DNA of 41,987 nt, taken from a virus. The notes beneath the pieces are model-generated. The model did no database searches, was not told the DNA's origin, and saw only the letters and a program-made list of their open reading frames with translations. The translations under genes were made by a program, and so were the position numbers. The stretch lies in the IMG/VR virus record IMGVR_UViG_3300020215_000035; one strand, written 5' to 3'. The first letter of the stretch is position 1, and the number at the start of each line of letters is the position of its first letter. Of the stretch, positions 1-41,987 are shown piece after piece.

Positions 1-127
1 CCGCTGGACGGTGGAGGTGTGCGCGCCCGACGGCATCGCCTCGTGGCGCGTCCACCACGGCACGCAGGAAGCCGCCTTCCTCGCCGGCCTCGACGCCGTG
101 CTCGACCACCTCGGCGCCGACGCCGAG
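1..127. repeat. Terminal direct repeat, left copy (identical to 41861-41987); most likely circular-assembly overlap
   Basis: Bases 1-127 match 41861-41987 base for base; an ORF continues across the junction in frame. Confidence 0.95.
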
Positions 128-166
128 GCGATCCCCGGCCCCTTCGACGACGAGGTGCCGTCATGA
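1..166 (+). CDS. 3' end of junction-spanning hypothetical gene (starts at 41616; 1-127 duplicates 41861-41987)
   Basis: Frame 2 continues ...RRWTVEVCAPDGIASWRVHHGTQEAAFLAGLDAVLDHLGADAEAIPGPFDDEVPS to TGA 164-166; ATGA coupling to the next gene. Confidence 0.7.
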   Translation, partial: RWTVEVCAPDGIASWRVHHGTQEAAFLAGLDAVLDHLGADAEAIPGPFDDEVPS

Positions 167-540
167 GCGCGTCCCCGTCCTCGTTCCCCGCCGTCTACCC
201 CCGGGGCGTCCGCGCCCTCGTGTGGCTCGCCCTCCGCGCCCGCCGCGCCTGGGGCTGGGCCCGGGACCCCGGCAAGGCCCAGCTCACCGCCGCCGCCGCC
301 CTCGTCCTCGCCCTGGCGCTCACGCCCGACTTCCTCGACGCCTACGCCAAGGCCGCCGAGCGGCCCGTCCGCGACGCCCACCGCACGGCGGAGCTCGTCG
401 CGCGCCGGGTCCGCCGCGCCCGCCGTCGCCGCACCGACGCCATCCGCCCCGCCGAGCACGGAAGCCTCAGGGCGGCCGAGGACTCCGGTGATTGCTCGGG
501 GGCGGTGGCGGCGCTCGCACCCCCCGCTAGCCCCCGATGA
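163..540 (+). CDS. hypothetical protein, possible membrane segment
   Basis: ATG 163 overlaps the upstream stop (ATGA). Hydrophobic stretch LTAAAALVLALALTP. Ends in ATGA coupling at 537-540. Confidence 0.6.
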   Translation: MSASPSSFPAVYPRGVRALVWLALRARRAWGWARDPGKAQLTAAAALVLALALTPDFLDAYAKAAERPVRDAHRTAELVARRVRRARRRRTDAIRPAEHGSLRAAEDSGDCSGAVAALAPPASPR

Positions 541-1058
541 AACGGCTCCTGACCATCGCGTTCTCCGCGCTCCTCCCCCGCCTCCGGCTCCGGTTCTACG
601 ACCCCTCCGGCGCCGAGGTATCACGCCCCGGCGGAAGGGGGTGGGAGTACCCCTGCTTTTCGTGCGGCGCGCCCTCCGAGACGGGCGGGTACCAGCCCCA
701 CGAGACGCGCCGGAAGGTCGGGGGGTACCGCCGGAGTCTCTGCGCCCGGTGCCACGCCCGGCAACGCCGCTGGCACTGGCTGACGTGGCTGGAGACGGGC
801 GAGCGCGTCGAGGTGCCGGAGGTGCGTGGGGAGGGCTTCATCAGCCCGAGCACGACCTACGCGAGCCACACGTATCCCGTCTACCGCCTGTTCGGGCGGG
901 AGTTCGTCTTCGCCCACGCCGCCCGCCACGGCCGACAGAACAGCCTCAACGCGCGCTTCTGGTTCCGCCGCCTGGGCGTCGAGGGCAACAGCCAGGGCGT
1001 CGAGCGAGCCACGAAAGCACAGGGCAACGTCCTCATCCTCCCCCTCGCCGACGATTGA
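537..1058 (+). CDS. hypothetical protein with CxxC...CxxC zinc-ribbon-like motif
   Basis: 173-aa ORF of varied composition; CFSCG ... CARCH cysteine pairs. Confidence 0.65.
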   Translation: MKRLLTIAFSALLPRLRLRFYDPSGAEVSRPGGRGWEYPCFSCGAPSETGGYQPHETRRKVGGYRRSLCARCHARQRRWHWLTWLETGERVEVPEVRGEGFISPSTTYASHTYPVYRLFGREFVFAHAARHGRQNSLNARFWFRRLGVEGNSQGVERATKAQGNVLILPLADD

Positions 1059-1201
1059 CCGCCCGCCGCGCCGCTCAGCCCGGGGGGGGGCGGCGGGCGG
1101 GGGCGAGCCCCCCGAGTCCAGCGAACCCCGTTCTTTGAGAGTCTGTAACCCCGCCCGTACCTTCCGAGTCGGGCTGAGGCGCCCGGCCCGGTAAGGCTAG
1201 C

Positions 1202-1213
1202 TGTGATGCGGAC
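1202..1213. repeat. Left copy of the 12-bp inverted repeat TGTGATGCGGAC flanking the first XRE gene
   Basis: Perfect reverse complement of 1648-1659 (GTCCGCATCACA). Confidence 0.9.
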
Positions 1214-1279
1214 ACATCGCGGTAGGCCCCGGCCGGGTTGCCTCGCCCACCTTCGGTAAGGGCACCGGGGAAGAAGGGC

Positions 1280-1543
1280 TCAGGCGCCCGCCTCCCCTTC
1301 TCGCCCCGGCAGGCCGCCGTGCTTCTCGATGATGTCGAGGAGGATCTCGACGGCCCCGCTCGGCTCCATCTTCCCCTTCTCCAGATCGCTGACGCTCTGG
1401 TATCGGGTGTAGCCGAGCATCCGGCCGAACTCCGATTGGTTGAGGCGGAGCCGCTTGCGGAGCGCGTGGATGCGCTCGGGTGTCCAGGCCATGAACGCGC
1501 CGAAGGTGCGGGGAAGGGCCGGATAAGCTACGGCGGCTGACAT
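1280..1543 (-). CDS. XRE-family helix-turn-helix transcriptional regulator (small Cro/CI-type)
   Basis: LRLNQSEFGRMLGYTRYQSVSDLEKGK is a typical HTH_XRE core. Opposite strand to the flanking operons. Start may be the internal MAWTPE. Confidence 0.85.
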   Translation of the reverse strand: MSAAVAYPALPRTFGAFMAWTPERIHALRKRLRLNQSEFGRMLGYTRYQSVSDLEKGKMEPSGAVEILLDIIEKHGGLPGREGEAGA

Positions 1544-1588
1544 GCGGGGTTACGGCGAGCGGAAAGAGTCTGTCGCCCTCTACACGCT

Positions 1589-1630
1589 CACCGGAAAAAA
1601 AGTTGCGTCCACCGGAAACTGTTTGTCCGC
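1589..1630. promoter_or_regulatory. Two direct repeats CACCGGAAA(N2-4)GTT(T)G in the divergent control region (candidate operators)
   Basis: caccggaaaaaaagttgcgtcc followed by caccggaaactgtttgtccgc. The core CCGGAAAC equals one iteron variant at 7393-7401. Confidence 0.4.
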
Positions 1631-1636
1631 TTAGCG

Positions 1637-1659
1637 TATATTCCCCCGTCCGCATCACA
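1637..1659 (+). promoter_or_regulatory. TATATT -10-like box, then after 5 nt the right copy of the 12-bp inverted repeat
   Basis: TATATT at 1637-1642 and GTCCGCATCACA at 1648-1659, with ATG at 1677. No convincing -35 was found. Confidence 0.45.
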
Positions 1660-1676
1660 CACCAAGCCTTACTGCC

Positions 1677-2003
1677 ATGCCTACCGAGTCCCCGGTTCAG
1701 AGCCCTTCGGCTCCCGCCGCCGTTGCGACGCACTCGCTCGATCTTCGCGCCCGCTACCCGCTTCGGCTAGGCTGCACCCTCATCCGGCATAGGATGATCG
1801 GCATTCACGCCGTCGTCAACGCGCGTGCGGGGCAGCAGCACCTGAACGATCAGGGCATCGAGGAAATCGAGATGTGGCGAGACGCCCGAGCGATCCGCCG
1901 CCGTGTCTCAGATCGCATCGTGCTGCACGGGTTCACGTCCCGCTTCTTCCGCCGGCACAACGCCCGGTTCGCTCACCTGATCACCGAACGGGAAGAGTGG
2001 TAG
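1677..2003 (+). CDS. hypothetical protein
   Basis: 108-aa ORF and first gene after the control region. CTGCCATGCC start context shared with 5150 and 11509. Confidence 0.7.
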   Translation: MPTESPVQSPSAPAAVATHSLDLRARYPLRLGCTLIRHRMIGIHAVVNARAGQQHLNDQGIEEIEMWRDARAIRRRVSDRIVLHGFTSRFFRRHNARFAHLITEREEW

Positions 2004-2088
2004 CCCCCTCCGCCGTTTCGCCTCCCCCGGCCGCCCCCGCCCCGTAAGGCGGCGGCGCGGCCCCCTCCCCAAGCCTCCGGCTACCCCG

Positions 2089-2394
2089 ATGCCTACTCCC
2101 GTTCAGTCCCCGGTCGAGCCCGTCGCGGCTCCCGCCCACAGCCCCGCGCCGTGGAAGCGGATCGACCCCGATGGGCGCTCCGTCGTCGGGTTGGGCTACC
2201 GCATCCGCACGGCGGACGGGTCGCAGATCGTCGCCGAGCAGCGGTGTGATGTGCCCCTGATCGAAGCGGCCCCTGACCTCCTCCGTGCCGTGGAAAAGCT
2301 CCTCATGTGGCATGAGGACCCCGAAGCCGACGACCACGCTTGGTCCGTCGCCCGCGATGCGCTCGCCAAGGCCCGTGGGGAGGTGTCCCGATGA
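2089..2394 (+). CDS. hypothetical protein
   Basis: 101-aa ORF, CCGATG start context, stop overlaps the next start. Confidence 0.7.
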   Translation: MPTPVQSPVEPVAAPAHSPAPWKRIDPDGRSVVGLGYRIRTADGSQIVAEQRCDVPLIEAAPDLLRAVEKLLMWHEDPEADDHAWSVARDALAKARGEVSR

Positions 2395-2717
2395 GCCCGG
2401 CTCCCCCTCCCGCCGCCCCGCCCTCGCCGGTCCCCGCCCGTCGCACGGCCTGCGTCATGCTCGCCGCCGCTTCTGGCGACGTGCGCGCGGCTAAGGGCGT
2501 CGTCGGCCGCGCTATCCGCGCCGCCCTCCGCGTGCGCCGCTGGCATGAGGCCCCCCACCACGTCCGCTACATCACGCAGGCGGAGGGCGAGGGCAGCGCG
2601 CCGCGCTTCTGCCTCGACCTCACCGACGACGAGGCAGAGCGGCTGCTAGTCGCCGCCGACCGAGAGGCCCTGGCGGCCGGGTTCTCCGCCGCCCCCATCG
2701 ACTTCTACCACGACTGA
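2391..2717 (+). CDS. hypothetical protein
   Basis: ATGA coupling at 2391-2394; internal start of listed ORF 2340..2717. Confidence 0.6.
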   Translation: MSPAPPPAAPPSPVPARRTACVMLAAASGDVRAAKGVVGRAIRAALRVRRWHEAPHHVRYITQAEGEGSAPRFCLDLTDDEAERLLVAADREALAAGFSAAPIDFYHD

Positions 2718-2735
2718 AGGCCGTAGCCACCTGAG

Positions 2736-2933
2736 ATGCCGTCCCCCCCTGAGCACGCCGAGAAGTTCGATGCCCTCGCCGCTACGGTGGAGAGGAACGC
2801 CGCCCTCCTCTCCCTCATCGAGCGCGCCGCGAGGGAGATCAAGCGAGCGCCCGTGACCTGGGAAGGGAAGGACGACCTCGTTCGGGCGCTCCGCGCCGCG
2901 CTCCCCGAAGACCGCCAGAAGGCACTCCGATGA
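2736..2933 (+). CDS. hypothetical protein
   Basis: 65-aa helical ORF, coupled to the next gene (ATGA at 2930). Confidence 0.6.
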   Translation: MPSPPEHAEKFDALAATVERNAALLSLIERAAREIKRAPVTWEGKDDLVRALRAALPEDRQKALR

Positions 2934-3205
2934 CCCCCTCCCCCTCTCTCCGCCCTCCCGCCGTCCCGCCCGCCCCCGACGCCGGAGGCGTGGCCGAGCA
3001 GGCGGCGGCAGACCACGACCTCCACATGGTCAAGGCCATCCTTGACGGCGTGGACGAATTCGGGAAGGTGCTCCCTCAGGAGTCGGACCTCCCCCCGCAG
3101 GCCCAACGGCTGCAAGACCTCCTCGCTGAGCTTTACGGCCTGCTCGACATGGACTACGCCGACCGGAACGCCGTGCTCGCCCTCTCCACCCCCACCGAGG
3201 GCTGA
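2930..3205 (+). CDS. hypothetical protein
   Basis: 91-aa acidic ORF in the operon context. Confidence 0.6.
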   Translation: MTPSPSLRPPAVPPAPDAGGVAEQAAADHDLHMVKAILDGVDEFGKVLPQESDLPPQAQRLQDLLAELYGLLDMDYADRNAVLALSTPTEG

Positions 3206-3208
3206 CCG

Positions 3209-3451
3209 ATGAACCACTTTCGTGTTCGCGTGGACGTTGACCTCGACGCGGATACCGTCGCCGAGATGCTGGCGTGGTTCCTTTGGGCCGGGCCAGATGA
3301 GACCCCGAGCCTCCGCACAGCGGAGGATTGCAGGCGCGCCTTACGGATTGCGATTCAGAACGCCGCCGCGCGGCACGACTTCGGCCCACCTGAGGAATAC
3401 CGAGAGGCCGTACGTGAGATCGTGAGGCAGCACATGAGGACGAAGCGATGA
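3209..3451 (+). CDS. hypothetical protein
   Basis: 80-aa ORF, CCGATG start context, ATGA coupling at 3448. Confidence 0.65.
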   Translation: MNHFRVRVDVDLDADTVAEMLAWFLWAGPDETPSLRTAEDCRRALRIAIQNAAARHDFGPPEEYREAVREIVRQHMRTKR

Positions 3452-3684
3452 ACGTGTTTGCCCCCGACCGGCTCACGCCGGAGGCCGTCGCCTACATGAT
3501 CGGCCGCGTGCTCGACGACCCCCCCGGCGCCGCCGCCTACCGGGAGGAATTGAGGCCGCGTCTCCGCGTTGTCCACGGCCTCGCCTACTCGACCCTTGAC
3601 CTCTTCGACCCGATCTGGGAGTGGCACCGCCAACAAGGCCGGAGCGCTTGGGAGGCCGTCCGCTTTGAGTTCGGAACCCTATGA
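3448..3684 (+). CDS. hypothetical protein
   Basis: 78-aa ORF, coupled at both ends. Confidence 0.65.
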   Translation: MNVFAPDRLTPEAVAYMIGRVLDDPPGAAAYREELRPRLRVVHGLAYSTLDLFDPIWEWHRQQGRSAWEAVRFEFGTL

Positions 3685-3968
3685 ACGCCCCCCTCCCCTA
3701 CTCCGAACGGGACCGCCTCCGCCGCCTCGAAGCCGAGGAGAACGAGCTGCTCGACGTGGTGACGGACGTGCGGCGGCCGATGGCCGTCCGCGCCGTCGCC
3801 GAGCACCGGCTAGCGGCGCTCCGCCCCACGCTCGACGCCCTCCAGGCCCGCCTCGACGCCGAAGAACGGCGTGCCGAAGAACTCCCCACGCTCGCCGCCT
3901 CCGGTGCCCCGTCCGTCGGGCGTGGCGCGCGGGGGGCGGCGGCCTACGAGGGCGCGGTAGCTACGTGA
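3681..3968 (+). CDS. hypothetical coiled-coil protein
   Basis: 95-aa ORF rich in R/E/L heptad-like sequence; its stop overlaps GTG 3965. Confidence 0.65.
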   Translation: MNAPLPYSERDRLRRLEAEENELLDVVTDVRRPMAVRAVAEHRLAALRPTLDALQARLDAEERRAEELPTLAASGAPSVGRGARGAAAYEGAVAT

Positions 3969-4627
3969 ACGCCGTGACCCCTCCCGCCCATACGAGGCCC
4001 GTGCGCATCCTGATCTCCGGCGGGGCCGACCTCGGCCTCGTCGCCGAGGAGACGGGGTGCCCCACGGGCACGCTCTTGGTGCCGACGTGCAACAACCGGC
4101 GGGTGCGGGAGGGGTACCCGTTCGCCGTGGACAACGGGGCCTTCACCGGGTTCAACCGCGACACGCGCGCGGCGTTCGGGGACATCCTCGCCAAGTCGAG
4201 GCCGCACCGGGAGCGGTGCCTCTTCGTGGCCGTCCCCGACGTGGTGGGGAGCGCGCGGCGGACGCTGGAGTGCTTCGAGGCGTGGCGCCGGAAGCTGAAC
4301 GGGTGGCCCCTCGCGCTCGTCTGCCAGGACGGGCAGGAGCACCTCCCGATCCCGTGGCACCAGATCGAGGCCGTGTTCATCGGCGGCTCCACCGAGTGGA
4401 AGCTGTCGAAGCACGCCGAGCACGTCGTCCGGGCGGCGCAGATCCACGGCAAGCACGTCCACGTCGGCCGGGTCAACACGCCGGGCCGCTTCTCGCACTT
4501 CGAGGCGCTAGGGGTGGACTCCATCGACGGCGGCAACCTCGCGTGGCGCCGTGAGCACCGCCTAGCGATCCGTCGCCGCCACGACGATGCCCCCGCCCTC
4601 TTCGAGCCCGAGCCCCTAGCCGCCTAA
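3965..4627 (+). CDS. minimal TGT-fold protein, DpdA-like DNA/tRNA-guanine transglycosylase candidate
   Basis: GTG start coupled as GTGA. The motif order resembles tRNA-guanine transglycosylases: VDNGAFTGF (cf DSGGFQ), AVPDVV (cf LDEC), CQDGQ (cf QGG), FIGGSTEWK (cf GGLAVGE), HVHVGRV (cf LMGVG), LGVDSIDG (cf GxDMFD). No Zn-binding C-terminal domain. Confidence 0.6.
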   Translation: MNAVTPPAHTRPVRILISGGADLGLVAEETGCPTGTLLVPTCNNRRVREGYPFAVDNGAFTGFNRDTRAAFGDILAKSRPHRERCLFVAVPDVVGSARRTLECFEAWRRKLNGWPLALVCQDGQEHLPIPWHQIEAVFIGGSTEWKLSKHAEHVVRAAQIHGKHVHVGRVNTPGRFSHFEALGVDSIDGGNLAWRREHRLAIRRRHDDAPALFEPEPLAA

Positions 4628-4756
4628 CCCCCTCCGCCTCGTGGGGGCCGGTCGCCCCCGCCGGGCACCCCCCGTAACCCGCCGCGAAGCCCAGTCTGTT
4701 CCTTGACCTGCTGCAGCCTTTAGATTCAGGCAGGGCCGCCCGGCCCCGCTCCGGTT

Positions 4757-4769
4757 GGTTGTAGAGGTA
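4757..4769. repeat. Left copy of the 13-bp inverted repeat GGTTGTAGAGGTA flanking the second XRE gene
   Basis: Perfect reverse complement of 5128-5140 (TACCTCTACAACC). Overlaps the local palindrome GAGGTACCTC. Confidence 0.9.
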
Positions 4770-4804
4770 CCTCCAAACGGTAGGCCGGGGCCGGGTGCGC
4801 CCGC

Positions 4805-5050
4805 CTACTTCTTCTCCGCCTTGCCCTTTCGACGGAGGATGTAGAACGGCCCGGCGACGGTGTAGCCGGTGAACGCCTCGATCATCGCCTTCATCGTCTG
4901 GAAGGCCCCGCGTTCGCCCGCCTCCGCCCGGCTCACCTGGGACTGGAACACGCCCAGCTCGTGAGCGACGGCGACCTGGGAACGGGTGCCGCGCGCTTCC
5001 TTGGCGACGGCGCCCAGCTCCTCGACGGTGTAGGGGGTGTCCGGCTTCAT
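4805..5050 (-). CDS. XRE-family helix-turn-helix transcriptional regulator
   Basis: RSQVAVAHELGVFQSQVSRAEAGER HTH core; 81 aa; opposite strand between two plus-strand operons. Confidence 0.85.
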   Translation of the reverse strand: MKPDTPYTVEELGAVAKEARGTRSQVAVAHELGVFQSQVSRAEAGERGAFQTMKAMIEAFTGYTVAGPFYILRRKGKAEKK

Positions 5051-5093
5051 GGCCGGAAGGTACGGCCTATGAGCGAGAAAGTTGTATGCTCGC

Positions 5094-5122
5094 TTGACTC
5101 ATATGCGCCCGGCGGTTATAAT
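5094..5122 (+). promoter_or_regulatory. Sigma70-consensus-like promoter TTGACT-17 nt-TATAAT
   Basis: TTGACT at 5094-5099, a 17-nt spacer, TATAAT at 5117-5122; 27 nt upstream of ATG 5150. Confidence 0.6.
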
Positions 5123-5127
5123 TCCCC

Positions 5128-5140
5128 TACCTCTACAACC
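5128..5140. repeat. Right copy of the 13-bp inverted repeat, 5 nt after the -10 box
   Basis: TACCTCTACAACC is the reverse complement of 4757-4769. Confidence 0.9.
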
Positions 5141-5149
5141 GACCGTGCC

Positions 5150-5353
5150 ATGCCTACCCCCGTGACCGGCTACGCCGCTCGCTCCATCGCAGAGCTAGAG
5201 CGCACCGTCGAAGAGCTCTGGACCGCCTACGGCAACGCCCGCACCGACGCGGGGGCCGAGTGCATCCGCGAGGAGATCCGCGAAGCGCAGGCCGCGCTCG
5301 ACGCCAAGCGCGCGACGCAGGACGCCTGCACCCTTCCCCGCTTCGCCAACTGA
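5150..5353 (+). CDS. hypothetical protein
   Basis: 67-aa ORF MPTPVTGYAARS... with a GTGCCATGCC start context; internal start of listed ORF 4961..5353. Confidence 0.6.
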   Translation: MPTPVTGYAARSIAELERTVEELWTAYGNARTDAGAECIREEIREAQAALDAKRATQDACTLPRFAN

Positions 5354-5408
5354 GTTTCCACGGTTTCCGCGCTTTCCACGGTTTCCACGCCTTACGAACC
5401 GTGGAAAC
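5354..5408. repeat. Iteron array A: four abutting 9-mers GTTTCCACG-like plus one inverted copy
   Basis: GTTTCCACG GTTTCCGCG CTTTCCACG GTTTCCACG at 5354-5389, a 10-nt spacer, then CGTGGAAAC at 5400-5408. Confidence 0.85.
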
Positions 5409-5463
5409 CGGGCTGCAGCACCACCCATCCGGCGCCCCGTAAGGCGCCCCCTCCTGAGTCCCG

Positions 5464-7341
5464 TTGCCGAGTCCGTCCCCCACCACCCCGCCGCTCAGCG
5501 GCGGATTCGACCCCAACGCCGTCCTTGCCCGCGCCTTGGAGCGGGGGCAGGCCGGTTCCCGAAACGACGCCGCCGTGTGGCTGTCCTGCCAGCTCCGAGA
5601 CAACGGCACCCCGCTAGCCGAAGCGGAGGGGCTGCTGCGCGCGTTCGCCGCCGACGTGGGGACGCCTGAGGGGAAGGGCCGCTACACGAAAGCGGACGCC
5701 CTCGCCACCGTGCGGAGCGTCTACCGCCGGCCCGCGCGTGAGCCGTGGGCCGGGAGCCAGACCGGAGGGGCGAAGCCGGCGAAGCGGCCCCGGAAGCGGT
5801 ACGACCCCACGAAGGTTCCGAAGGTGAACGGGGAGCTAGGCGACGCCGACGCGGCGACGCGGGAGGCCGTCCGATTGCTGCAGATGGACCCCGAGGAGGC
5901 CGCCGCGCACTCCGCTTTCATCCGTAGGGAGGAGGAACGGATCGAGCGCGAGGCCGCCTCGCTCAACCTCGACATCGAGGACGCCCCGCTCTTCCCCCGC
6001 GCCGTCTACGACCTCCTCCCCCCGTCCATCGTCAACGCGGCGGCGCACTACACCGAGCCCCACCAGCCGGACGTGTTCACGGCCGGGCTCCTGCCCGTTC
6101 TCGGGGCGATGCTCCCGAACGTGTGGACGCGGCACCAGCGCCGCTACATCTCCCCCAACACGTACGTCGTCGTGACGGCGGAGACGGGCTCGGGGAAGAA
6201 CGTGCTAGAGGACGTGCGGGCCGTGGCGAGGCCGCTATCGGACGCCCTCGCCCTCCGCCGGGCGGAGGAACTGGCCCGGTGGAAAGACGAGAAGGAGGCG
6301 GCCGAAGCGGCGGCGATGGCCGTCCCCACGGAGCCCCCCCATTACCGCCTCTTCGTCCCGGCCAACGCCTCGGCGACCCCGTTCCTCCGCGCGCTGCAGA
6401 AGAACGAGGGGCGCGGGCTCGTGTTCGAGACGGAGATATACCCGCTGACCCAGGCGAGGGGGAACGAGTGGGGCGACTACACCGCGACGCTCCTGCAGGC
6501 GTACGGCCACGAGACGGTGAGCCTCCTCCGTAGCCAGGAGGAGTTCTACATCCCGAACCCCTGCGTCTCCGTCACCCTCTCCGGCACGCCGGATCAAGTC
6601 CTCCGCCTCATCCCCTCCGTCGAGGACGGGCTGTTCTCGCGGTTCGGGTTCTTCTACTTCGTCGGGACCGACGAATGGATAGACCACGGCCCGGCCGCCG
6701 GCTTCGACGACTTCAACGCCACGCTCTCCATCTTCGGGGAGATGATGGCCCGGGCGTACCACACGCTGCACGGCCGGCCCGAACGGCTCTTCGTTGACAT
6801 CTCCCCGGACGGGTGGGCCACGCTGCAGGAACCGTTCCGGCAGATGAAGGCGCGGGCCATCGCCAACGGGCAGCGCCCCCTCATCTCGGCCGTACACCGG
6901 GGGCCGATCATGGCCGCCCGGTTCGCCATGTGCCTCACGCTCCTCTCCCACATCGAGGAGGGGCGCGACCTCACGCCCACCGTTCGGAGCGTCGAGGTAC
7001 GGGAGAAGGCGGTATGGGCCGGCTCCATGATCGCCGCCACGCTGGTTGACCACGCTTTCCGCCTCGCCCAGCACCTCCCGAAAGCGCAGGCCCTCAAGAC
7101 GGCATACAGCCGGGACGTGCTTACCCGGTTCGCCCTCGCCCTGCCGGATCGGTTCGACCACCAGGCCCTCCTCTCGACGGCGACGGCGCTGGAGCTCAAG
7201 CAGAGCGCCGCCTACAAGTACCGCGCGAAGCTGCTGCAGCTCGGGTGGGCGGAGCCGGACGGCTACGGGTGGTGCAAGAAATCGCCCCGCTGCCCTTCGC
7301 CCTCGTCCATTGGTACACATGGTATTGAACATGATGACTAG
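5464..7341 (+). CDS. PriCT-like N-terminal domain plus DUF3987-type P-loop protein (replication initiator/helicase-like)
   Basis: TTG start. N-terminus GSRNDAAVWLSCQLRDNGTPLAEAEGLL...TVRSVYRR resembles primase C-terminal (PriCT) domains. Walker A-like VTAETGSGKN and Walker B-like GLVFETE. Flanked by iterons. Confidence 0.75.
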   Translation: MPSPSPTTPPLSGGFDPNAVLARALERGQAGSRNDAAVWLSCQLRDNGTPLAEAEGLLRAFAADVGTPEGKGRYTKADALATVRSVYRRPAREPWAGSQTGGAKPAKRPRKRYDPTKVPKVNGELGDADAATREAVRLLQMDPEEAAAHSAFIRREEERIEREAASLNLDIEDAPLFPRAVYDLLPPSIVNAAAHYTEPHQPDVFTAGLLPVLGAMLPNVWTRHQRRYISPNTYVVVTAETGSGKNVLEDVRAVARPLSDALALRRAEELARWKDEKEAAEAAAMAVPTEPPHYRLFVPANASATPFLRALQKNEGRGLVFETEIYPLTQARGNEWGDYTATLLQAYGHETVSLLRSQEEFYIPNPCVSVTLSGTPDQVLRLIPSVEDGLFSRFGFFYFVGTDEWIDHGPAAGFDDFNATLSIFGEMMARAYHTLHGRPERLFVDISPDGWATLQEPFRQMKARAIANGQRPLISAVHRGPIMAARFAMCLTLLSHIEEGRDLTPTVRSVEVREKAVWAGSMIAATLVDHAFRLAQHLPKAQALKTAYSRDVLTRFALALPDRFDHQALLSTATALELKQSAAYKYRAKLLQLGWAEPDGYGWCKKSPRCPSPSSIGTHGIEHDD

Positions 7342-7696
7342 GACCGAGCCCGGCACTTTCCACGGTTTACACGGCGTGGAAACTGTGGAAACCCCGGAAA
7401 CCGTGGAAACTGGCACCCCCCTAGCCACGAAGGGAGGCCGCCCGTTCACGCTCTACCTCTTCGGAGACGACGGGAGCGTGTTCGGGCTCGAACCCACGTC
7501 GTACGAGGGGCAGCCGGCCTACGGGATCGTCGCCCTCCGCTACTCGCTCGAGGTGGAGGTGTGCGGGAAGCTCCAGCGGGTGGACCTCGCCGGTTCCTTC
7601 GGGATCATCGAGCCGGACACCGTTCGGCGGGAGTACCTCGCCAAAGGGTTCCGGGTCGTGAGGGGCCATGCCATAACGGAGGCGGCCCATGCGTAG
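7334..7696 (+). CDS. hypothetical protein (start uncertain: ATG 7319/7331/7334 or in-frame GTG 7403 after the iterons)
   Basis: The C-terminal 95 aa look like coding sequence. The N-terminal part would translate the iteron array (FHGLHGVETVETPETVETG). Confidence 0.5.
   Translation: MTRTEPGTFHGLHGVETVETPETVETGTPLATKGGRPFTLYLFGDDGSVFGLEPTSYEGQPAYGIVALRYSLEVEVCGKLQRVDLAGSFGIIEPDTVRREYLAKGFRVVRGHAITEAAHA
7356..7410. repeat. Iteron array B: two forward and four abutting inverted 9-mers
   Basis: CTTTCCACG GTTTACACG at 7356-7373; CGTGGAAAC TGTGGAAAC CCCGGAAAC CGTGGAAAC at 7375-7410. Confidence 0.85.
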
Positions 7697-8123
7697 CCCC
7701 GAGCACCACGAGCAGGTCGCCGTCGTCAACTGGGCGCGGTTCATGGCCGACACCGGGCGCCTCCCCGAGCTGGCCCTCCTCTACGCGGTCCCGAACGGGG
7801 GCCACCGGGAGAAGGCGACGGCCGGGCGGCTGAAAGCCGAAGGCACCCGGCGCGGCGTCCCGGACCTCTGCCTCCCCGTCCCCCGCCTCACCGTGGAAGG
7901 CGGCTACCTCGCCGGCCTCTACGTCGAGATGAAGGCGCCGGGCGGGTCCACGTCGCCGGAGCAACGGGCGTGGATCGCCGCGCTCGGCTCGCTCGGATAC
8001 CGCGCCGTCGTCTGCCGTGGGGCGGACGCCGCGAAGGCCGAGATCGAATCCTACCTCGCCCTCCCCCGCGTCGCCCCGCTCACCGTGGGAGATACCGTCC
8101 TCTTAGCCGCGCTCCCTCGATGA
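7689..8123 (+). CDS. VRR-NUC domain nuclease
   Basis: GVPDLCL ... LYVEMKAPGGSTSPEQRAWIAALGSLGY matches the D...ExK plus Q..W pattern of VRR-NUC proteins. Confidence 0.85.
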   Translation: MRSPEHHEQVAVVNWARFMADTGRLPELALLYAVPNGGHREKATAGRLKAEGTRRGVPDLCLPVPRLTVEGGYLAGLYVEMKAPGGSTSPEQRAWIAALGSLGYRAVVCRGADAAKAEIESYLALPRVAPLTVGDTVLLAALPR

Positions 8124-8377
8124 AGGTCAAGCACATGGCCCCGGACCAGCTCGCCAAGCTCCGCAAGAACCGGAGCGAGAAGGCCGCGCCGCTCCCGCCG
8201 CTCCGCGTGGTGGATCACCGCGCCCTCGCCGGCCTGCCGGAACCGCCCCGCGAACACGTCGAGCCCTGCCCGACGATGCAGCACCGGAATCAGTACCTCA
8301 CCGCGCTCCGTCGCTCCGTCCACGCGAACGGGGGCCGCGTCTCCGCTGACAAGGAAGGCACGATCCACGTCCGCTAA
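8120..8377 (+). CDS. hypothetical protein
   Basis: ATGA coupling at 8120; 85 aa. Confidence 0.55.
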   Translation: MKVKHMAPDQLAKLRKNRSEKAAPLPPLRVVDHRALAGLPEPPREHVEPCPTMQHRNQYLTALRRSVHANGGRVSADKEGTIHVR

Positions 8378-8386
8378 CGGCTCCCC

Positions 8387-8896
8387 ATGTACGCGCTCGT
8401 CCACAGCTCCACCCCGTCCCGCCCCGTCCGCCTCCTCTCCGGCGAGATGGTCTCCCCCTACGCCCGCACCCTCGTGCATAGGTTCATGCGGATGACGGGG
8501 TGGACGGCGCACGAGGTGGAGCGGCGGGGCTTCCGCGTCCGCTACGAACCGAACGCCTCGCGCATGTCCCCCTCGCTCTCGGCCGTCCTCGACGCCCTCA
8601 CGCCGGAGGCGTTGCCGCCGGCCCCGTTCCAGCTCGGCCCCGGCGAGACCGTGCGCGACGTGGCCCGCTTGCTCGCCGGCCTCCGCGCCGACCTCGACGG
8701 GGGGCCGCGGCAGCGGGAAGCCGCTCACCGCCGGCTCCGCAAGCTGCTTGACCTCGCCGGTTCCGCCCCGGGCGCTGGCCCGGGCGCCGCCGCCTCCGGG
8801 GGCGCGGCGGACGGCACGCACGACCCCCCTCTCGCTGTGAGCCCCGCAGGCGCACGCGAGCCCGAACCCGGCCCGGATAGCGGCCGGGCGATTTGA
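8387..8896 (+). CDS. hypothetical protein
   Basis: 169-aa ORF with no recognised domain. Confidence 0.6.
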   Translation: MYALVHSSTPSRPVRLLSGEMVSPYARTLVHRFMRMTGWTAHEVERRGFRVRYEPNASRMSPSLSAVLDALTPEALPPAPFQLGPGETVRDVARLLAGLRADLDGGPRQREAAHRRLRKLLDLAGSAPGAGPGAAASGGAADGTHDPPLAVSPAGAREPEPGPDSGRAI

Positions 8897-8939
8897 GCGC
8901 CTTCTAACGCTGTTCCCGGCTCCCACAGAGCCCATCCCG

Positions 8940-9239
8940 ATGCCTACAGAGAAAGCCCCTGCCGCGCTCGCCCTCGTGTTCGTCCCGATCAAACCGGACG
9001 GCACGCTCCCCCGCCTGCCGAGAGGAGCGGAAGTCGTTGACCCCTCACTCGCCAAGGACGTGGCGTACCTCATCGGGTACGCCGAGGGGTCGTGCGGGCA
9101 CATCCGGCTCCCGCCCCCGCGCGGCGAGTGGGGATGGGTATCCACCATCGAAGAGCCGGAGCCCGTCGTGCGGGCGAACCGCGTCCGCGAAGGGCTCCGA
9201 ATCAACCTCGGTGTCGCCGCCGGCGGCCCCGCCGCCTAG
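8940..9239 (+). CDS. hypothetical protein
   Basis: 99-aa ORF with a CCGATGCC start context. Confidence 0.6.
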   Translation: MPTEKAPAALALVFVPIKPDGTLPRLPRGAEVVDPSLAKDVAYLIGYAEGSCGHIRLPPPRGEWGWVSTIEEPEPVVRANRVREGLRINLGVAAGGPAA

Positions 9240-9253
9240 CCCCCCGAGAACCG

Positions 9254-9457
9254 ATGAACGCACCCCCCGACCCCACCCCCCTCTCGGGTGACGACCTCGC
9301 GCGGCTGATCGACGTCGCGCTGGAGGAGGCCGAGCGCGAGAAGCCCCTGTGGGACGCGCTCGACGCCGCCGTAGACGCCCACGGCGCCGAGGCCGTACGC
9401 CACGCGCTCCTGAGGCTCGCCGCCGACGGGGCCCCCTCCGCCCGCCGCGCCGCCTAG
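9254..9457 (+). CDS. hypothetical protein
   Basis: 67-aa acidic helical ORF, CCGATG context; internal start of listed ORF 9092..9457. Confidence 0.55.
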   Translation: MNAPPDPTPLSGDDLARLIDVALEEAEREKPLWDALDAAVDAHGAEAVRHALLRLAADGAPSARRAA

Positions 9458-9460
9458 CCC

Positions 9461-9475
9461 GTAGGGCTGCCCTAC
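9461..9475. promoter_or_regulatory. 15-bp palindrome GTAGGGC-T-GCCCTAC just upstream of the integrase (terminator hairpin or attP-core candidate)
   Basis: 7-bp arms around a single central base, inside the 45-bp gap 9458-9502. Confidence 0.35.
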
Positions 9476-9502
9476 ATTCCGGCTCCACCCCTCCCGCTGC
9501 CC

Positions 9503-11158
9503 ATGCCCCCGCCGCTCCCCGTCGCTCAACTGTTGAGGGTGTCCACCGAAGGGCAGGCCGACCGCCTCGGGCTCCCGGCGCAGGAGACGGCGAACGGAGA
9601 GACGTGCCGCCGCTACGGGCTGGAGATCGTGGACACCGTGCGGATCGTGATGAGCGGCGCTGACGTGGCGACCTCACCGGGGATGGAGCAACTGCTTTCG
9701 TTGGTGGAATCGGGGCGAGCAAAGGGGATCGTCGTAGCGGCGTACGACCGGCTGTTCCGCCCCGAACGGTGGAGCGACCTGATAGTCCTCCAGCGGCTCC
9801 ACGATGCCGGGGCCGGCATCTGGACGCCGACGGGGCAGATAGACTTGACGACGGAGACGGGGCACATCCAGGCGACGCTCTACAACCTCTTCGCGGCGAT
9901 GGAGCGGCGGCGCATCCGGGAGCGCATGGCCGCCGGGCGCGAGGAGAAGCGGAAGCGCGGCGACCACTGCGGGTTCAAGCACTCCATCCCGCTAGGGCTT
10001 GACTGGACAGAGGAAACTGGGTGGAGCTACACGCCGGAGATCGCCCGGGTGGCCGAGTGCTTCCGCCTCTTCCTCTCCGGCGAACGTTCCCCCGAAGCCA
10101 TCGGCGCCCGCGTCGGGCTCGGGCGCACGACGGTGCGGTACGTCCTCCAGAACGAGGCTTATACCGGCTGGCGCGTCTACGACGAGAAGCGCGGGGCGGA
10201 GAAGCTCCCGTGCGGCGACCGCCGGAAGGTGAAGCGGGCCGAAGGCGAAGTGCTCCGCGTCCGCCTCCGCGACGCCTCGGGCACCCCGCTCCCGCCCGTC
10301 GTCAGCGAAGAGGACTTCGCCGCCATCCAGCACCACCTCGAACAAGGGCGGCTCCGGAGCGCGCGGGCGAACGCGGAGACGGAAGGGCACTTCGTCTACC
10401 GGGGCGTCCTCTACTGCGCCGTGCCCGGCCCCGAAGGGGACCCCTGCGGGTGCGCGTTCTACCACTCGGCCGGGGCACGGTACACGAGCGGCCCGCGCCG
10501 CGGCGAGCGGAAGCGGTTCTACCACTGCCGCACGATCAACCCCCGCTACGGCCCGCCGTGCGGGAACCCCTACCTCTCCGAACACCTCCTCGACCCCGTG
10601 CTCGACGCCGCCCTCGCCGGGAGCCTCACCGACCGGGCGTTGCTCCGCCGCGCTCTAGAACGCTTCCAGACGCGCGCGGGCGCCGAGGCGGTGTCTACCC
10701 CGGCCTTCGACGCCGCCGCGCTCCTCGCGCGCCTGGAAGAGCGTAGGGGCCGTGTGCTGGATGCGTTCGTGGACGGCGCCCTCACGCGGGAGGAACGGGA
10801 CGCGCGGCTCGCCCGCCTCGACGGCGAGCGCGACCGCCTCCTCGCCCTCGGCCCCGTCGCCCCGTCGCCCGTTCCGGCGGCCCGTCTTAGCGCTTCGGAC
10901 GTGCTCGCCGTGGTGCGGGTGTTCCGGCGGTTCCACCGCCGCAGCTACGAAGCGAAGCGGGCCGCGCTGGAGGCCGTGCGGCCCCGGCTGTTCGTGGACC
11001 GCTACGCCGTCCGGGGCGTCTGGCTCGACGGCAGGCTCTTCGGTGCAACGGAAGCCTCCGCCGGTCGTAACTCGGGCAACCTACTTCAAACGGTTGACGC
11101 TTTCGCTACCGCTCCGGGGCTCCCCCGGGGCGGGTTATACATCCCCCTCGCCGCCTAG
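9503..11158 (+). CDS. int: large serine recombinase (integrase)
   Basis: Resolvase catalytic N-terminus LLRVSTEGQ ... YDRLFR ... ERRRIRERM, recombinase domain, Cys-rich zinc-ribbon region (YCAV...CGC...HCR...CGNP) and a C-terminal coiled coil. Confidence 0.95.
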   Translation: MPPPLPVAQLLRVSTEGQADRLGLPAQETANGETCRRYGLEIVDTVRIVMSGADVATSPGMEQLLSLVESGRAKGIVVAAYDRLFRPERWSDLIVLQRLHDAGAGIWTPTGQIDLTTETGHIQATLYNLFAAMERRRIRERMAAGREEKRKRGDHCGFKHSIPLGLDWTEETGWSYTPEIARVAECFRLFLSGERSPEAIGARVGLGRTTVRYVLQNEAYTGWRVYDEKRGAEKLPCGDRRKVKRAEGEVLRVRLRDASGTPLPPVVSEEDFAAIQHHLEQGRLRSARANAETEGHFVYRGVLYCAVPGPEGDPCGCAFYHSAGARYTSGPRRGERKRFYHCRTINPRYGPPCGNPYLSEHLLDPVLDAALAGSLTDRALLRRALERFQTRAGAEAVSTPAFDAAALLARLEERRGRVLDAFVDGALTREERDARLARLDGERDRLLALGPVAPSPVPAARLSASDVLAVVRVFRRFHRRSYEAKRAALEAVRPRLFVDRYAVRGVWLDGRLFGATEASAGRNSGNLLQTVDAFATAPGLPRGGLYIPLAA

Positions 11159-11162
11159 AACC

Positions 11163-11438
11163 ATGTCCCGCCTCCGCATCATCGCCCTCGAAGCCGAGGG
11201 CACCGACGACGACGTGAACGCCGCCCTCCGCGGCCTCGTGGACGGCCTCACCGGCCCCACCCGCGTCACGCTCAACAGCCCTTACGGCTACCTCCGGGCA
11301 CCCGGCGGGGGCCGCATCCCGAACGGCACCGGGGGCGACGTGGAGGGGGCGTTCGACCCGGCTTCCTCCGCCGCCGTCCTCTTCGACGGCGAGCGCACGC
11401 CCGTCAAGGTGCCCGGCTTCTGGCTCGCCCTCGCCTGA
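11163..11438 (+). CDS. hypothetical protein
   Basis: 91-aa ORF starting 4 nt after the int stop; internal start of listed ORF 10752..11438. Confidence 0.55.
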   Translation: MSRLRIIALEAEGTDDDVNAALRGLVDGLTGPTRVTLNSPYGYLRAPGGGRIPNGTGGDVEGAFDPASSAAVLFDGERTPVKVPGFWLALA

Positions 11439-11461
11439 GCGCGGGGCGCCCCCCTCCCCAC

Positions 11462-11478
11462 GTCGGCCGAAGGCCGGC
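11462..11478 (+). terminator. short GC hairpin with GAA loop after the int operon
   Basis: gtcggcc-gaa-ggccggc, a 7-bp stem including one G-U pair; no U-tract. Confidence 0.3.
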
Positions 11479-11508
11479 GACCTACGCCCAATCAACCCCC
11501 CTACTGCC

Positions 11509-11931
11509 ATGCCTGCCGAGACCGAGACCAAGCGCACCGCGCTCACGCCCGTTGACTGCTGCGTCTGCGGCATCTCGTTCGGGCTCCCGAAGCACTACGC
11601 CGACGCCCGCCAGGAGGACCACCGCACGTTCTACTGCCCCAACGGGCACAACCTCGCATGGAGCCACCAGAGCGAAGCGGAGAAGGCGAAAGCCGAGGCC
11701 GAACGGCTCCGGGGTGAACTCGCCGCCGCGCGTCAGGACGCGAAGTATCAGCGGGAGCGCCGGGAGGCGGAGCAACGGCGAGTGATCGCGTTCAAGGGTC
11801 AGCTTACGCGAGTGAAGAAGCGCGTGGCCGCCGGGGTGTGCCCATGCTGCCACCGGACGTTCCAGAACCTCGCCGCCCACATGAAGGGGCAACACCCCTC
11901 CTACGCCGCCGACGCACAGACTTCCTCTTGA
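11509..11931 (+). CDS. zinc-finger / coiled-coil protein
   Basis: CCVCG...CPNGH near the N-terminus, a central KAEAERLRGEL... coiled coil, and C-terminal CPCCHRTFQNLAAHMKGQH (C2H2-like). Confidence 0.7.
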   Translation: MPAETETKRTALTPVDCCVCGISFGLPKHYADARQEDHRTFYCPNGHNLAWSHQSEAEKAKAEAERLRGELAAARQDAKYQRERREAEQRRVIAFKGQLTRVKKRVAAGVCPCCHRTFQNLAAHMKGQHPSYAADAQTSS

Positions 11932-11977
11932 CGGGTCTGCGCCGGCCCCCGCGCACGCCCACACCCCCAACCCTGCC

Positions 11978-12274
11978 ATGTACCCTGAGCCCGAAGACCT
12001 CGAACGCATCCGCACCTGGGGGCCCGGCGAGCACGGCGACTTCCCCGGCCTCATGGACTTCATCCGCTCCCTGTGGCACTTCGCGGACGCGGGGTACTTC
12101 ACCCAGGAGGGCGAGGCGTTCCACCTGTCCACGGCCGGGTGGAGCGGGAACGAGGACATCATCGAAGCCCTGGAAGCCAACGGGGTGTTCTGGATGACGT
12201 GCTGGCAACGCTCCGAGCGCGGCGGGCACTACCGCTTCACCGTGAAGCCGTGGCCGAAGCCGGCCCGGGTCTAG
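11978..12274 (+). CDS. hypothetical protein
   Basis: 98-aa ORF of varied composition (W/F/H rich); last gene of the plus-strand arm. Confidence 0.7.
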   Translation: MYPEPEDLERIRTWGPGEHGDFPGLMDFIRSLWHFADAGYFTQEGEAFHLSTAGWSGNEDIIEALEANGVFWMTCWQRSERGGHYRFTVKPWPKPARV

Positions 12275-12339
12275 TAGCCGGTCCCCGGGGCCCGCCTGGG
12301 GGCCGCGCACCCCCCGCGGGGAGCGGGGCTCCGGCGCGG
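12275..12339. terminator. Convergent-operon junction with nested GC hairpins (candidate bidirectional terminator)
   Basis: Outer GTAGCCG (12275-81) pairs with CGGCTAC (12337-43). Inner hairpins GGCCC-N6-GGGCC and CCCGC-GGGGA-GCGGG. No U-tracts. Confidence 0.35.
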
Positions 12340-12558
12340 CTACTCGGGCTTCCCGTGCTCGCGGGCGGCCCGCGCGGCGCTCCGCATCTGGCCCACCGTC
12401 GCCGCCGTCTCCATCGCCGCCAGGAGCACGTCGAGCCGCTCCTCCGCCGTCGTCACCGGCGGCTCCGGCGGGTCCGGGACCTCCTCCGTCGAGATGACGT
12501 TGTTGTCGGGCTTCGTCGGGTCGAACCCCCCCGGCCCATAAGTGACCACGGTTGCCAT
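12340..12558 (-). CDS. hypothetical small protein at the end of the tail-fibre module
   Basis: MATVVTYGPGGFDPTKPDNNVISTEEV...; this is the only plausible part of the 1204-aa listed ORF. Confidence 0.55.
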   Translation of the reverse strand: MATVVTYGPGGFDPTKPDNNVISTEEVPDPPEPPVTTAEERLDVLLAAMETAATVGQMRSAARAAREHGKPE

Positions 12559-12575
12559 TCGGGTGTACCTGTTTC

Positions 12576-13607
12576 TTAAGCGGCTCGGACGTAGACGCGG
12601 GCGGGGGCGTTGTTCGGGCTCACCGCCGGGGCCGGGTCGGGCAGCGCCCCCGTGACGGCGGACGCCGTGTACCCGGTGGAGAACTGGTTCGCCGGCGGCG
12701 ACGAGAACGCGACGACGACCGACGGCGTGGACACCGTGCGGATCGTGGCCCCCGTCGTCGGCCCCCCCTGCCACGCGCACGCGAGCCAGTAGAGCCCCGG
12801 CGTGAGGGCCTGGGAGACCGTGATGTCGTAGGAGGCGGCGGCCTGCGTCCCGTCTATCGTCCCGGCGTCGAGCACGCGCGCCCCGGGGCGGCCCGAGCCG
12901 TCGTCGGAATAGATGCCGAGGCGGAGGAGGGCCCCGGCCGAGCCCGAGACGGTGATCTCGACCCCGATCCGGTCCACCGTGCCCGCCTTCGCCACGAGGA
13001 ACGGGCCCCACCGGCACACCCCGTTCGCGGGCGACGTCGTGCCGGCGTTCGCCGCCGGCCCGGCGTAGTAGAGGCCCGCGACGAGGTGGGCCCCGAAGAG
13101 GGCGGCGGCGGCCGGGACGCCGAGGTTCGTCCGCGCCGTCGCCGCGTCCGAGGCCCCCGTCCCCCCGTCGGCAACGGGCACGTCGGTGCCCCCCGCGCGG
13201 TAGAGCGCGTTCCCCTCGACGGCCACGTCGCCCGCGCCCGTGCGGGTGAGCGTGGTGTCGCTGGCGTGGCCGAGGTTGACGCCCGTGAACTGCGGGGAGT
13301 CCCCGGTGGCGAGGCCGAGCGCCGTCCGCGCTTGGGTTGCCGTGAGGTCCTCGGGGTCGCCGGTCCCCGTGGCCGCCTGCCGCCCCTTGATGGTCCCCTC
13401 GGCCATGTTGGCGAGCTTCGGGTTCGTCACGGCGTCGTCGGCCAGCTTCGCCGTCGTGACCCCGCCGTCGGCCACCACCGTCGCCGGGAGCTGCGCCGCC
13501 GGCACCTTCGCGCTCCCGTCGAGCGAGGCGACCCCGTTCGCCACCCCCTTGTCGCTCTCGACGAGGACTTCCTCCCGGCGGTGCCGCGTGTCCTTGTAGA
13601 AGGCCAT
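12576..13607 (-). CDS. tail fibre protein
   Basis: GVASLDGSAKVPAAQLP and repeated ARTALGL / ARTNLGV motifs are typical of phage tail fibres. Gly/Thr/Ala-rich. Confidence 0.8.
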   Translation of the reverse strand: MAFYKDTRHRREEVLVESDKGVANGVASLDGSAKVPAAQLPATVVADGGVTTAKLADDAVTNPKLANMAEGTIKGRQAATGTGDPEDLTATQARTALGLATGDSPQFTGVNLGHASDTTLTRTGAGDVAVEGNALYRAGGTDVPVADGGTGASDAATARTNLGVPAAAALFGAHLVAGLYYAGPAANAGTTSPANGVCRWGPFLVAKAGTVDRIGVEITVSGSAGALLRLGIYSDDGSGRPGARVLDAGTIDGTQAAASYDITVSQALTPGLYWLACAWQGGPTTGATIRTVSTPSVVVAFSSPPANQFSTGYTASAVTGALPDPAPAVSPNNAPARVYVRAA

Positions 13608-13625
13608 CGGGGGAGCCCTCCGGGC

Positions 13626-16271
13626 TCAGGCTACGAGGGGGAGGTCGATGAGCATCTCGTTCAGGAAGTGCGCCGCCACCACCTGCCCGCCCGCGGCGCT
13701 GGTGTGCCGGGCGTCCCCTTCCTCGAGGAGCCCCTGCTCGTCCACCTCCGAGAAGTCGCCCATGAGGGTCAGGAGGTCGAGGAAGGCGCACCCCTCCTCG
13801 CGGGCGACGCCCCGGATGGTGTCGCGGATGTTGTCGAAGTGGTGGTCGGCCTGCACGCCGTAGTTCGAGACGAGGAGGATGGACGGGGCCGGGAGCGCGG
13901 CGGCCACGTACGCCGCCCGGATGCGGCCGAGGAGGACGACGTAGTTGTCGTAGAGGATCTCCGGCGCCGTCCGGTGATCCAATGACAGGTCGGCGTTCCC
14001 CCCGATGTCGATGGAGACCGCGCTCGCCCCCGTCGCCGCAAGCGCGTCCGCCCAATCCGGGTCGTCCGCGTCGTCGAGCACGTCCACCCAATGCTGGCTC
14101 CGGCTCCCACCTTTGCCGAGGTGGTGGACGCGGACCCCTCTCCCGGTGAGGCGGAGGTCGGCCCCGGTGATGCGGACGCCCGCCGCCCCCGCCACCGTGA
14201 CCTCGACGGTGAGGGTGTGGGAGGCGAGGGAGAGCCCGGTGACGGCGACGGAGCCCCACGCCGGGGCCGCCGCCGACGTGCTCACGGCGCCCCCCTGCTG
14301 CACGCCGTCCACGAGCACGCGGAACGTCCCCCCGTTGACCTGCTTCTGGTAGTGGACGACCGCCTGCTCGAACGTCGCCGTGAGCGCGTGCGTGGCTCCT
14401 ACTTCCGTCGAGGTGGCGTCGATGAGGTTCAGCCCGACGGTGCCGGCCGTCTCCCCGCGGTACGTCCACGCCCCCGTGATGGCCCGCGTGACGTTCTCGG
14501 GGAGGTTGTAGCTGTGCGCCCCGAACGAGTTGGGGGCAAAACTGACGTACCCGATCCCGGCGTCGCCGTAGAGCGTTTTGAGCCGCCGCGCCAGGATGGG
14601 GACGTGGCCGCGCGGCCACGCGAGCATCGTGTTCGAGATCCCCAGCATGGCGATGACGGCCTGCTCGTCGTCGTACCCCTCGACGGCGGCGAGCTCGGCC
14701 CGGATCGCGCCCAGCCGCGCGTACCACGCGTTCATGCGGCCCCGCCGCTCGGTGCCGGGGCGGTAGCGGCGGTCGAGCCGCTCGTAGAGGTCGGCCGGGA
14801 ACGCCCGGTCCGGCGGCACCGCGAGCGGGATCGGCCCCGGCGTCCCGTACTTCGCGTAGACGTCGAGCGTCCCCGTGAGCGAGGTCCGGTGCCATTCGAG
14901 GTCGAGGCGGTACCACCCCCCCACCGGCTGCGCGATCTCCGCCTGCGTGAACGTCTGCTCCGCCCCCGTCCCCGTGTACGTGGCCGAGACGGTGTAGGCC
15001 CCGATGGCGACGTTCTCGTCGTCGAGGAAGACGGCCCGGAGCGCCCACGTCGAGGCGGCCGTCGCCTTCCCCTTGACCTCCCACGAGATCAGGTCCGAGG
15101 CGCGGAGCCCGGCGAGCTCGTCGCGGTAGACGATGATGCCGCTGGTGTTCGTGGCCCGGAGCGTGTGGGCGTCCTCGATCCCCATCGCGTAGTAGGGGTT
15201 CGCGGCGTCCTCGGCGACGGTCGAGAGGTTCGACGGGTTCGCGTACCGGCGGCGGAGCCGCCCGTTCGGCCCCTCGGTCCCCTTGTAGTCGCTCGCCACG
15301 GCCGGGAGCACCGACCCCGGCTCCTGCGTGAACGGGTCGCGGATGAGGGCGGCCGGGCGGCGGTACGCCGGGTTGTGCGGCGCCATCGCGGCGGCCATCC
15401 CGGGCGTGACCCAGAGCGGGTCGTCCTCCGCCTGCACGGCGTCGGGCGCCGTCGCCCCGAGGAAGACCCCCCCGCTCCCGAGCTTGATCGCGTCGGTCCC
15501 GCTCTCGCGGTACGGCCCCCACGCGACCCAGACGGCCGTCGCGGGGATCGTGACGTTCTGGTGCTTGAGGAGCTCCCACCCCCCCGTGCCCGCCGCGCTC
15601 CCCGTCCGGACGAGCGTCCCGACGAGGTTGTCGTTCACGTCGTCGAAGCGGTAGAAGATGGAGCGGTTCGACGTCGTGGGGCACTTGACCCAGTGGTTGA
15701 GGCTGATCACCTGCCCCGCCGCGAGCCCGACGGCGGCCAAGAGCACCTTCGGCCCGCCGTAGTCCGGGTTGTCGTCGGCGAGGCTGAGGGCCTGCCCGTC
15801 GTTGGGGTCGTACTCCCCCGTGACGACGGAGAGCAGGTTCCCCGACCGCCACTTCTTGATCGTCGCCCCGGCCGCCGCGCGGAGCGTGGTCCCGTCCGGG
15901 GCGTAGATGGCGGCCTCGGTGACGATGCTGGTGTTCGGCGTCGCCTTGACGCACTTCGGGTCTATGGCGAGGTTCCGGCGGCTCACCGTGACGGCGTTGG
16001 CCGCGGCCGAGGCGGACGCCGCCGCCGCGTGCCCCGCCGCCCCCATCGTGAAGCTCGCGCCGGTCGAGACCGTGTACGGCCCCGTCGAGTGCGCGTGGAG
16101 GTAGGCGTCGCTCCCGGCCGTCGTGATCGCCGTGAGCTGGGTGTTCGCGTTGGTCGCCGCCGTCGTGGCCGTGTTGCCGGCGCTCGTCGCGTTCGCTATC
16201 GCGGCGTCGTCGGCCGTCGAGGCGAACGCCTTCCCGGCGTTCCGGCTCACCCTGATCCGGTCCGTTGCCAT
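13626..16271 (-). CDS. large tail fibre/tailspike with jelly-roll-like modules and a C-terminal SGNH/GDSL-type esterase
   Basis: Start ATG 16271 (TGATG coupling). Candidate SGNH blocks: LGISNT (block I Ser), IDIGGNAD (block III) and DARHTS (block V D..H). Confidence 0.7.
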   Translation of the reverse strand: MATDRIRVSRNAGKAFASTADDAAIANATSAGNTATTAATNANTQLTAITTAGSDAYLHAHSTGPYTVSTGASFTMGAAGHAAAASASAAANAVTVSRRNLAIDPKCVKATPNTSIVTEAAIYAPDGTTLRAAAGATIKKWRSGNLLSVVTGEYDPNDGQALSLADDNPDYGGPKVLLAAVGLAAGQVISLNHWVKCPTTSNRSIFYRFDDVNDNLVGTLVRTGSAAGTGGWELLKHQNVTIPATAVWVAWGPYRESGTDAIKLGSGGVFLGATAPDAVQAEDDPLWVTPGMAAAMAPHNPAYRRPAALIRDPFTQEPGSVLPAVASDYKGTEGPNGRLRRRYANPSNLSTVAEDAANPYYAMGIEDAHTLRATNTSGIIVYRDELAGLRASDLISWEVKGKATAASTWALRAVFLDDENVAIGAYTVSATYTGTGAEQTFTQAEIAQPVGGWYRLDLEWHRTSLTGTLDVYAKYGTPGPIPLAVPPDRAFPADLYERLDRRYRPGTERRGRMNAWYARLGAIRAELAAVEGYDDEQAVIAMLGISNTMLAWPRGHVPILARRLKTLYGDAGIGYVSFAPNSFGAHSYNLPENVTRAITGAWTYRGETAGTVGLNLIDATSTEVGATHALTATFEQAVVHYQKQVNGGTFRVLVDGVQQGGAVSTSAAAPAWGSVAVTGLSLASHTLTVEVTVAGAAGVRITGADLRLTGRGVRVHHLGKGGSRSQHWVDVLDDADDPDWADALAATGASAVSIDIGGNADLSLDHRTAPEILYDNYVVLLGRIRAAYVAAALPAPSILLVSNYGVQADHHFDNIRDTIRGVAREEGCAFLDLLTLMGDFSEVDEQGLLEEGDARHTSAAGGQVVAAHFLNEMLIDLPLVA

Positions 16272-18871
16272 CAGTTCCCCAGGCGTAGTTCGGTGATGTA
16301 CTCGGCCTCGTCGGCGGCGAGCGCGAGCTCGGTCCCCTCGACGTCGGCCTCCGCCGTGTCCAGCGTCCAGTCGATGAGGTCCGGGGCCGCGTAGTAGCTG
16401 TAGAGGGCGCCCTCGCCGACGGGGTGCGTGTTCGCTATGGTCCCGGTGAAGACGACCGCGTAAGAGCCGGTCCCCCGCGTGCAGGTAGACACCGTGAGCG
16501 TCTCCTCCGTCGCCTTCCCGACGCCGAGCGTGACCGACTGCCCCGGCGCGACGCGGGCGCGGAGGTTCACGCGGTCCTCCCCCCCCACGACCTGCCCCTC
16601 TATCGTCGTCTTCTGCCAGTACTTCGGGACGTGCTGGGGGAGGAGCCGCTGGGACGCCGAGGCGTACTGGAACCGCGTGAGGAACCGCTCCAGCCCCCCG
16701 CCCGTGTCGCCGGCGGCGACGTACCCGTTCAGCTGGAGGAGCGCCCGGCGGGCCGAGAAGTCCTCCAGCCCCTGCGCCGTCGTCGGGTCGCCGGCCCCGT
16801 ACGCCCCCGCCTTCCACCCCGTCGACGAGCCCTGGTACGTCGGCTGCTCGTCCGCCACCAGGGTCGTGAGCCCGGTCTGGGAGTCGGGGAGCGGGCCGTC
16901 GCCGACGGGGTGCTCGGACGCCGCGTCCCCGGCGGGGATGGACTCCTCCAGCCCCGGGGAGCCGGCGCCTTTGGTGACGACGGCGGAAACCGTATCCGGC
17001 TCCGAACCCTCCATCCGAAGCGATATGATCACGTCGTCAAAGGCGACGGCGGCCCCGATCCCGGTGGGGCCGTAAAGCGTGGTGGAGACGGTGCCGGAGA
17101 CGATCTCCCCGCCCTTGGCGTACCCCGTGGCGAAGATGGACGCCGCCCCCATCGCCAGCCACGCGTCCACCTGCACGGAGCCAGAGCCGTGGAGCCACTG
17201 CGTCACGCCCGACGCCCAGTAGTAGAACGTGAACGTGTCCCCTTCGTGAACGTCAGCGTCTAGGTCCCCCTCCAAGACGCGCCCCCCGATCCGCGCCTCC
17301 TTCGTCGTCGTCAGCGTCGCAACGTGGTCGTCGCCGCTGAACCCGTACAGCGTCACCCCGGCCGGGATAACCGGCGTCCCGGCGGCGGCCCCAGAGACGC
17401 CGTTGAGGAGGGGTTCAACCCACACCTTCGCGGGGCTCCCGGGGCGGCTGTCAATCACCACGGAGGCCGTAGCGCGAACGAGGCCGTAGTCCCCGATCTT
17501 GAAGAGGATGCCGCCGTTCTGCGTGAGGGAGCCCGGGATGGGGGCGAGGAGCCCGAACGCGTACGAGACGTGCAGCGACCAACCCGCCGACGCGGGGAGG
17601 TACACGTACCCCGATTGCACGGCCGTTTGCTCGTTCCCACCCGATGCCCCGTTGATCTGGAGGATGTATTCGTCGTTATACGTCACCGGGAAAGGCCACC
17701 CGGAGGAGTCGGCGGGAATCCGGTTCGCACCCGTTGACTGAACCCAATACTTGGCTTTCGTCGTGCCGCCGGTCCCCTCCTCTTCAAAGGACGGATTCAG
17801 GACGACGTTCTCTAGGACGCCTTCGAAGTTGTACGCGCTCTCAATTGACTTCACCGGCAGCATCGTCTCTCGTAACGCGCCAACATCCTGAACCCATGCC
17901 TTGGTATCCTTGACCAAGTTGGGCGTCGTCATCGTCGGAGGGGCCGCAGTTTCGATGCCCCAAAAGGCTCCGGTGCCGGAAGTAGATGCCGGGTAAGTCC
18001 ACACCTTGGGACCTGTTGGCGAGGCTGCCAAATAGTCCCTTTGTAAAATCCACCAATACCCCTCGCTCTGCACCAACCGGCACCCGAACCTTGCCGACAG
18101 CGCCCGCACGCCTTCGAGGGCGTCCACGCTCGCGCCGTCCTCGTCGGTCCACGCGGTTTGTAGGCTCTTCAGGTACCAGAGCGGGTCCTGTGTCCCCGTG
18201 ATTTGGTCAGCGGTACCCCCGGGGCGGAAGGGGCGCCAGTTGCTACAGGACTTCACGCCTTCCCAACCCGCACCGTTAAACGACGTGTTCACCGCGCCCC
18301 CGAGCGGGCCGATACAGCGCGCGAAGTCGTCTAGGACGCGGCCCGTCCGTGAGGCGATTGCGCCGGTACCGACGAAGGGCTGCTTCAAAAGGAATCTTAG
18401 GCTGTCGTGGAACGTCAGCCGCACCGCACCCCCCCGCGTCGGCGAGTCCAGGAGGCTCTCTTGGGCGAGGTAGCCGATGGCGAGGGGGGTCCAGGCGGTC
18501 GGGGTGGTGGCGTCGTTCGCCTCCTCTACGACGCACTGGAGGGCGCCGTCGGCGAGCCCTACGATGCCGCCGAACCGGCCCGGCCCCTGGAACGTCGGGT
18601 GATCCACGAGCGAGAGCTCTATCGTCATCGGGAGGACGGGGCGGAGCACGTCCGTGGGGCCGGCCACCGGCGCCCCCCAGCGGACGCGGAAGCCCCCGCG
18701 GTAGACCTGCACCGCGTAGGCGTCCCCCGTGTACGTGGCCGCCCGGATGCGGAAGCGGTACCGCACCTGATCCGGGGCGATGATGCCGATGGTGCTCGCC
18801 CCGGCCCGTCCGTAGACGTCGTGGGCGGCGCCGAGCACGTAGAGGTCGCCGTATGTCGTCGTGAGGTTCAT
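16271..18871 (-). CDS. large distal tail / tail-tip protein (host-specificity candidate)
   Basis: 866-aa ORF immediately after the tape measure, with ATGA coupling at 18868-18871. Internal start of listed ORF 16271..19429. Confidence 0.7.
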   Translation of the reverse strand: MNLTTTYGDLYVLGAAHDVYGRAGASTIGIIAPDQVRYRFRIRAATYTGDAYAVQVYRGGFRVRWGAPVAGPTDVLRPVLPMTIELSLVDHPTFQGPGRFGGIVGLADGALQCVVEEANDATTPTAWTPLAIGYLAQESLLDSPTRGGAVRLTFHDSLRFLLKQPFVGTGAIASRTGRVLDDFARCIGPLGGAVNTSFNGAGWEGVKSCSNWRPFRPGGTADQITGTQDPLWYLKSLQTAWTDEDGASVDALEGVRALSARFGCRLVQSEGYWWILQRDYLAASPTGPKVWTYPASTSGTGAFWGIETAAPPTMTTPNLVKDTKAWVQDVGALRETMLPVKSIESAYNFEGVLENVVLNPSFEEEGTGGTTKAKYWVQSTGANRIPADSSGWPFPVTYNDEYILQINGASGGNEQTAVQSGYVYLPASAGWSLHVSYAFGLLAPIPGSLTQNGGILFKIGDYGLVRATASVVIDSRPGSPAKVWVEPLLNGVSGAAAGTPVIPAGVTLYGFSGDDHVATLTTTKEARIGGRVLEGDLDADVHEGDTFTFYYWASGVTQWLHGSGSVQVDAWLAMGAASIFATGYAKGGEIVSGTVSTTLYGPTGIGAAVAFDDVIISLRMEGSEPDTVSAVVTKGAGSPGLEESIPAGDAASEHPVGDGPLPDSQTGLTTLVADEQPTYQGSSTGWKAGAYGAGDPTTAQGLEDFSARRALLQLNGYVAAGDTGGGLERFLTRFQYASASQRLLPQHVPKYWQKTTIEGQVVGGEDRVNLRARVAPGQSVTLGVGKATEETLTVSTCTRGTGSYAVVFTGTIANTHPVGEGALYSYYAAPDLIDWTLDTAEADVEGTELALAADEAEYITELRLGN

Positions 18872-20520
18872 CGGCCCGTCAGCCGCTCCATCCGCTCGGC
18901 CCGCTGGTAGCCGGCGCGGATGACCTCGACGGGGATCACGACGTTGCCGCCGACGAGGCGGGCCGCGCCCTGCTGGAGCGCGTAGGCGCCGGAGCCGCCG
19001 GGGGCCACCCCTCCCCCGCCCGTGGGGATGCCGAGGGCGCCGCCGAGGAACGTCGCCCACCCCGCCCCGCCGGGGATGAGGTTGAGGAGGGCGAGGATGC
19101 CGCGGAGCGCGAGCGCCCGCGCTATCGTCGTGGTGATGGCGGCGGCGGTGTCCTGGAGCGCGCGGACGAGGTTCTCCCCGAAGTTGTCGAAGCGGAGCGC
19201 CGCGACGTCCCCGAGGACCGTGGCGAGCCCGTCGGCGAGCGTGAGGGTGCCGGCGAGGTACGCCTGGGCGTCCGTGCTCATCCGCGTGGCCTCCTCCAGC
19301 ATCCGCGCCGTCGTCGCCGCCCGCTCGTTCACCATCACCACGGAGCCGGCCGCCCCCTCCAGGCCCAGGCTGAGCCCGCGGGCGGCGACGGCGCCGGCCT
19401 CCAGCGTCTGCTTGTAGCCGTCGAGCCACTTGATCCCGTCGGCCACCGTCTGGTGGAACTTCCTGAGCTTCGCCTCCTCGTCCGATATCTCCTTCGGGCG
19501 GCGGCCTCTCCGTTCCCGGCGCTCCTGGGGTGCGTACGGGTTGGACAGGAAGAGGCGGCTGGGATCAACGTTGCCCTGTCCGATTGCCGCCTCTAAGGCG
19601 GGCAGACTCGTCGGGCCAGTCGCCGCCCCCTGGATGGGGGTTCCGCCCAGCGCAGCCCGCGTGAGCCCCGCCTGCATCTCTAGATCCTCCAGCACCCCCC
19701 GGAGGTAGTCGGCGGCACCGCCGAACTCGTTTGCTCGCCGCGTCGCTTCCCCGAACTCATTACCCAGCCCGAGCATCGAGCCCAGCAGCATCCCAGTGGA
19801 CCCGATGAGCGTGTAATCCGCTCGGATCTGGCTGAGCGTGGCTAGCTCCCTGGCTTCCAAGGATTCGGCTAGGGCGAGCTGCTCCCGTATCGCCTCCGCC
19901 GTCCTTAGCGAGAGGCTCGCCGTAGCCACCTCGACATCGTAGAACGACCGCGCGGCTGCCTCCCCCGCCTCCTCGGCTTCGTTCCTCATCTGCTGGAAGC
20001 GGGCGACGAGGACGGCCCCAACAGCGACCATCCCCGTAATGGCGCCCGACGCCGCGCCCACGCCAGCGGCGAAGTTGTCGAACCGCGACGTGGCTTCCCC
20101 CGATTCCGCCGCCACCTGAGATAGCCCGCGGGCTACTTCGGGGAGGTCGTTTGCGATCAACAGGAGCCGTTGACCTAGCGACCCTGTAGAGGTGAGCGCC
20201 TGCTGGGCACCTGTAGCGAGCCCTCGGAGCGCCATCTGCGCCCCCTGTGACCCCCGCGTGATTCCGGTGAAGCCGGGGAGCTGTTGCTTGAGGGCCTCCG
20301 TCTGCGCGACGATAGCCGCCTTCTCCTGCTGGAGTGCGGCGACGTTGGCAACGATCTCCTGCTTATAGGAATCGGCTGCCCCGCCAGCGCTCCGATACGC
20401 ATCCTGCGCCGAACGCAGCGAGGACTCGACGGCCTTCAGCTCCAGCGAGAGGTGAGCGAGCTTGGTAACGGCGTCGTTCGCGTCCGCCCGAACCCGGAGA
20501 AGGAGGTCTTGCTCAGCCAT
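18868..20520 (-). CDS. tail tape measure protein
   Basis: 550 aa, Ala/Gly/Leu-rich helical protein with hydrophobic glycine-rich segments, downstream of the G/GT chaperones. Confidence 0.85.
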   Translation of the reverse strand: MAEQDLLLRVRADANDAVTKLAHLSLELKAVESSLRSAQDAYRSAGGAADSYKQEIVANVAALQQEKAAIVAQTEALKQQLPGFTGITRGSQGAQMALRGLATGAQQALTSTGSLGQRLLLIANDLPEVARGLSQVAAESGEATSRFDNFAAGVGAASGAITGMVAVGAVLVARFQQMRNEAEEAGEAAARSFYDVEVATASLSLRTAEAIREQLALAESLEARELATLSQIRADYTLIGSTGMLLGSMLGLGNEFGEATRRANEFGGAADYLRGVLEDLEMQAGLTRAALGGTPIQGAATGPTSLPALEAAIGQGNVDPSRLFLSNPYAPQERRERRGRRPKEISDEEAKLRKFHQTVADGIKWLDGYKQTLEAGAVAARGLSLGLEGAAGSVVMVNERAATTARMLEEATRMSTDAQAYLAGTLTLADGLATVLGDVAALRFDNFGENLVRALQDTAAAITTTIARALALRGILALLNLIPGGAGWATFLGGALGIPTGGGGVAPGGSGAYALQQGAARLVGGNVVIPVEVIRAGYQRAERMERLTGR

Positions 20521-20558
20521 CGTACCTTTGGGCCTCCCCCGTGCGTAGACCGACCGCT

Positions 20559-20750
20559 ATGGCGTCTGCCCTCTTCTTCGTCCCCGCCGCCCTGCTGTTC
20601 ATCCTCGCACTCGTACAGCTTGCCCAGGCACCGACCGAAGGGAACGGCCCCCTCGGCGTGCTTGCCCTCTGCCTCGCGTTCCTGAGTGTGGGGCTTGGGA
20701 TGCTCGCCCGTGATGTGCGGGCGCTCCGAGACGAAGAACAGGAACCGTAG
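20559..20750 (+). CDS. small two-TM membrane protein (alternative GTG start 20541), antisense to the late operon
   Basis: ALFFVPAALLFILALVQLA and LGVLALCLAFLSVGLGML hydrophobic helices; its stop lies 2 nt before the next ATG. Confidence 0.5.
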   Translation: MASALFFVPAALLFILALVQLAQAPTEGNGPLGVLALCLAFLSVGLGMLARDVRALRDEEQEP

Positions 20751-20752
20751 CC

Positions 20753-21058
20753 ATGCGCCTCCTCTCCGCCCTCGCCCTCACGGCCTCCCTCCTTTCGGCC
20801 TGCACTCAGGCGCAGTACGGCCCGCCGCCCGTGGACCCGCTCGCCGCCCGCGCCGACAGCCTCCTCGCGCTCCCGCCCGACAGCCTGAGCGCCCAGGAAG
20901 CGGCGTGGCTCCAGGCGTACGCCACGCGCGCGGCGAGCGAGGAGACGCCCCAGGAGCAGGTCCGGAAAGCGGCCCAGGTGACGAACTACGTCATCGGCGG
21001 GCTGATGATGGCGGGGGTCATAGCATGGGCCATCGTCACCCTCGCCTCGAAAGACTAG
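20753..21058 (+). CDS. lipoprotein with C-terminal TM anchor, antisense to the late operon
   Basis: Signal peptide MRLLSALALTASLLSAC with lipobox LSAC; C-terminal helix YVIGGLMMAGVIAWAIVTLA. Confidence 0.65.
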   Translation: MRLLSALALTASLLSACTQAQYGPPPVDPLAARADSLLALPPDSLSAQEAAWLQAYATRAASEETPQEQVRKAAQVTNYVIGGLMMAGVIAWAIVTLASKD

Positions 21059-21068
21059 GGTGCGCGGC

Positions 21069-21697
21069 TCAGGCTTGCGCGTCGAGCGCCCGGAGGGCGG
21101 GGCCGAACTTGGCGAGCAGCCGCTCATGGTCTTCCCGGGTCGTGACCTTGCGCGCGGCGCCGGGGTCGAAGGGGTCCGGGCCGCCCATGATGGCGACGCC
21201 GTAGAGCCGCCCCTGCGTCCACGTCCACTCCATCTGCGCCCGCGCATGGTCGGCGATCTGTCGGTTGCTGAGGAGGTCTATGAGGTCGGTCTCGTGGGGG
21301 CGGTAGCCGAAGCGGGCCGCGCACAGGGCGTAGAGGCCCCGGAGCGTCAGCGGGCGGCCCCGGCCTTGCGCCCCGGCGCTTTTCCCCCGGCACCGCCGGC
21401 GTGCCCGTTCCCCTCGGCCTCGGGGAACCGGAGGAGGCGGACGGCGCGGCCCATCTCCTGCGCGCTCACGAGGGTGCAGAAGTCGGCGAAGTCGGGGAAG
21501 TCGTCGCCCGCGAAGGGGAGGCACCCGGCGTAGAGCTGGGCGACGGCGGCGCGGTGCCCCTCCATCGTGAGCGCGTCCACGCCCCGCTCCTCGGCCAGCG
21601 TGTAGGCGTGGGGGCCGAGGAAGAACTCCCGCTCCTCCCCGGCGATGGTGATCCGCGTGTAATCGGGGTGGCGGCGGAGCCGGTCCTTGATGTCCAT
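21069..21697 (-). CDS. tail assembly chaperone GT-type -1 frameshift product
   Basis: The G frame reads ...GAGGK. After a -1 slip on GGGAAAA the frame continues SAGAQGRGRPLTLRGLYALCAARFGY... to a stop at 21069-21071. Confidence 0.7.
21347..21697 (-). CDS. tail assembly chaperone (G-type, zero-frame product)
   Basis: MDIKDRLRRHPDYTRITIAGEEREFFLGPHAYTLAEERG...; lies between the major tail and tape measure genes. Confidence 0.8.
   Translation of the reverse strand: MDIKDRLRRHPDYTRITIAGEEREFFLGPHAYTLAEERGVDALTMEGHRAAVAQLYAGCLPFAGDDFPDFADFCTLVSAQEMGRAVRLLRFPEAEGNGHAGGAGGKAPGRKAGAAR
21380..21386 (-). promoter_or_regulatory. -1 programmed frameshift slippery heptamer G GGA AAA
   Basis: The minus strand reads GCC GGG GGA AAA GCG, 11 codons before the G stop; the -1 frame is open for 103 further codons. 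Confidence 0.7.
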
Positions 21698-21714
21698 AGG
21701 TCTACCCCTAGGGG

Positions 21715-22542
21715 TTAAGCGGTTGCGGCCGGCGTGATGGCGCCGGAGCCGGTGAGGGTGGCCGAGACGCTGACCTCGGCCCGGTACGGGATCTCGACGG
21801 TGAGCTCGGACACGAACGCCGTCCCCGTCCACTGCGAAGCCCCCGAGGTGGCCGTAGCGAACAGACAGCTCACAGAGGTAGCAACCCCCGCCGCCTTCCA
21901 CGCGGAGATGAGGGCGCCGAGCGCGGTCTCCGCGTTCGTCGAGGTATAGGTGACGGCGGAGGTAGAGGCGAGCGTGAGCCGGTTCCGCACCTCGTCGGTG
22001 TACGGGGCGGAGACGTTGACGTCGGAGGGCCGCGCCGTGAACGAGACGCTCTGGGCGCTCCCGAACGTGAGCACGGTGGCGAGGCCGGCCGTGGTGGTGC
22101 CGAGGACCTCGGCCAGGATGGCGTCGAGGGCGCCGGCCCCCGTCCCCCGGGGGTCGAAGTAGTACCCGTCGACGGAGAGCGTGGCCCTCCGCATCTTGGG
22201 GTTCCGCTTCGCGTCGAGGCCGTCGGAGAAGTTGACGATCTCCGGCATCTCGCTCGTGAGCGAGAGCGTGGCCGTCTCCCACCCCTTGAGGGCGGTGCCC
22301 CCGATGGAGATGCTCCCCGTACGGCCGGCGAGCTCGGCCGAGGACTCGACGTAGGGGCCGGAGAGCCGGAAGCCCCACGTCCGCGCCCCGTTGATGGTCT
22401 CGTCGAAGTTCGCGCTCGTCTTGGAGGCGACCGAGGGGAGCTCGGCGGCGACGAAGAGCTCGGCCTCGCGCTGGGTGATGGTGCTGCCGCCGATCTTGAG
22501 AACGAGGTCAACACCGCTGATGGTCGTGACGGGGGCTGCCAT
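21715..22542 (-). CDS. major tail protein
   Basis: 275-aa Ser/Thr/Ala/Gly-rich beta-type protein directly upstream of the chaperones. Confidence 0.75.
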   Translation of the reverse strand: MAAPVTTISGVDLVLKIGGSTITQREAELFVAAELPSVASKTSANFDETINGARTWGFRLSGPYVESSAELAGRTGSISIGGTALKGWETATLSLTSEMPEIVNFSDGLDAKRNPKMRRATLSVDGYYFDPRGTGAGALDAILAEVLGTTTAGLATVLTFGSAQSVSFTARPSDVNVSAPYTDEVRNRLTLASTSAVTYTSTNAETALGALISAWKAAGVATSVSCLFATATSGASQWTGTAFVSELTVEIPYRAEVSVSATLTGSGAITPAATA

Positions 22543-22555
22543 AGGGGTCGGGGGA

Positions 22556-22981
22556 CTACACGTCCATTAGGGTGAAGCGGTAGCGGCGGAGGGCGTGGCG
22601 GATGAGGTCGGGCCCCTCGCCCTCGTTGGCCTCGGCGAGCACGGCGCCGTCGAGGCGGACGGGCTGCCCGATGACGGCGAGCCCCGAGGCCGAGAGGTCG
22701 TAGCCCCCCGTGAGCGGGGACGCCCCCACGTCCATGAGGGCGGCGTCGGCGGCGGCGCGGATCTGGCGGGCCGTCCGCCCGTCGGCGGCGAAGGCGTCCA
22801 CCTGGAACACGGCGCTGAGCAGGTCGGTGGTCTTGGCCGAGCCGTCCGTCTCCGTCACCTCGACGACGCGCCCGAAGGGGAGCGCGGGGTCCTGGTCCTC
22901 CCGCGCCCACGTGTAGGCCGACGACGCGGCGTGGGCCGTGAGCCGGGTGTGGATGGCGACGTGGAGCGGGGAGGTGTCCAT
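22556..22981 (-). CDS. tail terminator / tail completion protein
   Basis: 141 aa, between the gp10-like gene and the major tail gene; internal start of listed ORF 22556..23725. Confidence 0.6.
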   Translation of the reverse strand: MDTSPLHVAIHTRLTAHAASSAYTWAREDQDPALPFGRVVEVTETDGSAKTTDLLSAVFQVDAFAADGRTARQIRAAADAALMDVGASPLTGGYDLSASGLAVIGQPVRLDGAVLAEANEGEGPDLIRHALRRYRFTLMDV

Positions 22982-22986
22982 CCGCG

Positions 22987-23442
22987 TTAGCGCCCCCGCA
23001 CGGCTAGCTCGAGGTGGCGCCCGACGGCGCGGGCGAGGACGTGCTCGGCGCGCATCTCCTCGGCGACGGGGAGGAAGTGCGGGCGCGGGGCCATCCGGCG
23101 GGTGCCGTACTCCAGCATCGGCCCGCGCCGGTCGTTCGTCCGCACCACCCCCTCGGGGATGGGGTCGCCGACCCCGGAGAGGTCCACGTGGATCGAGGCC
23201 CGGTAGGAGCCCGTATCCACGGCCGGCGGCTGCCCCGGCGCGCTCGCCTGGTGCGTGACCCCGCCGCGGCGGTAGACGCTGCCCGTCCCGGGCTGGCTCA
23301 CCTTCTCGATGAGCTTGCCGTGGGCGACGACGGTGGTCTCGGCCACGCCGGCAGATGCCGCCTCGCGCACCTCGGACTCCGCGAGCCGCTCTAGCCAGCG
23401 GTCCGCCTCCTTGAAGCCTTCCAGGGTCACGGTGAACGCCAT
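22987..23442 (-). CDS. HK97 gp10-family head-tail adaptor
   Basis: SQPGTGSVYRRGGVTHQASAPGQPPAVDTGSYRASI and LEYGT...RPHF resemble the gp10 family. Confidence 0.8.
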   Translation of the reverse strand: MAFTVTLEGFKEADRWLERLAESEVREAASAGVAETTVVAHGKLIEKVSQPGTGSVYRRGGVTHQASAPGQPPAVDTGSYRASIHVDLSGVGDPIPEGVVRTNDRRGPMLEYGTRRMAPRPHFLPVAEEMRAEHVLARAVGRHLELAVRGR

Positions 23443-23777
23443 TACGCGGCCCCCTCGGGCGCCCCGTCGGGCGGCTCTTCGGGGTCGTCCACGGCCTTCT
23501 CGGCGCCCCGCAGGGCGTCGGCCCGGTCCCGGTCCGTGACGACGAAGCGGTCGCCGGCGCGGACGCGGTGGGCGCTCGCGTGGCCGGGGTCGATCTCCCG
23601 GCCCGGGATCGGGCGCACCGCCCGCATCCGCACCCGGTACGCCGGCTCCTCGCCGCCGGGAGCCCCATGCTCGGGAGCCCCATGCTCGGGAGCCCCATGC
23701 TCGGGAGCCCCATGCTCCGGGGCAACGGGCTCGGGGGCCTTCGCCTTTCGGGGGGTGGTCTTCTTAGCGTTTGCCAT
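23442..23777 (-). CDS. hypothetical protein with four tandem EHGAP pentapeptides
   Basis: 111 aa: Lys-rich N-terminus, (APEHG)x4, acidic Pro-rich C-terminus; TAATG coupling to the next gene. Confidence 0.6.
   Translation of the reverse strand: MANAKKTTPRKAKAPEPVAPEHGAPEHGAPEHGAPEHGAPGGEEPAYRVRMRAVRPIPGREIDPGHASAHRVRAGDRFVVTDRDRADALRGAEKAVDDPEEPPDGAPEGAA
23658..23717. repeat. Perfect 15-bp tandem repeat x4 (GGGAGCCCCATGCTC)
   Basis: Four identical abutting units, in frame within 23442..23777. Confidence 0.95.
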
Positions 23778-23805
23778 CGGGGTATGCCTCGTTAGGGTGA
23801 CGCCT

Positions 23806-24171
23806 CTAGCGTCGGGCTTCGGAGCAGGCGAGCTGCCAGAAGTAGGGGGACGGCGCCCGCCACGTCGCGTCGACCACCGCGCGCACCTGGAGCGTCCGCG
23901 TCTCGCCCGCCTCGGTGAACGTGAGCTGCCAGTCCCGGTCGGGGACGACCTCGGAGCCCGAGACGTGGAGCGGGCGGCGGATAGTGACGATGTAGTCGCC
24001 GGCCTGGACCTGCCCGCCGAGCCGGAGGGACTCGTTCGGGGTTACGGGGTGGACCTCGGCGAACACGGTCCCCTTCGACTCGTGGGAGGCCACGGGGGCG
24101 TACGGCCCGGAGGCCGCCGCCCGCGTGGGCGCCGCCAGCGTGACCCGCTTGTTCAGGCGCTCGGCCGTCAT
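23806..24171 (-). CDS. head-tail joining (head closure) protein
   Basis: LNKRVTL...TVFAEVHPVTPNESLRLGGQVQAGDYIVTIRR pattern of the Phage_H_T_join type. ATG 24171 is coupled (ATGA) to the upstream micro-ORF. Confidence 0.7.
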   Translation of the reverse strand: MTAERLNKRVTLAAPTRAAASGPYAPVASHESKGTVFAEVHPVTPNESLRLGGQVQAGDYIVTIRRPLHVSGSEVVPDRDWQLTFTEAGETRTLQVRAVVDATWRAPSPYFWQLACSEARR

Positions 24172-24266
24172 CGGGCGACGTAGGTGTAGGCGTGGCCGCG
24201 CCACGTCGAGGTGACGACGTAGCGGGGGGCGGCGACGGTGGCGGGGTAGGTCGCGGTCGCGCTCAT
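24168..24266 (-). CDS. 32-aa micro-ORF translationally coupled at both ends
   Basis: MSATATYPATVAAPRYVVTSTWRGHAYTYVAR, with ATGA overlaps at 24263-24266 and 24168-24171. Confidence 0.4.
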   Translation of the reverse strand: MSATATYPATVAAPRYVVTSTWRGHAYTYVAR

Positions 24267-24817
24267 CCGTGCTTGTAGTTGACGTAGGGGGCGAGGAGGT
24301 CGCGGACGCCGCCCGAGAGGGCGCCGGGGTTCAGCCGCTCCTCGTAGTAGTCGAGGACGAGCATCCGGACGGCGAGCCGGAGCGGCTCCGGCACGCTCGC
24401 CGAGGTGGCCCCGTAGCCGGCGACGTAGGTGGCGCGGAAGGCGGCGGCCCCCCGGTCGTGCTCCGGCCAGTCCGCCGTGCCGTCCTCGTTGACGTGGAGC
24501 GTGTCCTGGGCGAGCACGTAGGCGGAGGCCGAGGCCGCCGCGTAGGCGCCGGAGAGCCACGTCTCCACCGTCGTCACCGACGAGACCGGCCCGTAGGGGA
24601 GCGTCACCGGGGGCCGGGCCTCGGCCGCGTCCAGCGTCACCCGGTACGTCCGGTTGATGAGGGCGCGGCCGGTGTGGGCCTCGACGGCCACGCGGGCGGC
24701 CGTGATGAGTGAGCCGATCAGCGTGTCGTCGGCGGCGTGCTCGACGCGGAGGTACGCCTTGGCCTCCGCCGAGGTGATCGGCTCCGCGGCCGGCGCCGAA
24801 GTCACCTCGACGGTCAT
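24263..24817 (-). CDS. gp6-like head-tail connector
   Basis: ITSAEAKAYLRVEHAADDTLIGSLITAARVAVEAHTGRALINRTY is the classic Phage_connect_1 N-terminus. Confidence 0.85.
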   Translation of the reverse strand: MTVEVTSAPAAEPITSAEAKAYLRVEHAADDTLIGSLITAARVAVEAHTGRALINRTYRVTLDAAEARPPVTLPYGPVSSVTTVETWLSGAYAAASASAYVLAQDTLHVNEDGTADWPEHDRGAAAFRATYVAGYGATSASVPEPLRLAVRMLVLDYYEERLNPGALSGGVRDLLAPYVNYKHG

Positions 24818-24846
24818 CGCGCTACCTCAATCGGCCCTGCGGGCTT

Positions 24847-25386
24847 TCAGCCCTTGTTGCGGGTGGACTTCTTCGCCGTCGTCTTGGCGTCGGCGTCGGC
24901 GGTGCGGGCGGCGGCCTTGCGGCGGGCGCCCTCCTCGGCCGTGATCTTCCCGCGCTCGACGGCGGCGTCGGTGGCGGCGTCGGCCTCCGCGGCGGCGGCC
25001 TCCGCGCGCTCCGGCGCGGCCTCCCGCTCCTCGGCCACGTAGTCCCGCTTGACCGACTCCATCTTCTCGCGGTGCTCCTCGGCCACGGTCTTCGCGTGGT
25101 AGGGGCCGGCGGAGGTCTGGATGTACTCGTCGGCCGGGAGCGTCCCGCCCGACTGCTTCGCCCACGTGTCGTCGGCGTCGCCCCCTTCTTCGAGGGGGTG
25201 GCCGTCGATGCCGGCGAGGTTCCGGGGGGAGGCGGGGTCGGTCGCGTCGTCGAGGCGGCCGTAGCCCTCGCCGGCGAGGCGGCCGGCCGCGAAGTCGGCG
25301 AGCTTCGCCGACTCGCCCTTCTTGTACGCGCGGCCGCCGGTCGTCTCGTCGCCGGGGTGGTCCTTGTCGAAGATGAAGCGTGCCAT
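24847..25386 (-). CDS. hypothetical protein, acidic with an Ala/Lys-rich basic tail
   Basis: 179-aa ORF downstream of the capsid genes. Confidence 0.65.
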   Translation of the reverse strand: MARFIFDKDHPGDETTGGRAYKKGESAKLADFAAGRLAGEGYGRLDDATDPASPRNLAGIDGHPLEEGGDADDTWAKQSGGTLPADEYIQTSAGPYHAKTVAEEHREKMESVKRDYVAEEREAAPERAEAAAAEADAATDAAVERGKITAEEGARRKAAARTADADAKTTAKKSTRNKG

Positions 25387-25452
25387 GAGAGGAGGGGGGT
25401 TGGGGGGCTGTGCCCGGTTGCTTAGACGGCGGGCCGCCGCTGGCGCGGCTCG

Positions 25453-25977
25453 CTACACGGCGGCGGAGAACGGGGTGGCCTCGGTGCCGGAGGAGGTCGT
25501 GAAGCCGTGGACGTGCCACACGTCGGAGGCGACGTCCTCGAAGAGGAACCACTCCCCCCGCGTGCCCACGCCCGTCGTCGTCCGGTTGAGCGTGATGGTG
25601 TCGTCGGTGGCCCCCGCCGCGAACGCCTTCACGGCGTCCGAGTCGTCGGAGAGCGTCTGGACCTGCCCGATCATGGTGTCGTTGCCGGTCACCTGGATCA
25701 CGAGGGAGCCCGAGGTGAGCGTGGTCCCGATGACGACGCGGAACCGGGCGCCGGAGCCGGTGGCGGCCGGGAGCGTGAGCGTCGAGCCGGCGGCGCGGTT
25801 CACCGTCACCGTCGCCCCGTCGTGCGTCGCCTCCGAGAGCGTGAGCGAGGCGGCGGTGAGGTTGATCCGCCGCGCGCTCACGTCGGCGGCCCGGTTGATC
25901 TCGGCCGCCGTCGCGTTGACGTCCTTGAGGTCGGTGGGGTCGGCGATCCCCTTCTTGAGGTTGTAGAGGGTGCCCAT
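25453..25977 (-). CDS. hypothetical beta-rich protein (possible capsid decoration)
   Basis: 174 aa MGTLYNLKKGIADPTDL...; position immediately after the capsid gene; internal start of listed ORF 25453..27768. Confidence 0.6.
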   Translation of the reverse strand: MGTLYNLKKGIADPTDLKDVNATAAEINRAADVSARRINLTAASLTLSEATHDGATVTVNRAAGSTLTLPAATGSGARFRVVIGTTLTSGSLVIQVTGNDTMIGQVQTLSDDSDAVKAFAAGATDDTITLNRTTTGVGTRGEWFLFEDVASDVWHVHGFTTSSGTEATPFSAAV

Positions 25978-26072
25978 CGGTGCGGGGGTTGTCGGTGGCG
26001 AGGAAGGCGGCCGGGGGTGGGCTCCCCAGAGCGGGCTCCCCAGAGCCCCGGCCGTCACCCTTCCCCAAGGGC

Positions 26073-28163
26073 TCAGACGGTGACGCCGTAGCTTATTGCC
26101 GAGGCCTCGGAGTCCCGGGGGAGGAGCCCGAACCGGAGGAGCCCGACGATCTCGGTGGTGTCGGCCCGCGCGATCCGCTGCGTCTCCAGCGTCATCCGCC
26201 GCCGCCACCCGAAGAGCCACTGGTCCCAGCGGACGGCGAGGATGGAGCCGGTCGTGTTGTTCGCGCTCGTGTCCTGGTCCACCTTCCCGGCGGTGTTGGC
26301 GAGGCCGCCGTGGCGGTACGGCTCCTTGAGGTGCATGTGGGAGGCCGTCAGCACCTCGTAGCCCCAGATCCGCGTGAGGTCGCCGGCCGTGATCGTGGCC
26401 CCGTTCCCGAAGACGTCGAGCGTCTTGACGTCCTCGAGCTCCAGCGCCTTCCACATCACCCCCTCGGAGAGGAGGATGGAGATCTTGCTCTTGTCGCGGG
26501 CGTTCATGCCGCCCGTGCCCATGAGCTTGACGGTCTCGAGGAAGTCGGCCGAGGTCAGCGTGCCGGCGCTCCGGCTGTTCGCCGTGTTCGTGACGAGGGC
26601 GAGCTTCCGGAAGCCGTTGACGGTGAGGAAGTAGTCCGTGCTCGCGGGGGTGCCGGCGATGTCGTTGATGTTCGTCGTCGCGGCCGTCTCGGTGTCGCCG
26701 TCGATGACGGCGGAGTCGAGGTACTCCGCGAACGAGGTCGTCATCTGGCGCCGGAGCTGGGCCACGAACGGGAGCATGGAGTCCTCCTCCATCTCGCCCG
26801 TCCACAGCACCCGCATCCCCATCTTGGCGAGCGTCATCGTCTCGTTGTCCGTGCCGAGCTTGGACGAGGGGACGGTGGCGGCGGGGCCGTGGTCGGTGGC
26901 GGCGACCGACGTCGCCTGGGCCACCTTGTACGCGATGGGGTCCGTGCTCTCGACGGGGATGATGTAGGACTCCGCCCCGGCGGGGAACTCGAACTGCGGG
27001 AGCCGCTGCACCGCCACGGTGTCGTTGCGGATCTTGTCCCAGAGCATGCCCGAGGAGGCCGACGTCACCCACTCGTCGCCGTAGCTCGCCTGCGTCGAGT
27101 AGTTGAGCTCGTTCGCCTTCGTGGCCGTGAGCCCCTTCGCGGCCATGAGCGCCTTCGCCTCGGTGTAGGCGGCCGAGCGGCCCTCCTCGCCGTGGAGGCG
27201 GAGGGCGAGCGCCTTCCGCGCCGTGTGGCTGATGCCCTGCTTCGAGATCCGGTTCGCGTGGGCGTCGCCGAGCACGCCGATGAGGAAGGCGAGGTCGCCG
27301 GGGTCGGTGTGGTCGTACTTCCCGACGTCGGCGGTGTGCTGGTTGAAGGCCGGCACGTCCACGACCCCCTTCACGTCGCGGGTGTCGGTCGGGGCGCTGA
27401 ACGCCTTCATGGCCTCGGCCACGGCCGCCTTCACGGCGTCGGCGAGGCCCTCCGGGGCCGGCGCCGGGGGGGTGGGGGCCGGGTCGGGCGCGGGGGCCGG
27501 GGCCGGCGAGGGGGCGGGGGTGGGCTTCTCGTTCGGCTCCATAGCAGGGTCGTCGGCCGAGGCCGCTTTGTTGGTGTCCGGGGGGGTGACGGGCTCCGCC
27601 TGTGCGGGCCCGGTGACGTTGACGTTGATCGTGAGCGTGCCGAGGTCGCCCTTCGTGGCGATCAGCGGCGGCGGCGGCGGGAGGCTCTTGACGGGGAGCG
27701 CCGCGTTCCGGGGCTCGGCCGGCGTCGGCGTGAGGCTGGCCTCCTTCACCGGCCACGCCTTGATCCACCGCGCCTTCCCGACCTGCTCGAAGTCGGTGAG
27801 GTGGCCGACGGCGCCGCTACTCCAGCCGAGCTTGCCCTGGCGGGCGAGGTCGTAGAGCGCCCGCTCGTAGTCGTCGCGGAGGCTGAGCTGGGCCTCGATC
27901 CACAGCCCGACGTCCTCGAACTTCGCCGTGCCGCGCCCGATCTTCCGGTTCTTGAGGTGGCCGTCGCCCCCGTGGTGGTAGTACACGGAGAGGCGGTCGC
28001 CGTCCTCGACGTCGAGGTCGGTGTCCCGCGTGAAGAACTCCCCCGTGAGGTCGGGGTCGTCGGGCGTCGTGAACCGGACGAGGTAGCCGCCGACGCGGCC
28101 CTCCCCGAGCGCCTTGACGGGGCCGCCGAGGAAGACGAGCGTATCGTGGGCCACCGGCTCCAT
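26073..28163 (-). CDS. fused prohead protease-like domain / Pro-Ala linker / HK97-fold major capsid protein
   Basis: N-terminus FLGGPVKALGEGRVGGYLVRF...VYYHHGGDG...GKLGWSSGA is protease-like. PAP-rich linker. The C-terminal ~400 aa are capsid-like (NELNYSTQASYGDEW..., ...ILAVRWDQWLFGWRRRMTLE). Confidence 0.75.
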   Translation of the reverse strand: MEPVAHDTLVFLGGPVKALGEGRVGGYLVRFTTPDDPDLTGEFFTRDTDLDVEDGDRLSVYYHHGGDGHLKNRKIGRGTAKFEDVGLWIEAQLSLRDDYERALYDLARQGKLGWSSGAVGHLTDFEQVGKARWIKAWPVKEASLTPTPAEPRNAALPVKSLPPPPPLIATKGDLGTLTINVNVTGPAQAEPVTPPDTNKAASADDPAMEPNEKPTPAPSPAPAPAPDPAPTPPAPAPEGLADAVKAAVAEAMKAFSAPTDTRDVKGVVDVPAFNQHTADVGKYDHTDPGDLAFLIGVLGDAHANRISKQGISHTARKALALRLHGEEGRSAAYTEAKALMAAKGLTATKANELNYSTQASYGDEWVTSASSGMLWDKIRNDTVAVQRLPQFEFPAGAESYIIPVESTDPIAYKVAQATSVAATDHGPAATVPSSKLGTDNETMTLAKMGMRVLWTGEMEEDSMLPFVAQLRRQMTTSFAEYLDSAVIDGDTETAATTNINDIAGTPASTDYFLTVNGFRKLALVTNTANSRSAGTLTSADFLETVKLMGTGGMNARDKSKISILLSEGVMWKALELEDVKTLDVFGNGATITAGDLTRIWGYEVLTASHMHLKEPYRHGGLANTAGKVDQDTSANNTTGSILAVRWDQWLFGWRRRMTLETQRIARADTTEIVGLLRFGLLPRDSEASAISYGVTV

Positions 28164-28441
28164 CAGGTGAGGGCGACGAGGTTCGTGGCCGTCGTGCTCG
28201 CCTCCGTGATGGAGACGAAGGGGATGCGGTAGATGTGGCCGGCGAGCATCCCCGTGAAGGTGACGGCGGCGGCGTTGTTCGTCGGCTTCAGCACGACGTT
28301 GCCGGCGCCGCCGACGTAGAGCGCGGTGGCGGGCCCCCCGGTGGGCGTGAACGTGCCCCCGGAGAACGTGACGGCCTGAGCGGAGCGGAACTCGTCCAGC
28401 GGGCTCCCCCGGCAAGCGGGGTGCAGGTGCGGACGCAACAT
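28163..28441 (-). CDS. hypothetical protein
   Basis: 92-aa Gly/Thr/Ala beta-type ORF; TGATG coupling to the capsid gene. Confidence 0.55.
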   Translation of the reverse strand: MLRPHLHPACRGSPLDEFRSAQAVTFSGGTFTPTGGPATALYVGGAGNVVLKPTNNAAAVTFTGMLAGHIYRIPFVSITEASTTATNLVALT

Positions 28442-28514
28442 CCCCCGCCGACGCGCGGGGGTGTTATGCCGTCGGCTCTACCGTTCCCACTACCGTCGCG
28501 CCCTGTTGACGCCC

Positions 28515-29213
28515 CTACGCGCGCCCCTTCGTGTAGAGGATGCGCTCCACCTGCCGCACGTCGAGCATCGAGCCCGTCGCCCCCGTCTCCCGCTCCGCCA
28601 GCAGCCGCTTCGCCTCGGCGTGCCCGTGCGCGGCCTTCAGGGCGGGGTAGTCGGCCCGGATCCGCGCGTCGCGCTCGTCGCGCCACGACCGGAACGGGGC
28701 GGCCCGCCGCACGACCTCGAACCGGACGGTGCAACGGCACTGCACGCGCTCCGCCGCCGGGAGGTTGGGGTCTTGCGGCTGCATCGCCGGGTGGCCCCCG
28801 ACCAGGAACGCCTCCTTGAGCCGCCGCTCCTGCCCGCCCGCCGCCCGGTGGCTCGGCCTCGTCCGGGCGTCCGGCGTGCTCACCCACACCTTCCGCAGCT
28901 CCACCCCCCGCTCCTCGGCCGCCTCCGCCGCCGCGATCTGCCCGTAGCTCATCGCAGACAGGGTTTCCGTCCGTGCAATGCGTTCGGCGCGGACGCGGGC
29001 GACCTCGGGCCACGCCTCGCGGATCTCGGCGGCGATCTCGCGGGCGGAGAGCCCCTCGGCGACGCCCTCGGCGACGATCTCGCGGATGGCGTCGCGCGTG
29101 GTGTCGTTGATGAGGCGCACGAGGGTGGCCCCGAAGCGCCCGAGGAACGAGCGGGCCGCCTCTAGCCACCTATCCAGCATCGTCGTCCCCTCCTTCGAGG
29201 GCGAAGGTGTCAA
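28515..29213 (-). CDS. head morphogenesis protein, SPP1 gp7 / Mu F family
   Basis: RIARTETLSA...WVSTPDARTRPSH...QCRCT motifs; alternative start MLDRW at 29180. Confidence 0.85.
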   Translation of the reverse strand: MTPSPSKEGTTMLDRWLEAARSFLGRFGATLVRLINDTTRDAIREIVAEGVAEGLSAREIAAEIREAWPEVARVRAERIARTETLSAMSYGQIAAAEAAEERGVELRKVWVSTPDARTRPSHRAAGGQERRLKEAFLVGGHPAMQPQDPNLPAAERVQCRCTVRFEVVRRAAPFRSWRDERDARIRADYPALKAAHGHAEAKRLLAERETGATGSMLDVRQVERILYTKGRA

Positions 29214-29370
29214 CGAGGACGAGGCGGCAGTGCCCGTCCTCCCCGCGCTCGTAGAGGGCGAACGCCTCCGCCGTCCGCACGGTGAGGAAGCGCTCCCCGT
29301 CGGGGAGCACGCCGGGGGGCACCGCCTCCTCGTGGGCGGGGCCGCCGATGAAGAGGGCGCTCTCAGGCAT
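29170..29370 (-). CDS. hypothetical small acidic protein
   Basis: 66 aa, CCGATG start context, FIGGP... motif similar to the product of 29824..30066. Confidence 0.5.
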   Translation of the reverse strand: MPESALFIGGPAHEEAVPPGVLPDGERFLTVRTAEAFALYERGEDGHCRLVLVDTFALEGGDDDAG

Positions 29371-29596
29371 CGGAACCCATCCTCCGGAGGACGATGCGAG
29401 CGGCTTCTACGGCGCGGGCGCCTTCTACGGCGACCCGCATGGTCTCGGCGTGGGAGCGGTACGCGGCGAAGCGCTCGGCGCGCTCCCGCTCCACTTCGCC
29501 GTAGAGGAACCGGACGAGCTCCAGCAGTTCGTCCCGGTCCATCTCGGCCACGGGGCGCCCGTAGTAGTGGAGGTCCAGGGGGGCGTTCTCAGCCAT
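29363..29596 (-). CDS. hypothetical protein
   Basis: 77-aa helical ORF with a CCGATG start context. Confidence 0.55.
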   Translation of the reverse strand: MAENAPLDLHYYGRPVAEMDRDELLELVRFLYGEVERERAERFAAYRSHAETMRVAVEGARAVEAARIVLRRMGSDA

Positions 29597-29858
29597 CGGG
29601 GTCGAGGTCGAACTCGGGGAAGGTGGCGTCGGCGCCGGCGCTCACGCCCCCCTCGTAGATCATCAGGAGCACGGCCGCGAGGTCGCCGGAGTAGCGGGCG
29701 ATAGCCACGTCCACGTTCTCCCCCCGCTCTATGGCCTGCGCGATGGCCTCCCCCTGCGCTAGCAGGACGGCCTCCACCGCCGGGACGTGGGCCGTCTCTA
29801 GGGGGGCGCGGAGGGCTTCGATCTCAGGGAGCGTCATCGGCAACCCCCGATCCGGCAT
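29589..29858 (-). CDS. hypothetical protein (ATG 29837 favoured by its CCGATG context)
   Basis: Acidic 82-89 aa ORF. Confidence 0.55.
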   Translation of the reverse strand: MPDRGLPMTLPEIEALRAPLETAHVPAVEAVLLAQGEAIAQAIERGENVDVAIARYSGDLAAVLLMIYEGGVSAGADATFPEFDLDPDG

Positions 29859-30066
29859 CTCGCCGCCCGTCCTCGATGATCCGGCGCGCTAGGACTTCAT
29901 CCACTTGGTCGTCTTGGTCTAACAGCCCTTCGTGAATCCAACAACGTAGGGCAGCGAAGGCCGTCCCTTCCGGGGCGAAAGGGAAGCGCATGAACGCGTA
30001 GCCCGGCACATCCGAGAGGTCCGTCGTGGTCCCGTCGAGGCGACCACCGTAGATGCGTGTGCCCAT
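29824..30066 (-). CDS. hypothetical protein
   Basis: 80-aa ORF, IYGGRLDG... motif, in a visibly lower-GC patch. Confidence 0.55.
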   Translation of the reverse strand: MGTRIYGGRLDGTTTDLSDVPGYAFMRFPFAPEGTAFAALRCWIHEGLLDQDDQVDEVLARRIIEDGRRDAGSGVADDAP

Positions 30067-30077
30067 AGAGCGCAGGG

Positions 30078-30200
30078 TTAGTTGAGATAGAGGGTATAGC
30101 CCTTGACGACCTGCACAGCCATGATCTCCTGATCAATCATCCGTGCGAGGTACGTCAGCCAGCGCAAGCCGGCGATGATGGAGCGTTCCTCCGGTGTCAT
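30078..30200 (-). CDS. 40-aa micro-ORF coupled to the portal stop
   Basis: MTPEERSIIAGLRWLTYLARMIDQEIMAVQVVKGYTLYLN; ATGA overlap at 30197-30200. Confidence 0.4.
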   Translation of the reverse strand: MTPEERSIIAGLRWLTYLARMIDQEIMAVQVVKGYTLYLN

Positions 30201-31543
30201 AGCCCGCCCTCGAGGATCTCCCGCACGCGGAGCCCGATGCCCTTGCCGGGCGCCTCCCCGTTCGTCGTCGTGCGCGGGACGGGGGGCCTGCCCATCGCCC
30301 CGTCGCCGCCGCCGGAGGGGGGCCCCGTGGCCGGGGGCGGGGTGAACTCCCCGAGGAGGGGGACGGGCGGGCGGCCCATGAGCTCCCGCCCCTCCTCCCG
30401 CGTCAGCACGGGGCCGCCGACGAGGAGCGACACCTGGGCCGCCTTCTCCAGCTCGTAGACCTGCATCACCTCCAGCTTCTTCGGGAGGAACCGGAACGTG
30501 TACCCGAGCTCGTTGAAGAGGTGGTCGTTCAAGGCGTCCTGGATCACGTTGCACCGGGGGAGGATCGTCCGCGTGTAGAACCCCCGCTCCTCCACCGAGG
30601 CCGTCGCGTAGTTCGCCGCGTCCCCCTTGGCGACCGAGAGCGGGAGGCCGAGCGCGTTGCTCACGGCCTCCCGCTGGGCGTCGGTGAGCGCGTCGGCGCC
30701 GAGGTCCTTGACCCCCTCCCCCACCGTGATCGGGACGATCTTCGAGTTCATGACCTCCGTCACCCCCGCCTTCTTCTTGCCCCCGAACATCCGGTCCCAC
30801 CACCTTTTCAGCTCGGACTTCTGCTCCGGCGTGAGCGGCTGCTCCGACGTGAGGAGGGTGGCCCGGAGGAGCCCCCGGTCGAGGTAGCCGTCGAGGAACG
30901 TGTCGAGGGAGTGGAGCACGTCGGCGTTGATGCGGGCCGCGTCGCCATCGGAGGAGGGGACGCCGACCTCGACGAAGGGGTCGGGCATGGCGATCATGAG
31001 CACGTCCTCGGGGGCGTACACGACGGGCACCCCGTTCACGGTCCGCTTGAACTGGCGGATCCCGCGGTAGGGCGGGCCGGCGGCCCCGTCGTAGACGTGC
31101 TCGACGGTGCCGGGCCGCCACCAGAGGAGCCCGGTGAACCGCCCCCGCTCGCGCTCCTTGAGGGCGTGGACGATGCCGCCGATGGAGAGGAGGGCGGCCG
31201 TCTTGAAGACGAACCGCCGGAGCCCCTTGAAGGGGAGCAGCGCCTCGGGCACGTCCGGGGACTCCGAGTCCCACGCGGGGTCGGCGTCGGGGGCGGCCCC
31301 GAGGGGGTGGATGGCCCACGGGACGTCGGCGAGCGTGTCGCCGATGACGACGACGCAGCGGCGGAACCACCCCTGGACGGCGTACGCCCGCTCCGTCGTG
31401 AAGGGGTCGCCGTGGCCGGCGAGGGCGCGGGCCCACTCCCCGGCCTGCGTGCCGGGGGAGAGGTCCATCGCCTTCGTCGCCGTGACGAGGGCGGCGCCGC
31501 CGGGAGGGCGGCGGTACGGGGGGGCGGGGTAGAGGTCAGCCAT
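30197..31543 (-). CDS. portal protein (HK97-type size class)
   Basis: 448 aa directly downstream of terL. Composition and position are typical. GAACGCCGATG start context. Confidence 0.85.
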   Translation of the reverse strand: MADLYPAPPYRRPPGGAALVTATKAMDLSPGTQAGEWARALAGHGDPFTTERAYAVQGWFRRCVVVIGDTLADVPWAIHPLGAAPDADPAWDSESPDVPEALLPFKGLRRFVFKTAALLSIGGIVHALKERERGRFTGLLWWRPGTVEHVYDGAAGPPYRGIRQFKRTVNGVPVVYAPEDVLMIAMPDPFVEVGVPSSDGDAARINADVLHSLDTFLDGYLDRGLLRATLLTSEQPLTPEQKSELKRWWDRMFGGKKKAGVTEVMNSKIVPITVGEGVKDLGADALTDAQREAVSNALGLPLSVAKGDAANYATASVEERGFYTRTILPRCNVIQDALNDHLFNELGYTFRFLPKKLEVMQVYELEKAAQVSLLVGGPVLTREEGRELMGRPPVPLLGEFTPPPATGPPSGGGDGAMGRPPVPRTTTNGEAPGKGIGLRVREILEGGL

Positions 31544-31778
31544 CGGCGTTCAGGAGGGCACGGAGGAGGAGGCCGACGGGGAGGCCGAGGACGAACCCGC
31601 AGGCGGCGGACCAGGGGAGGAGGAACAGGGCCACCAGCGCCGTCTCCCACCACCGCACCGGCGCCGGGGGCTCGGTGACGGAGGCGAGGAAGAGGAGCCG
31701 CCCGCCGTCGTCTTTGGGCAGGCGGGCGAGGGCCTCGGCCCACGCGGAAGCGTCGAGGGGGGTTAGCTGAGCACCCAT
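31536..31778 (-). CDS. small membrane protein between terL and portal
   Basis: 80 aa with C-terminal hydrophobic WWETALVALFLLPWSAACGFVLGLPVGLLL; overlaps both neighbours. Confidence 0.5.
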   Translation of the reverse strand: MGAQLTPLDASAWAEALARLPKDDGGRLLFLASVTEPPAPVRWWETALVALFLLPWSAACGFVLGLPVGLLLRALLNADG

Positions 31779-32980
31779 CCGATGCCGTGGGCGTAGTGGG
31801 AGAAGGCGGCGTAGCGCCCCGCATCGGGGGCGTGGGAGTCCGTGTGGGCCGGTTCGTCCTGGATGACGCCCCGGACCTTCTTCCAGGCGTAGGCCCGCCA
31901 CTCGGCCCGCGCCCGCTGCGCTACGGCGGGGTCGTCGCCGCCGACGTGGAGGGCGTGCCGCTTCACGAAGTCGATCCCCGCCCCCACGCTCCCCTGCCCC
32001 TTCGTGGCCGGGAGCGCGTAGTACCCGGCGCGGACGAGCTCCTCGATCCGGTCGGGCTCCGCCGAGTCGCAGTAGATGGGGACGTGCTTCTCGACGCCGA
32101 GCGCGGGCAGGCGGGCGATGAGGTCGCCCGTCGTAAGGTAGGACTCGTGGACGAGCGCCCAGAGGTACAGCGACGCCCTCGGCTCCCCGTCCCGGCGGCC
32201 TACCCGCTGGAGCGACATGGGGTCGTTGTACCCGAAGTCCAGCCCGTACACGTAGTCCAGCCCCTCCGGCCACGCCGCGAGCGCAGTGACGTCGCGGTAG
32301 ACGGACTCGGCGGGGACGCCGCGGACGCCGAGGCCGTAGACCTGCCACGCCCACTCGTCTTGCTCCCGGAGGGCTTCGATCTCGCGGATCTGCGCGGCGG
32401 TGAGGAAGGGGTTGTCGAGGTAGGTGGAGTGGAACCGACGCACGTCAGGGCTCCCGTCGTAGAGCTTCCAGATGTGGTGGTCCTCCCGCATCGAGGGGTT
32501 GTAGTCGAGGCAGACGCGATGGGAGGTGCGGAGGACGAGCTGGGTGTGGAGGTCGGCGGGGATCTCGTTGGCCTCGTTCTCCCAGAGGTGGTGCCGCTTC
32601 CGGCCGTGGACCTTCATCTCGTCCTCGGTGGCGAAGAACTCGATCTGACACGGCTCCCCGCCTCCCTCGGGCTGTGGGAACGTGAACACGTCGTCGGTCT
32701 TGTTGTGGCGGGCGTCCTCGTAGAGCCCCCACTCCCGGAGCGTCTCGATCATGTCCCGGCGGACCGTCGCCTTCAAGGCCGGGCCGGTGGCACGGACGAT
32801 GGACAGCAGCTCCCCCGCCGTCTGGCTGAGGTACTCCACCCAGCCGTGGCAGAGGTTCTTCGTCTTGCCGGAGCGGGTGCCGCCCTCCTCGATGAACACA
32901 CGCTCGCCGCTGGGGTCGCGCAGCCATTCGAGGAGGTGCCGCCGCACCGGGGTAGCCTTGATGTGCTTGAGGATCTCCAC
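31763..32980 (-). CDS. terL: terminase large subunit (PBSX/Terminase_3-like)
   Basis: GTG start; Walker A EEGGTRSGKTKN; YLDNPFL and YCDSAEPDRI nuclease-half motifs. Confidence 0.95.
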   Translation of the reverse strand: MEILKHIKATPVRRHLLEWLRDPSGERVFIEEGGTRSGKTKNLCHGWVEYLSQTAGELLSIVRATGPALKATVRRDMIETLREWGLYEDARHNKTDDVFTFPQPEGGGEPCQIEFFATEDEMKVHGRKRHHLWENEANEIPADLHTQLVLRTSHRVCLDYNPSMREDHHIWKLYDGSPDVRRFHSTYLDNPFLTAAQIREIEALREQDEWAWQVYGLGVRGVPAESVYRDVTALAAWPEGLDYVYGLDFGYNDPMSLQRVGRRDGEPRASLYLWALVHESYLTTGDLIARLPALGVEKHVPIYCDSAEPDRIEELVRAGYYALPATKGQGSVGAGIDFVKRHALHVGGDDPAVAQRARAEWRAYAWKKVRGVIQDEPAHTDSHAPDAGRYAAFSHYAHGIGWVLS

Positions 32981-32982
32981 GG

Positions 32983-33381
32983 CTACCCCCCCCCGGTCCC
33001 GGGGCCGGTTACTTCCTCGACGATGACGCGGGTGACGATGTGGTGGGGGTTCGCCTTCGAGCCGTCGGCCCCGAAGTCGCCCCCCGTCTTCCCGAGGAGC
33101 TCGCTCGCCTTCAGGCGGTCCCGCATGGACGCGCCAGCCACCTCGCCCCGGAGCACGCTCGTCCAGAACCGCTGCCGCTCCTCACGGGTGGCCACGGCCG
33201 GGTCGCCCTCCTGCCGCTCCCGCATGGCGTCCTGGATGTGACGTTTTGTGACCAACCGCCGCGCGTAGTCGTAGTCCAGGCCCGCCTTCTCTGCGGCGGG
33301 CCGGATGCTCCCGGCTTCTCCGCCGAGGCTCATGTACGCCTCGACGAACCGGCGCTGCTTCTCGGTGAGGTTCTCAGCCAT
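32983..33381 (-). CDS. terS: terminase small subunit (P27/Terminase_2-like)
   Basis: LTEKQRRFVEAYMSLGGEAGSIRPAAEKAGLDYDYARRLVTKRHIQDAM is the typical N-terminal HTH of this family. Confidence 0.85.
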   Translation of the reverse strand: MAENLTEKQRRFVEAYMSLGGEAGSIRPAAEKAGLDYDYARRLVTKRHIQDAMRERQEGDPAVATREERQRFWTSVLRGEVAGASMRDRLKASELLGKTGGDFGADGSKANPHHIVTRVIVEEVTGPGTGGG

Positions 33382-33384
33382 CGG

Positions 33385-33513
33385 CTAGGCGTGGAGGACG
33401 TAGACGACGGCGGCGCCCGCGACGGCCTCCCCGGCCGAGAGCGGCTTGCCGAGGAAGTAGCGGACGGTGGCCCAGAGGAAGAGGGCGACGGCGGCGAGGA
33501 GGGGCGTTTCCAT
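33385..33513 (-). CDS. 42-aa hydrophobic micro-ORF
   Basis: METPLLAAVALFLWATVRYFLGKPLSAGEAVAGAAVVYVLHA; below the ORF-track length cutoff. Confidence 0.35.
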   Translation of the reverse strand: METPLLAAVALFLWATVRYFLGKPLSAGEAVAGAAVVYVLHA

Positions 33514-33526
33514 GGCGGGTGGGGGG

Positions 33527-33769
33527 TTAGTCGTTGGCCTCCTCGCCGGTGAGGCCCGGCGGCGTGGGGGCGCCGTCGAGGACGGCGAGCCAGAGGTTCG
33601 AGGCGAGCAGGGTGAGGGCGTGCTCCATGTCGGCCCTCCGGCGGTACCCCTGCCCCGAGTCCGCTACGATGCGACCGTTGGCGGCGACGGCGCGCCAGCG
33701 GTGCCGCTTCTCGGCGTCCTTGTAGCGCTCGAGGGTGAGGGCGGGCCGAAGGGCCGGGCGGTCGCTCAT
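33527..33769 (-). CDS. DUF1508 (YegP-like) domain protein
   Basis: YKDAEKRHRWRAVAANGRIVADSGQGYRRRADMEHAL matches the W.W.L.A.NG..IA.S..Y pattern. Confidence 0.75.
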   Translation of the reverse strand: MSDRPALRPALTLERYKDAEKRHRWRAVAANGRIVADSGQGYRRRADMEHALTLLASNLWLAVLDGAPTPPGLTGEEAND

Positions 33770-33846
33770 TGGCAGGCGAAGTAGAGCGTGGGGACGCCGA
33801 TGAGGATCGTGAGGAGGGCGGCGAGCATGAGGCGGGGGCCGGTCAT
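33766..33846 (-). CDS. 26-aa hydrophobic micro-ORF
   Basis: MTGPRLMLAALLTILIGVPTLYFACQ; ATGA coupling to the DUF1508 gene. Confidence 0.3.
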   Translation of the reverse strand: MTGPRLMLAALLTILIGVPTLYFACQ

Positions 33847-33850
33847 CCGG

Positions 33851-34942
33851 TCAGGCATCGGCGAAGGCTTCCAGTTGCTTCGGGGTGGGGACGAACGCGG
33901 CCAGCCGGGCGCGGGCGATCTCGACGTACTCCGCCTCGCGCTCGACGCCGACGAAGCGGAGCCCTTCGTGGAGGCAGGCGAGGCCGGTGGTGCCGCTCCC
34001 GGCGAAGGGGTCGAGGACGAGGCCGCCGGGCGGGGTGACGAGGCGGACGAGCCAGCGCATGAGCGCCAGCGGCTTCACCGTGGGGTGGGTGTTGCGCGAG
34101 GGGGCGCGCTCCCCCGTCCGATGCACGCCGTCGCTGCACTCGTGCTCGGGGTTGTTCAGCGGTGCCCCGGCGTATGCCTTGCGGGCGCGCGGCTCTAGGT
34201 GCCCGAGCCCGGCCTCCCGCTCGCTCCGGCTCGCCTTGGCGCAGTAGAAGAAGCGGGCGGCGGTGCCCTTGTCGTCGTACGAGGGCGCCTGTTCCATCGG
34301 GCCGTAGTTGCCGTGGAACCCGCTGCCCCGGCGCTTTCCGTTGCTGACGGCCCCTTTAACTTCCCCGAACCGGGCGAAGGCGTCGAGCACCTCGGCGCTC
34401 CCGTCGTGGGCGACGTTGGCGGGCCAGCGACCAAGAGAATGTCCCGGCTTGTTCTCGTACGTCTCGTGAGCCGGCCGCCTCCATCCTTCGTGAACGCCTG
34501 CGCACTTCCCATACGAAGGGCCGCCGCCGGGGACGGGCTCGCCGGGATTGATGCGGCAGGCGTCCACGTTCAGCGGCGTCACCGGCCCCTTCCGCGCCAC
34601 GCAGACGGGCTCGTAGGCCGGCTTCAGCTTGCTCCCGTGCTTGGGGAAGCCGGAGCCGTAGAGCCAGCACACGGTATCTTCGATGGCGAACCCGGCGTCC
34701 TCGATGTTCACCCATATCCGGTGCATCGTCCGGGTGCCGCCGAAGCACAGGAGCCGCCCGCCGTCGGCGAGCACGCGGTACACCTCGGCCCACACGTCCA
34801 CGCCGGGCACGTCGTAGTCCCACCGCCGCCCCATGAACCGGAGCCCATAGGGGGGGTCGGTCACGACGGCATCGACGGCCCCCGGCTCCATCGAGGCGAG
34901 GTGGTCGAGGCAGTCGGCGTGGATGATCGAGGCGTCAGGCAC
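33851..34942 (-). CDS. DNA methyltransferase, N6A/N4C beta-class (N4/N6 MTase domain)
   Basis: GTG start. Motif IV VVTDPPYG is N-terminal and motif I VLDPFAGSGTTG is C-terminal, followed by FVGVEREAEY. Confidence 0.9.
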   Translation of the reverse strand: MPDASIIHADCLDHLASMEPGAVDAVVTDPPYGLRFMGRRWDYDVPGVDVWAEVYRVLADGGRLLCFGGTRTMHRIWVNIEDAGFAIEDTVCWLYGSGFPKHGSKLKPAYEPVCVARKGPVTPLNVDACRINPGEPVPGGGPSYGKCAGVHEGWRRPAHETYENKPGHSLGRWPANVAHDGSAEVLDAFARFGEVKGAVSNGKRRGSGFHGNYGPMEQAPSYDDKGTAARFFYCAKASRSEREAGLGHLEPRARKAYAGAPLNNPEHECSDGVHRTGERAPSRNTHPTVKPLALMRWLVRLVTPPGGLVLDPFAGSGTTGLACLHEGLRFVGVEREAEYVEIARARLAAFVPTPKQLEAFADA

Positions 34943-35082
34943 GGGGCTCTAGCGTCTCTGGGGGGAGGAAGGCGGCGGCGCCGACGGCGCACGCCACGAG
35001 GAGGCAGGCGAGGAAGGCGTAGTACAAGAGGACTAGGGATTTACCGGACGGATGCGCTACATTTCGTCATGGGCAAAGCGGC

Positions 35083-35286
35083 TCACTCGTCGGGGTCGGG
35101 GTTGCTCGGGGGCGGGCACTCGGGGCAGGAGCCCTTGATGGCCCACGCCGCCCGCGCGTTGGCGAGGTGCGCGGCCTGGAACGCCTCCTGCACCGTGGTA
35201 TCCGTCTCCTCGTCGGCGAGGAGCCCGAACACCGTGGCGTTCGCGTCGAGGGCCTGGAGGAGCTTCGTGGCCTGTGCCGTCGTCAT
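35083..35286 (-). CDS. hypothetical small protein
   Basis: 67 aa MTTAQATKLLQALDANATVF..., CCGATG start context; internal start of listed ORF 35083..35520. Confidence 0.5.
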   Translation of the reverse strand: MTTAQATKLLQALDANATVFGLLADEETDTTVQEAFQAAHLANARAAWAIKGSCPECPPPSNPDPDE

Positions 35287-35977
35287 CGGGCTATCCGGTT
35301 GCGTGGAGGACGTGGGGGCGCTGCGGGAGGCGAACGAGCGGACGCGGGCGATGGCCCGCGACACGCTCCAGGCGGAGGCGGCCCGGCGGGCGCTCGACTC
35401 GCTGGCGGCGGCGTACCCGGCGCGGGAGGGGCTGCGGTCCGCCGAGGCGACGGAGCGGGACACCCTCGTCGCGCGGGTGCTGGCGCGGCGGGCGTTCGTG
35501 ACGTGGGTGGCGGGGGACACCGCGGGCGCGTTCGTCGCCTACGTGCAGGCGCTCCCGTCGGCGCCGCTGCTCGGGGACTCGGCGCGGGCGGAGCTCCTCC
35601 GCTCGGCCGCCTACGTGGCGCAGATGGGGCCGTCGCCGGGGGCGGCGCTGGAGCTCCTCGACACCGCCGAGCGGGTCGCCCGCTCGGCCGGGGAGAACGA
35701 CCTCGCCGCCGTGATCCTCCGGTGCAAGGCGTGGGTGCTCGCCGACGCCGAGGGGGTGTACCCGTGCCCGGAGCCGAGCCGGCAGTACCCGACGGGGCTC
35801 CTGCTCCTGGCGGCCACGCTCCTCGCCACGCTCGGGCTCGTGTTCGTGCTGCACCGCCGGGCGCTCGCGGCGGCGGAGGCGCACCGCGCCGTCGTCGCGC
35901 ACCACATCCGGGCCGCCGAGCGGCTCGCCGAGCGGGCCGTGGACGAGGCGGCGCGGCGGCGCCGGCCGGGGCATTAG
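35234..35977 (+). CDS. putative lipoprotein with helical periplasmic domain and C-terminal TM anchor, antisense to the late operon (alternative ATG start 35351)
   Basis: From GTG 35234: AFASRAWRSFVACAVVIGLSGC (lipobox LSGC). Near the C-terminus: TGLLLLAATLLATLGLVFVL, then a basic tail. Strong third-position GC in this frame. The minus-strand frames here are Arg-rich artefacts. Confidence 0.5.
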   Translation: MAFASRAWRSFVACAVVIGLSGCVEDVGALREANERTRAMARDTLQAEAARRALDSLAAAYPAREGLRSAEATERDTLVARVLARRAFVTWVAGDTAGAFVAYVQALPSAPLLGDSARAELLRSAAYVAQMGPSPGAALELLDTAERVARSAGENDLAAVILRCKAWVLADAEGVYPCPEPSRQYPTGLLLLAATLLATLGLVFVLHRRALAAAEAHRAVVAHHIRAAERLAERAVDEAARRRRPGH

Positions 35978-35985
35978 TCGCGCCA

Positions 35986-36357
35986 TCAGTGCTCGGGGTT
36001 GTGGGAGCCAGGGGTGATGATGACCTTCCCGGCGCGGATGATCTCGTCGCGGAGCGCGCGGGAGGCGGCGGCGGACTCCTTCGTCGCGGCGATGGACTCC
36101 TGCGTCGCCTTCGTGTTGGCGTCGATGTTCGTGGCGAACTTGTCGGTGATCCGCTCGATGGACTCCTGGTACATCCGGGCGTCCTCGCGGCTGAGCTGGA
36201 GCTGCCGCTCGTAGCCCTTCATGAAGTAGCGGAGCATGAAGGCGAGCACGACGACGATGGCGGCGACGGTGCCGAGCCGTTCGAGGAGGCCGTAGGCGTA
36301 GTCCGGGGGGAGCTGCTGGGCGAAGAACCACGCGAGGGCGTGGGCGGTGGCGTTCAT
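35986..36357 (-). CDS. N-terminally membrane-anchored coiled-coil protein (i-spanin-like)
   Basis: TM segment LGTVAAIVVVLAFML followed by a ~80-aa helical region; ATGA coupling to the holin-like gene. Confidence 0.5.
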   Translation of the reverse strand: MNATAHALAWFFAQQLPPDYAYGLLERLGTVAAIVVVLAFMLRYFMKGYERQLQLSREDARMYQESIERITDKFATNIDANTKATQESIAATKESAAASRALRDEIIRAGKVIITPGSHNPEH

Positions 36358-36836
36358 CCCCGTCCCCCCCCGCCGGTCTGGTCCCCTTCGCCGGTCTGGT
36401 CCCCTTCTTCGATCTCGATCTGGCGGCTGAGCGCGTGGGCGCGGCGGTCGGCCTCGGTGCGGATGTGGAAGATCTCCTGGAGGGTGCGGCTGTTGCGGAG
36501 GTACCACAGCAGCCACACGGCCTGGATCAGCGCGGAGAGGGCGACGAGGGCCTGGAGCCGGTAGGCGGGCCAGCCGAGGCGGATGAACGTGATGAGGTAG
36601 AGGGCGCCGACGTGGCCCGTGACCGAGACCGAGAGCCAGAGCCCCGTCTGGACGGGCGAGCCGGCTCCCCGGGAGCCGTTCATGCGGCGGGCGTTCCGGT
36701 AGAGGGCCGCCGTCATGAAGGCGAAGACGACGGCGAGCCCGAGGTAGAGCCCGGCGTAGAACCACGCCCACCCCTGGTCGTCGCCGAAGCACTCGATGAG
36801 CGTGCGGTAGTTGCCGTAGTCGGTGAACCAGTCCAT
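36354..36836 (-). CDS. three-TM membrane protein, holin candidate
   Basis: WAWFYAGLYLGLAVVFAFMTAAL, LWLSVSVTGHVGALYLITFI and LQALVALSALIQAVWLLWYL, then a charged C-terminal tail. Directly after the endolysin. Confidence 0.55.
   Translation of the reverse strand: MDWFTDYGNYRTLIECFGDDQGWAWFYAGLYLGLAVVFAFMTAALYRNARRMNGSRGAGSPVQTGLWLSVSVTGHVGALYLITFIRLGWPAYRLQALVALSALIQAVWLLWYLRNSRTLQEIFHIRTEADRRAHALSRQIEIEEGDQTGEGDQTGGGGRG
36373..36408. repeat. 18-bp tandem duplication (CCGGTCTGGTCCCCTTCG x2, last base differs)
   Basis: Encodes EGDQTG-EGDQTG in the tail of the holin candidate. Confidence 0.9.
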
Positions 36837-37651
36837 CAGCCCCCTCCCCCCTTCGGGATCTTAGGAGCCCGCTTCTCCCCCACCACCACCGGCTCAGCCT
36901 CCGGCAACGCCGTTGGCGTGGGGAGGGGGCGCGGGGGGCGGGGCTCGATGGGCTCGATGTCGGCGGGGGCCGGGCGCTCGGGTGTGGCCTCGGCTTCGTC
37001 GAGGGCCTCCTGGAAGGCGTCGGCGAGGTCGGCGATGGCGCGGGCGCGGTCGAGGCCGTTGACGATCTTCCGCGCGTTGTAGTAGTCGCAGCGGCCGGGG
37101 TGGATGTAGTCGTGGAGGGCCTTCCCCGTGAACCACCCGTCGCGCATGCCCCGGACGATGATGGCCGCCGCGTTGTCGGGCTCCATCACGGCGTCGGGGT
37201 AGCGCACGAAGTCGCGGCCTAGCTCCTCCCCGGCGCGGCGGTAGTTGTCGAGCCACGTGAGCTGGACGAACCCCCGCCCGTAGTAGGCGTGGCCGTAGGG
37301 CCCGGCGGGCTTCCCGTAGGGGCGGCCCCGGCCCCTCCCGTACTCCCGGATCGGCTGCATCGTGTGCGCCGTCTCGTGCTTGGCCGTGGCGAGCACGTAG
37401 GCGAGGTGCTGGCGGCCGACGGGGGAGGCGAGGGCGAGGGCGCCGTGGGCGTCCCACGCGGCGAGGATGGCCTCGATGCCGTCCACCTGGGCCTGCGTGA
37501 GCCGCCCGCCGAAGAGCGGCCGGAGGGCGGCGTAGAAGGCGGCCTTGTTCACGGGGAGCGCTCGGTTCGTGCGGCTCCCCCCTGCCCTACGGGCTGGCCC
37601 TACGGGCTGGCCTATCCGGCTTCCCGTCCCCACCACCCCTCCCCTGTGCAC
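36836..37651 (-). CDS. endolysin, glycoside hydrolase family 19-like
   Basis: ATAKHETAHT and YYGRGFVQLTWLDNY catalytic motifs. The listed start is GTG 37651, but GTG 37552 (NKAAFYAALRPLFGGRLTQAQVDGIEAIL) is more plausible. Confidence 0.9.
   Translation of the reverse strand: MHRGGVVGTGSRIGQPVGPARRAGGSRTNRALPVNKAAFYAALRPLFGGRLTQAQVDGIEAILAAWDAHGALALASPVGRQHLAYVLATAKHETAHTMQPIREYGRGRGRPYGKPAGPYGHAYYGRGFVQLTWLDNYRRAGEELGRDFVRYPDAVMEPDNAAAIIVRGMRDGWFTGKALHDYIHPGRCDYYNARKIVNGLDRARAIADLADAFQEALDEAEATPERPAPADIEPIEPRPPRPLPTPTALPEAEPVVVGEKRAPKIPKGGGG
37584..37609. repeat. 13-bp tandem repeat GCCCTACGGGCTG x2 (plus a degenerate third unit)
   Basis: Two perfect abutting units in the late-operon leader. 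Confidence 0.85.
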
Positions 37652-37688
37652 GTCGAACGGGTAACGGCGTTGCCGCTGCTCTGACGCA

Positions 37689-37746
37689 GGGGTGGGGAGG
37701 GAGGGGGGACGGGGAGACCCGTAGGGGCCGGGGGCGGTGCGGGGGG
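37689..37746 (+). other. Dense G-tract block (eight runs of G3-G6) with G-quadruplex potential
   Basis: GGGGTGGGGAGGGAGGGGGGACGGGGAGACCCGTAGGGGCCGGGGGCGGTGCGGGGGG. Its first part pairs imperfectly with the C-tract at 37633-37646. Confidence 0.6.
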
Positions 37747-37919
37747 ACGAAAAGGCGGCCGTCTCTCCGGCCTGTCAAGCCTCTTGGTGCCGGGCCGTAA
37801 AGGGCGCGTGGCTACCGGCGGGGCGAGCGGCTAGGCCGCACTCCGGGCTTTCTCCCCGTGGAATGTGGGGCTAGCGCATGACGAGTGGCCGGGGCAGGTG
37901 GTGTTCGGGGGCAGGTGAC

Positions 37920-37949
37920 AATCTAGTTGCGAACGCCCCCACAACGCAA
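37920..37949 (-). promoter_or_regulatory. candidate late/lysis promoter TTGCGT-18 nt-TAGATT
   Basis: The reverse complement of 37944-37949 is TTGCGT and of 37920-37925 is TAGATT. Overlapped by the inverted repeat AGTTGCG-N13-CGCAACT (37925-37951). Confidence 0.4.
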
Positions 37950-37958
37950 CTGCGTACG

Positions 37959-37976
37959 CTGCGCAAGATTGCGCAG
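37959..37976. promoter_or_regulatory. 18-bp palindrome CTGCGCAA-GA-TTGCGCAG (operator candidate)
   Basis: Perfect 8-bp arms, between the divergent promoter candidates. Confidence 0.6.
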
Positions 37977-37985
37977 TTCGCCCTC

Positions 37986-38013
37986 TTGCTAGGGCTTTAC
38001 CCTAGCCTATATT
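37986..38013 (+). promoter_or_regulatory. candidate promoter TTGCTA-16 nt-TATATT
   Basis: The spacer contains the palindrome CTAGGG-CTTTA-CCCTAG; 108 nt upstream of ATG 38122. Confidence 0.5.
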
Positions 38014-38121
38014 CAGCGACCCACCGCGAGTCCTGCCGGGGTGTGACTTTGCAACCGTCACCCCTCCGGCGTCATTGATCCGGCCCCCACCACGGCCTTC
38101 CCACCTCGCGTAGCCACGGTC

Positions 38122-38514
38122 ATGCAGATCCAGATCACGGGCGTGTTCGCGCCCCCGCGCCCCGGCGGCTCCTCCGGGCTCCCCCCGGCGACGCCGCTGG
38201 GGTCCTACCCCCCCTTCCGCCCCGGCACCGACGAGGCCGTCGCCGCCGTCGAGCGGGCCGTCGAGCGGGCCGCCCCGCCCCGCACCGACGCCGAGCGATG
38301 GGGGCTCGCCATGTGGGCGGGGAGCGCCGTCATCTTCGCCGCCCGCGCCCACGGCGACCTCGCCACGATGACGGCCGCCATCGCGTTCGTGCTCGGCCAG
38401 CTCGCCGAAGGGGCCGCCGTCCTCGGCGTCCGCCCCGAGGACTACGCGGCCGTCCGCACGCTATCCACCCCCGCCGTCGTCGCCGCCATCGCCGAGCCGC
38501 TGTCCCCGAACTAG
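38122..38514 (+). CDS. hypothetical protein, convergent with the repressor gene
   Basis: 130-aa ORF with a Pro-rich N-terminus and a hydrophobic/Ala-rich C-terminal half. Confidence 0.6.
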   Translation: MQIQITGVFAPPRPGGSSGLPPATPLGSYPPFRPGTDEAVAAVERAVERAAPPRTDAERWGLAMWAGSAVIFAARAHGDLATMTAAIAFVLGQLAEGAAVLGVRPEDYAAVRTLSTPAVVAAIAEPLSPN

Positions 38515-38523
38515 CGCCCCGCG

Positions 38524-39078
38524 CTAGCGTCCGCCGGTGCGGGCGACGTGGGCGGCGCGGAGGGCGTCCCCGACCTCCAGGCGGGGGATTTCGGGCGACG
38601 CCGGGACCTCCACGATGAAGCGGTCGGGCTGCCCGTCCACGGTGACGAGGTAGGCGCGGAGGGACATGACCCCCTCGACCGGCACGTAGCGCGGGCCGAA
38701 GTCGGCGGGGGTGTGCCCGTTCCCGTTCCCGTTCCCGTTCCCGTTGTGGCGGGCGAGGGCGCGGGCCTCCTGCTCCGGCGTCAGCGGCGGGAGCGCCGTC
38801 GAGCCCTCCCGCTGGAGGTAGGCGCCGCGGGCCTCCCGCACCCCCTCCCCCTTGTGGAGCCACCGGACGGACACCCCGGCGTGGGCGGCGATGGCCTCGC
38901 GGTTCTTCGGCTGCGGGATGGACTCCCCGTTCAGCCAGCGGTACGCGTTCGTCTCGTCCACCTTGGCGATGCCGGCGAGCTGCTGCGCGGTGTAGCCGAG
39001 GGAGCGGAGGCGCTCGGCGAACGCGGCGCGGAGCGCGGCCGCCTTGGGGTCGTCGTCGTTCCTCTTCGTGGGGGCCAT
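38524..39078 (-). CDS. CI-like repressor (N-terminal HTH, NG-repeat linker, C-terminal domain without recognisable S24 catalytic motifs)
   Basis: YTAQQLAGIAKVDETNAYRWLNGESIPQPKNREAIAAHAGVSVRWL HTH. Divergent from the early operon. No GDSM-type motif seen. Confidence 0.75.
   Translation of the reverse strand: MAPTKRNDDDPKAAALRAAFAERLRSLGYTAQQLAGIAKVDETNAYRWLNGESIPQPKNREAIAAHAGVSVRWLHKGEGVREARGAYLQREGSTALPPLTPEQEARALARHNGNGNGNGNGHTPADFGPRYVPVEGVMSLRAYLVTVDGQPDRFIVEVPASPEIPRLEVGDALRAAHVARTGGR
38716..38745. repeat. hexanucleotide repeat CCCGTT x5
   Basis: Perfect repeats encoding (NG)x5 in the repressor linker. Confidence 0.95.
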
Positions 39079-39132
39079 TACGGATGCCCTACGGGGGCGG
39101 GGTAAGGGGGGAGGGCCGGGGTGGCGCCGGGG

Positions 39133-39192
39133 GAAAGTGCGATTGCGGTTGCGAAAGTGCTTGCGTTCGCAGGTTCGCAGCCGTAAGTTGCG
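39133..39192. promoter_or_regulatory. operator-like repeats between the repressor and the early operon
   Basis: GAAAGTGC at 39133 and 39153 (20-bp phasing). TTGCG at 39143, 39149, 39161 and 39188. Tandem GTTCGCAG x2 at 39165-39180. Confidence 0.45.
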
Positions 39193-39217
39193 TCACCACT
39201 GGCAAAGATAGCCCCTG

Positions 39218-39478
39218 ATGGCCGATCCCGCCCCCGTTCCCGTGCCCGCCGGCGCGTTCACGTCCGTCACGGCGACGGCCGACCGCCTCGCCGTCCCCGG
39301 CTCCACCGTCCGCTACTGGCTCCGCCGGGGGGTCGTCCCCGGTGCCCGCCGCGTCGGCCGCGTGTGGCAGGTCCCCGAGGCGTTCGTCGCCCGCGCCGAG
39401 CGCGAGGGGTTCGTCCCCGACTACGACAACGCCCCGGCCGAGGCCGAGCGCCAGACGGCGGAGGCCGCGAGCGCGTGA
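39218..39478 (+). CDS. HTH_17 / excisionase-AlpA-type DNA-binding protein (Cro-like or RDF candidate)
   Basis: TATADRLAVPGSTVRYWLRRGVVPGARRVGRVWQVPEAFV resembles the MerR/Xis-type winged helix. Confidence 0.6.
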   Translation: MADPAPVPVPAGAFTSVTATADRLAVPGSTVRYWLRRGVVPGARRVGRVWQVPEAFVARAEREGFVPDYDNAPAEAERQTAEAASA

Positions 39479-40179
39479 TGGAGAGTCTGCCCCTTGCCAT
39501 ATTAGGCCAACCCCAGCCCATCTCCCCTGAGCCATGCACAACGTCGCAGCCGTCGCGCTCTACTACGCGCGCACGTTCCAGAACTGAGCCGGCGGGCCGG
39601 TACCGCACCATCATTGCCGATCCCCCGTGGCGCTACAGCCACGGGCGGGGCGTCGCCGGGGGCGTGGAGCACCACTACCCGACGATGAGCATCGAGGAAC
39701 TGTGTGCGCTCCCCGTCGCCGACCTCGCCGCTCCGGATTCGTGCCTCCTCCTGTGGGCGACGTGGCCGTGCCTCCCTGATGCCGTGCGGCTGATGGAGGC
39801 GTGGGGGTTCGCTCACGTCACGGGCTTCCCGTGGGTGAAGACGGACGGGGAGCCTACCCGCACGCTCTTCGGGGAGACGGAGATCCGGCCCCGGTTCGGC
39901 ATCGGGTTCTGGGTGCGGGGGTGCAGCGAGGCCGTCCTGGTAGGGCGCCGGGGCACCCCACCGCTGCCCTCGGGCGACTTCCTCGGGCTCCTCTCCCCGA
40001 ACCTCGGGCACAGCCGCAAGCCGGAGAACCTGTACGAATACGCCGAGGCGATGCCCGGCCCCTACCTCGAACTCTTCGCCCGTCGCCCTCGACCCGGCTG
40101 GGACGTATGGGGCAACGAAGTAGAGCCCTCCGGCGACGGCGCCCTCCTCCTCGCCCCCGCAGCCGCCCCCGGTGCCTGA
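39478..40179 (+). CDS. MT-A70 family DNA adenine methyltransferase
   Basis: IIADPPWRY (DPPW motif), LLLWATW and GHSRKPE motifs; the N-terminal ~35 aa are low-complexity, so the start is uncertain. Confidence 0.85.
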   Translation: MESLPLAILGQPQPISPEPCTTSQPSRSTTRARSRTEPAGRYRTIIADPPWRYSHGRGVAGGVEHHYPTMSIEELCALPVADLAAPDSCLLLWATWPCLPDAVRLMEAWGFAHVTGFPWVKTDGEPTRTLFGETEIRPRFGIGFWVRGCSEAVLVGRRGTPPLPSGDFLGLLSPNLGHSRKPENLYEYAEAMPGPYLELFARRPRPGWDVWGNEVEPSGDGALLLAPAAAPGA

Positions 40180-40229
40180 CGATGCCGCCGGCCCCCCGCC
40201 CCGCCCCCACGCGCTAACCCCCTCCTGCC

Positions 40230-40682
40230 GTGAACCGACCTGAGCTTTTCGAGAGGACCGTGGACGTTCTCGTGCGAGCGTTCTTCGATGGGACGCTCCA
40301 GCCCATCAACCCCTGCGCGTGCGCGGTGGGCAACCTCATCTGCGCCGCGAACGGGCTGGCGATGCAGGCGCGGCCATCGGGCAGGATTGTAAGCCCCGCC
40401 ACCGGGTGGATGGGCCTCATCCGTGGGGTTAAGCCACGGCCCGACGACGACAAGATGCTGGGGTGGCTCGCCAACACGGGCTACGCCCTCCGCGAACTGA
40501 ACCGGATCGAACGGGCCTTCGAAGGGGGTGCGATCCTCGCTGGCGACCTCGACGAGACCGTCCGCGCGCATTCGGGGCTCATGGCCGTGCTCGATGTGCT
40601 ATTCGACATCCACGGCGTCGCCGCCGACGAGAAGCCGGCCCACATCGCCCGCTTCTCCCACCCCGCCCTCGCTCCCGCCTGA
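40230..40682 (+). CDS. hypothetical protein
   Basis: 150-aa ORF with a GTG start and a conserved-looking CACAVGNLICAANG segment. Confidence 0.6.
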   Translation: MNRPELFERTVDVLVRAFFDGTLQPINPCACAVGNLICAANGLAMQARPSGRIVSPATGWMGLIRGVKPRPDDDKMLGWLANTGYALRELNRIERAFEGGAILAGDLDETVRAHSGLMAVLDVLFDIHGVAADEKPAHIARFSHPALAPA

Positions 40683-40763
40683 GTGTCCCCCCGGGCACGC
40701 GCCGCGGGGGCCGGGCGGCGTACGCCCGCGCTCCCCGACGCGGCCCACGAACCGAGAACGCCG

Positions 40764-40868
40764 ATGCGCCTCCGCTCCTACGTCATCCGCCTCTGGTGCT
40801 CGCACTGCCGCAAGCTCGTGCGGACGTGGCAGTGCCCGCAGTGCCTCGGCCTCACTGCGCCTCGGTGA
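40764..40868 (+). CDS. 34-aa zinc-ribbon micro-protein
   Basis: MRLRSYVIRLWCSHCRKLVRTWQCPQCLGLTAPR (CxxC-N8-CxxC), with a GAACGCCGATG start context. Confidence 0.5.
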   Translation: MRLRSYVIRLWCSHCRKLVRTWQCPQCLGLTAPR

Positions 40869-40909
40869 TATCCCGCCGCTTGCCGCGGCCCCCCTCAACC
40901 CGAACGCCG

Positions 40910-41143
40910 ATGCTCCCCCAGCTCGTGGACGCCGAAGAGCGCGCGGCCTCGCGCGCCGTGGACGCCCTCCTCGCCGAGTGCGGCGTCCCCCGCCCCACCG
41001 AGGGCCGCCCCGTCGGCATCGAAGGAGGGGGCCAGGGCGGGCCGCGCCTGCTCGGCCTCGTGTTCTTCGCCGCCGGGTGCATCGCCCTCCTCGTCGCCGT
41101 CTCCGCCGTCCTCTTCCGCCTCTTCCCCTCGCTGCTGCAATGA
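40910..41143 (+). CDS. small membrane protein
   Basis: 77 aa, C-terminal TM LLGLVFFAAGCIALLVAVSAVLF, GAACGCCGATG start context. Confidence 0.6.
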   Translation: MLPQLVDAEERAASRAVDALLAECGVPRPTEGRPVGIEGGGQGGPRLLGLVFFAAGCIALLVAVSAVLFRLFPSLLQ

Positions 41144-41355
41144 GCGGAACCGGAATCGCCCCTGACCCCGCCGTGCTCGCCGAGCGTGACCCCCTCCTCG
41201 ACGCCCAGCACGAGCGCACGTACGCGCTCGGCCACCGCGCCGGCTACGAGGAGGCCCGCCGGCTCGCCCTCGCCCTCGGCGTCTGCCTGCCGCCCTACGG
41301 CGCTCCCGAGGAGCGGTGGAGCGACGAGACCGACCGGCACCGCCGAGCCGCCTGA
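41140..41355 (+). CDS. hypothetical protein
   Basis: ATGA coupling at 41140; 71 aa. Confidence 0.55.
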   Translation: MSGTGIAPDPAVLAERDPLLDAQHERTYALGHRAGYEEARRLALALGVCLPPYGAPEERWSDETDRHRRAA

Positions 41356-41361
41356 ACGCCG

Positions 41362-41538
41362 ATGCTGGACCGCCTCTGCTACGCCCTCTTCACGGCCCTC
41401 CCTTGGGCCGCCGCCCGCCGCCGCTGGGTGGAGCGCCTGTTGCTCCCGCGCGCCGGCTCCTACGCCTTCAACGACGCCGAGGGCGCGGCCGAGGGCGCGA
41501 CTGAGGGCTGCAACGGAGGACCCGAACCCCCCTTCTGA
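41362..41538 (+). CDS. 58-aa hypothetical protein
   Basis: MLDRLCYALFTALPWAAARRRW...; GAACGCCGATG start context; below the ORF-track cutoff. Confidence 0.4.
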   Translation: MLDRLCYALFTALPWAAARRRWVERLLLPRAGSYAFNDAEGAAEGATEGCNGGPEPPF

Positions 41539-41543
41539 AACGC

Positions 41544-41582
41544 GCGGCGGGGCGCCGCCTCCGAAAGCAAGCGCCCCGCCGC
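41544..41582 (+). terminator. strong stem-loop with perfect 12-bp arms GCGGCGGGGCGC / GCGCCCCGCCGC and a 15-nt loop
   Basis: Immediately after the stop at 41538 and before the next start region; no U-tract. Confidence 0.55.
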
Positions 41583-41615
41583 AGAACTCGGACTCACTAG
41601 CCGCAAAGATACCCC

Positions 41616-41987
41616 ATGAACGCCCCCATCGTCCACAACCCCGCGAAGGAGCCGGCCGAGTACGACCCCGGCGTCACCCTCGCCAAGCCCATCGGGCGCC
41701 CGCCGCAGAAGTGCCTCCGGGTGCGGAACGGCCGCGCCCTCTGGTACCGCTACAACGTCCGTGACGACCGGCGCGTGCTCGCCGTCGCAGAGACGCCGAG
41801 AGGCCCCTACGCCGTGGACGTATACCCCGCCGACCCCGGCCTCGTCCCGCCCCTCGTCCGCCGCTGGACGGTGGAGGTGTGCGCGCCCGACGGCATCGCC
41901 TCGTGGCGCGTCCACCACGGCACGCAGGAAGCCGCCTTCCTCGCCGGCCTCGACGCCGTGCTCGACCACCTCGGCGCCGACGCCGAG
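41616..41987 (+). CDS. hypothetical protein, 5' part (continues over the circular junction to window position 166; 136 aa in total)
   Basis: ATG 41616 is preceded by GCAAAGATACCCC. The frame is open to the window end and continues in frame at position 2. Confidence 0.7.
   Translation, partial: MNAPIVHNPAKEPAEYDPGVTLAKPIGRPPQKCLRVRNGRALWYRYNVRDDRRVLAVAETPRGPYAVDVYPADPGLVPPLVRRWTVEVCAPDGIASWRVHHGTQEAAFLAGLDAVLDHLGADAE
41861..41987. repeat. Terminal direct repeat, right copy (identical to 1-127)
   Basis: Exact 127-bp identity with the window start. Confidence 0.95.

Follow-up and report, generated by a model that had tools for sequence, protein, structure and literature searches.

The DNA analysed here (the window, 41,987 nucleotides, IMG/VR record IMGVR_UViG_3300020215_000035) is a closed temperate phage genome. 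Its first 127 nt are identical to its last 127 nt, an exact match that indicates a circular assembly and thus a complete genome, and the same phage is found in two ENA contigs of 41,971 bp that have different start points. The gene of interest (Table 1) encodes a protein of 220 aa from a GTG start, in a reading frame confirmed by translation. An alternative GTG at position 4001 (codon 13) coincides with the point where the N-termini of homologues begin, so the protein may be only 208 aa long. The first GTG overlaps the stop codon of a 95-aa upstream gene by 4 nt, which suggests that the two genes are translationally coupled; this upstream gene is not conserved beside the homologues in 160 related loci. 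The genes for a DUF3987 protein and for a nuclease of the VRR-NUC type lie downstream (Pfam scan). Two methylases mentioned in the first-pass annotation are borne out by Pfam as an N6_N4_Mtase and an MT-A70 protein, which would make them the second and third DNA-modification genes of the phage. Of the 160 related loci, 14 have a homologue of the former no more than 10 kb from the short DpdA-like gene, and the ENA gene call for the latter is 234 aa long and carries PF05063.

Table 1. Features of the window discussed in the text.
Feature	Position	Strand	Evidence
Terminal overlap	1..127		Identical to 41861-41987
95-aa upstream gene	3681..3968	+	Codon-position GC gene calling and ORF list
Short DpdA-like (TGT-superfamily) gene	3965..4627	+	ORF, phrog_15826, hhalign, AlphaFold, Foldseek
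D56-N-G-A-F60	4130..4144	+	D56 invariant; aligns with invariant D37 of phage DpdA
P91-D92	4235..4240	+	D92 invariant; aligns with invariant D73 of phage DpdA
Q121-D-G123	4325..4333	+	Q121 invariant, G123 at least 90% conserved; after strand 116-120
F138-I-G140-G141-S142, Gly-rich loop following sixth barrel strand	4376..4390	+	Aligns with GG of phage DpdA
D188 in G-V-D-S-I-D-G	4526..4528	+	Invariant; aligns with invariant D174 of phage DpdA
N6/N4 DNA methyltransferase	33851..34942	-	Pfam N6_N4_Mtase, E = 8e-35; gene called in ENA copies too
MT-A70-family DNA adenine methyltransferase	39475..40179	+	Pfam MT-A70, E = 4e-17; start uncertain

Neither a 6-kb segment of the phage DNA nor its portal matched any of 50,697 phage records, the relatives of its terminase are all metagenomic sequences, and named prophages share with the window at most the short DpdA-like gene plus a methylase or lysin. 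No tRNA genes were found in the window. Its GC content of 72% makes an actinobacterial host plausible.

The short protein had been proposed, from its letters, to contain six look-alikes of the tRNA-guanine transglycosylase (TGT) motifs in the canonical order. All six are present: VDNGAF (with D56), VPD (D92), QDG (residues 121-123), FIGGS (138-142), HVGRV (166-170) and GVDSID (183-188). In an alignment of 79 diverse representatives (32-51% identical to the window protein), eight columns do not vary: D56, D92, T100, Q121, F138, G141, G168 and D188, and the only Asp residues among them are D56, D92 and D188. Because the key motif residues do not vary in this set, the motifs are, as judged from the alignment, not chance look-alikes.

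Assignment to a known family is less straightforward. Pfam, NCBIfam and PADLOC returned no significant match for the window protein; PF01702, the TGT model, did not match it even at E <= 10, nor any of its 79 relatives at E <= 1; and DUF6610 (PF20314) matched neither the protein nor the relatives. BLAST and HMM searches with DpdA1 queries failed to detect the gene (tblastn E = 0.02), and short-family profiles searched against PDB sequences found no TGT or DpdA. The protein does belong to phrog_15826, an unannotated PHROG family (E = 6e-40), as do all 79 representatives; nine of the 79 match phrog_887 weakly, and the only annotated PHROG matched repeatedly by members is queuine tRNA-ribosyltransferase. 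As single-sequence and family-profile searches yielded nothing usable, the relationship is visible solely by profile-profile comparison and by structure. In hhalign, the profile of the 79 short-family representatives aligned with that of 37 canonical phage DpdAs, among them the CAjan-type Seuratvirus DpdA (phiG7_16) and Sonali gp87, with 95% probability (E = 4e-8, 139 columns). All five motif positions and the catalytic positions are in register, D56, D92 and D188 of the short protein matching D37, D73 and D174 of phage DpdA. A less diverse short-family profile reached 75% probability in the same comparison.

The predicted structure points in the same direction. The AlphaFold2 model (pLDDT 90.6, pTM 0.85) consists of eight beta/alpha units forming a TIM barrel, with each of the conserved residues at the C-terminal end of a predicted strand. 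In a Foldseek search with this model, the top PDB hit was TGT (E = 5.6e-5, TMq ~0.5, with 10-13% identity in the structural alignments), and phage DpdAs came within the top five in BFVD. Unrelated TIM barrels score close behind, however, including GlpQ (E = 1.1e-4), BexX (1.6e-4) and NanA, so that at TMq ~0.5 Foldseek barely separates TGT from other barrels in this model-based comparison. The TGT-fold, DpdA-like identity suggested by the first-pass annotation thus holds up on the profile alignment, the Asp trio, the barrel model and the linkage of the family to Que genes described below, and membership of the TGT/DpdA superfamily, as a TIM barrel that has the catalytic Asp trio and is devoid of the C-terminal subdomain, is supported.

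The alignment allows roles to be proposed for individual residues by reference to the DpdA of S. Montevideo (PDB 7UI4). D56 is predicted to act as the general acid/base and F60 to stack on the base with its aromatic ring, in the places of D95 and F99 of that enzyme, as the D37 motif of the phage DpdA profile aligns with DCGAFT of 7UI4. D92, which lies just past the predicted strand 85-89 of the AlphaFold model, would recognise the base, as the counterpart of D130. In hhalign, H103 of Sonali gp87 is the residue matched to Q121; in TGT, the site corresponds to Q203-G204. D188 is the predicted nucleophile, equivalent to D256, since the D174 motif of phage DpdA aligns with SIDST of 7UI4, which contains D256 once a 20-residue construct offset is allowed for. 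In DpdA, the roles of D95/F99 and D256 have been demonstrated by mutagenesis, the D256A change abolishing guanine exchange, and the loop with G206-G207 shapes the pocket that receives the 7-substituent (PMC10164549). In the corresponding Gly-rich loop of the short family, F138 and G141 do not vary, and at least 90% of the 79 representatives keep G140. The mechanism predicted for the short protein is, as for the S. Montevideo enzyme, exchange of a base in DNA by double displacement.

The lack of the C-terminal zinc subdomain, remarked upon earlier, is real: neither the window protein nor any of the 79 representatives has a Cys/His zinc motif, and only ~32 residues follow D188 in the window protein (the tail after the nucleophile motif is ~36 aa in the short form, versus ~127 in canonical phage DpdA). 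It is, however, no peculiarity of this protein, because the Cys-cluster zinc motif is also absent from all 37 canonical phage DpdAs and therefore marks TGT and bacterial DpdA, not phage DpdA. The remark that the protein is markedly short needs a similar correction: it is indeed ~90 residues shorter than phage DpdA, but such a length is the norm across the ~3,000 clusters of its family. In other respects the short protein resembles phage DpdA1 (CAjan, Rosebush, Sonali gp87), with which it shares the TIM-barrel core and the motif order DxGAF, xDVxG, Q/H-x-G, GG and nucleophile Asp. Both are phage-encoded, occur in replication or early regions and belong to families tied to preQ0 genes. The TGT of Z. 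mobilis (~370-380 residues) is the best structural match in the PDB, and the TGT motif correspondences proposed in the first-pass annotation are in register with the DpdA alignment, yet the short protein is ~160 residues shorter than this enzyme. Bacterial DpdA is built with a structural zinc site and four insertions and depends on DpdB, a ParB-like ATPase (PMC10164549), whereas the short protein is free of these features, and no DpdB- or ParB-like family was matched among the window proteins scanned.

The family to which the gene belongs is large, with ~3,000 clusters at 50% identity and >4,000 at 90%, and it is physically linked to the genes of 7-deazaguanine synthesis. In one protein (P0260) the short domain is fused to QueC (PF06508, E = 3e-44). 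Among 80 viral loci, 39 have QueC, QueD or QueE directly next to the short gene, the median gap being 9 nt; dereplication leaves 38 clusters, of which 11 show this arrangement. At one locus (L021) the short gene stands in a replication module after a helicase, an SSB and QueC. Those neighbours that were tested are bona fide pathway enzymes (QueC at 2e-45, PTPS at 7e-32). The idea that the neighbouring QueD might be the decarboxylase DpdL, which accompanies DpdA3, was rejected, as the QueD motif CxxxHGH is kept in 12 of 12; the short family thus differs from DpdA3 in having true QueD beside it. In some of the stretches examined QueC alone, or QueD alone, adjoins the short gene.

Many members nevertheless have no such company. 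Solo members make up 36 of the 37 genome clusters (in a scan of the genome collection made with the closer alignment of the family) and 27 of the 38 viral clusters, and they include those of Aoka, in its complete genome, and of GreaseLightnin, through 45,431 bp. The nearest relatives of the window gene are a mixture of solo and Que-linked members. Fishburnevirus phages of M. smegmatis carry solo members too, and the genus Mycobacterium is reported to have no genes for Q or preQ0 (PMC6884629). The short gene and a canonical DpdA occur together in Sonali and in Seuratvirus phiG7; sharing a genome in this way, the short gene may not simply duplicate canonical DpdA.

The window gene itself is solo. 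It had been stated that this closed genome carries no recognisable preQ0 genes, and we concur: six-frame tblastn found no QueC, QueD, QueE or FolE in the window (best E = 0.24), under conditions in which the same queries find each other between an actinophage and a coliphage at E values of 5e-5 to 1e-28; Pfam scans of the tested window proteins revealed none of the four either, and the window contains no second DpdA. The premise that DpdA is normally accompanied by preQ0 genes, on the other hand, did not stand, as 76 of 182 viruses carry DpdA only and form the largest group of the 2019 census (PMC6884629). The solo state is common in the short family as well, and is less unusual than the first-pass annotation supposed.

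The reading that we favour, while regarding its chances as evenly balanced, is that the product is a minimal DNA-guanine transglycosylase, inserting a host-supplied 7-deazaguanine and so protecting the phage DNA from restriction. For the TGT/DpdA superfamily the protein is pared down to one (beta/alpha)8 barrel of ~208-220 aa, which has lost the ~90-residue C-terminal extension of canonical phage DpdA. D56 would serve as general acid/base, with F60 stacking on the base, and D188 as the nucleophile; D92 and Q121 would recognise a guanine-type base, and G140-G141 would form the pocket loop. The reaction intermediate would next be resolved by a free 7-deazaguanine base, the likeliest candidate being preQ0. 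In a closed genome without FolE, QueD, QueE and QueC, this base would need to come from the host, presumably from its pool of queuosine precursors. The expected outcome is a post-replicative, partial replacement of G in the phage DNA, which would confer protection from restriction. There is a precedent for host supply, since canonical DpdA expressed from a plasmid inserts, by itself, preQ0 made by E. coli (PMC6884629; PMC10516641), and guanine replacement with a host-supplied base in the window phage is plausible. That the substrate is DNA, not tRNA, is put forward as a prediction, as are the identity of the base, its supply by the host and the anti-restriction role.

A number of observations count against this reading. 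Members are found alone in phages of M. smegmatis, bacterial DpdA needs DpdB, and the short gene coexists with DpdA in some phages; Orion, a canonical solo-DpdA phage, has unmodified DNA (PMC6884629). Further points against it are that no single-sequence HMM reaches TGT and that Foldseek ranks TGT barely above other barrels.

It is possible, though on balance unlikely, that the protein is a competent short DpdA that is starved of substrate or dependent on the host, so that the virion DNA would be unmodified and the gene would be a conditionally useful cargo moving between phages with and without Que genes. The state of Orion fits such a scenario, as does Salmonella phage 7-11, which has only DpdA and contains only a trace of dADG, ~0.02% (PMC6884629). 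So do the abundance of solo members, in Aoka and GreaseLightnin as in most clusters, and the mixture of solo and Que-linked genes among the nearest relatives; and an actinobacterial host, plausible at 72% GC, could be one of the actinobacteria that do not have the preQ0 pathway (PMC6884629). Yet the catalytic residues are strictly conserved over thousands of mostly solo members, which speaks for selection on an activity in these solo settings, and the window copy is intact and apparently coupled in translation to the gene upstream.

We also consider it doubtful, but worth weighing, that the TGT active site performs another reaction: insertion of a different base (preQ1, CDG, 7-deazaguanine or an unrelated purine analogue), hydrolytic removal of a base as a DNA glycosylase, or modification of tRNA. 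Shifts of substrate are documented within DpdA, preQ1 being used by the DpdA2 of VH7D and CDG, DG or ADG being proposed for DpdA3 (PMC10516641). Neighbourhoods with QueC only or QueD only hint at non-standard precursors, and the coexistence with canonical DpdA in Sonali and phiG7, the solo members in preQ0-less hosts and the missing C-terminal region of canonical DpdA would all be in keeping with a changed activity. However, D92 and Q121, both of which are expected to read the 2-amino-6-oxo edge, are invariant and so favour a ligand of the guanine or 7-deazaguanine type; the fusion to QueC, the enzyme that makes preQ0, points to that base; and the replication-module context at L021 favours DNA over tRNA.

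A bolder proposal, which we regard as improbable, is that the short proteins make up a sixth, self-sufficient DpdA subfamily that works without zinc subdomain or DpdB, and that the solo phages, among them the window phage and mycobacteriophages of a host that makes no preQ0, install some base outside the known 7-deazaguanines or scavenge a host metabolite that one would not expect. If this were true, an undescribed DNA modification would extend across thousands of temperate phages and prophages. Finally, an unrelated TIM-barrel enzyme, such as an EAL- or GlpQ-type phosphodiesterase whose resemblance to TGT is convergent or coincidental, appears highly improbable: the near-TGT Foldseek values of GlpQ, BexX and NanA, sub-threshold EAL matches in 5 of the 79 members (best E = 0.008, not significant) and the failure of any family sequence profile to match a PDB TGT or DpdA speak for it, but are outweighed by the alignment to phage DpdA with five motif positions in register, by the repeated matches to the queuine tRNA-ribosyltransferase PHROG, and by the QueC fusion and the tight adjacency of QueC, QueD and QueE, which would be unexpected for a phosphodiesterase.

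For an uncultured temperate phage the result is modest, the window gene being a further solo member of a large short variant of DpdA; the variant itself is of wider interest. Modification of DNA with 7-deazaguanines is a major counter-defence of phages, and the published DpdA classes (bDpdA and DpdA1 to DpdA4) have been presented as covering all viruses that have these pathways. In size the short family far exceeds the published viral censuses; neither Pfam nor NCBIfam has a model for it, and its PHROG is one of 'unknown function'. We found no publication on it, and the five short-family members that were looked for in the 2019 census were all absent (PMC6884629); the R7M paper deals with the canonical DpdA cluster only. 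Should the family be active, guanine-modifying phages and prophages would be far more numerous than is now counted, and an enzyme of ~200 aa would mark the smallest core with which a DNA transglycosylase can carry out catalysis, of use in enzymology and in engineering. A clear question, and one open to testing, is which base the solo members use in preQ0-less hosts.

DpdA3 (phiST CGPG_00065 and Campylobacter phages) and DpdA4 (HVTV-1 gp69, DUF6610) are also divergent TGT-like proteins, recognised by HHpred only, and some of them are the sole modification gene of a viral genome (PMC10516641). With the short family as query, tblastn at E <= 1e-3 gave no match in Cellulophaga, Campylobacter, Flavobacterium or haloarchaeal viruses, and Foldseek matched a phiST protein of 259 aa, possibly DpdA3, at no better than E = 0.026. 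The 'DarB-like antirestriction protein' of ZS04, examined as a possible fusion, proved to be a standalone 213-aa member carrying that label, and some members already bear the SEA-PHAGES label "DpdA-like tRNA-guanine transglycosylase".

The product of the short dpdA-like ORF is very probably a barrel of the TGT/DpdA superfamily with an intact transglycosylase active site. The first-pass annotation had proposed this identity from six TGT-like motifs, all of which were found in the 220-residue translation in the order claimed, and it is now supported by profile alignment to DpdA, by aligned invariant Asp residues and by structure prediction. When the short family, that is, the ~200-residue DpdA-like proteins to which the window protein belongs, was compared by hhalign with a canonical phage DpdA profile (Sonali gp87, the CAjan-type Seuratvirus DpdA phiG7_16 and 35 homologs), the match had a probability of 95% (E = 4e-8, 139 columns). 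It paired D56, D92, G140-G141, H166 and D188 of the window protein with D37, D73, a GG pair, H155 and D174, respectively; the canonical alignment shows no variation at D37, D73, H155 or D174, and 79 diverse short-family representatives show none at D56, D92, T100, Q121, F138, G141, G168 and D188. Against the crystallised S. Montevideo DpdA (7UI4), the DpdA profile aligned DSGAFT with DCGAFT and SvDSS with SIDST, segments that would contain D95/F99 and D256, assuming a 20-residue construct offset. In that bacterial enzyme, D95 is the general acid/base, F99 the stacking Phe and D256 the nucleophile, and guanine exchange is abolished by either D95A or D256A (PMC10164549). The AlphaFold2 model of the window protein (pLDDT 90.6, pTM 0.85) has eight beta/alpha units, with every conserved residue at a strand's C-terminal end; the best PDB match by Foldseek was TGT of Z. 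mobilis (E = 5.6e-5, TMq ~0.5), and phage DpdAs were within the top five in BFVD.

The short family is best classed as a minimal DpdA subfamily, of which the window holds one ordinary member. It comprises 4,082 clusters at 90% identity (E <= 1e-3) and 2,975 at 50%, nearly all ~200 residues long, and no listed cluster carries a Pfam domain. Single-sequence searches of Pfam, NCBIfam and PADLOC with the window protein gave no significant match, and a PHROG search gave one strong match, to the unannotated phrog_15826 (E = 6e-40), and a faint one to the queuine tRNA-ribosyltransferase PHROG (E = 0.079). Lack of a Zn motif does not set the short protein apart, since none of 37 canonical phage DpdAs carries one; the real difference is the tail past the nucleophile motif, ~36 residues in the short family as against ~127 in canonical DpdA. 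Unlike DpdA4, the family has no match to DUF6610, and it gave no BLAST match to DpdA3-bearing phages. The 2023 classification recognizes only bDpdA and DpdA1 to DpdA4 (PMC10516641). Our literature search found no paper on a short DpdA subfamily, and the five members searched for in the 2019 census (ReqiPine5, Fishburne, Ksquared, Majeke and R6L) are absent from it (PMC6884629). The resemblance itself has been noticed before, because SEA-PHAGES labels members 'DpdA-like tRNA-guanine transglycosylase'. A 213-residue member in Erythrobacter phage ZS04 is annotated 'DarB-like antirestriction protein', which looks like annotation transfer, since the protein is standalone and outside any DarB-size polyprotein. 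In two longer proteins, P0199 (370 aa) and P0244 (408 aa), the short domain is followed by an ISL3-family transposase Zn-ribbon and HTH; this extension may be a true fusion, or the gene call may have run on into an insertion sequence.

As the first-pass annotation had stated, preQ0 genes are absent from the window: six-frame tblastn, with queries validated by cross-detection between an actinophage and a coliphage, and Pfam searches of the proteins tested found no FolE, QueD, QueE, QueC or second DpdA. Its suggestion that the gene is unusual in being solo and short was overstated, as that length is usual for the family and solo copies are common: after dereplication, 36 of the 37 clusters from genomes (prophage-type) and 27 of the 38 viral ones have no Que genes within 10 kb. 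The complete Arthrobacter phage Aoka genome has none, nor does Mycobacterium phage GreaseLightnin up to position 45,431. Among phages with canonical DpdA, too, solo cases outnumbered every other group in the 2019 census (76/182; PMC6884629).

Elsewhere the family is tied to preQ0 genes. In one 485-residue protein (P0260), the short domain is fused to a full QueC domain (PF06508, E = 3e-44), and a QueC (27) or QueD (12) homolog adjoins the short gene in 39 of 80 viral loci. Once the loci are dereplicated (80% identity), this holds for 11 of 38 clusters, and the median gap is 9 nt. Judged by sequence, the neighbours tested are bona fide (QueC, E = 2e-45; PTPS, E = 7e-32), and all 12 QueD neighbours keep the catalytic CxxxHGH and are therefore not the DpdL variant. 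No canonical DpdA was detected by tblastn at these loci. The gene order helicase, SSB, QueC, short DpdA at one locus (L021) reads as a replication module. Many uncultured phages carry, in the stretches examined, the short gene with QueC alone, QueD alone, or QueD and QueE, which suggests that partial pathways may complement a particular host step rather than encode the whole preQ0 pathway.

For the window phage, our leading prediction, held at about even odds, is that the protein exchanges DNA guanine for host-supplied 7-deazaguanine. A competent but substrate-starved enzyme is an unlikely reading that has a precedent in Orion: among phages with solo canonical DpdA, Orion DNA is unmodified and that of 7-11 contains ~0.02% dADG (PMC6884629). 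A shifted substrate or chemistry (a different base, glycosylase activity, or tRNA) seems similarly doubtful. The genus of M. smegmatis is reported to lack Q and preQ0 genes (PMC6884629), and solo copies in M. smegmatis phages are the sharpest unexplained point, the catalytic residues being nonetheless strictly conserved family-wide. The fold alone would not settle TGT/DpdA identity, because unrelated TIM barrels score just slightly lower in Foldseek; given the profile alignment, an unrelated barrel is highly improbable.

Some phages carry both forms. Arthrobacter phage Sonali encodes short gp81 and canonical DpdA gp87 together with QueC, QueD, QueE and FolE; directly 5' of gp87 lies gp86, a ParB-like nuclease-domain protein, an arrangement reminiscent of how DpdA is paired with DpdB in bacterial Dpd systems. 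In Seuratvirus phiG7 the short gene is split between two frames and lies 1.5 kb downstream of the dpdA cluster; the split may reflect pseudogene decay, an error in sequencing or programmed frameshifting. Escherichia phage SHIN8 also has a split copy, and in both phages this copy is flanked by the canonical dpdA/preQ0 cluster on one side and DNA polymerase on the other.

Coordinates of features in the window and in other loci carrying short-family genes
Sequence	Feature	Coordinates	Strand	Basis or remark
Window	Short dpdA-like ORF, 220 aa from GTG	3965-4627	+	Translation
Window	DUF3987 primase/helicase-like protein	5464-7341		Pfam/PHROG scans
Window	Large serine integrase	9503-11158		Pfam/PHROG scans
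Window	Tail-region ORFs and 696-aa ORF at the capsid position	13626-20520; 26073-28163	-	
Window	N6_N4_Mtase DNA methyltransferase	33851-34942	-	Pfam
Window	302-aa ORF	35069-35977	+	
Window	Repressor	38524-39078	-	Pfam/PHROG scans
Window	MT-A70 DNA methyltransferase	~39475-40179	+	Pfam
Sonali (L002)	Short gp81 region	7962-8579		
Sonali (L002)	Canonical DpdA/Que region	10359-14375		
Escherichia phage phiG7 (L004)	Split short gene	7992-8189 and 8216-8506		Annotated as two hypothetical ORFs
ZS04 (L171)	Short-family member	5962-6603		
L021	Partial pathway	9435-10600		
L070	Partial pathway	9683-11192		
L031	Partial pathway	9645-10510		

In the window, the first GTG of the ORF shares 4 nt with the stop of an upstream 95-residue gene. 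Nearly all homologs begin at the position of codon 13, an alternative in-frame GTG at 4001; initiation there would give a 208-residue protein, which may be the mature form. GAGG-like motifs lie ~12 nt 5' of the first GTG and 3 nt 5' of the second. The N-termini of homologs speak for 4001, the stop-codon overlap for 3965.

The 72% GC window is a closed, circular genome, since nucleotides 1-127 are identical to 41861-41987 by direct end comparison and the same phage appears in ENA ERZ27257312 and ERZ27252495 as 41,971-bp contigs with differing start points; Logan SRR7003766 also holds a 9.7-kb contig of it. Pfam and PHROG scans indicate that the genome is of temperate siphovirus type, encoding, besides the tabulated genes, a VRR-NUC nuclease, terminase, portal, Mu-F-like head protein, tail genes and a GH19 endolysin. 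No close relative was found among 50,697 isolated phage records, and the terminase relatives are all metagenomic sequences. The structural module is far diverged from those of characterised phages. Three large tail-region ORFs, of 881, 866 and 550 residues, matched nothing in PHROG at E <= 1e-5, and for a 696-residue ORF at the capsid position the sole match, to Phage_capsid, is faint. Both methylases reported earlier are present. Divergent from the N6_N4 methyltransferase gene is the 302-residue ORF, which has no Pfam match; if it were a nuclease, that methylase would be no orphan.

Follow-up and report, generated by a model that had tools for sequence, protein, structure and literature searches.

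The stretch of DNA that we analyzed (the window, 41,987 nt) is an orphan temperate phage in which two small repressor genes are each flanked by a private pair of complementary sequences. We conclude that this arrangement is a real control module and not a product of chance. In the reading that we favor, to which we give a probability of about 40%, the two arms of each pair are cognate DNA sites of the XRE-type protein that is encoded between them.

Architecture of the two cassettes

The preliminary description reported a 13-bp inverted repeat around the second helix-turn-helix (HTH) gene of the phage, and a check of the coordinates against the sequence showed the core to be exact: GGTTGTAGAGGTA at 4757-4769 is matched by its reverse complement TACCTCTACAACC at 5128-5140. 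The length of 13 bp did not stand, however, as the true repeat spans 18 nt (4752-4769 and 5128-5145), with T4756/G5141 as its sole non-Watson-Crick position. The centers of the two arms lie 371 bp apart. The minus-strand HTH open reading frame at 4805..5050, the 35 nt that separate its stop from the left copy, the promoter (TTGACT at 5094-5099, a 17-nt spacer, and TATAAT at 5117-5122, with the ATG of the next gene at 5150), and the 5 nt (tcccc) that separate its -10 hexamer from the right copy were all as described. A "local palindrome," GAGGTACCTC, was also present at the left copy, but it proved to be only the tip of a 79-nt hairpin at 4728-4806.

Table 1. Features of the two cassettes, with positions in the window.
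Feature	Position	Strand	Remarks
Cassette 1 GC hairpin, homologous to that of cassette 2	1171..1248	+	After gene 537..1058
Cassette 1 left arm, (CG)GTAAGGCT, spacer AGC, TGTGATGCGGAC	1189..1213	+	5' side of hairpin apex
XRE-1, 87-aa HTH_3/MqsA-like HTH protein	1280..1543	-	
Cassette 1 -10 hexamer, TATATT, then CCCCC	1637..1642	+	Promoter core as in cassette 2
Cassette 1 right arm, GTCCGCATCACA, spacer CACCA, AGCCTTAC(TG)	1648..1674	+	Two boxes
Cassette 2 GC-rich long hairpin	4728..4806	+	Between convergent genes 3965..4627 (+) and 4805..5050 (-); followed by ACTTCTTCT
Cassette 2 left arm, CGGTTGGTTGTAGAGGTA	4752..4769	+	5' side of hairpin apex
XRE-2, 81-aa HipB-like XRE-family HTH protein	4805..5050	-	Four helices and a C-terminal beta-hairpin
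-10-like hexamer, TACCTT	5057..5062	-	Ends 6 nt before the ATG at 5050 (pattern scan)
Palindrome, AGCGAG-N11-CTCGCT	5072..5094		Abuts the -35 hexamer; between the divergent promoters
Promoter, TTGACT-17-TATAAT	5094..5122	+	11/12 consensus positions; predicted transcription start A5129
Cassette 2 right arm, TACCTCTACAACCGACCG	5128..5145	+	Begins within 1 nt of the predicted start; ends 4 nt short of the ATG
First gene of the gated operon, 67 aa, no assigned function	5150..5353	+	

The hairpin of cassette 2 folds at about -57 to -59 kcal/mol depending on the folded stretch (z = -4.5 versus shuffles), and a comparison of the two strands gave -56.6 kcal/mol for the plus strand versus -51.7 kcal/mol for the minus strand. 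It is the probable terminator of the upstream plus-strand operon and may act bidirectionally. The promoter at 5094-5122 is the better of the two sigma-70-like matches in the whole window. The 5' leader consists almost entirely of the right arm, which begins at the predicted transcription start and stops 4 nt short of the ATG. The arm is predicted to be open in the mRNA, with a mean unpaired probability of 0.82 versus 0.43 for the remainder of the first 80 nt. On the minus strand, TACCTT is the only TANNNT -10-like hexamer within 5040-5260, and its position suggests that the XRE-2 mRNA is leaderless. The palindrome between the divergent promoters (Table 1) is a candidate alternative operator, although its 6-bp arms alone are not significant.

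Beyond its first gene, the gated operon continues with a DUF3987 primase/helicase, a VRR-NUC nuclease, and a serine integrase (9503..11158). The earlier division of the plus-strand arm into three co-directional units, each with an opposite-strand HTH gene ahead of it, agreed with our analysis; the three genes are the CI-like gene at 38524..39078 and those of XRE-1 and XRE-2.

Profile and structure comparisons were used to characterize XRE-2. Its match to Pfam HTH_31 (E = 3.5e-4) falls under the curated gathering cutoff, and its PDB profile matches are HipB (E = 3e-6), 434, and C-proteins. The top Foldseek matches of its AF2 model (pLDDT 92) are XRE and HipB structures. By this model, XRE-2 is a Cro/CI/XRE-type helix-turn-helix protein with putative DNA binding. 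Its four helices and C-terminal beta element resemble the fold of HipB and XRE antitoxin-type proteins, but no toxin partner gene adjoins it. Among 1.8-5.8 billion proteins, we found only 13-16 homologues, all of them distant.

Cassette 1 was confirmed to have the same architecture as cassette 2, with an unrelated repeat and an unrelated HTH protein: no relation between XRE-1 and XRE-2 was detectable, and the arms showed no cross-matches between cassettes. The stems of the two hairpins are homologous. The cassette 1 hairpin, likewise the probable terminator of the operon before it, folds at -55.7 kcal/mol on the plus strand versus -42.8 kcal/mol on the minus strand. Within 1171-1248, five G.U pairs form on the plus strand only (six with the outer fold extension). 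Its repeat is split into two boxes, of which the first pairs TGTGATGCGGAC (1202-1213) with 1648-1659 and the second pairs GTAAGGCT (1191-1198) with AGCCTTAC (1665-1672). The boxes are separated by 3 nt in the left arm and by 5 nt in the right arm, and the arm centers lie 446 bp apart. As in cassette 2, the right arm begins at the predicted start and occupies the leader until 2-4 nt short of the ATG (1677). The intergenic region of cassette 1 also contains two occurrences of CACCGGAAA at 1588-1617, which represent another candidate operator. Three elements are conserved in both cassettes: CGGTAGGCCSSGGCCGGGT in the terminator stems, TATAWTYCCCC as the promoter core, and TGCCATGCCTACC as the start context. 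Each cassette has its own hairpin apex, 5' leader, and HTH gene. We found no dyad-symmetric operator inside the arms of either cassette: the best internal dyad within the cassette 2 18-mer has 3 of 7 pairs, and the cassette 1 arms are without any dyad.

Chance occurrence, copy number, and relatives

A shuffling check that had been proposed along with the original observation was carried out with a composition-weighted score and with local shuffles, and it excluded coincidence, as the preliminary description had supposed. The genome contains seven exact 13-mer inverted repeats within 600 bp, and those other than the cassette 2 repeat have a GC content of 69-92%. At 28.7 composition-weighted bits, the cassette 2 repeat is the top inverted repeat within 600 bp in the whole genome, and 3% of dinucleotide shuffles (n = 200) held an equally surprising one. 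When the flanking intergenic segments were shuffled, a cross-repeat of at least 13 nt arose in 2 of 2,000 trials for cassette 2, and one of at least 12 nt arose in 8 of 2,000 trials for cassette 1.

There are only two true copies of the cassette 2 repeat in the genome. The 16 near-matches with up to 3 mismatches are mostly in-frame NNC codon strings inside long open reading frames, which points to an artifact of codon usage. The excess of near-matches (18 versus 3.3 expected) is thus mostly due to codon usage, and we rejected the possibility of dispersed stoperator-like copies.

We searched for relatives in IMG/VR, GTDB genomes, JGI metagenomes, GenBank phages, and sets of 5.8 and 1.8 billion proteins, using the HTH protein, the primase, and XRE-1 as queries, and found none bearing this architecture. 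The distant HTH homologues lie in unrelated contexts without flanking repeats, and the single locus with a 50%-identical primase has no cassette. Eighty metagenome loci matched the primase N-terminal domain only; strong inverted repeats at these loci were rejected as iterons or duplicated integrase genes. A scan of IMG/VR for the promoter core with the start context and for the terminator stem returned chance or coding matches only.

DNA sites or RNA pairing

If the arms are DNA sites, XRE-2 would be expressed from a probably leaderless transcript, divergent from the promoter at 5094-5122, and would bind the right arm (+1 to +18), blocking initiation or promoter escape and holding the replication/integration operon shut. 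The second, identical site would be an auxiliary operator. It lies at a distance of 371 bp, on the far side of the repressor gene and at the apex of the terminator hairpin, and would act either as a roadblock where the operons meet or through cooperative binding, with the DNA looped around the repressor gene. Cassette 1 would follow the same scheme with its own protein and its own sequence, so that each operon would have a private lock. What the analysis shows is the repeats with their geometry and non-chance status, the promoter match, the XRE fold, and the modular distribution of conserved and variable segments; we infer the transcription start, the binding of the protein to the arms, the looping, and the repression. 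We favor binding of the arms by the XRE protein because an XRE-type gene lies exactly between the arms in both cassettes, because one arm is located at +1 of the promoter that has the best match in the whole genome, because the arms are far beyond chance and form two sets that do not cross-match, and because the position of the HTH gene then needs no further mechanism. It is further favored by the fact that the arms and the HTH proteins are unrelated while the stem, promoter core, and start context are conserved; a conserved frame with variable HTH genes and arms is the pattern that would be expected of exchangeable repressor/operator specificities.

Several features of the arms fit a DNA site less well. 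They lack dyad symmetry, and XRE-2 looks to be of the HipB type, a family that binds palindromes as dimers; the operators of HipB itself are palindromes (TATCC-N8-GGATA), unlike the arms in this phage. Asymmetry has precedents, as the operators of phi105 are asymmetric, and auxiliary operators located hundreds of bp away are known from lac, gal, lambda, and phage 186. Asymmetric sites have also been documented for L5 (PMC9283540). The identity between the arms (13 nt in cassette 2 and 12 + 8 nt in cassette 1) exceeds that of usual operators, the box spacing of cassette 1 differs between its arms (3 versus 5 nt), and T4756/G5141 forms a G.U pair on the plus strand only. In both cassettes, the left arm occupies the 5' half of the apex in a hairpin that is clearly a plus-strand RNA structure, the right arm coincides with the leader from the start site through to the ATG, and the DNA between the divergent promoters offers further candidate operators (the palindrome at 5072-5094 in cassette 2 and the repeated CACCGGAAA in cassette 1). 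These observations count against the operator reading.

Alternatively, the arms may function as plus-strand RNA, each terminator hairpin pairing through its apex with the following operon's entire 5' leader over 18 bp in cassette 2 and 12 + 10 bp in cassette 1. We consider this the main rival, only slightly less probable than the operator reading. In cis, a read-through transcript would hide its leader up to the ATG, so that ribosomes could not load and Rho might abort transcription, and the XRE-controlled promoter of the gated operon would be the only one to allow its expression. In trans, the next operon would be under antisense regulation by a small hairpin RNA or by the stable hairpin that remains from the 3' end. 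Either way, the XRE protein would bind another site. The arms share one transcribed strand and are inverted in both cassettes, the right arms extend from the predicted start to just short of the ATG (4 nt in cassette 2 and 2-4 nt in cassette 1), and the left arms are displayed apically in hairpins whose plus-strand fold is the more stable; all three features are consistent with RNA pairing. The loop-leader duplexes have energies of -32.9 and -38.3 kcal/mol, compared to -14 to -17 kcal/mol for shuffled leaders, none of which reached the observed energy (0 of 1,000), and the apex alone costs about -12 kcal/mol. Duplexes formed across cassettes reach only about -10 to -11 kcal/mol, indicating that the two cassettes are orthogonal. 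The plus-strand duplexes are stronger than those of the minus strand because of G.U pairs, and the absence of dyad symmetry, the predicted openness of the leaders, and the asymmetric internal loop of cassette 1, which RNA pairing would tolerate, fit as well. By eye, -10-like hexamers are located just 5' of the hairpins (TTGAGA-17-TACCTT at 1135-1163 and TAGATT at 4721-4726). Trans-acting RNA immunity through short complementary boxes has a precedent in the P4 CI RNA with seqA and seqC (PMC4825925).

The RNA pairing itself would be a pseudoknot with the GC stem, spanning 360-440 nt. Its nested-folding probability was 0.42 in cassette 1 and 0 in cassette 2, where nested folding of the read-through RNA is uninformative because the pairing is a pseudoknot. 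We know of no precedent for a terminator loop that pairs with the leader of the next operon, and the HTH gene between the arms would be left unexplained. The G.U argument relies on one robust position, and the starts and ends of the transcripts are predicted. We found neither a known RNA family nor a tRNA in the window (no Rfam match at the gathering score), and the loops have no YUNR-type motif. Pairing between the 5' and 3' ends of the HTH mRNA was considered separately and rejected: the HTH mRNA does not contain the right arm, as the sole minus-strand -10-like hexamer gives a leaderless start at 5050. The preliminary description viewed the cassettes as a modular, cassette-specific control device. 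Our results carry the modularity further than had been claimed, but the assignment of the repeats as operators is less secure, since RNA pairing fits them at least equally.

The repeats may be a functionless evolutionary scar of cassette building or exchange, left for example by inverted duplication or by recombination at module boundaries. This would agree with the mosaic nature of the cassettes, in which the flanks are homologous and the cores unrelated, and with the indel in the cassette 1 arms, as is seen in decaying duplicates. We think it improbable, given that long perfect runs have been kept in two independent cassettes though their surroundings diverged, that the exact placement over the hairpin apex and the whole leader recurs in both, that variable and conserved segments are interleaved in a way that is hard to obtain from a single insertion event, and that target-site duplications are absent. 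Very improbable, in our view, is that the 358-bp segment 4770-5127 is an invertible promoter that links to or unlinks from the replication operon. Invertible promoter switches are known from fimS and from the hin segment, which has an internal gene and an outward promoter. As in these systems, inverted repeats (13-18 bp, in an element of about 0.4 kb) surround a short segment with a gene and a near-consensus promoter at one edge that reads outward over a repeat, and a serine recombinase gene (9503..11158) lies in the same operon. This sole recombinase is a 551-aa large serine integrase and not an invertase, however, and one enzyme could not serve both cassettes because their repeats are unrelated. 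Three independent assemblies (the window, ENA k141_977574, and the SRR7004197 Logan contig) have the same orientation; they are essentially identical over common stretches, so that neither variation nor inversion is visible. Flipping would create the junction ...CTCCGGTTGGTTGTAGAGGTA/GGGGAATTATAAC... and would split the terminator hairpin, of which only the right stem belongs to the segment, and the flipped promoter would run antisense into a DpdA-like gene. Hardly credible is that the cassette represents a small, HTH-carrying mobile element bounded by terminal inverted repeats, such as a MITE or a mycobacteriophage MPME-like element. The size of about 0.4 kb, the 13-18 bp terminal repeats, and the single small open reading frame would suit such an element, but there is no target-site duplication at its ends, each repeat pair is single in the genome, the 81-aa XRE protein is not a transposase, in both cassettes the left end falls within a hairpin that has its other stem beyond the element, and no copies were found in the other collections searched.

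Comparison with known systems and implications

The early region of phiC31 has conserved early promoters and one repressor, with a palindromic 17-bp CIR at many intergenic junctions. The present phage resembles it as a high-GC actinophage with an early arm in several units, conserved promoters, and putative repressor sites at the junctions. It differs in that a separate small HTH gene and a separate asymmetric repeat pair are present at each junction. Looping repressors use lac O1 with O2 and O3, gal OE-OI, lambda OL-OR, and FL and FR of phage 186, and the lac O1-O2 distance is 401 bp. In common with these systems, the right arms of both cassettes place a putative primary site over the predicted transcription start, a second copy lies a few hundred bp away, and the repressor gene is beside its target. 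In contrast, the phage arms are asymmetric and perfectly identical, without the site symmetry that fits an HTH homodimer, the auxiliary copy lies past the repressor gene, at the apex of a terminator hairpin, and there is no operator cluster between the divergent promoters. XRE-2, with 81 aa, has no evident tetramerization domain, and binding and looping are putative here.

The stoperators of Cluster A phages are similar in being asymmetric 13-bp sites of an actinobacteriophage, with copies at a promoter and at intergenic operon boundaries that are co-oriented relative to the transcription leaving the cassette. In Cluster A (L5 gp71 and the TipsytheTRex repressor), however, one repressor serves >20 sites per genome that are oriented with transcription (PMC9283540), compared to two copies per repressor in this phage. 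The L5-type repressor is also a 183-residue two-domain monomer (PMC9283540), whereas XRE-2 has 81 aa and consists of a single HTH domain and a beta-hairpin.

With respect to RNA pairing, the resemblance is to the P4 CI RNA and the P1/P7 c4 RNA, in that complementary segments on one (predicted) transcribed strand flank a regulatory region, replication genes would be controlled, and one partner is in a stable stem-loop. The c4 RNA of P1 and P7 confers RNA immunity by short complementary boxes. Here, by contrast, the terminator loop of the preceding operon would pair with the complete leader of the operon that follows, a small RNA is hypothetical, the boxes enclose a gene for a protein repressor, and there is no Rfam match. 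The fimS and hin switches differ from the cassettes in having an invertase; the cassettes are found in one orientation in all assemblies, with unrelated repeats and a terminator that would be lost on inversion.

The module is defined precisely enough to be tested with a few constructs; its value is at present limited because it is known from the sequence of one orphan genome. If RNA pairing is correct, it would be a previously undescribed insulation of neighboring operons, in which a terminator loop clamps the next leader. Read-through transcripts or the hairpin RNA in trans would clamp the leader, leaving expression to the operon's own repressor-controlled promoter, and with a private orthogonal sequence at each junction the early arm would consist of separate units, each under one protein lock paired with one RNA lock. 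Should the arms be operators, the module would be a compact, apparently exchangeable "gate" in which a terminator and a small repressor gene are combined with a strong promoter that has its own private site. The phage would use this gate twice with different specificities, besides its CI-type repressor, which would amount to a distributed three-lock immunity design and would make orthogonal repressor/operator pairs available for high-GC hosts.

Setting of the two cassettes in the phage genome

The assembly is circular: its ends overlap exactly over 127 bp (1-127 = 41861-41987), so that the genome measures 41,860 bp, and the phage (GC content, 72%) is temperate. Over the stretches that they share with the window, copies recovered from an ENA metagenome assembly and, for part of the genome, from a Logan run are essentially identical to it, and we found no close relative among GenBank phages, IMG/VR, GTDB genomes, or JGI metagenomes. 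Starting at 39218, the plus-strand arm (~15 kb) crosses the origin of the window and reaches about 12274; it is broken up by three minus-strand HTH genes, encoding a CI-like repressor, XRE#1 (cassette 1, the sister cassette), and XRE#2 (cassette 2). Neither tRNA genes nor Rfam families were detected in the window.

Coordinates of the features discussed
Feature	Position	Strand	Remark
CI-like repressor gene	38524..39078	-	
XRE#1 gene	1280..1543	-	cassette 1
XRE#2 gene	4805..5050	-	cassette 2
Cassette-1 hairpin	1171-1248	stronger on +	homologous to cassette-2 hairpin
Cassette-2 hairpin	4728-4806	stronger on +	79 nt; GC stem about 20 bp
Cassette-2 repeat, left / right arm	4752-4769 / 5128-5145		18 nt
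Cassette-2 promoter	5094-5122		TTGACT-17-TATAAT
DpdA-like gene	3965-4627	+	phrog_15826
Large serine integrase gene	9503..11158		
Primase/helicase gene	5464..7341		DUF3987
Iteron clusters	5354-5410; 7357-7409		TTTCCACGG, 9 bp
130-aa gene	38122..38514		convergent with CI-like gene
28-nt direct repeat	37906-37933 / 39128-39155		1222 bp apart
Other CI-region sites noted with 28-nt repeat	37986-38013; about 39161-39190		
Start context (C)TGCCATGCC	1673-1685; 5146-5158; 11505-11517; about 11972-11981	+	

Several other features of the arm were apparent. With 35-51% identity, the product of the gene immediately before cassette 2 is similar to DpdA-like tRNA-guanine transglycosylases from actinophages and cyanophages, which hints at 7-deazaguanine DNA modification by the phage. 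Two clusters of a 9-bp iteron, each with direct and inverted copies, flank the primase/helicase gene and likely form a replication origin or initiator-binding array; 22 matches with at most one mismatch occur in the window, compared to 7 expected, and similar inverted clusters are present at several distant metagenome primase loci (L044, L046, and L106). A start context without a Shine-Dalgarno sequence recurs at several plus-strand genes, and several of the products at such starts begin Met-Pro-Thr or Met-Pro-Ala.

Two copies of a 28-nt direct repeat (71% identity) with GTTGCGAA boxes, probably the CI operators, lie on either side of the CI-like gene and its convergent 130-aa neighbor. Promoter-like sites lie by each copy (TTGCTA-16-TATATT and, read by eye, TTGCGT-17-TAAGTT). 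This arrangement is similar to lambda OL/OR and unlike the repeat geometry of the two XRE cassettes. A hexanucleotide tract, (GTTCCC)n, at 38714-38745 inside the CI-like gene, which on the minus strand encodes a linker of Gly-Asn repeats, is possibly slippage-prone.

The inverted repeats and their placement

In each XRE cassette, two complementary copies of an inverted repeat, the left and right arms, lie on either side of the HTH gene. When checked against the sequence, the coordinates that the preliminary description gave for cassette 2 were all correct, although the repeat is longer than described there, with a single non-Watson-Crick position (T4756/G5141). Seven exact inverted 13-mers lie at most 600 bp apart in the genome, all of them 69-92% GC except the cassette-2 repeat, which is the most surprising in the genome when weighted by base composition (28.7 bits); only 3% of 200 dinucleotide-preserving shuffles gave a repeat equally or more surprising. 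When only the two intergenic segments flanking each HTH gene were randomized (2000 trials), a cross-repeat matching or exceeding the real one in length arose in 2/2000 trials for cassette 2 and 8/2000 for cassette 1. Such flanking repeats are thus rare in shuffled sequence, the earlier claim that they are not coincidental stands, and chance is excluded as their source. Only two true copies of the cassette-2 repeat exist, and the 18 near-matches (3.3 expected) are mostly codon runs of the TAC-CTC-NAC-AAC type, read in frame within long ORFs.

The cassette-2 promoter matches 11/12 consensus positions and is one of only two sigma-70-like matches in the window. The right arm extends from where transcription is predicted to start (A5129, 7 nt past the -10) to 4 nt before the ATG; that of cassette 1 begins 6 nt past TATATT and stops 2-4 nt short of the ATG, so that each right arm is practically the whole 5' leader. 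The cassette-1 repeat consists of two boxes, a 12-mer and GTAAGGCT / AGCCTTAC, with spacers of 3 and 5 nt in its arms. No internal dyad symmetry was found in the arms. Near XRE#2, the minus strand has a single -10-like hexamer, TACCTT (5062..5057). It ends 6 nt upstream of the ATG, suggesting an XRE#2 mRNA that is leaderless and lacks the right arm. Other elements were seen in these intergenic regions. A direct repeat, CACCGGAAA (1588-1596 and 1609-1617, 21 bp spacing), overlaps the cassette-1 promoter at its -35 region and could be where XRE#1 or another factor binds. Short palindromes between the divergent promoters, AGCGAG-N11-CTCGCT (5072-5094) and GGCGA-N14-TCGCC (1554-1577), have a GCGAG..AAAG start in common and could represent alternative operators or a regulatory element used by both cassettes.

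A hairpin (-56.6 kcal/mol; -58.8 with flanks, z = -4.5) lies between the convergent DpdA-like and XRE#2 genes and is followed by ACTTCTTCT. The left arm of cassette 2 occupies its apex on the 5' side; the cassette-1 left arm occupies the same place in its own hairpin. Folds are stronger on the plus than on the minus strand (-56.6 vs. -51.7 kcal/mol in cassette 2 and -55.7 vs. -42.8 kcal/mol in cassette 1), and six G.U pairs in the cassette-1 fold would be A.C mismatches on the opposite strand, indicating that both are plus-strand RNA structures. Most simply, they are predicted terminators of the upstream operons. Directly upstream of the hairpins, we noted by eye -10-like hexamers, in TTGAGA-17-TACCTT (1135-1163) for cassette 1 and TTGACC-12-TAGATT (4703-4726) for cassette 2, the latter with a spacer too short for a standard promoter; if active, they would yield hairpin-only RNAs of ~80 nt.

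Conserved and cassette-specific segments are interleaved. Conservation between the cassettes covers the hairpin stems (CGGTAGGCCSSGGCCGGGT) and the sequence ahead of the hairpin, as well as the promoter core TATAWTYCCCC and the context of the start codon (TGCCATGCCTACC), while the apex, leader, and HTH gene are unrelated. At the start codons of both operons proposed to be gated by the HTH genes, the sequence GCCTACC is complementary to GGTAGGC in the conserved stem.

Possible protein or RNA recognition of the arms

XRE#2 is nearly an orphan: a word-indexed search matched only the protein itself, and exhaustive and profile searches found 13-16 distant homologs, whose contexts are unrelated and lack flanking repeats. 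Its confident alignment-based model (pLDDT 92) has four helices and a C-terminal beta-hairpin; among solved structures, HipB antitoxins and other XRE regulators come closest in both sequence profile and fold. XRE#1 is HTH_3/MqsA-like, and no similarity between it and XRE#2 was detected.

We favor, at a probability of about 0.40, the reading that the arms are operators of the XRE proteins. XRE#2 bound to the arm at +1 would shut the strong promoter, and the second copy, 371 bp away, could aid by looping or form a roadblock at the boundary between operons. The position of the HTH gene and the arm at +1 agree with this, as does the pairing of unrelated proteins with unrelated arms while other module parts are conserved. 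Against it, the arms lack dyad symmetry although the protein is HipB-like, the copies are perfectly identical, the cassette-1 box spacing varies, and the left copies sit within RNA hairpin tips. We nevertheless place operators slightly above RNA pairing because parsimony and precedent slightly outweigh these anatomical oddities.

In that tentative alternative, which we regard as a serious contender, base pairing on the plus strand would join the hairpin apex to the leader of the following operon. Apex-leader duplexes reach -32.9 (cassette 2) and -38.3 kcal/mol (cassette 1), compared to -14 to -17 kcal/mol for shuffled leaders, with 0/1000 as strong as observed, and just about -10 to -11 kcal/mol across cassettes; opening the apex would cost ~12 kcal/mol. 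In structure predictions the leaders are open, and T4756/G5141 forms a G.U pair on the plus strand only. Nested folding gives pairing probabilities of 0 (cassette 2) and 0.42 (cassette 1), but it is blind to this pairing, a pseudoknot with the GC stem. The HTH gene is left without a role, and we know of no precedent for the geometry. Alternatively, a hairpin RNA might act in trans in the manner of the P4 CI RNA (PMC4825925). A functionless scar is improbable, as the same precise placement in two cassettes would be hard to explain. Still less credible is an inverton, given the same orientation in three assemblies, the lack of an invertase, the unrelated repeats, and a terminator that flipping would cut in two; a small mobile element, with no target duplication, extra copies, or transposase, is the least likely.

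Auxiliary-operator repression, as in lac, gal, lambda, and 186, would be closest in working to the cassette device, but the arms lack the symmetry expected of that class. Cluster A stoperators (PMC9283540) share an asymmetric 13-bp site with cassette 2 and differ in copy number and repressor type, and P4 and P1 RNA immunity resembles the RNA reading, although the cassettes gave no Rfam match. Owing to these mismatches, the device is filed as a member of none of the three.

Apex-leader pairing, transcription starts, terminators, and XRE binding are predictions from one genome. If the apex does pair with the leader, a coherent role would be insulation, in which read-through transcripts carrying a clamped leader would recruit no ribosomes.

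Follow-up and report, generated by a model that had tools for sequence, protein, structure and literature searches.

Why is a viral replication gene enclosed on both sides by mirrored arrays of one 9-bp repeat? This arrangement is found in IMG/VR record IMGVR_UViG_3300020215_000035, a stretch of 41,987 nucleotides analysed at its full length and here called the window; the source phage is uncultured, high-GC and temperate. An initial annotation had proposed that the repeats mark a replication origin of unusual layout. Comparison with a close relative, L001, and with 160 distant relatives of the enclosed gene, 92 of which have arrays of their own, supports one part of this proposal, namely that the 9-mers are conserved DNA sites, probably under selection and linked to the DUF3987 helicase gene, and does not uphold the novelty of the layout.

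An inverted repeat built of 9-bp units

Array A (Table 1) consists of the forward units GTTTCCACG GTTTCCGCG CTTTCCACG GTTTCCACG, a spacer of 10 nt (5390-5399, CCTTACGAAC) and a single inverted unit, CGTGGAAAC, at 5400-5408. In array B the proximal forward unit is followed by a second one, GTTTACACG at 7365-7373, by one G, and then by the inverted units CGTGGAAAC TGTGGAAAC CCCGGAAAC CGTGGAAAC. TRF reports both arrays as period-9, four-copy repeats. The positions and sequences first given for the arrays are exact to the base, and their distances from the gene were confirmed: array A ends 55 nt before TTG 5464, and array B starts 14 nt after the TAG stop at 7339-7341. Their opposed orientation could be sharpened to one imperfect 55-nt inverted repeat, whose arms (5353-5407 and 7357-7411) are 87% complementary, lie 1949 nt apart and flank the gene at 5464-7341. 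In the register of this repeat GTTTACACG plus G is the degenerate counterpart of the 10-nt spacer of array A, with which it pairs, so that both arms consist of four units, 10 nt and one opposed unit. The 9-mer pattern exceeds chance: GTTTCCACG with at most one mismatch occurs at 17 sites, 10 of them in arrays A and B, as compared to 7.8 +/- 2.7 in shuffled sequences, none of which (0/100) reached 17.

Table 1. Positions, strands and properties of the features around the two arrays
Feature	Position	Strand	Remarks
Sigma-70-like promoter TTGACT-17-TATAAT	5094..5122	+	consensus match 11/12
Small upstream ORF	5147..5353	+	length about 67-68 aa, without family match; array A directly follows its TGA stop
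Array A run	5354-5389	+	four abutting forward 9-mers, consensus [G/C]TTTCC[A/G]CG
Array A spacer and opposed unit	5390-5408	.	completes 55-nt left arm
Putative PriCT/DUF3987 helicase-initiator gene	5464..7341	+	625 aa from TTG 5464
Initiator C-terminal domain	7096..7299	+	residues ~545-612; predicted winged helix-turn-helix, proposed iteron reader
AT-rich tract	7308..7347	.	candidate DNA-unwinding element; last codons and stop of initiator gene; abuts array B
Small downstream ORF	7319..7696	+	start uncertain; 38% identity over 121 aa in L001
Array B proximal unit and 10 nt	7356-7374	.	CTTTCCACG (7356-7364), then GTTTACACGG
Array B run	7375-7410	-	four abutting inverted 9-mers, the right arm

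The base composition around the arrays is also unusual. The AT-rich tract has the lowest GC content among all 40-nt windows of the 42 kb (42% vs 72%). The last 12 codons of the helicase gene have a GC3 of 0.25, the minimum of 5029 windows, as compared to 0.91 for the gene, and are drawn from codons used at 1-10% frequency, the tract being synonymously recoded. Since in L001 array B has no such tract beside it, the suggestion of an unwinding element comes from one genome. On the other side of the gene the sigma-70-like site, of which one was found and 0.1 expected, sits at a place where the GC content is among the lowest in the genome and is a candidate promoter of an operon that would read through array A into the helicase gene. 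At the small upstream ORF other assemblies of the same phage have a called gene of 67 aa, which is not conserved in L001. Cumulative GC skew, a check proposed in the initial annotation, follows gene orientation and marks no origin, and scans for Rfam families and tRNAs gave no matches.

The helicase, its relatives and their arrays

What kind of protein is encoded between the arrays? Its match to DUF3987 (PF13148) is strong (E 2.7e-41, 142 bits vs a cutoff of 27), and a match to PriCT_1 stays under the Pfam cutoff (18.2 vs 21.1 bits, E 0.0019). The alternative start TTG 5536 agrees with the N-terminus of the L001 homologue. Walker A residues G244-K245 and E324 are invariant in 55 sequences, E322-T323-E324 together with G244-K245 being invariant or nearly so in the alignment, and the protein has the ATPase domain with Walker A and B motifs expected of DUF3987 / SF6 (MCM-related) replicative helicases. 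The DUF3987 family is related to MCM (PMC4889955), and helicase activity has been reported for a PriCT-DUF3987 protein (PMC11724360). With the full-length protein as query, neither sequence nor profile searches matched any PDB chain, those of SaPI Rep structures included. In a Foldseek comparison with the PDB all matches had E > 0.03, nearly all of them to MCM subunits, which is suggestive without reaching significance; the full-length AF2 model, built on three sequences, is poor (pLDDT 56). No primase or polymerase gene was recognised among the early ORFs of the 42-kb window; the sole PHROG 'DNA primase' match has an E of 0.005.

The C-terminal domain appears in this model as three helices and a hairpin (pLDDT about 54-72; 46 when modelled alone). 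In relatives the aligned C-terminal domains have Pfam matches to MCM_C and further wHTH families, while the domain of the window has no direct Pfam or PDB match of its own, PDB comparison giving weak HTH/wHTH matches only. A C-terminal wHTH has been reported in DUF3987 proteins (PMC4889955). Moreover, the window and L001, which share the same 9-mer, have the stretch SAAYKYRxK...GYGWCKK in identical form, and the putative recognition stretch differs in L002, the repeats of which differ too.

L001 is the only close relative found, its initiator being 50% identical to the window protein. It carries the identical 9-mer on both sides of its gene in like unit order, and the run of four inverted units is identical at 35 of 36 positions (7375-7410 in the window, 4231-4266 in L001). 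All four arrays of the two genomes can be aligned unit by unit, and a G at position 7 of the second unit is common to them; upstream of its gene L001 keeps a run of six forward units and has no opposed unit. The window has nothing in common with the 5.1-kb contig of L001 beyond the arrays, the helicase and the small downstream ORF, no homologue of the other neighbouring genes having been found there. Word-indexed protein searches yielded only L001, L002 (30%) and a few proteins at about 29%, and tblastn against phages yielded four unannotated faecal contigs (22-34% identity). A near-identity DNA search of GenBank phages with 4800-8200 gave no match, and IMG/VR scans with the protein and with the alignment gave no relatives. 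The second member of the window protein's cluster is uninformative because it is the same phage with 100% identical DNA, as are the other assemblies over the stretches compared, which leaves one informative close relative. Scanning IMG/VR for the 9-mer pattern mostly retrieved coding repeats, VET or GNG (L215, L077, L125, L185, L123), and in addition some origin-like arrays; such matches arise by construction and were excluded from the conservation evidence. Neighbours of the arrays of two such contigs, L024 and L119, had no PHROG matches.

Among 160 DUF3987 relatives with 24-31% identity, 92 have an abutting tandem array that lies no more than 300 nt downstream of the stop codon, with a period of 9 in 55 loci and of 8 in 33 and a median gap of 5 nt between stop codon and array. 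As many of the 160 are closely related to each other these counts are not independent, the 92 loci corresponding to ~82 distinct proteins in ~52 clusters. Near the helicase genes of the relatives TRF lists 88 tandem-repeat rows downstream and 2 upstream. A typical locus has about three units in one direction and one opposed unit, with a spacer of 7-98 nt, and the unit varies by lineage (TTAAGGAT, TCCGACAAC, TTGCAGAGT, GTGGCAAA and others). Thus spacer-less 9-mers beside the helicase gene, described at first as a layout not recognised from elsewhere, are the norm of the family and resemble the SaPI Rep origin; the enclosure of the gene by two clusters has a precedent in P4. It had also been asked whether related phages retain the arrays and whether 9-mer and initiator vary together. 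L001 does keep the arrays; across the relatives co-variation of C-terminal domain and iteron is weak and inconsistent, and it is absent among pairs with helicase regions >60% identical. No homologue of either small ORF was found in the 160 relatives. What is unusual in the window is a compact, symmetric version with two modules, the second, upstream, inverted array occurring within the family only in the window and L001.

Comparison with known replication systems

By analogy, the layout is most likely a doubled version of that known from staphylococcal islands (SaPI, Staphylococcus aureus pathogenicity island) and phage P4. As proposed here for the window, SaPI replication uses an initiator that is itself a replicative hexameric helicase and reads the origin with a C-terminal winged helix. 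SaPI origins have six to twelve short iterons directly downstream of the rep ORF, those of the two sides being oppositely directed (PMC9371898). Array B lies in the same place, as do the arrays of the 92 relatives, and opposed units are likewise present, iterons directly 3' of the initiator ORF being present in the window, in L001 and in 92/160 relatives. The ATPase of the window belongs to DUF3987, which is MCM-related (SF6), whereas the SaPI Reps, with 3'-5' polarity, come from other helicase families (PMC9371898). The window also differs in its 9-bp, truly abutting units and in the second complete, inverted module upstream of the gene. Furthermore, the SaPI pattern, in which a central AT-rich region has at least two iterons to either side, pointing in opposite directions, is not seen; instead, four units face one across 10 nt that are not AT-rich, and the AT-rich tract lies beside the module.

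In P4 two clusters of one 8-bp iteron, TGTTCACC, bracket the initiator gene, with iterons in both orientations, some at a 9-bp period; crr follows the alpha stop by ~46 nt, and ori is located upstream of the alpha operon (NC_001609). Arrays A and B likewise form one cluster upstream and one 3' of the initiator gene. P4 is said to need both ori and crr in cis. Its alpha protein is a DnaG-type primase fused to an SF3 helicase, whereas no primase domain was detected in the window protein; in P4 a distance of 4.5 kb separates ori from crr, five other genes intervene between ori and alpha, and the two elements are not mirror images of one module. Alpha combines the helicase with a C-terminal winged-helix DNA-binding domain, according to the structure PDB 1KA8 as it is cited in PMC2777425. 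An hhalign comparison of the window protein's C-terminal domain with the C-terminus and origin-binding domain of P4 alpha found no similarity (probability 0.5%).

Closest in protein architecture is AgaPH of Bacteroidota mobile elements, which has PriCT, a DUF3987 ATPase and a small C-terminal domain (PMC11724360), the architecture proposed for the window protein. AgaPH has 5'-3' polarity and works with an adjacent PrimPol gene (PMC11724360), whereas none was found in the window. The paper does not use the word 'iteron', and 'origin' has non-replication senses among the matches listed (3 of 4). The relatives retrieved from Bacteroidota genomes have abutting 8-9-bp arrays directly after the gene and, unlike the window, no upstream array.

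In classical iteron plasmids (pSC101, F, P1, RK2, R6K) repeats that bind the initiator lie beside the initiator gene together with an AT-rich region where unwinding occurs, and extra iteron clusters serve autoregulation or copy control. Their iterons measure 17-22 bp and are spaced about one helical turn apart, and the Rep, not being a helicase, needs host DnaA, DnaB and DnaC. The window differs from such origins in its abutting 9-bp units and in having a helicase as putative initiator.

A proposed mechanism and its alternatives

How could the two modules serve replication? Considering position, conservation and protein family together, we think it probable that the 9-mers are iterons for the winged helix of the phage's own DUF3987 helicase, array B being the origin and array A a second cis element or operator. 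The initiator would be an MCM-related hexameric replicative helicase whose C-terminal winged-helix domain reads the 9-mers, and each 55-bp module would be a loading pad for it. Module B, situated where the origins of the family normally sit and beside the most AT-rich 40 nt of the genome, would be the origin proper: the initiator could bind there, melt the adjacent low-GC DNA at 7308-7347 and load itself, whereupon priming and synthesis would be provided by the host or by an unrecognised phage primase recruited via the PriCT domain. Module A, the second and inverted copy, which lies 55-127 nt upstream of the gene with the candidate promoter further upstream, could be a cis element that cooperates with B, as crr does with ori in P4, by looping or by loading a second, oppositely oriented hexamer. 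Alternatively or in addition, it may be an operator that limits transcription of the initiator. A bolder version, which we consider doubtful, is that two opposed hexamers ~2 kb apart start bidirectional forks, that the 8-9-bp period stems from six-fold reading and that origins follow the stop codon as a rule. Opposed loading could then be the bacterial-virus counterpart of the 'quasi-symmetrical' MCM loading at two inverted ORC sites in eukaryotes, and the period, which comes near five-sixths of a helical turn (8.75 bp), may arise because a six-fold initiator reads one site after another.

If the iteron reading holds, it provides a rule for finding origins, namely to look for abutting 8-9-bp repeats directly after a DUF3987 helicase gene. 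This rule would predict origins in thousands of Bacteroidota islands, satellites and phages, among them islands with pAgo defence systems; no description of the replication origins of this class of elements was found in the literature searched. The two-module version would in addition be a handy system for studying how an MCM-related, self-loading helicase of a bacterial virus is oriented and loaded, and for asking whether the function of a second iteron cluster is in initiation, like that of P4 crr, or in autoregulation. The region of about 5090-7700 could be regarded as the minimal candidate replicon of an uncultured, high-GC phage lineage without close cultured relative.

Which other explanations could account for the arrays? 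A sub-variant of the main reading, possible and to be taken seriously though less probable, keeps the initiator as binding protein and module B as the only origin, leaving module A a purely autoregulatory operator or roadblock in the 5' leader. Module A does lie between a strong promoter-like site (5094-5122) and the gene start, iteron-plasmid initiators autorepress at repeats in their own promoters, distant relatives presumably replicate with the downstream array alone, and the AT-rich tract adjoins module B alone. However, module A is a complete, equally conserved 55-bp copy including the opposed unit, for which a roadblock has no obvious need, and the promoter is a consensus match alone; L001 retains six forward units upstream but not the opposed one. 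That another protein of the element binds the 9-mers as operators or partition sites is improbable. The small downstream ORF would be a candidate, as array B overlaps its 5' end and it is the only other gene in common with L001 (38%), but it has no homologue beside the arrays of the 160 relatives and no match to a DNA-binding family. The window also encodes three HTH proteins, which had been named as possible binders; we do not favour them, their genes being absent from the 5.1-kb contig of L001 and no 9-mer lying beside them (4805-5050, 38524-39478).

It is very unlikely that the arrays consist of clustered DnaA boxes by which the host initiator is recruited or titrated. Tandem DnaA boxes are found at some plasmid origins, the 9-mer agrees with the consensus TTATCCACA or TTGTCCACA at 6/9 positions including the TCCAC core, and the identical 9-mer forms arrays in unrelated contigs with 46-51% GC (L024, L119, L189), a match given by construction because these contigs were retrieved with that very pattern. 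Six of nine positions do not make a cluster of boxes matching TTATCCACA or a host variant, and positions 1 and 9 never carry the consensus T and A, save for an A at position 9 in three units. Moreover, the units at the same place in relatives resemble no DnaA box and vary from lineage to lineage inside one phylum, a variety that a universal host factor leaves unexplained. Hardly credible is a mobile or invertible helicase cassette with the 55-nt inverted repeats as terminal repeats or recombination sites: a single gene does lie between 87%-complementary repeats with a serine recombinase gene 2 kb downstream, yet the repeats are made of tandem 9-mers like the partnerless downstream arrays of the 92 relatives, no transposase was found, a target-site duplication is not evident, the recombinase, of 551 aa, is one of the large serine integrases with which phages integrate, and the orientation is constant in L001 and three assemblies. 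We give just as little credence to array B being a coding repeat, (V/P/A)-E-T x4, at the N-terminus of the downstream protein, with array A a chance or decayed copy. As noted initially, array B is in frame with this ORF and would read FHGLHGVETVETPETVETG if translated from the ATGs at 7319, 7331 or 7334; further starts are the GTGs at 7376, 7385 and 7403, the last inside the final unit of array B. The window and L001 have the same open frame, in both genomes an ATG overlaps the helicase stop, gene callers include array B, and GTGGAAACC repeats encode VET repeats in the unrelated contig L215. Against this, array A is non-coding on the forward strand, right after a stop codon, and is conserved like B, and what the window and L001 have conserved in the array is the nucleotide sequence (35/36), the remainder of the ORF having 38% protein identity. 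Translation of array B would furthermore use codons extremely atypical for the genome, at 0.6-19% frequency (ACT x3, TTA, GGT, GAA x4), a codon usage which shows that the sequence of array B is dictated at the DNA level.

Paired arrays around the helicase gene

The two clusters of 9-mers on either side of the PriCT/DUF3987 helicase gene, array A upstream and array B downstream, have the sequences and positions that the initial annotation gave them, and both are reported by TRF as period-9, four-copy repeats. Together they form a single 55-nt imperfect inverted repeat that brackets the gene, each arm (module A and module B) being built from a run of four abutting 9-mers and a single opposed 9-mer, with 10 nt between them. 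The GTTTACACG of array B, which together with the following G had been read as a second forward unit, is correct as a sequence but corresponds by alignment to the 10-nt spacer of array A. The units follow the consensus [G/C]TTTCC[A/G]C[G/A], with TTTCC in every unit except one. Sites with at most one mismatch to GTTTCCACG occur 17 times in the window as compared to 7.8 ± 2.7 times in shuffled sequences, none of 100 shuffles reaching 17, and 10 of the 17 fall inside the two arrays. A strong sigma-70-like promoter match is found between the minus-strand HTH gene and the small ORF that precedes array A; given this position, array A would be part of the transcribed leader of the initiator.

The product of the bracketed gene matches DUF3987 (E 2.7e-41) and, under the Pfam cutoff, PriCT_1, and its Walker A (G244-K245) and ETE motifs are invariant or nearly so among 55 relatives. 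The true start may be TTG 5536, since this start matches the N-terminus of the homologue in L001, a close relative. A PriCT-DUF3987 protein from a Bacteroidota island was described as a three-domain, oligomeric helicase of 5'-3' polarity that has a PrimPol as its partner (PMC11724360). In a full-length AF2 model of the window's initiator, which is poor (pLDDT 56), residues 544-603 form three helices and a hairpin, and Foldseek searches with this model returned almost exclusively MCM subunits, none of them significant. MCM_C and other wHTH families are the most frequent Pfam matches of the relatives' aligned C-terminal domains, and the window initiator's own C-terminal domain has no direct match among Pfam families.

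Coordinates of the features in the window and in retrieved loci
Locus	Feature	Coordinates	Detail
Window	Arms of the inverted repeat (modules A and B)	5353-5407; 7357-7411	87% complementary
Window	HTH gene	4805-5050 (-)
Window	Sigma-70-like promoter match	5094-5122	TTGACT-17-TATAAT, 11/12; toward array A and helicase gene
Window	Small ORF before array A	5147-5353 (+)
Window	Helicase-initiator gene	5464-7341 (+)	625 aa
Window	40-nt stretch of lowest GC	7308-7347
Window	Large serine integrase	9503-11158	551 aa
Window	Early plus-strand region	39218-41987; 1-12300
Window	Terminal direct repeat	1-127; 41861-41987	127 bp, exact
Window	15-nt tandem repeat	23657-23717	CGGGAGCCCCATGCT, perfect, 4.1 copies, TRF score 122
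Window	ORF containing the 15-nt repeat	23442-23777 (-)
L002	Both repeat sets	983-1047; 3055-3175
L325	Example array, DUF3987 locus	4344-4495
L256	Example array, DUF3987 locus	4380-4505
L320	Example array, DUF3987 locus	3936-3989
L366	Example array, DUF3987 locus	4592-4661
L339	Two direct array copies	4405-4440; 4645-4685	about 240 nt apart
L049	Convergent arrays	4130-4330	3' of VapE-like gene
L223	Convergent arrays	8678-8830	3' of VapE-like gene
L024	Repeat region	2846-2996	runs of GTTTCCACG
L119	Repeat region	1652-1770	runs of GTTTCCACG
L189	Repeat region	1023-1170	runs of GTTTCCACG

Conservation in close and distant relatives

In the collections searched, the contig L001 (5.1 kb, 73% GC) is the sole informative close relative, and its initiator shares 50% identity with that of the window. 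In L001 the same 9-mer flanks the initiator gene on both sides: six forward units stand upstream; downstream come a single forward unit, 10 nt and then four inverted ones. The four arrays of window and L001 match up unit by unit, the G at position 7 of unit 2 included, and the inverted runs are identical at 35 of 36 positions. Such a match, set against only 50% identity of the initiators, reflects strong purifying selection on the array DNA itself. The only other gene in common is one small ORF after array B (38% identity across 121 aa). In the more distant L002 (30% identity) GTGTTCACC and GGTGAAC repeats lie 5' of the DUF3987 gene, sharing their core with the type-1 iteron TGTTCACC of phage P4, and a different inverted repeat, TGCAGAAAGTGC, lies downstream.

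Could array B be a mere coding repeat? The V-E-T frame through the array is kept in window and L001, and in each of them an ATG overlaps the helicase stop. The initial annotation had left the choice between translated repeats and a start at GTG 7403; the frame through the array is indeed open and gene callers place the start at 7319, while the block conserved with L001 is retained only if the start lies at or before GTG 7403. However, the codons would be aberrant, namely ACT (1.5% of Thr codons) three times, TTA (0.6%), GGT (2.9%) and GAA (19%) four times, and array A lies outside coding sequence on the forward strand. Translated or not, the sequence of array B is set by constraint at the DNA level.

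How widespread are such arrays? Among 160 loci encoding relatives at 24–31% identity, mainly Bacteroidota genomes and metagenomes (islands), TRF repeats with a period of 6–13 and at least 2.8 copies within 400 nt of the ORF number 88 downstream versus 2 upstream. An array lies no more than 300 nt past the stop in 92 of the 160 loci, with period 9 in 55 and period 8 in 33 and at a median distance of 5 nt, counts that overstate independence because many of the loci are closely related. On inspection, runs of three to four abutting units are separated by a spacer from oppositely oriented units, the median over 76 distinct loci being three units in one direction and one opposed. Where at least two units point in each direction and the spacer could be measured (13 loci), it is 7–98 nt long and slightly AT-enriched. 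The unit sequence is lineage-specific, and enrichment of the downstream unit on the upstream side of the gene is confined to window and L001. With arrays after the stop in 92 of 160 loci, abutting 8–9-bp repeats directly behind the gene are a trait of the DUF3987 family, the helicase gene being their sole constant partner. The part of the DUF3987 literature surveyed holds no description of such arrays. As for the proposed co-variation of repeats and initiator, the same 9-mer is kept in L001, but C-terminal domains and iterons co-vary only weakly across the family.

Precedents, proposed mechanism and alternatives

The Rep proteins of SaPIs are self-loading helicases that recognize short iterons by a C-terminal winged helix; directly 3' of the rep ORF, an AT-rich centre is flanked by six to twelve such iterons, with two or more per side and the two sides oppositely oriented (PMC9371898). 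In the annotated record of P4, crr starts about 46 nt past the alpha gene and contains TGTTCACC ten times, in both orientations and with a 9-bp period in two pairs, and ori, with six copies, lies 5' of the alpha operon. Abutting short units, previously considered an unrecognized layout, therefore have precedents and are the norm in DUF3987 loci; likewise, the bracketing of the initiator gene is real but not unprecedented. New here is the doubling of one complete module into two mirror-image clusters that sit tightly around the gene of a different helicase family.

Similar layouts were seen elsewhere. The doubled array of the DUF3987 locus L339, with GTTTCCTCA-like units near that of the window, is reminiscent of P4 crr with its two direct repeats of 120 bp. 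In two further loci convergent TGTTTCC(G/A)C or TTTCCAC arrays surround an AT-rich spacer directly 3' of VapE-like (Toprim-VapE) primase-helicase genes, so that the same origin layout also occurs in a second family of helicases, where the iteron core is similar. Three unrelated IMG/VR contigs (46–51% GC) carry runs of identical GTTTCCACG together with an AT-rich spacer and a second repeat run, whose units are GAACCCACG-like in two of them (L024, L119) and less regular in the third, L189; in L024 an inverted GTTTCCACG run closes the spacer. This region looks like an origin. The ORFs beside the L024 and L119 arrays have no PHROG matches, and the examined stretches of the three contigs yielded no DUF3987 relative.

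The 40-nt stretch of lowest GC in the whole genome (42% versus 72%) covers the 3' end of the initiator gene, with about ten final codons and the stop, and stops 8 nt short of array B. GC3 of the last 12 codons is 0.25 as compared to 0.91 for the gene, the lowest value among 5029 windows from nine long genes, with codon frequencies of 1–10%, and the protein tail encoded here is not conserved with L001. The stretch resembles an unwinding element built into the 3' end of the gene; alternatively, it may be a downstream promoter. L001 has no AT-rich tract beside its array, the arrays themselves being among its lowest-GC segments. Cumulative GC skew of the circular genome, proposed as a guide, was uninformative on origin position.

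The arrays are a real, selected feature; judged by comparative sequence analysis, they very probably represent the iterons of an origin of the helicase-initiator kind. We infer that the wHTH of the initiator would bind the 9-mers and that module B and the AT-rich tract would constitute the origin, at which the helicase would load itself. Module A could cooperate with module B, either as P4 crr does with ori or by providing a second, oppositely oriented loading pad; alternatively, it might be an autoregulatory operator.

Binding of the 9-mers by another phage protein, a small ORF product or one of the HTH proteins, is less probable than binding by the initiator, as these proteins do not travel with the arrays, homologues of the window's two small ORFs being absent from all 160 loci, and as the 9-mer is absent beside the window's HTH genes. 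As for DnaA boxes of the host, another and unlikely reading of the arrays, the unit matches 6 of 9 consensus positions, and the arrays at the same position in relatives do not resemble DnaA boxes. Inverted repeats could also be the ends of a transposon or invertible segment; against this reading, relatives carry single arrays of the same construction, and no transposase was found.

The phage

The window (41,987 bp, 72% GC) is the genome of a temperate tailed phage encoding a portal, large terminase, tail proteins, endolysin, repressor-like protein and DNA methyltransferase besides the serine integrase. The direct repeat at its ends shows that the assembly is circular, with a length of about 41,860 bp. 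The closest terminase among GenBank phages is at most 34% identical, and no GenBank phage has a near match to 4800-8200; two further public assemblies contain the same phage, with 100% identical DNA across the stretches compared. Samples ERZ27252495 and SRR7004197 are among those in which the phage is present. In the early plus-strand region lie the genes for the PriCT/DUF3987 helicase and for a VRR-NUC nuclease; neither a DNA polymerase nor a primase, the latter usually found alongside PriCT domains, is recognizable there. The strongest tandem repeat of the window is a 15-nt repeat inside a minus-strand ORF.
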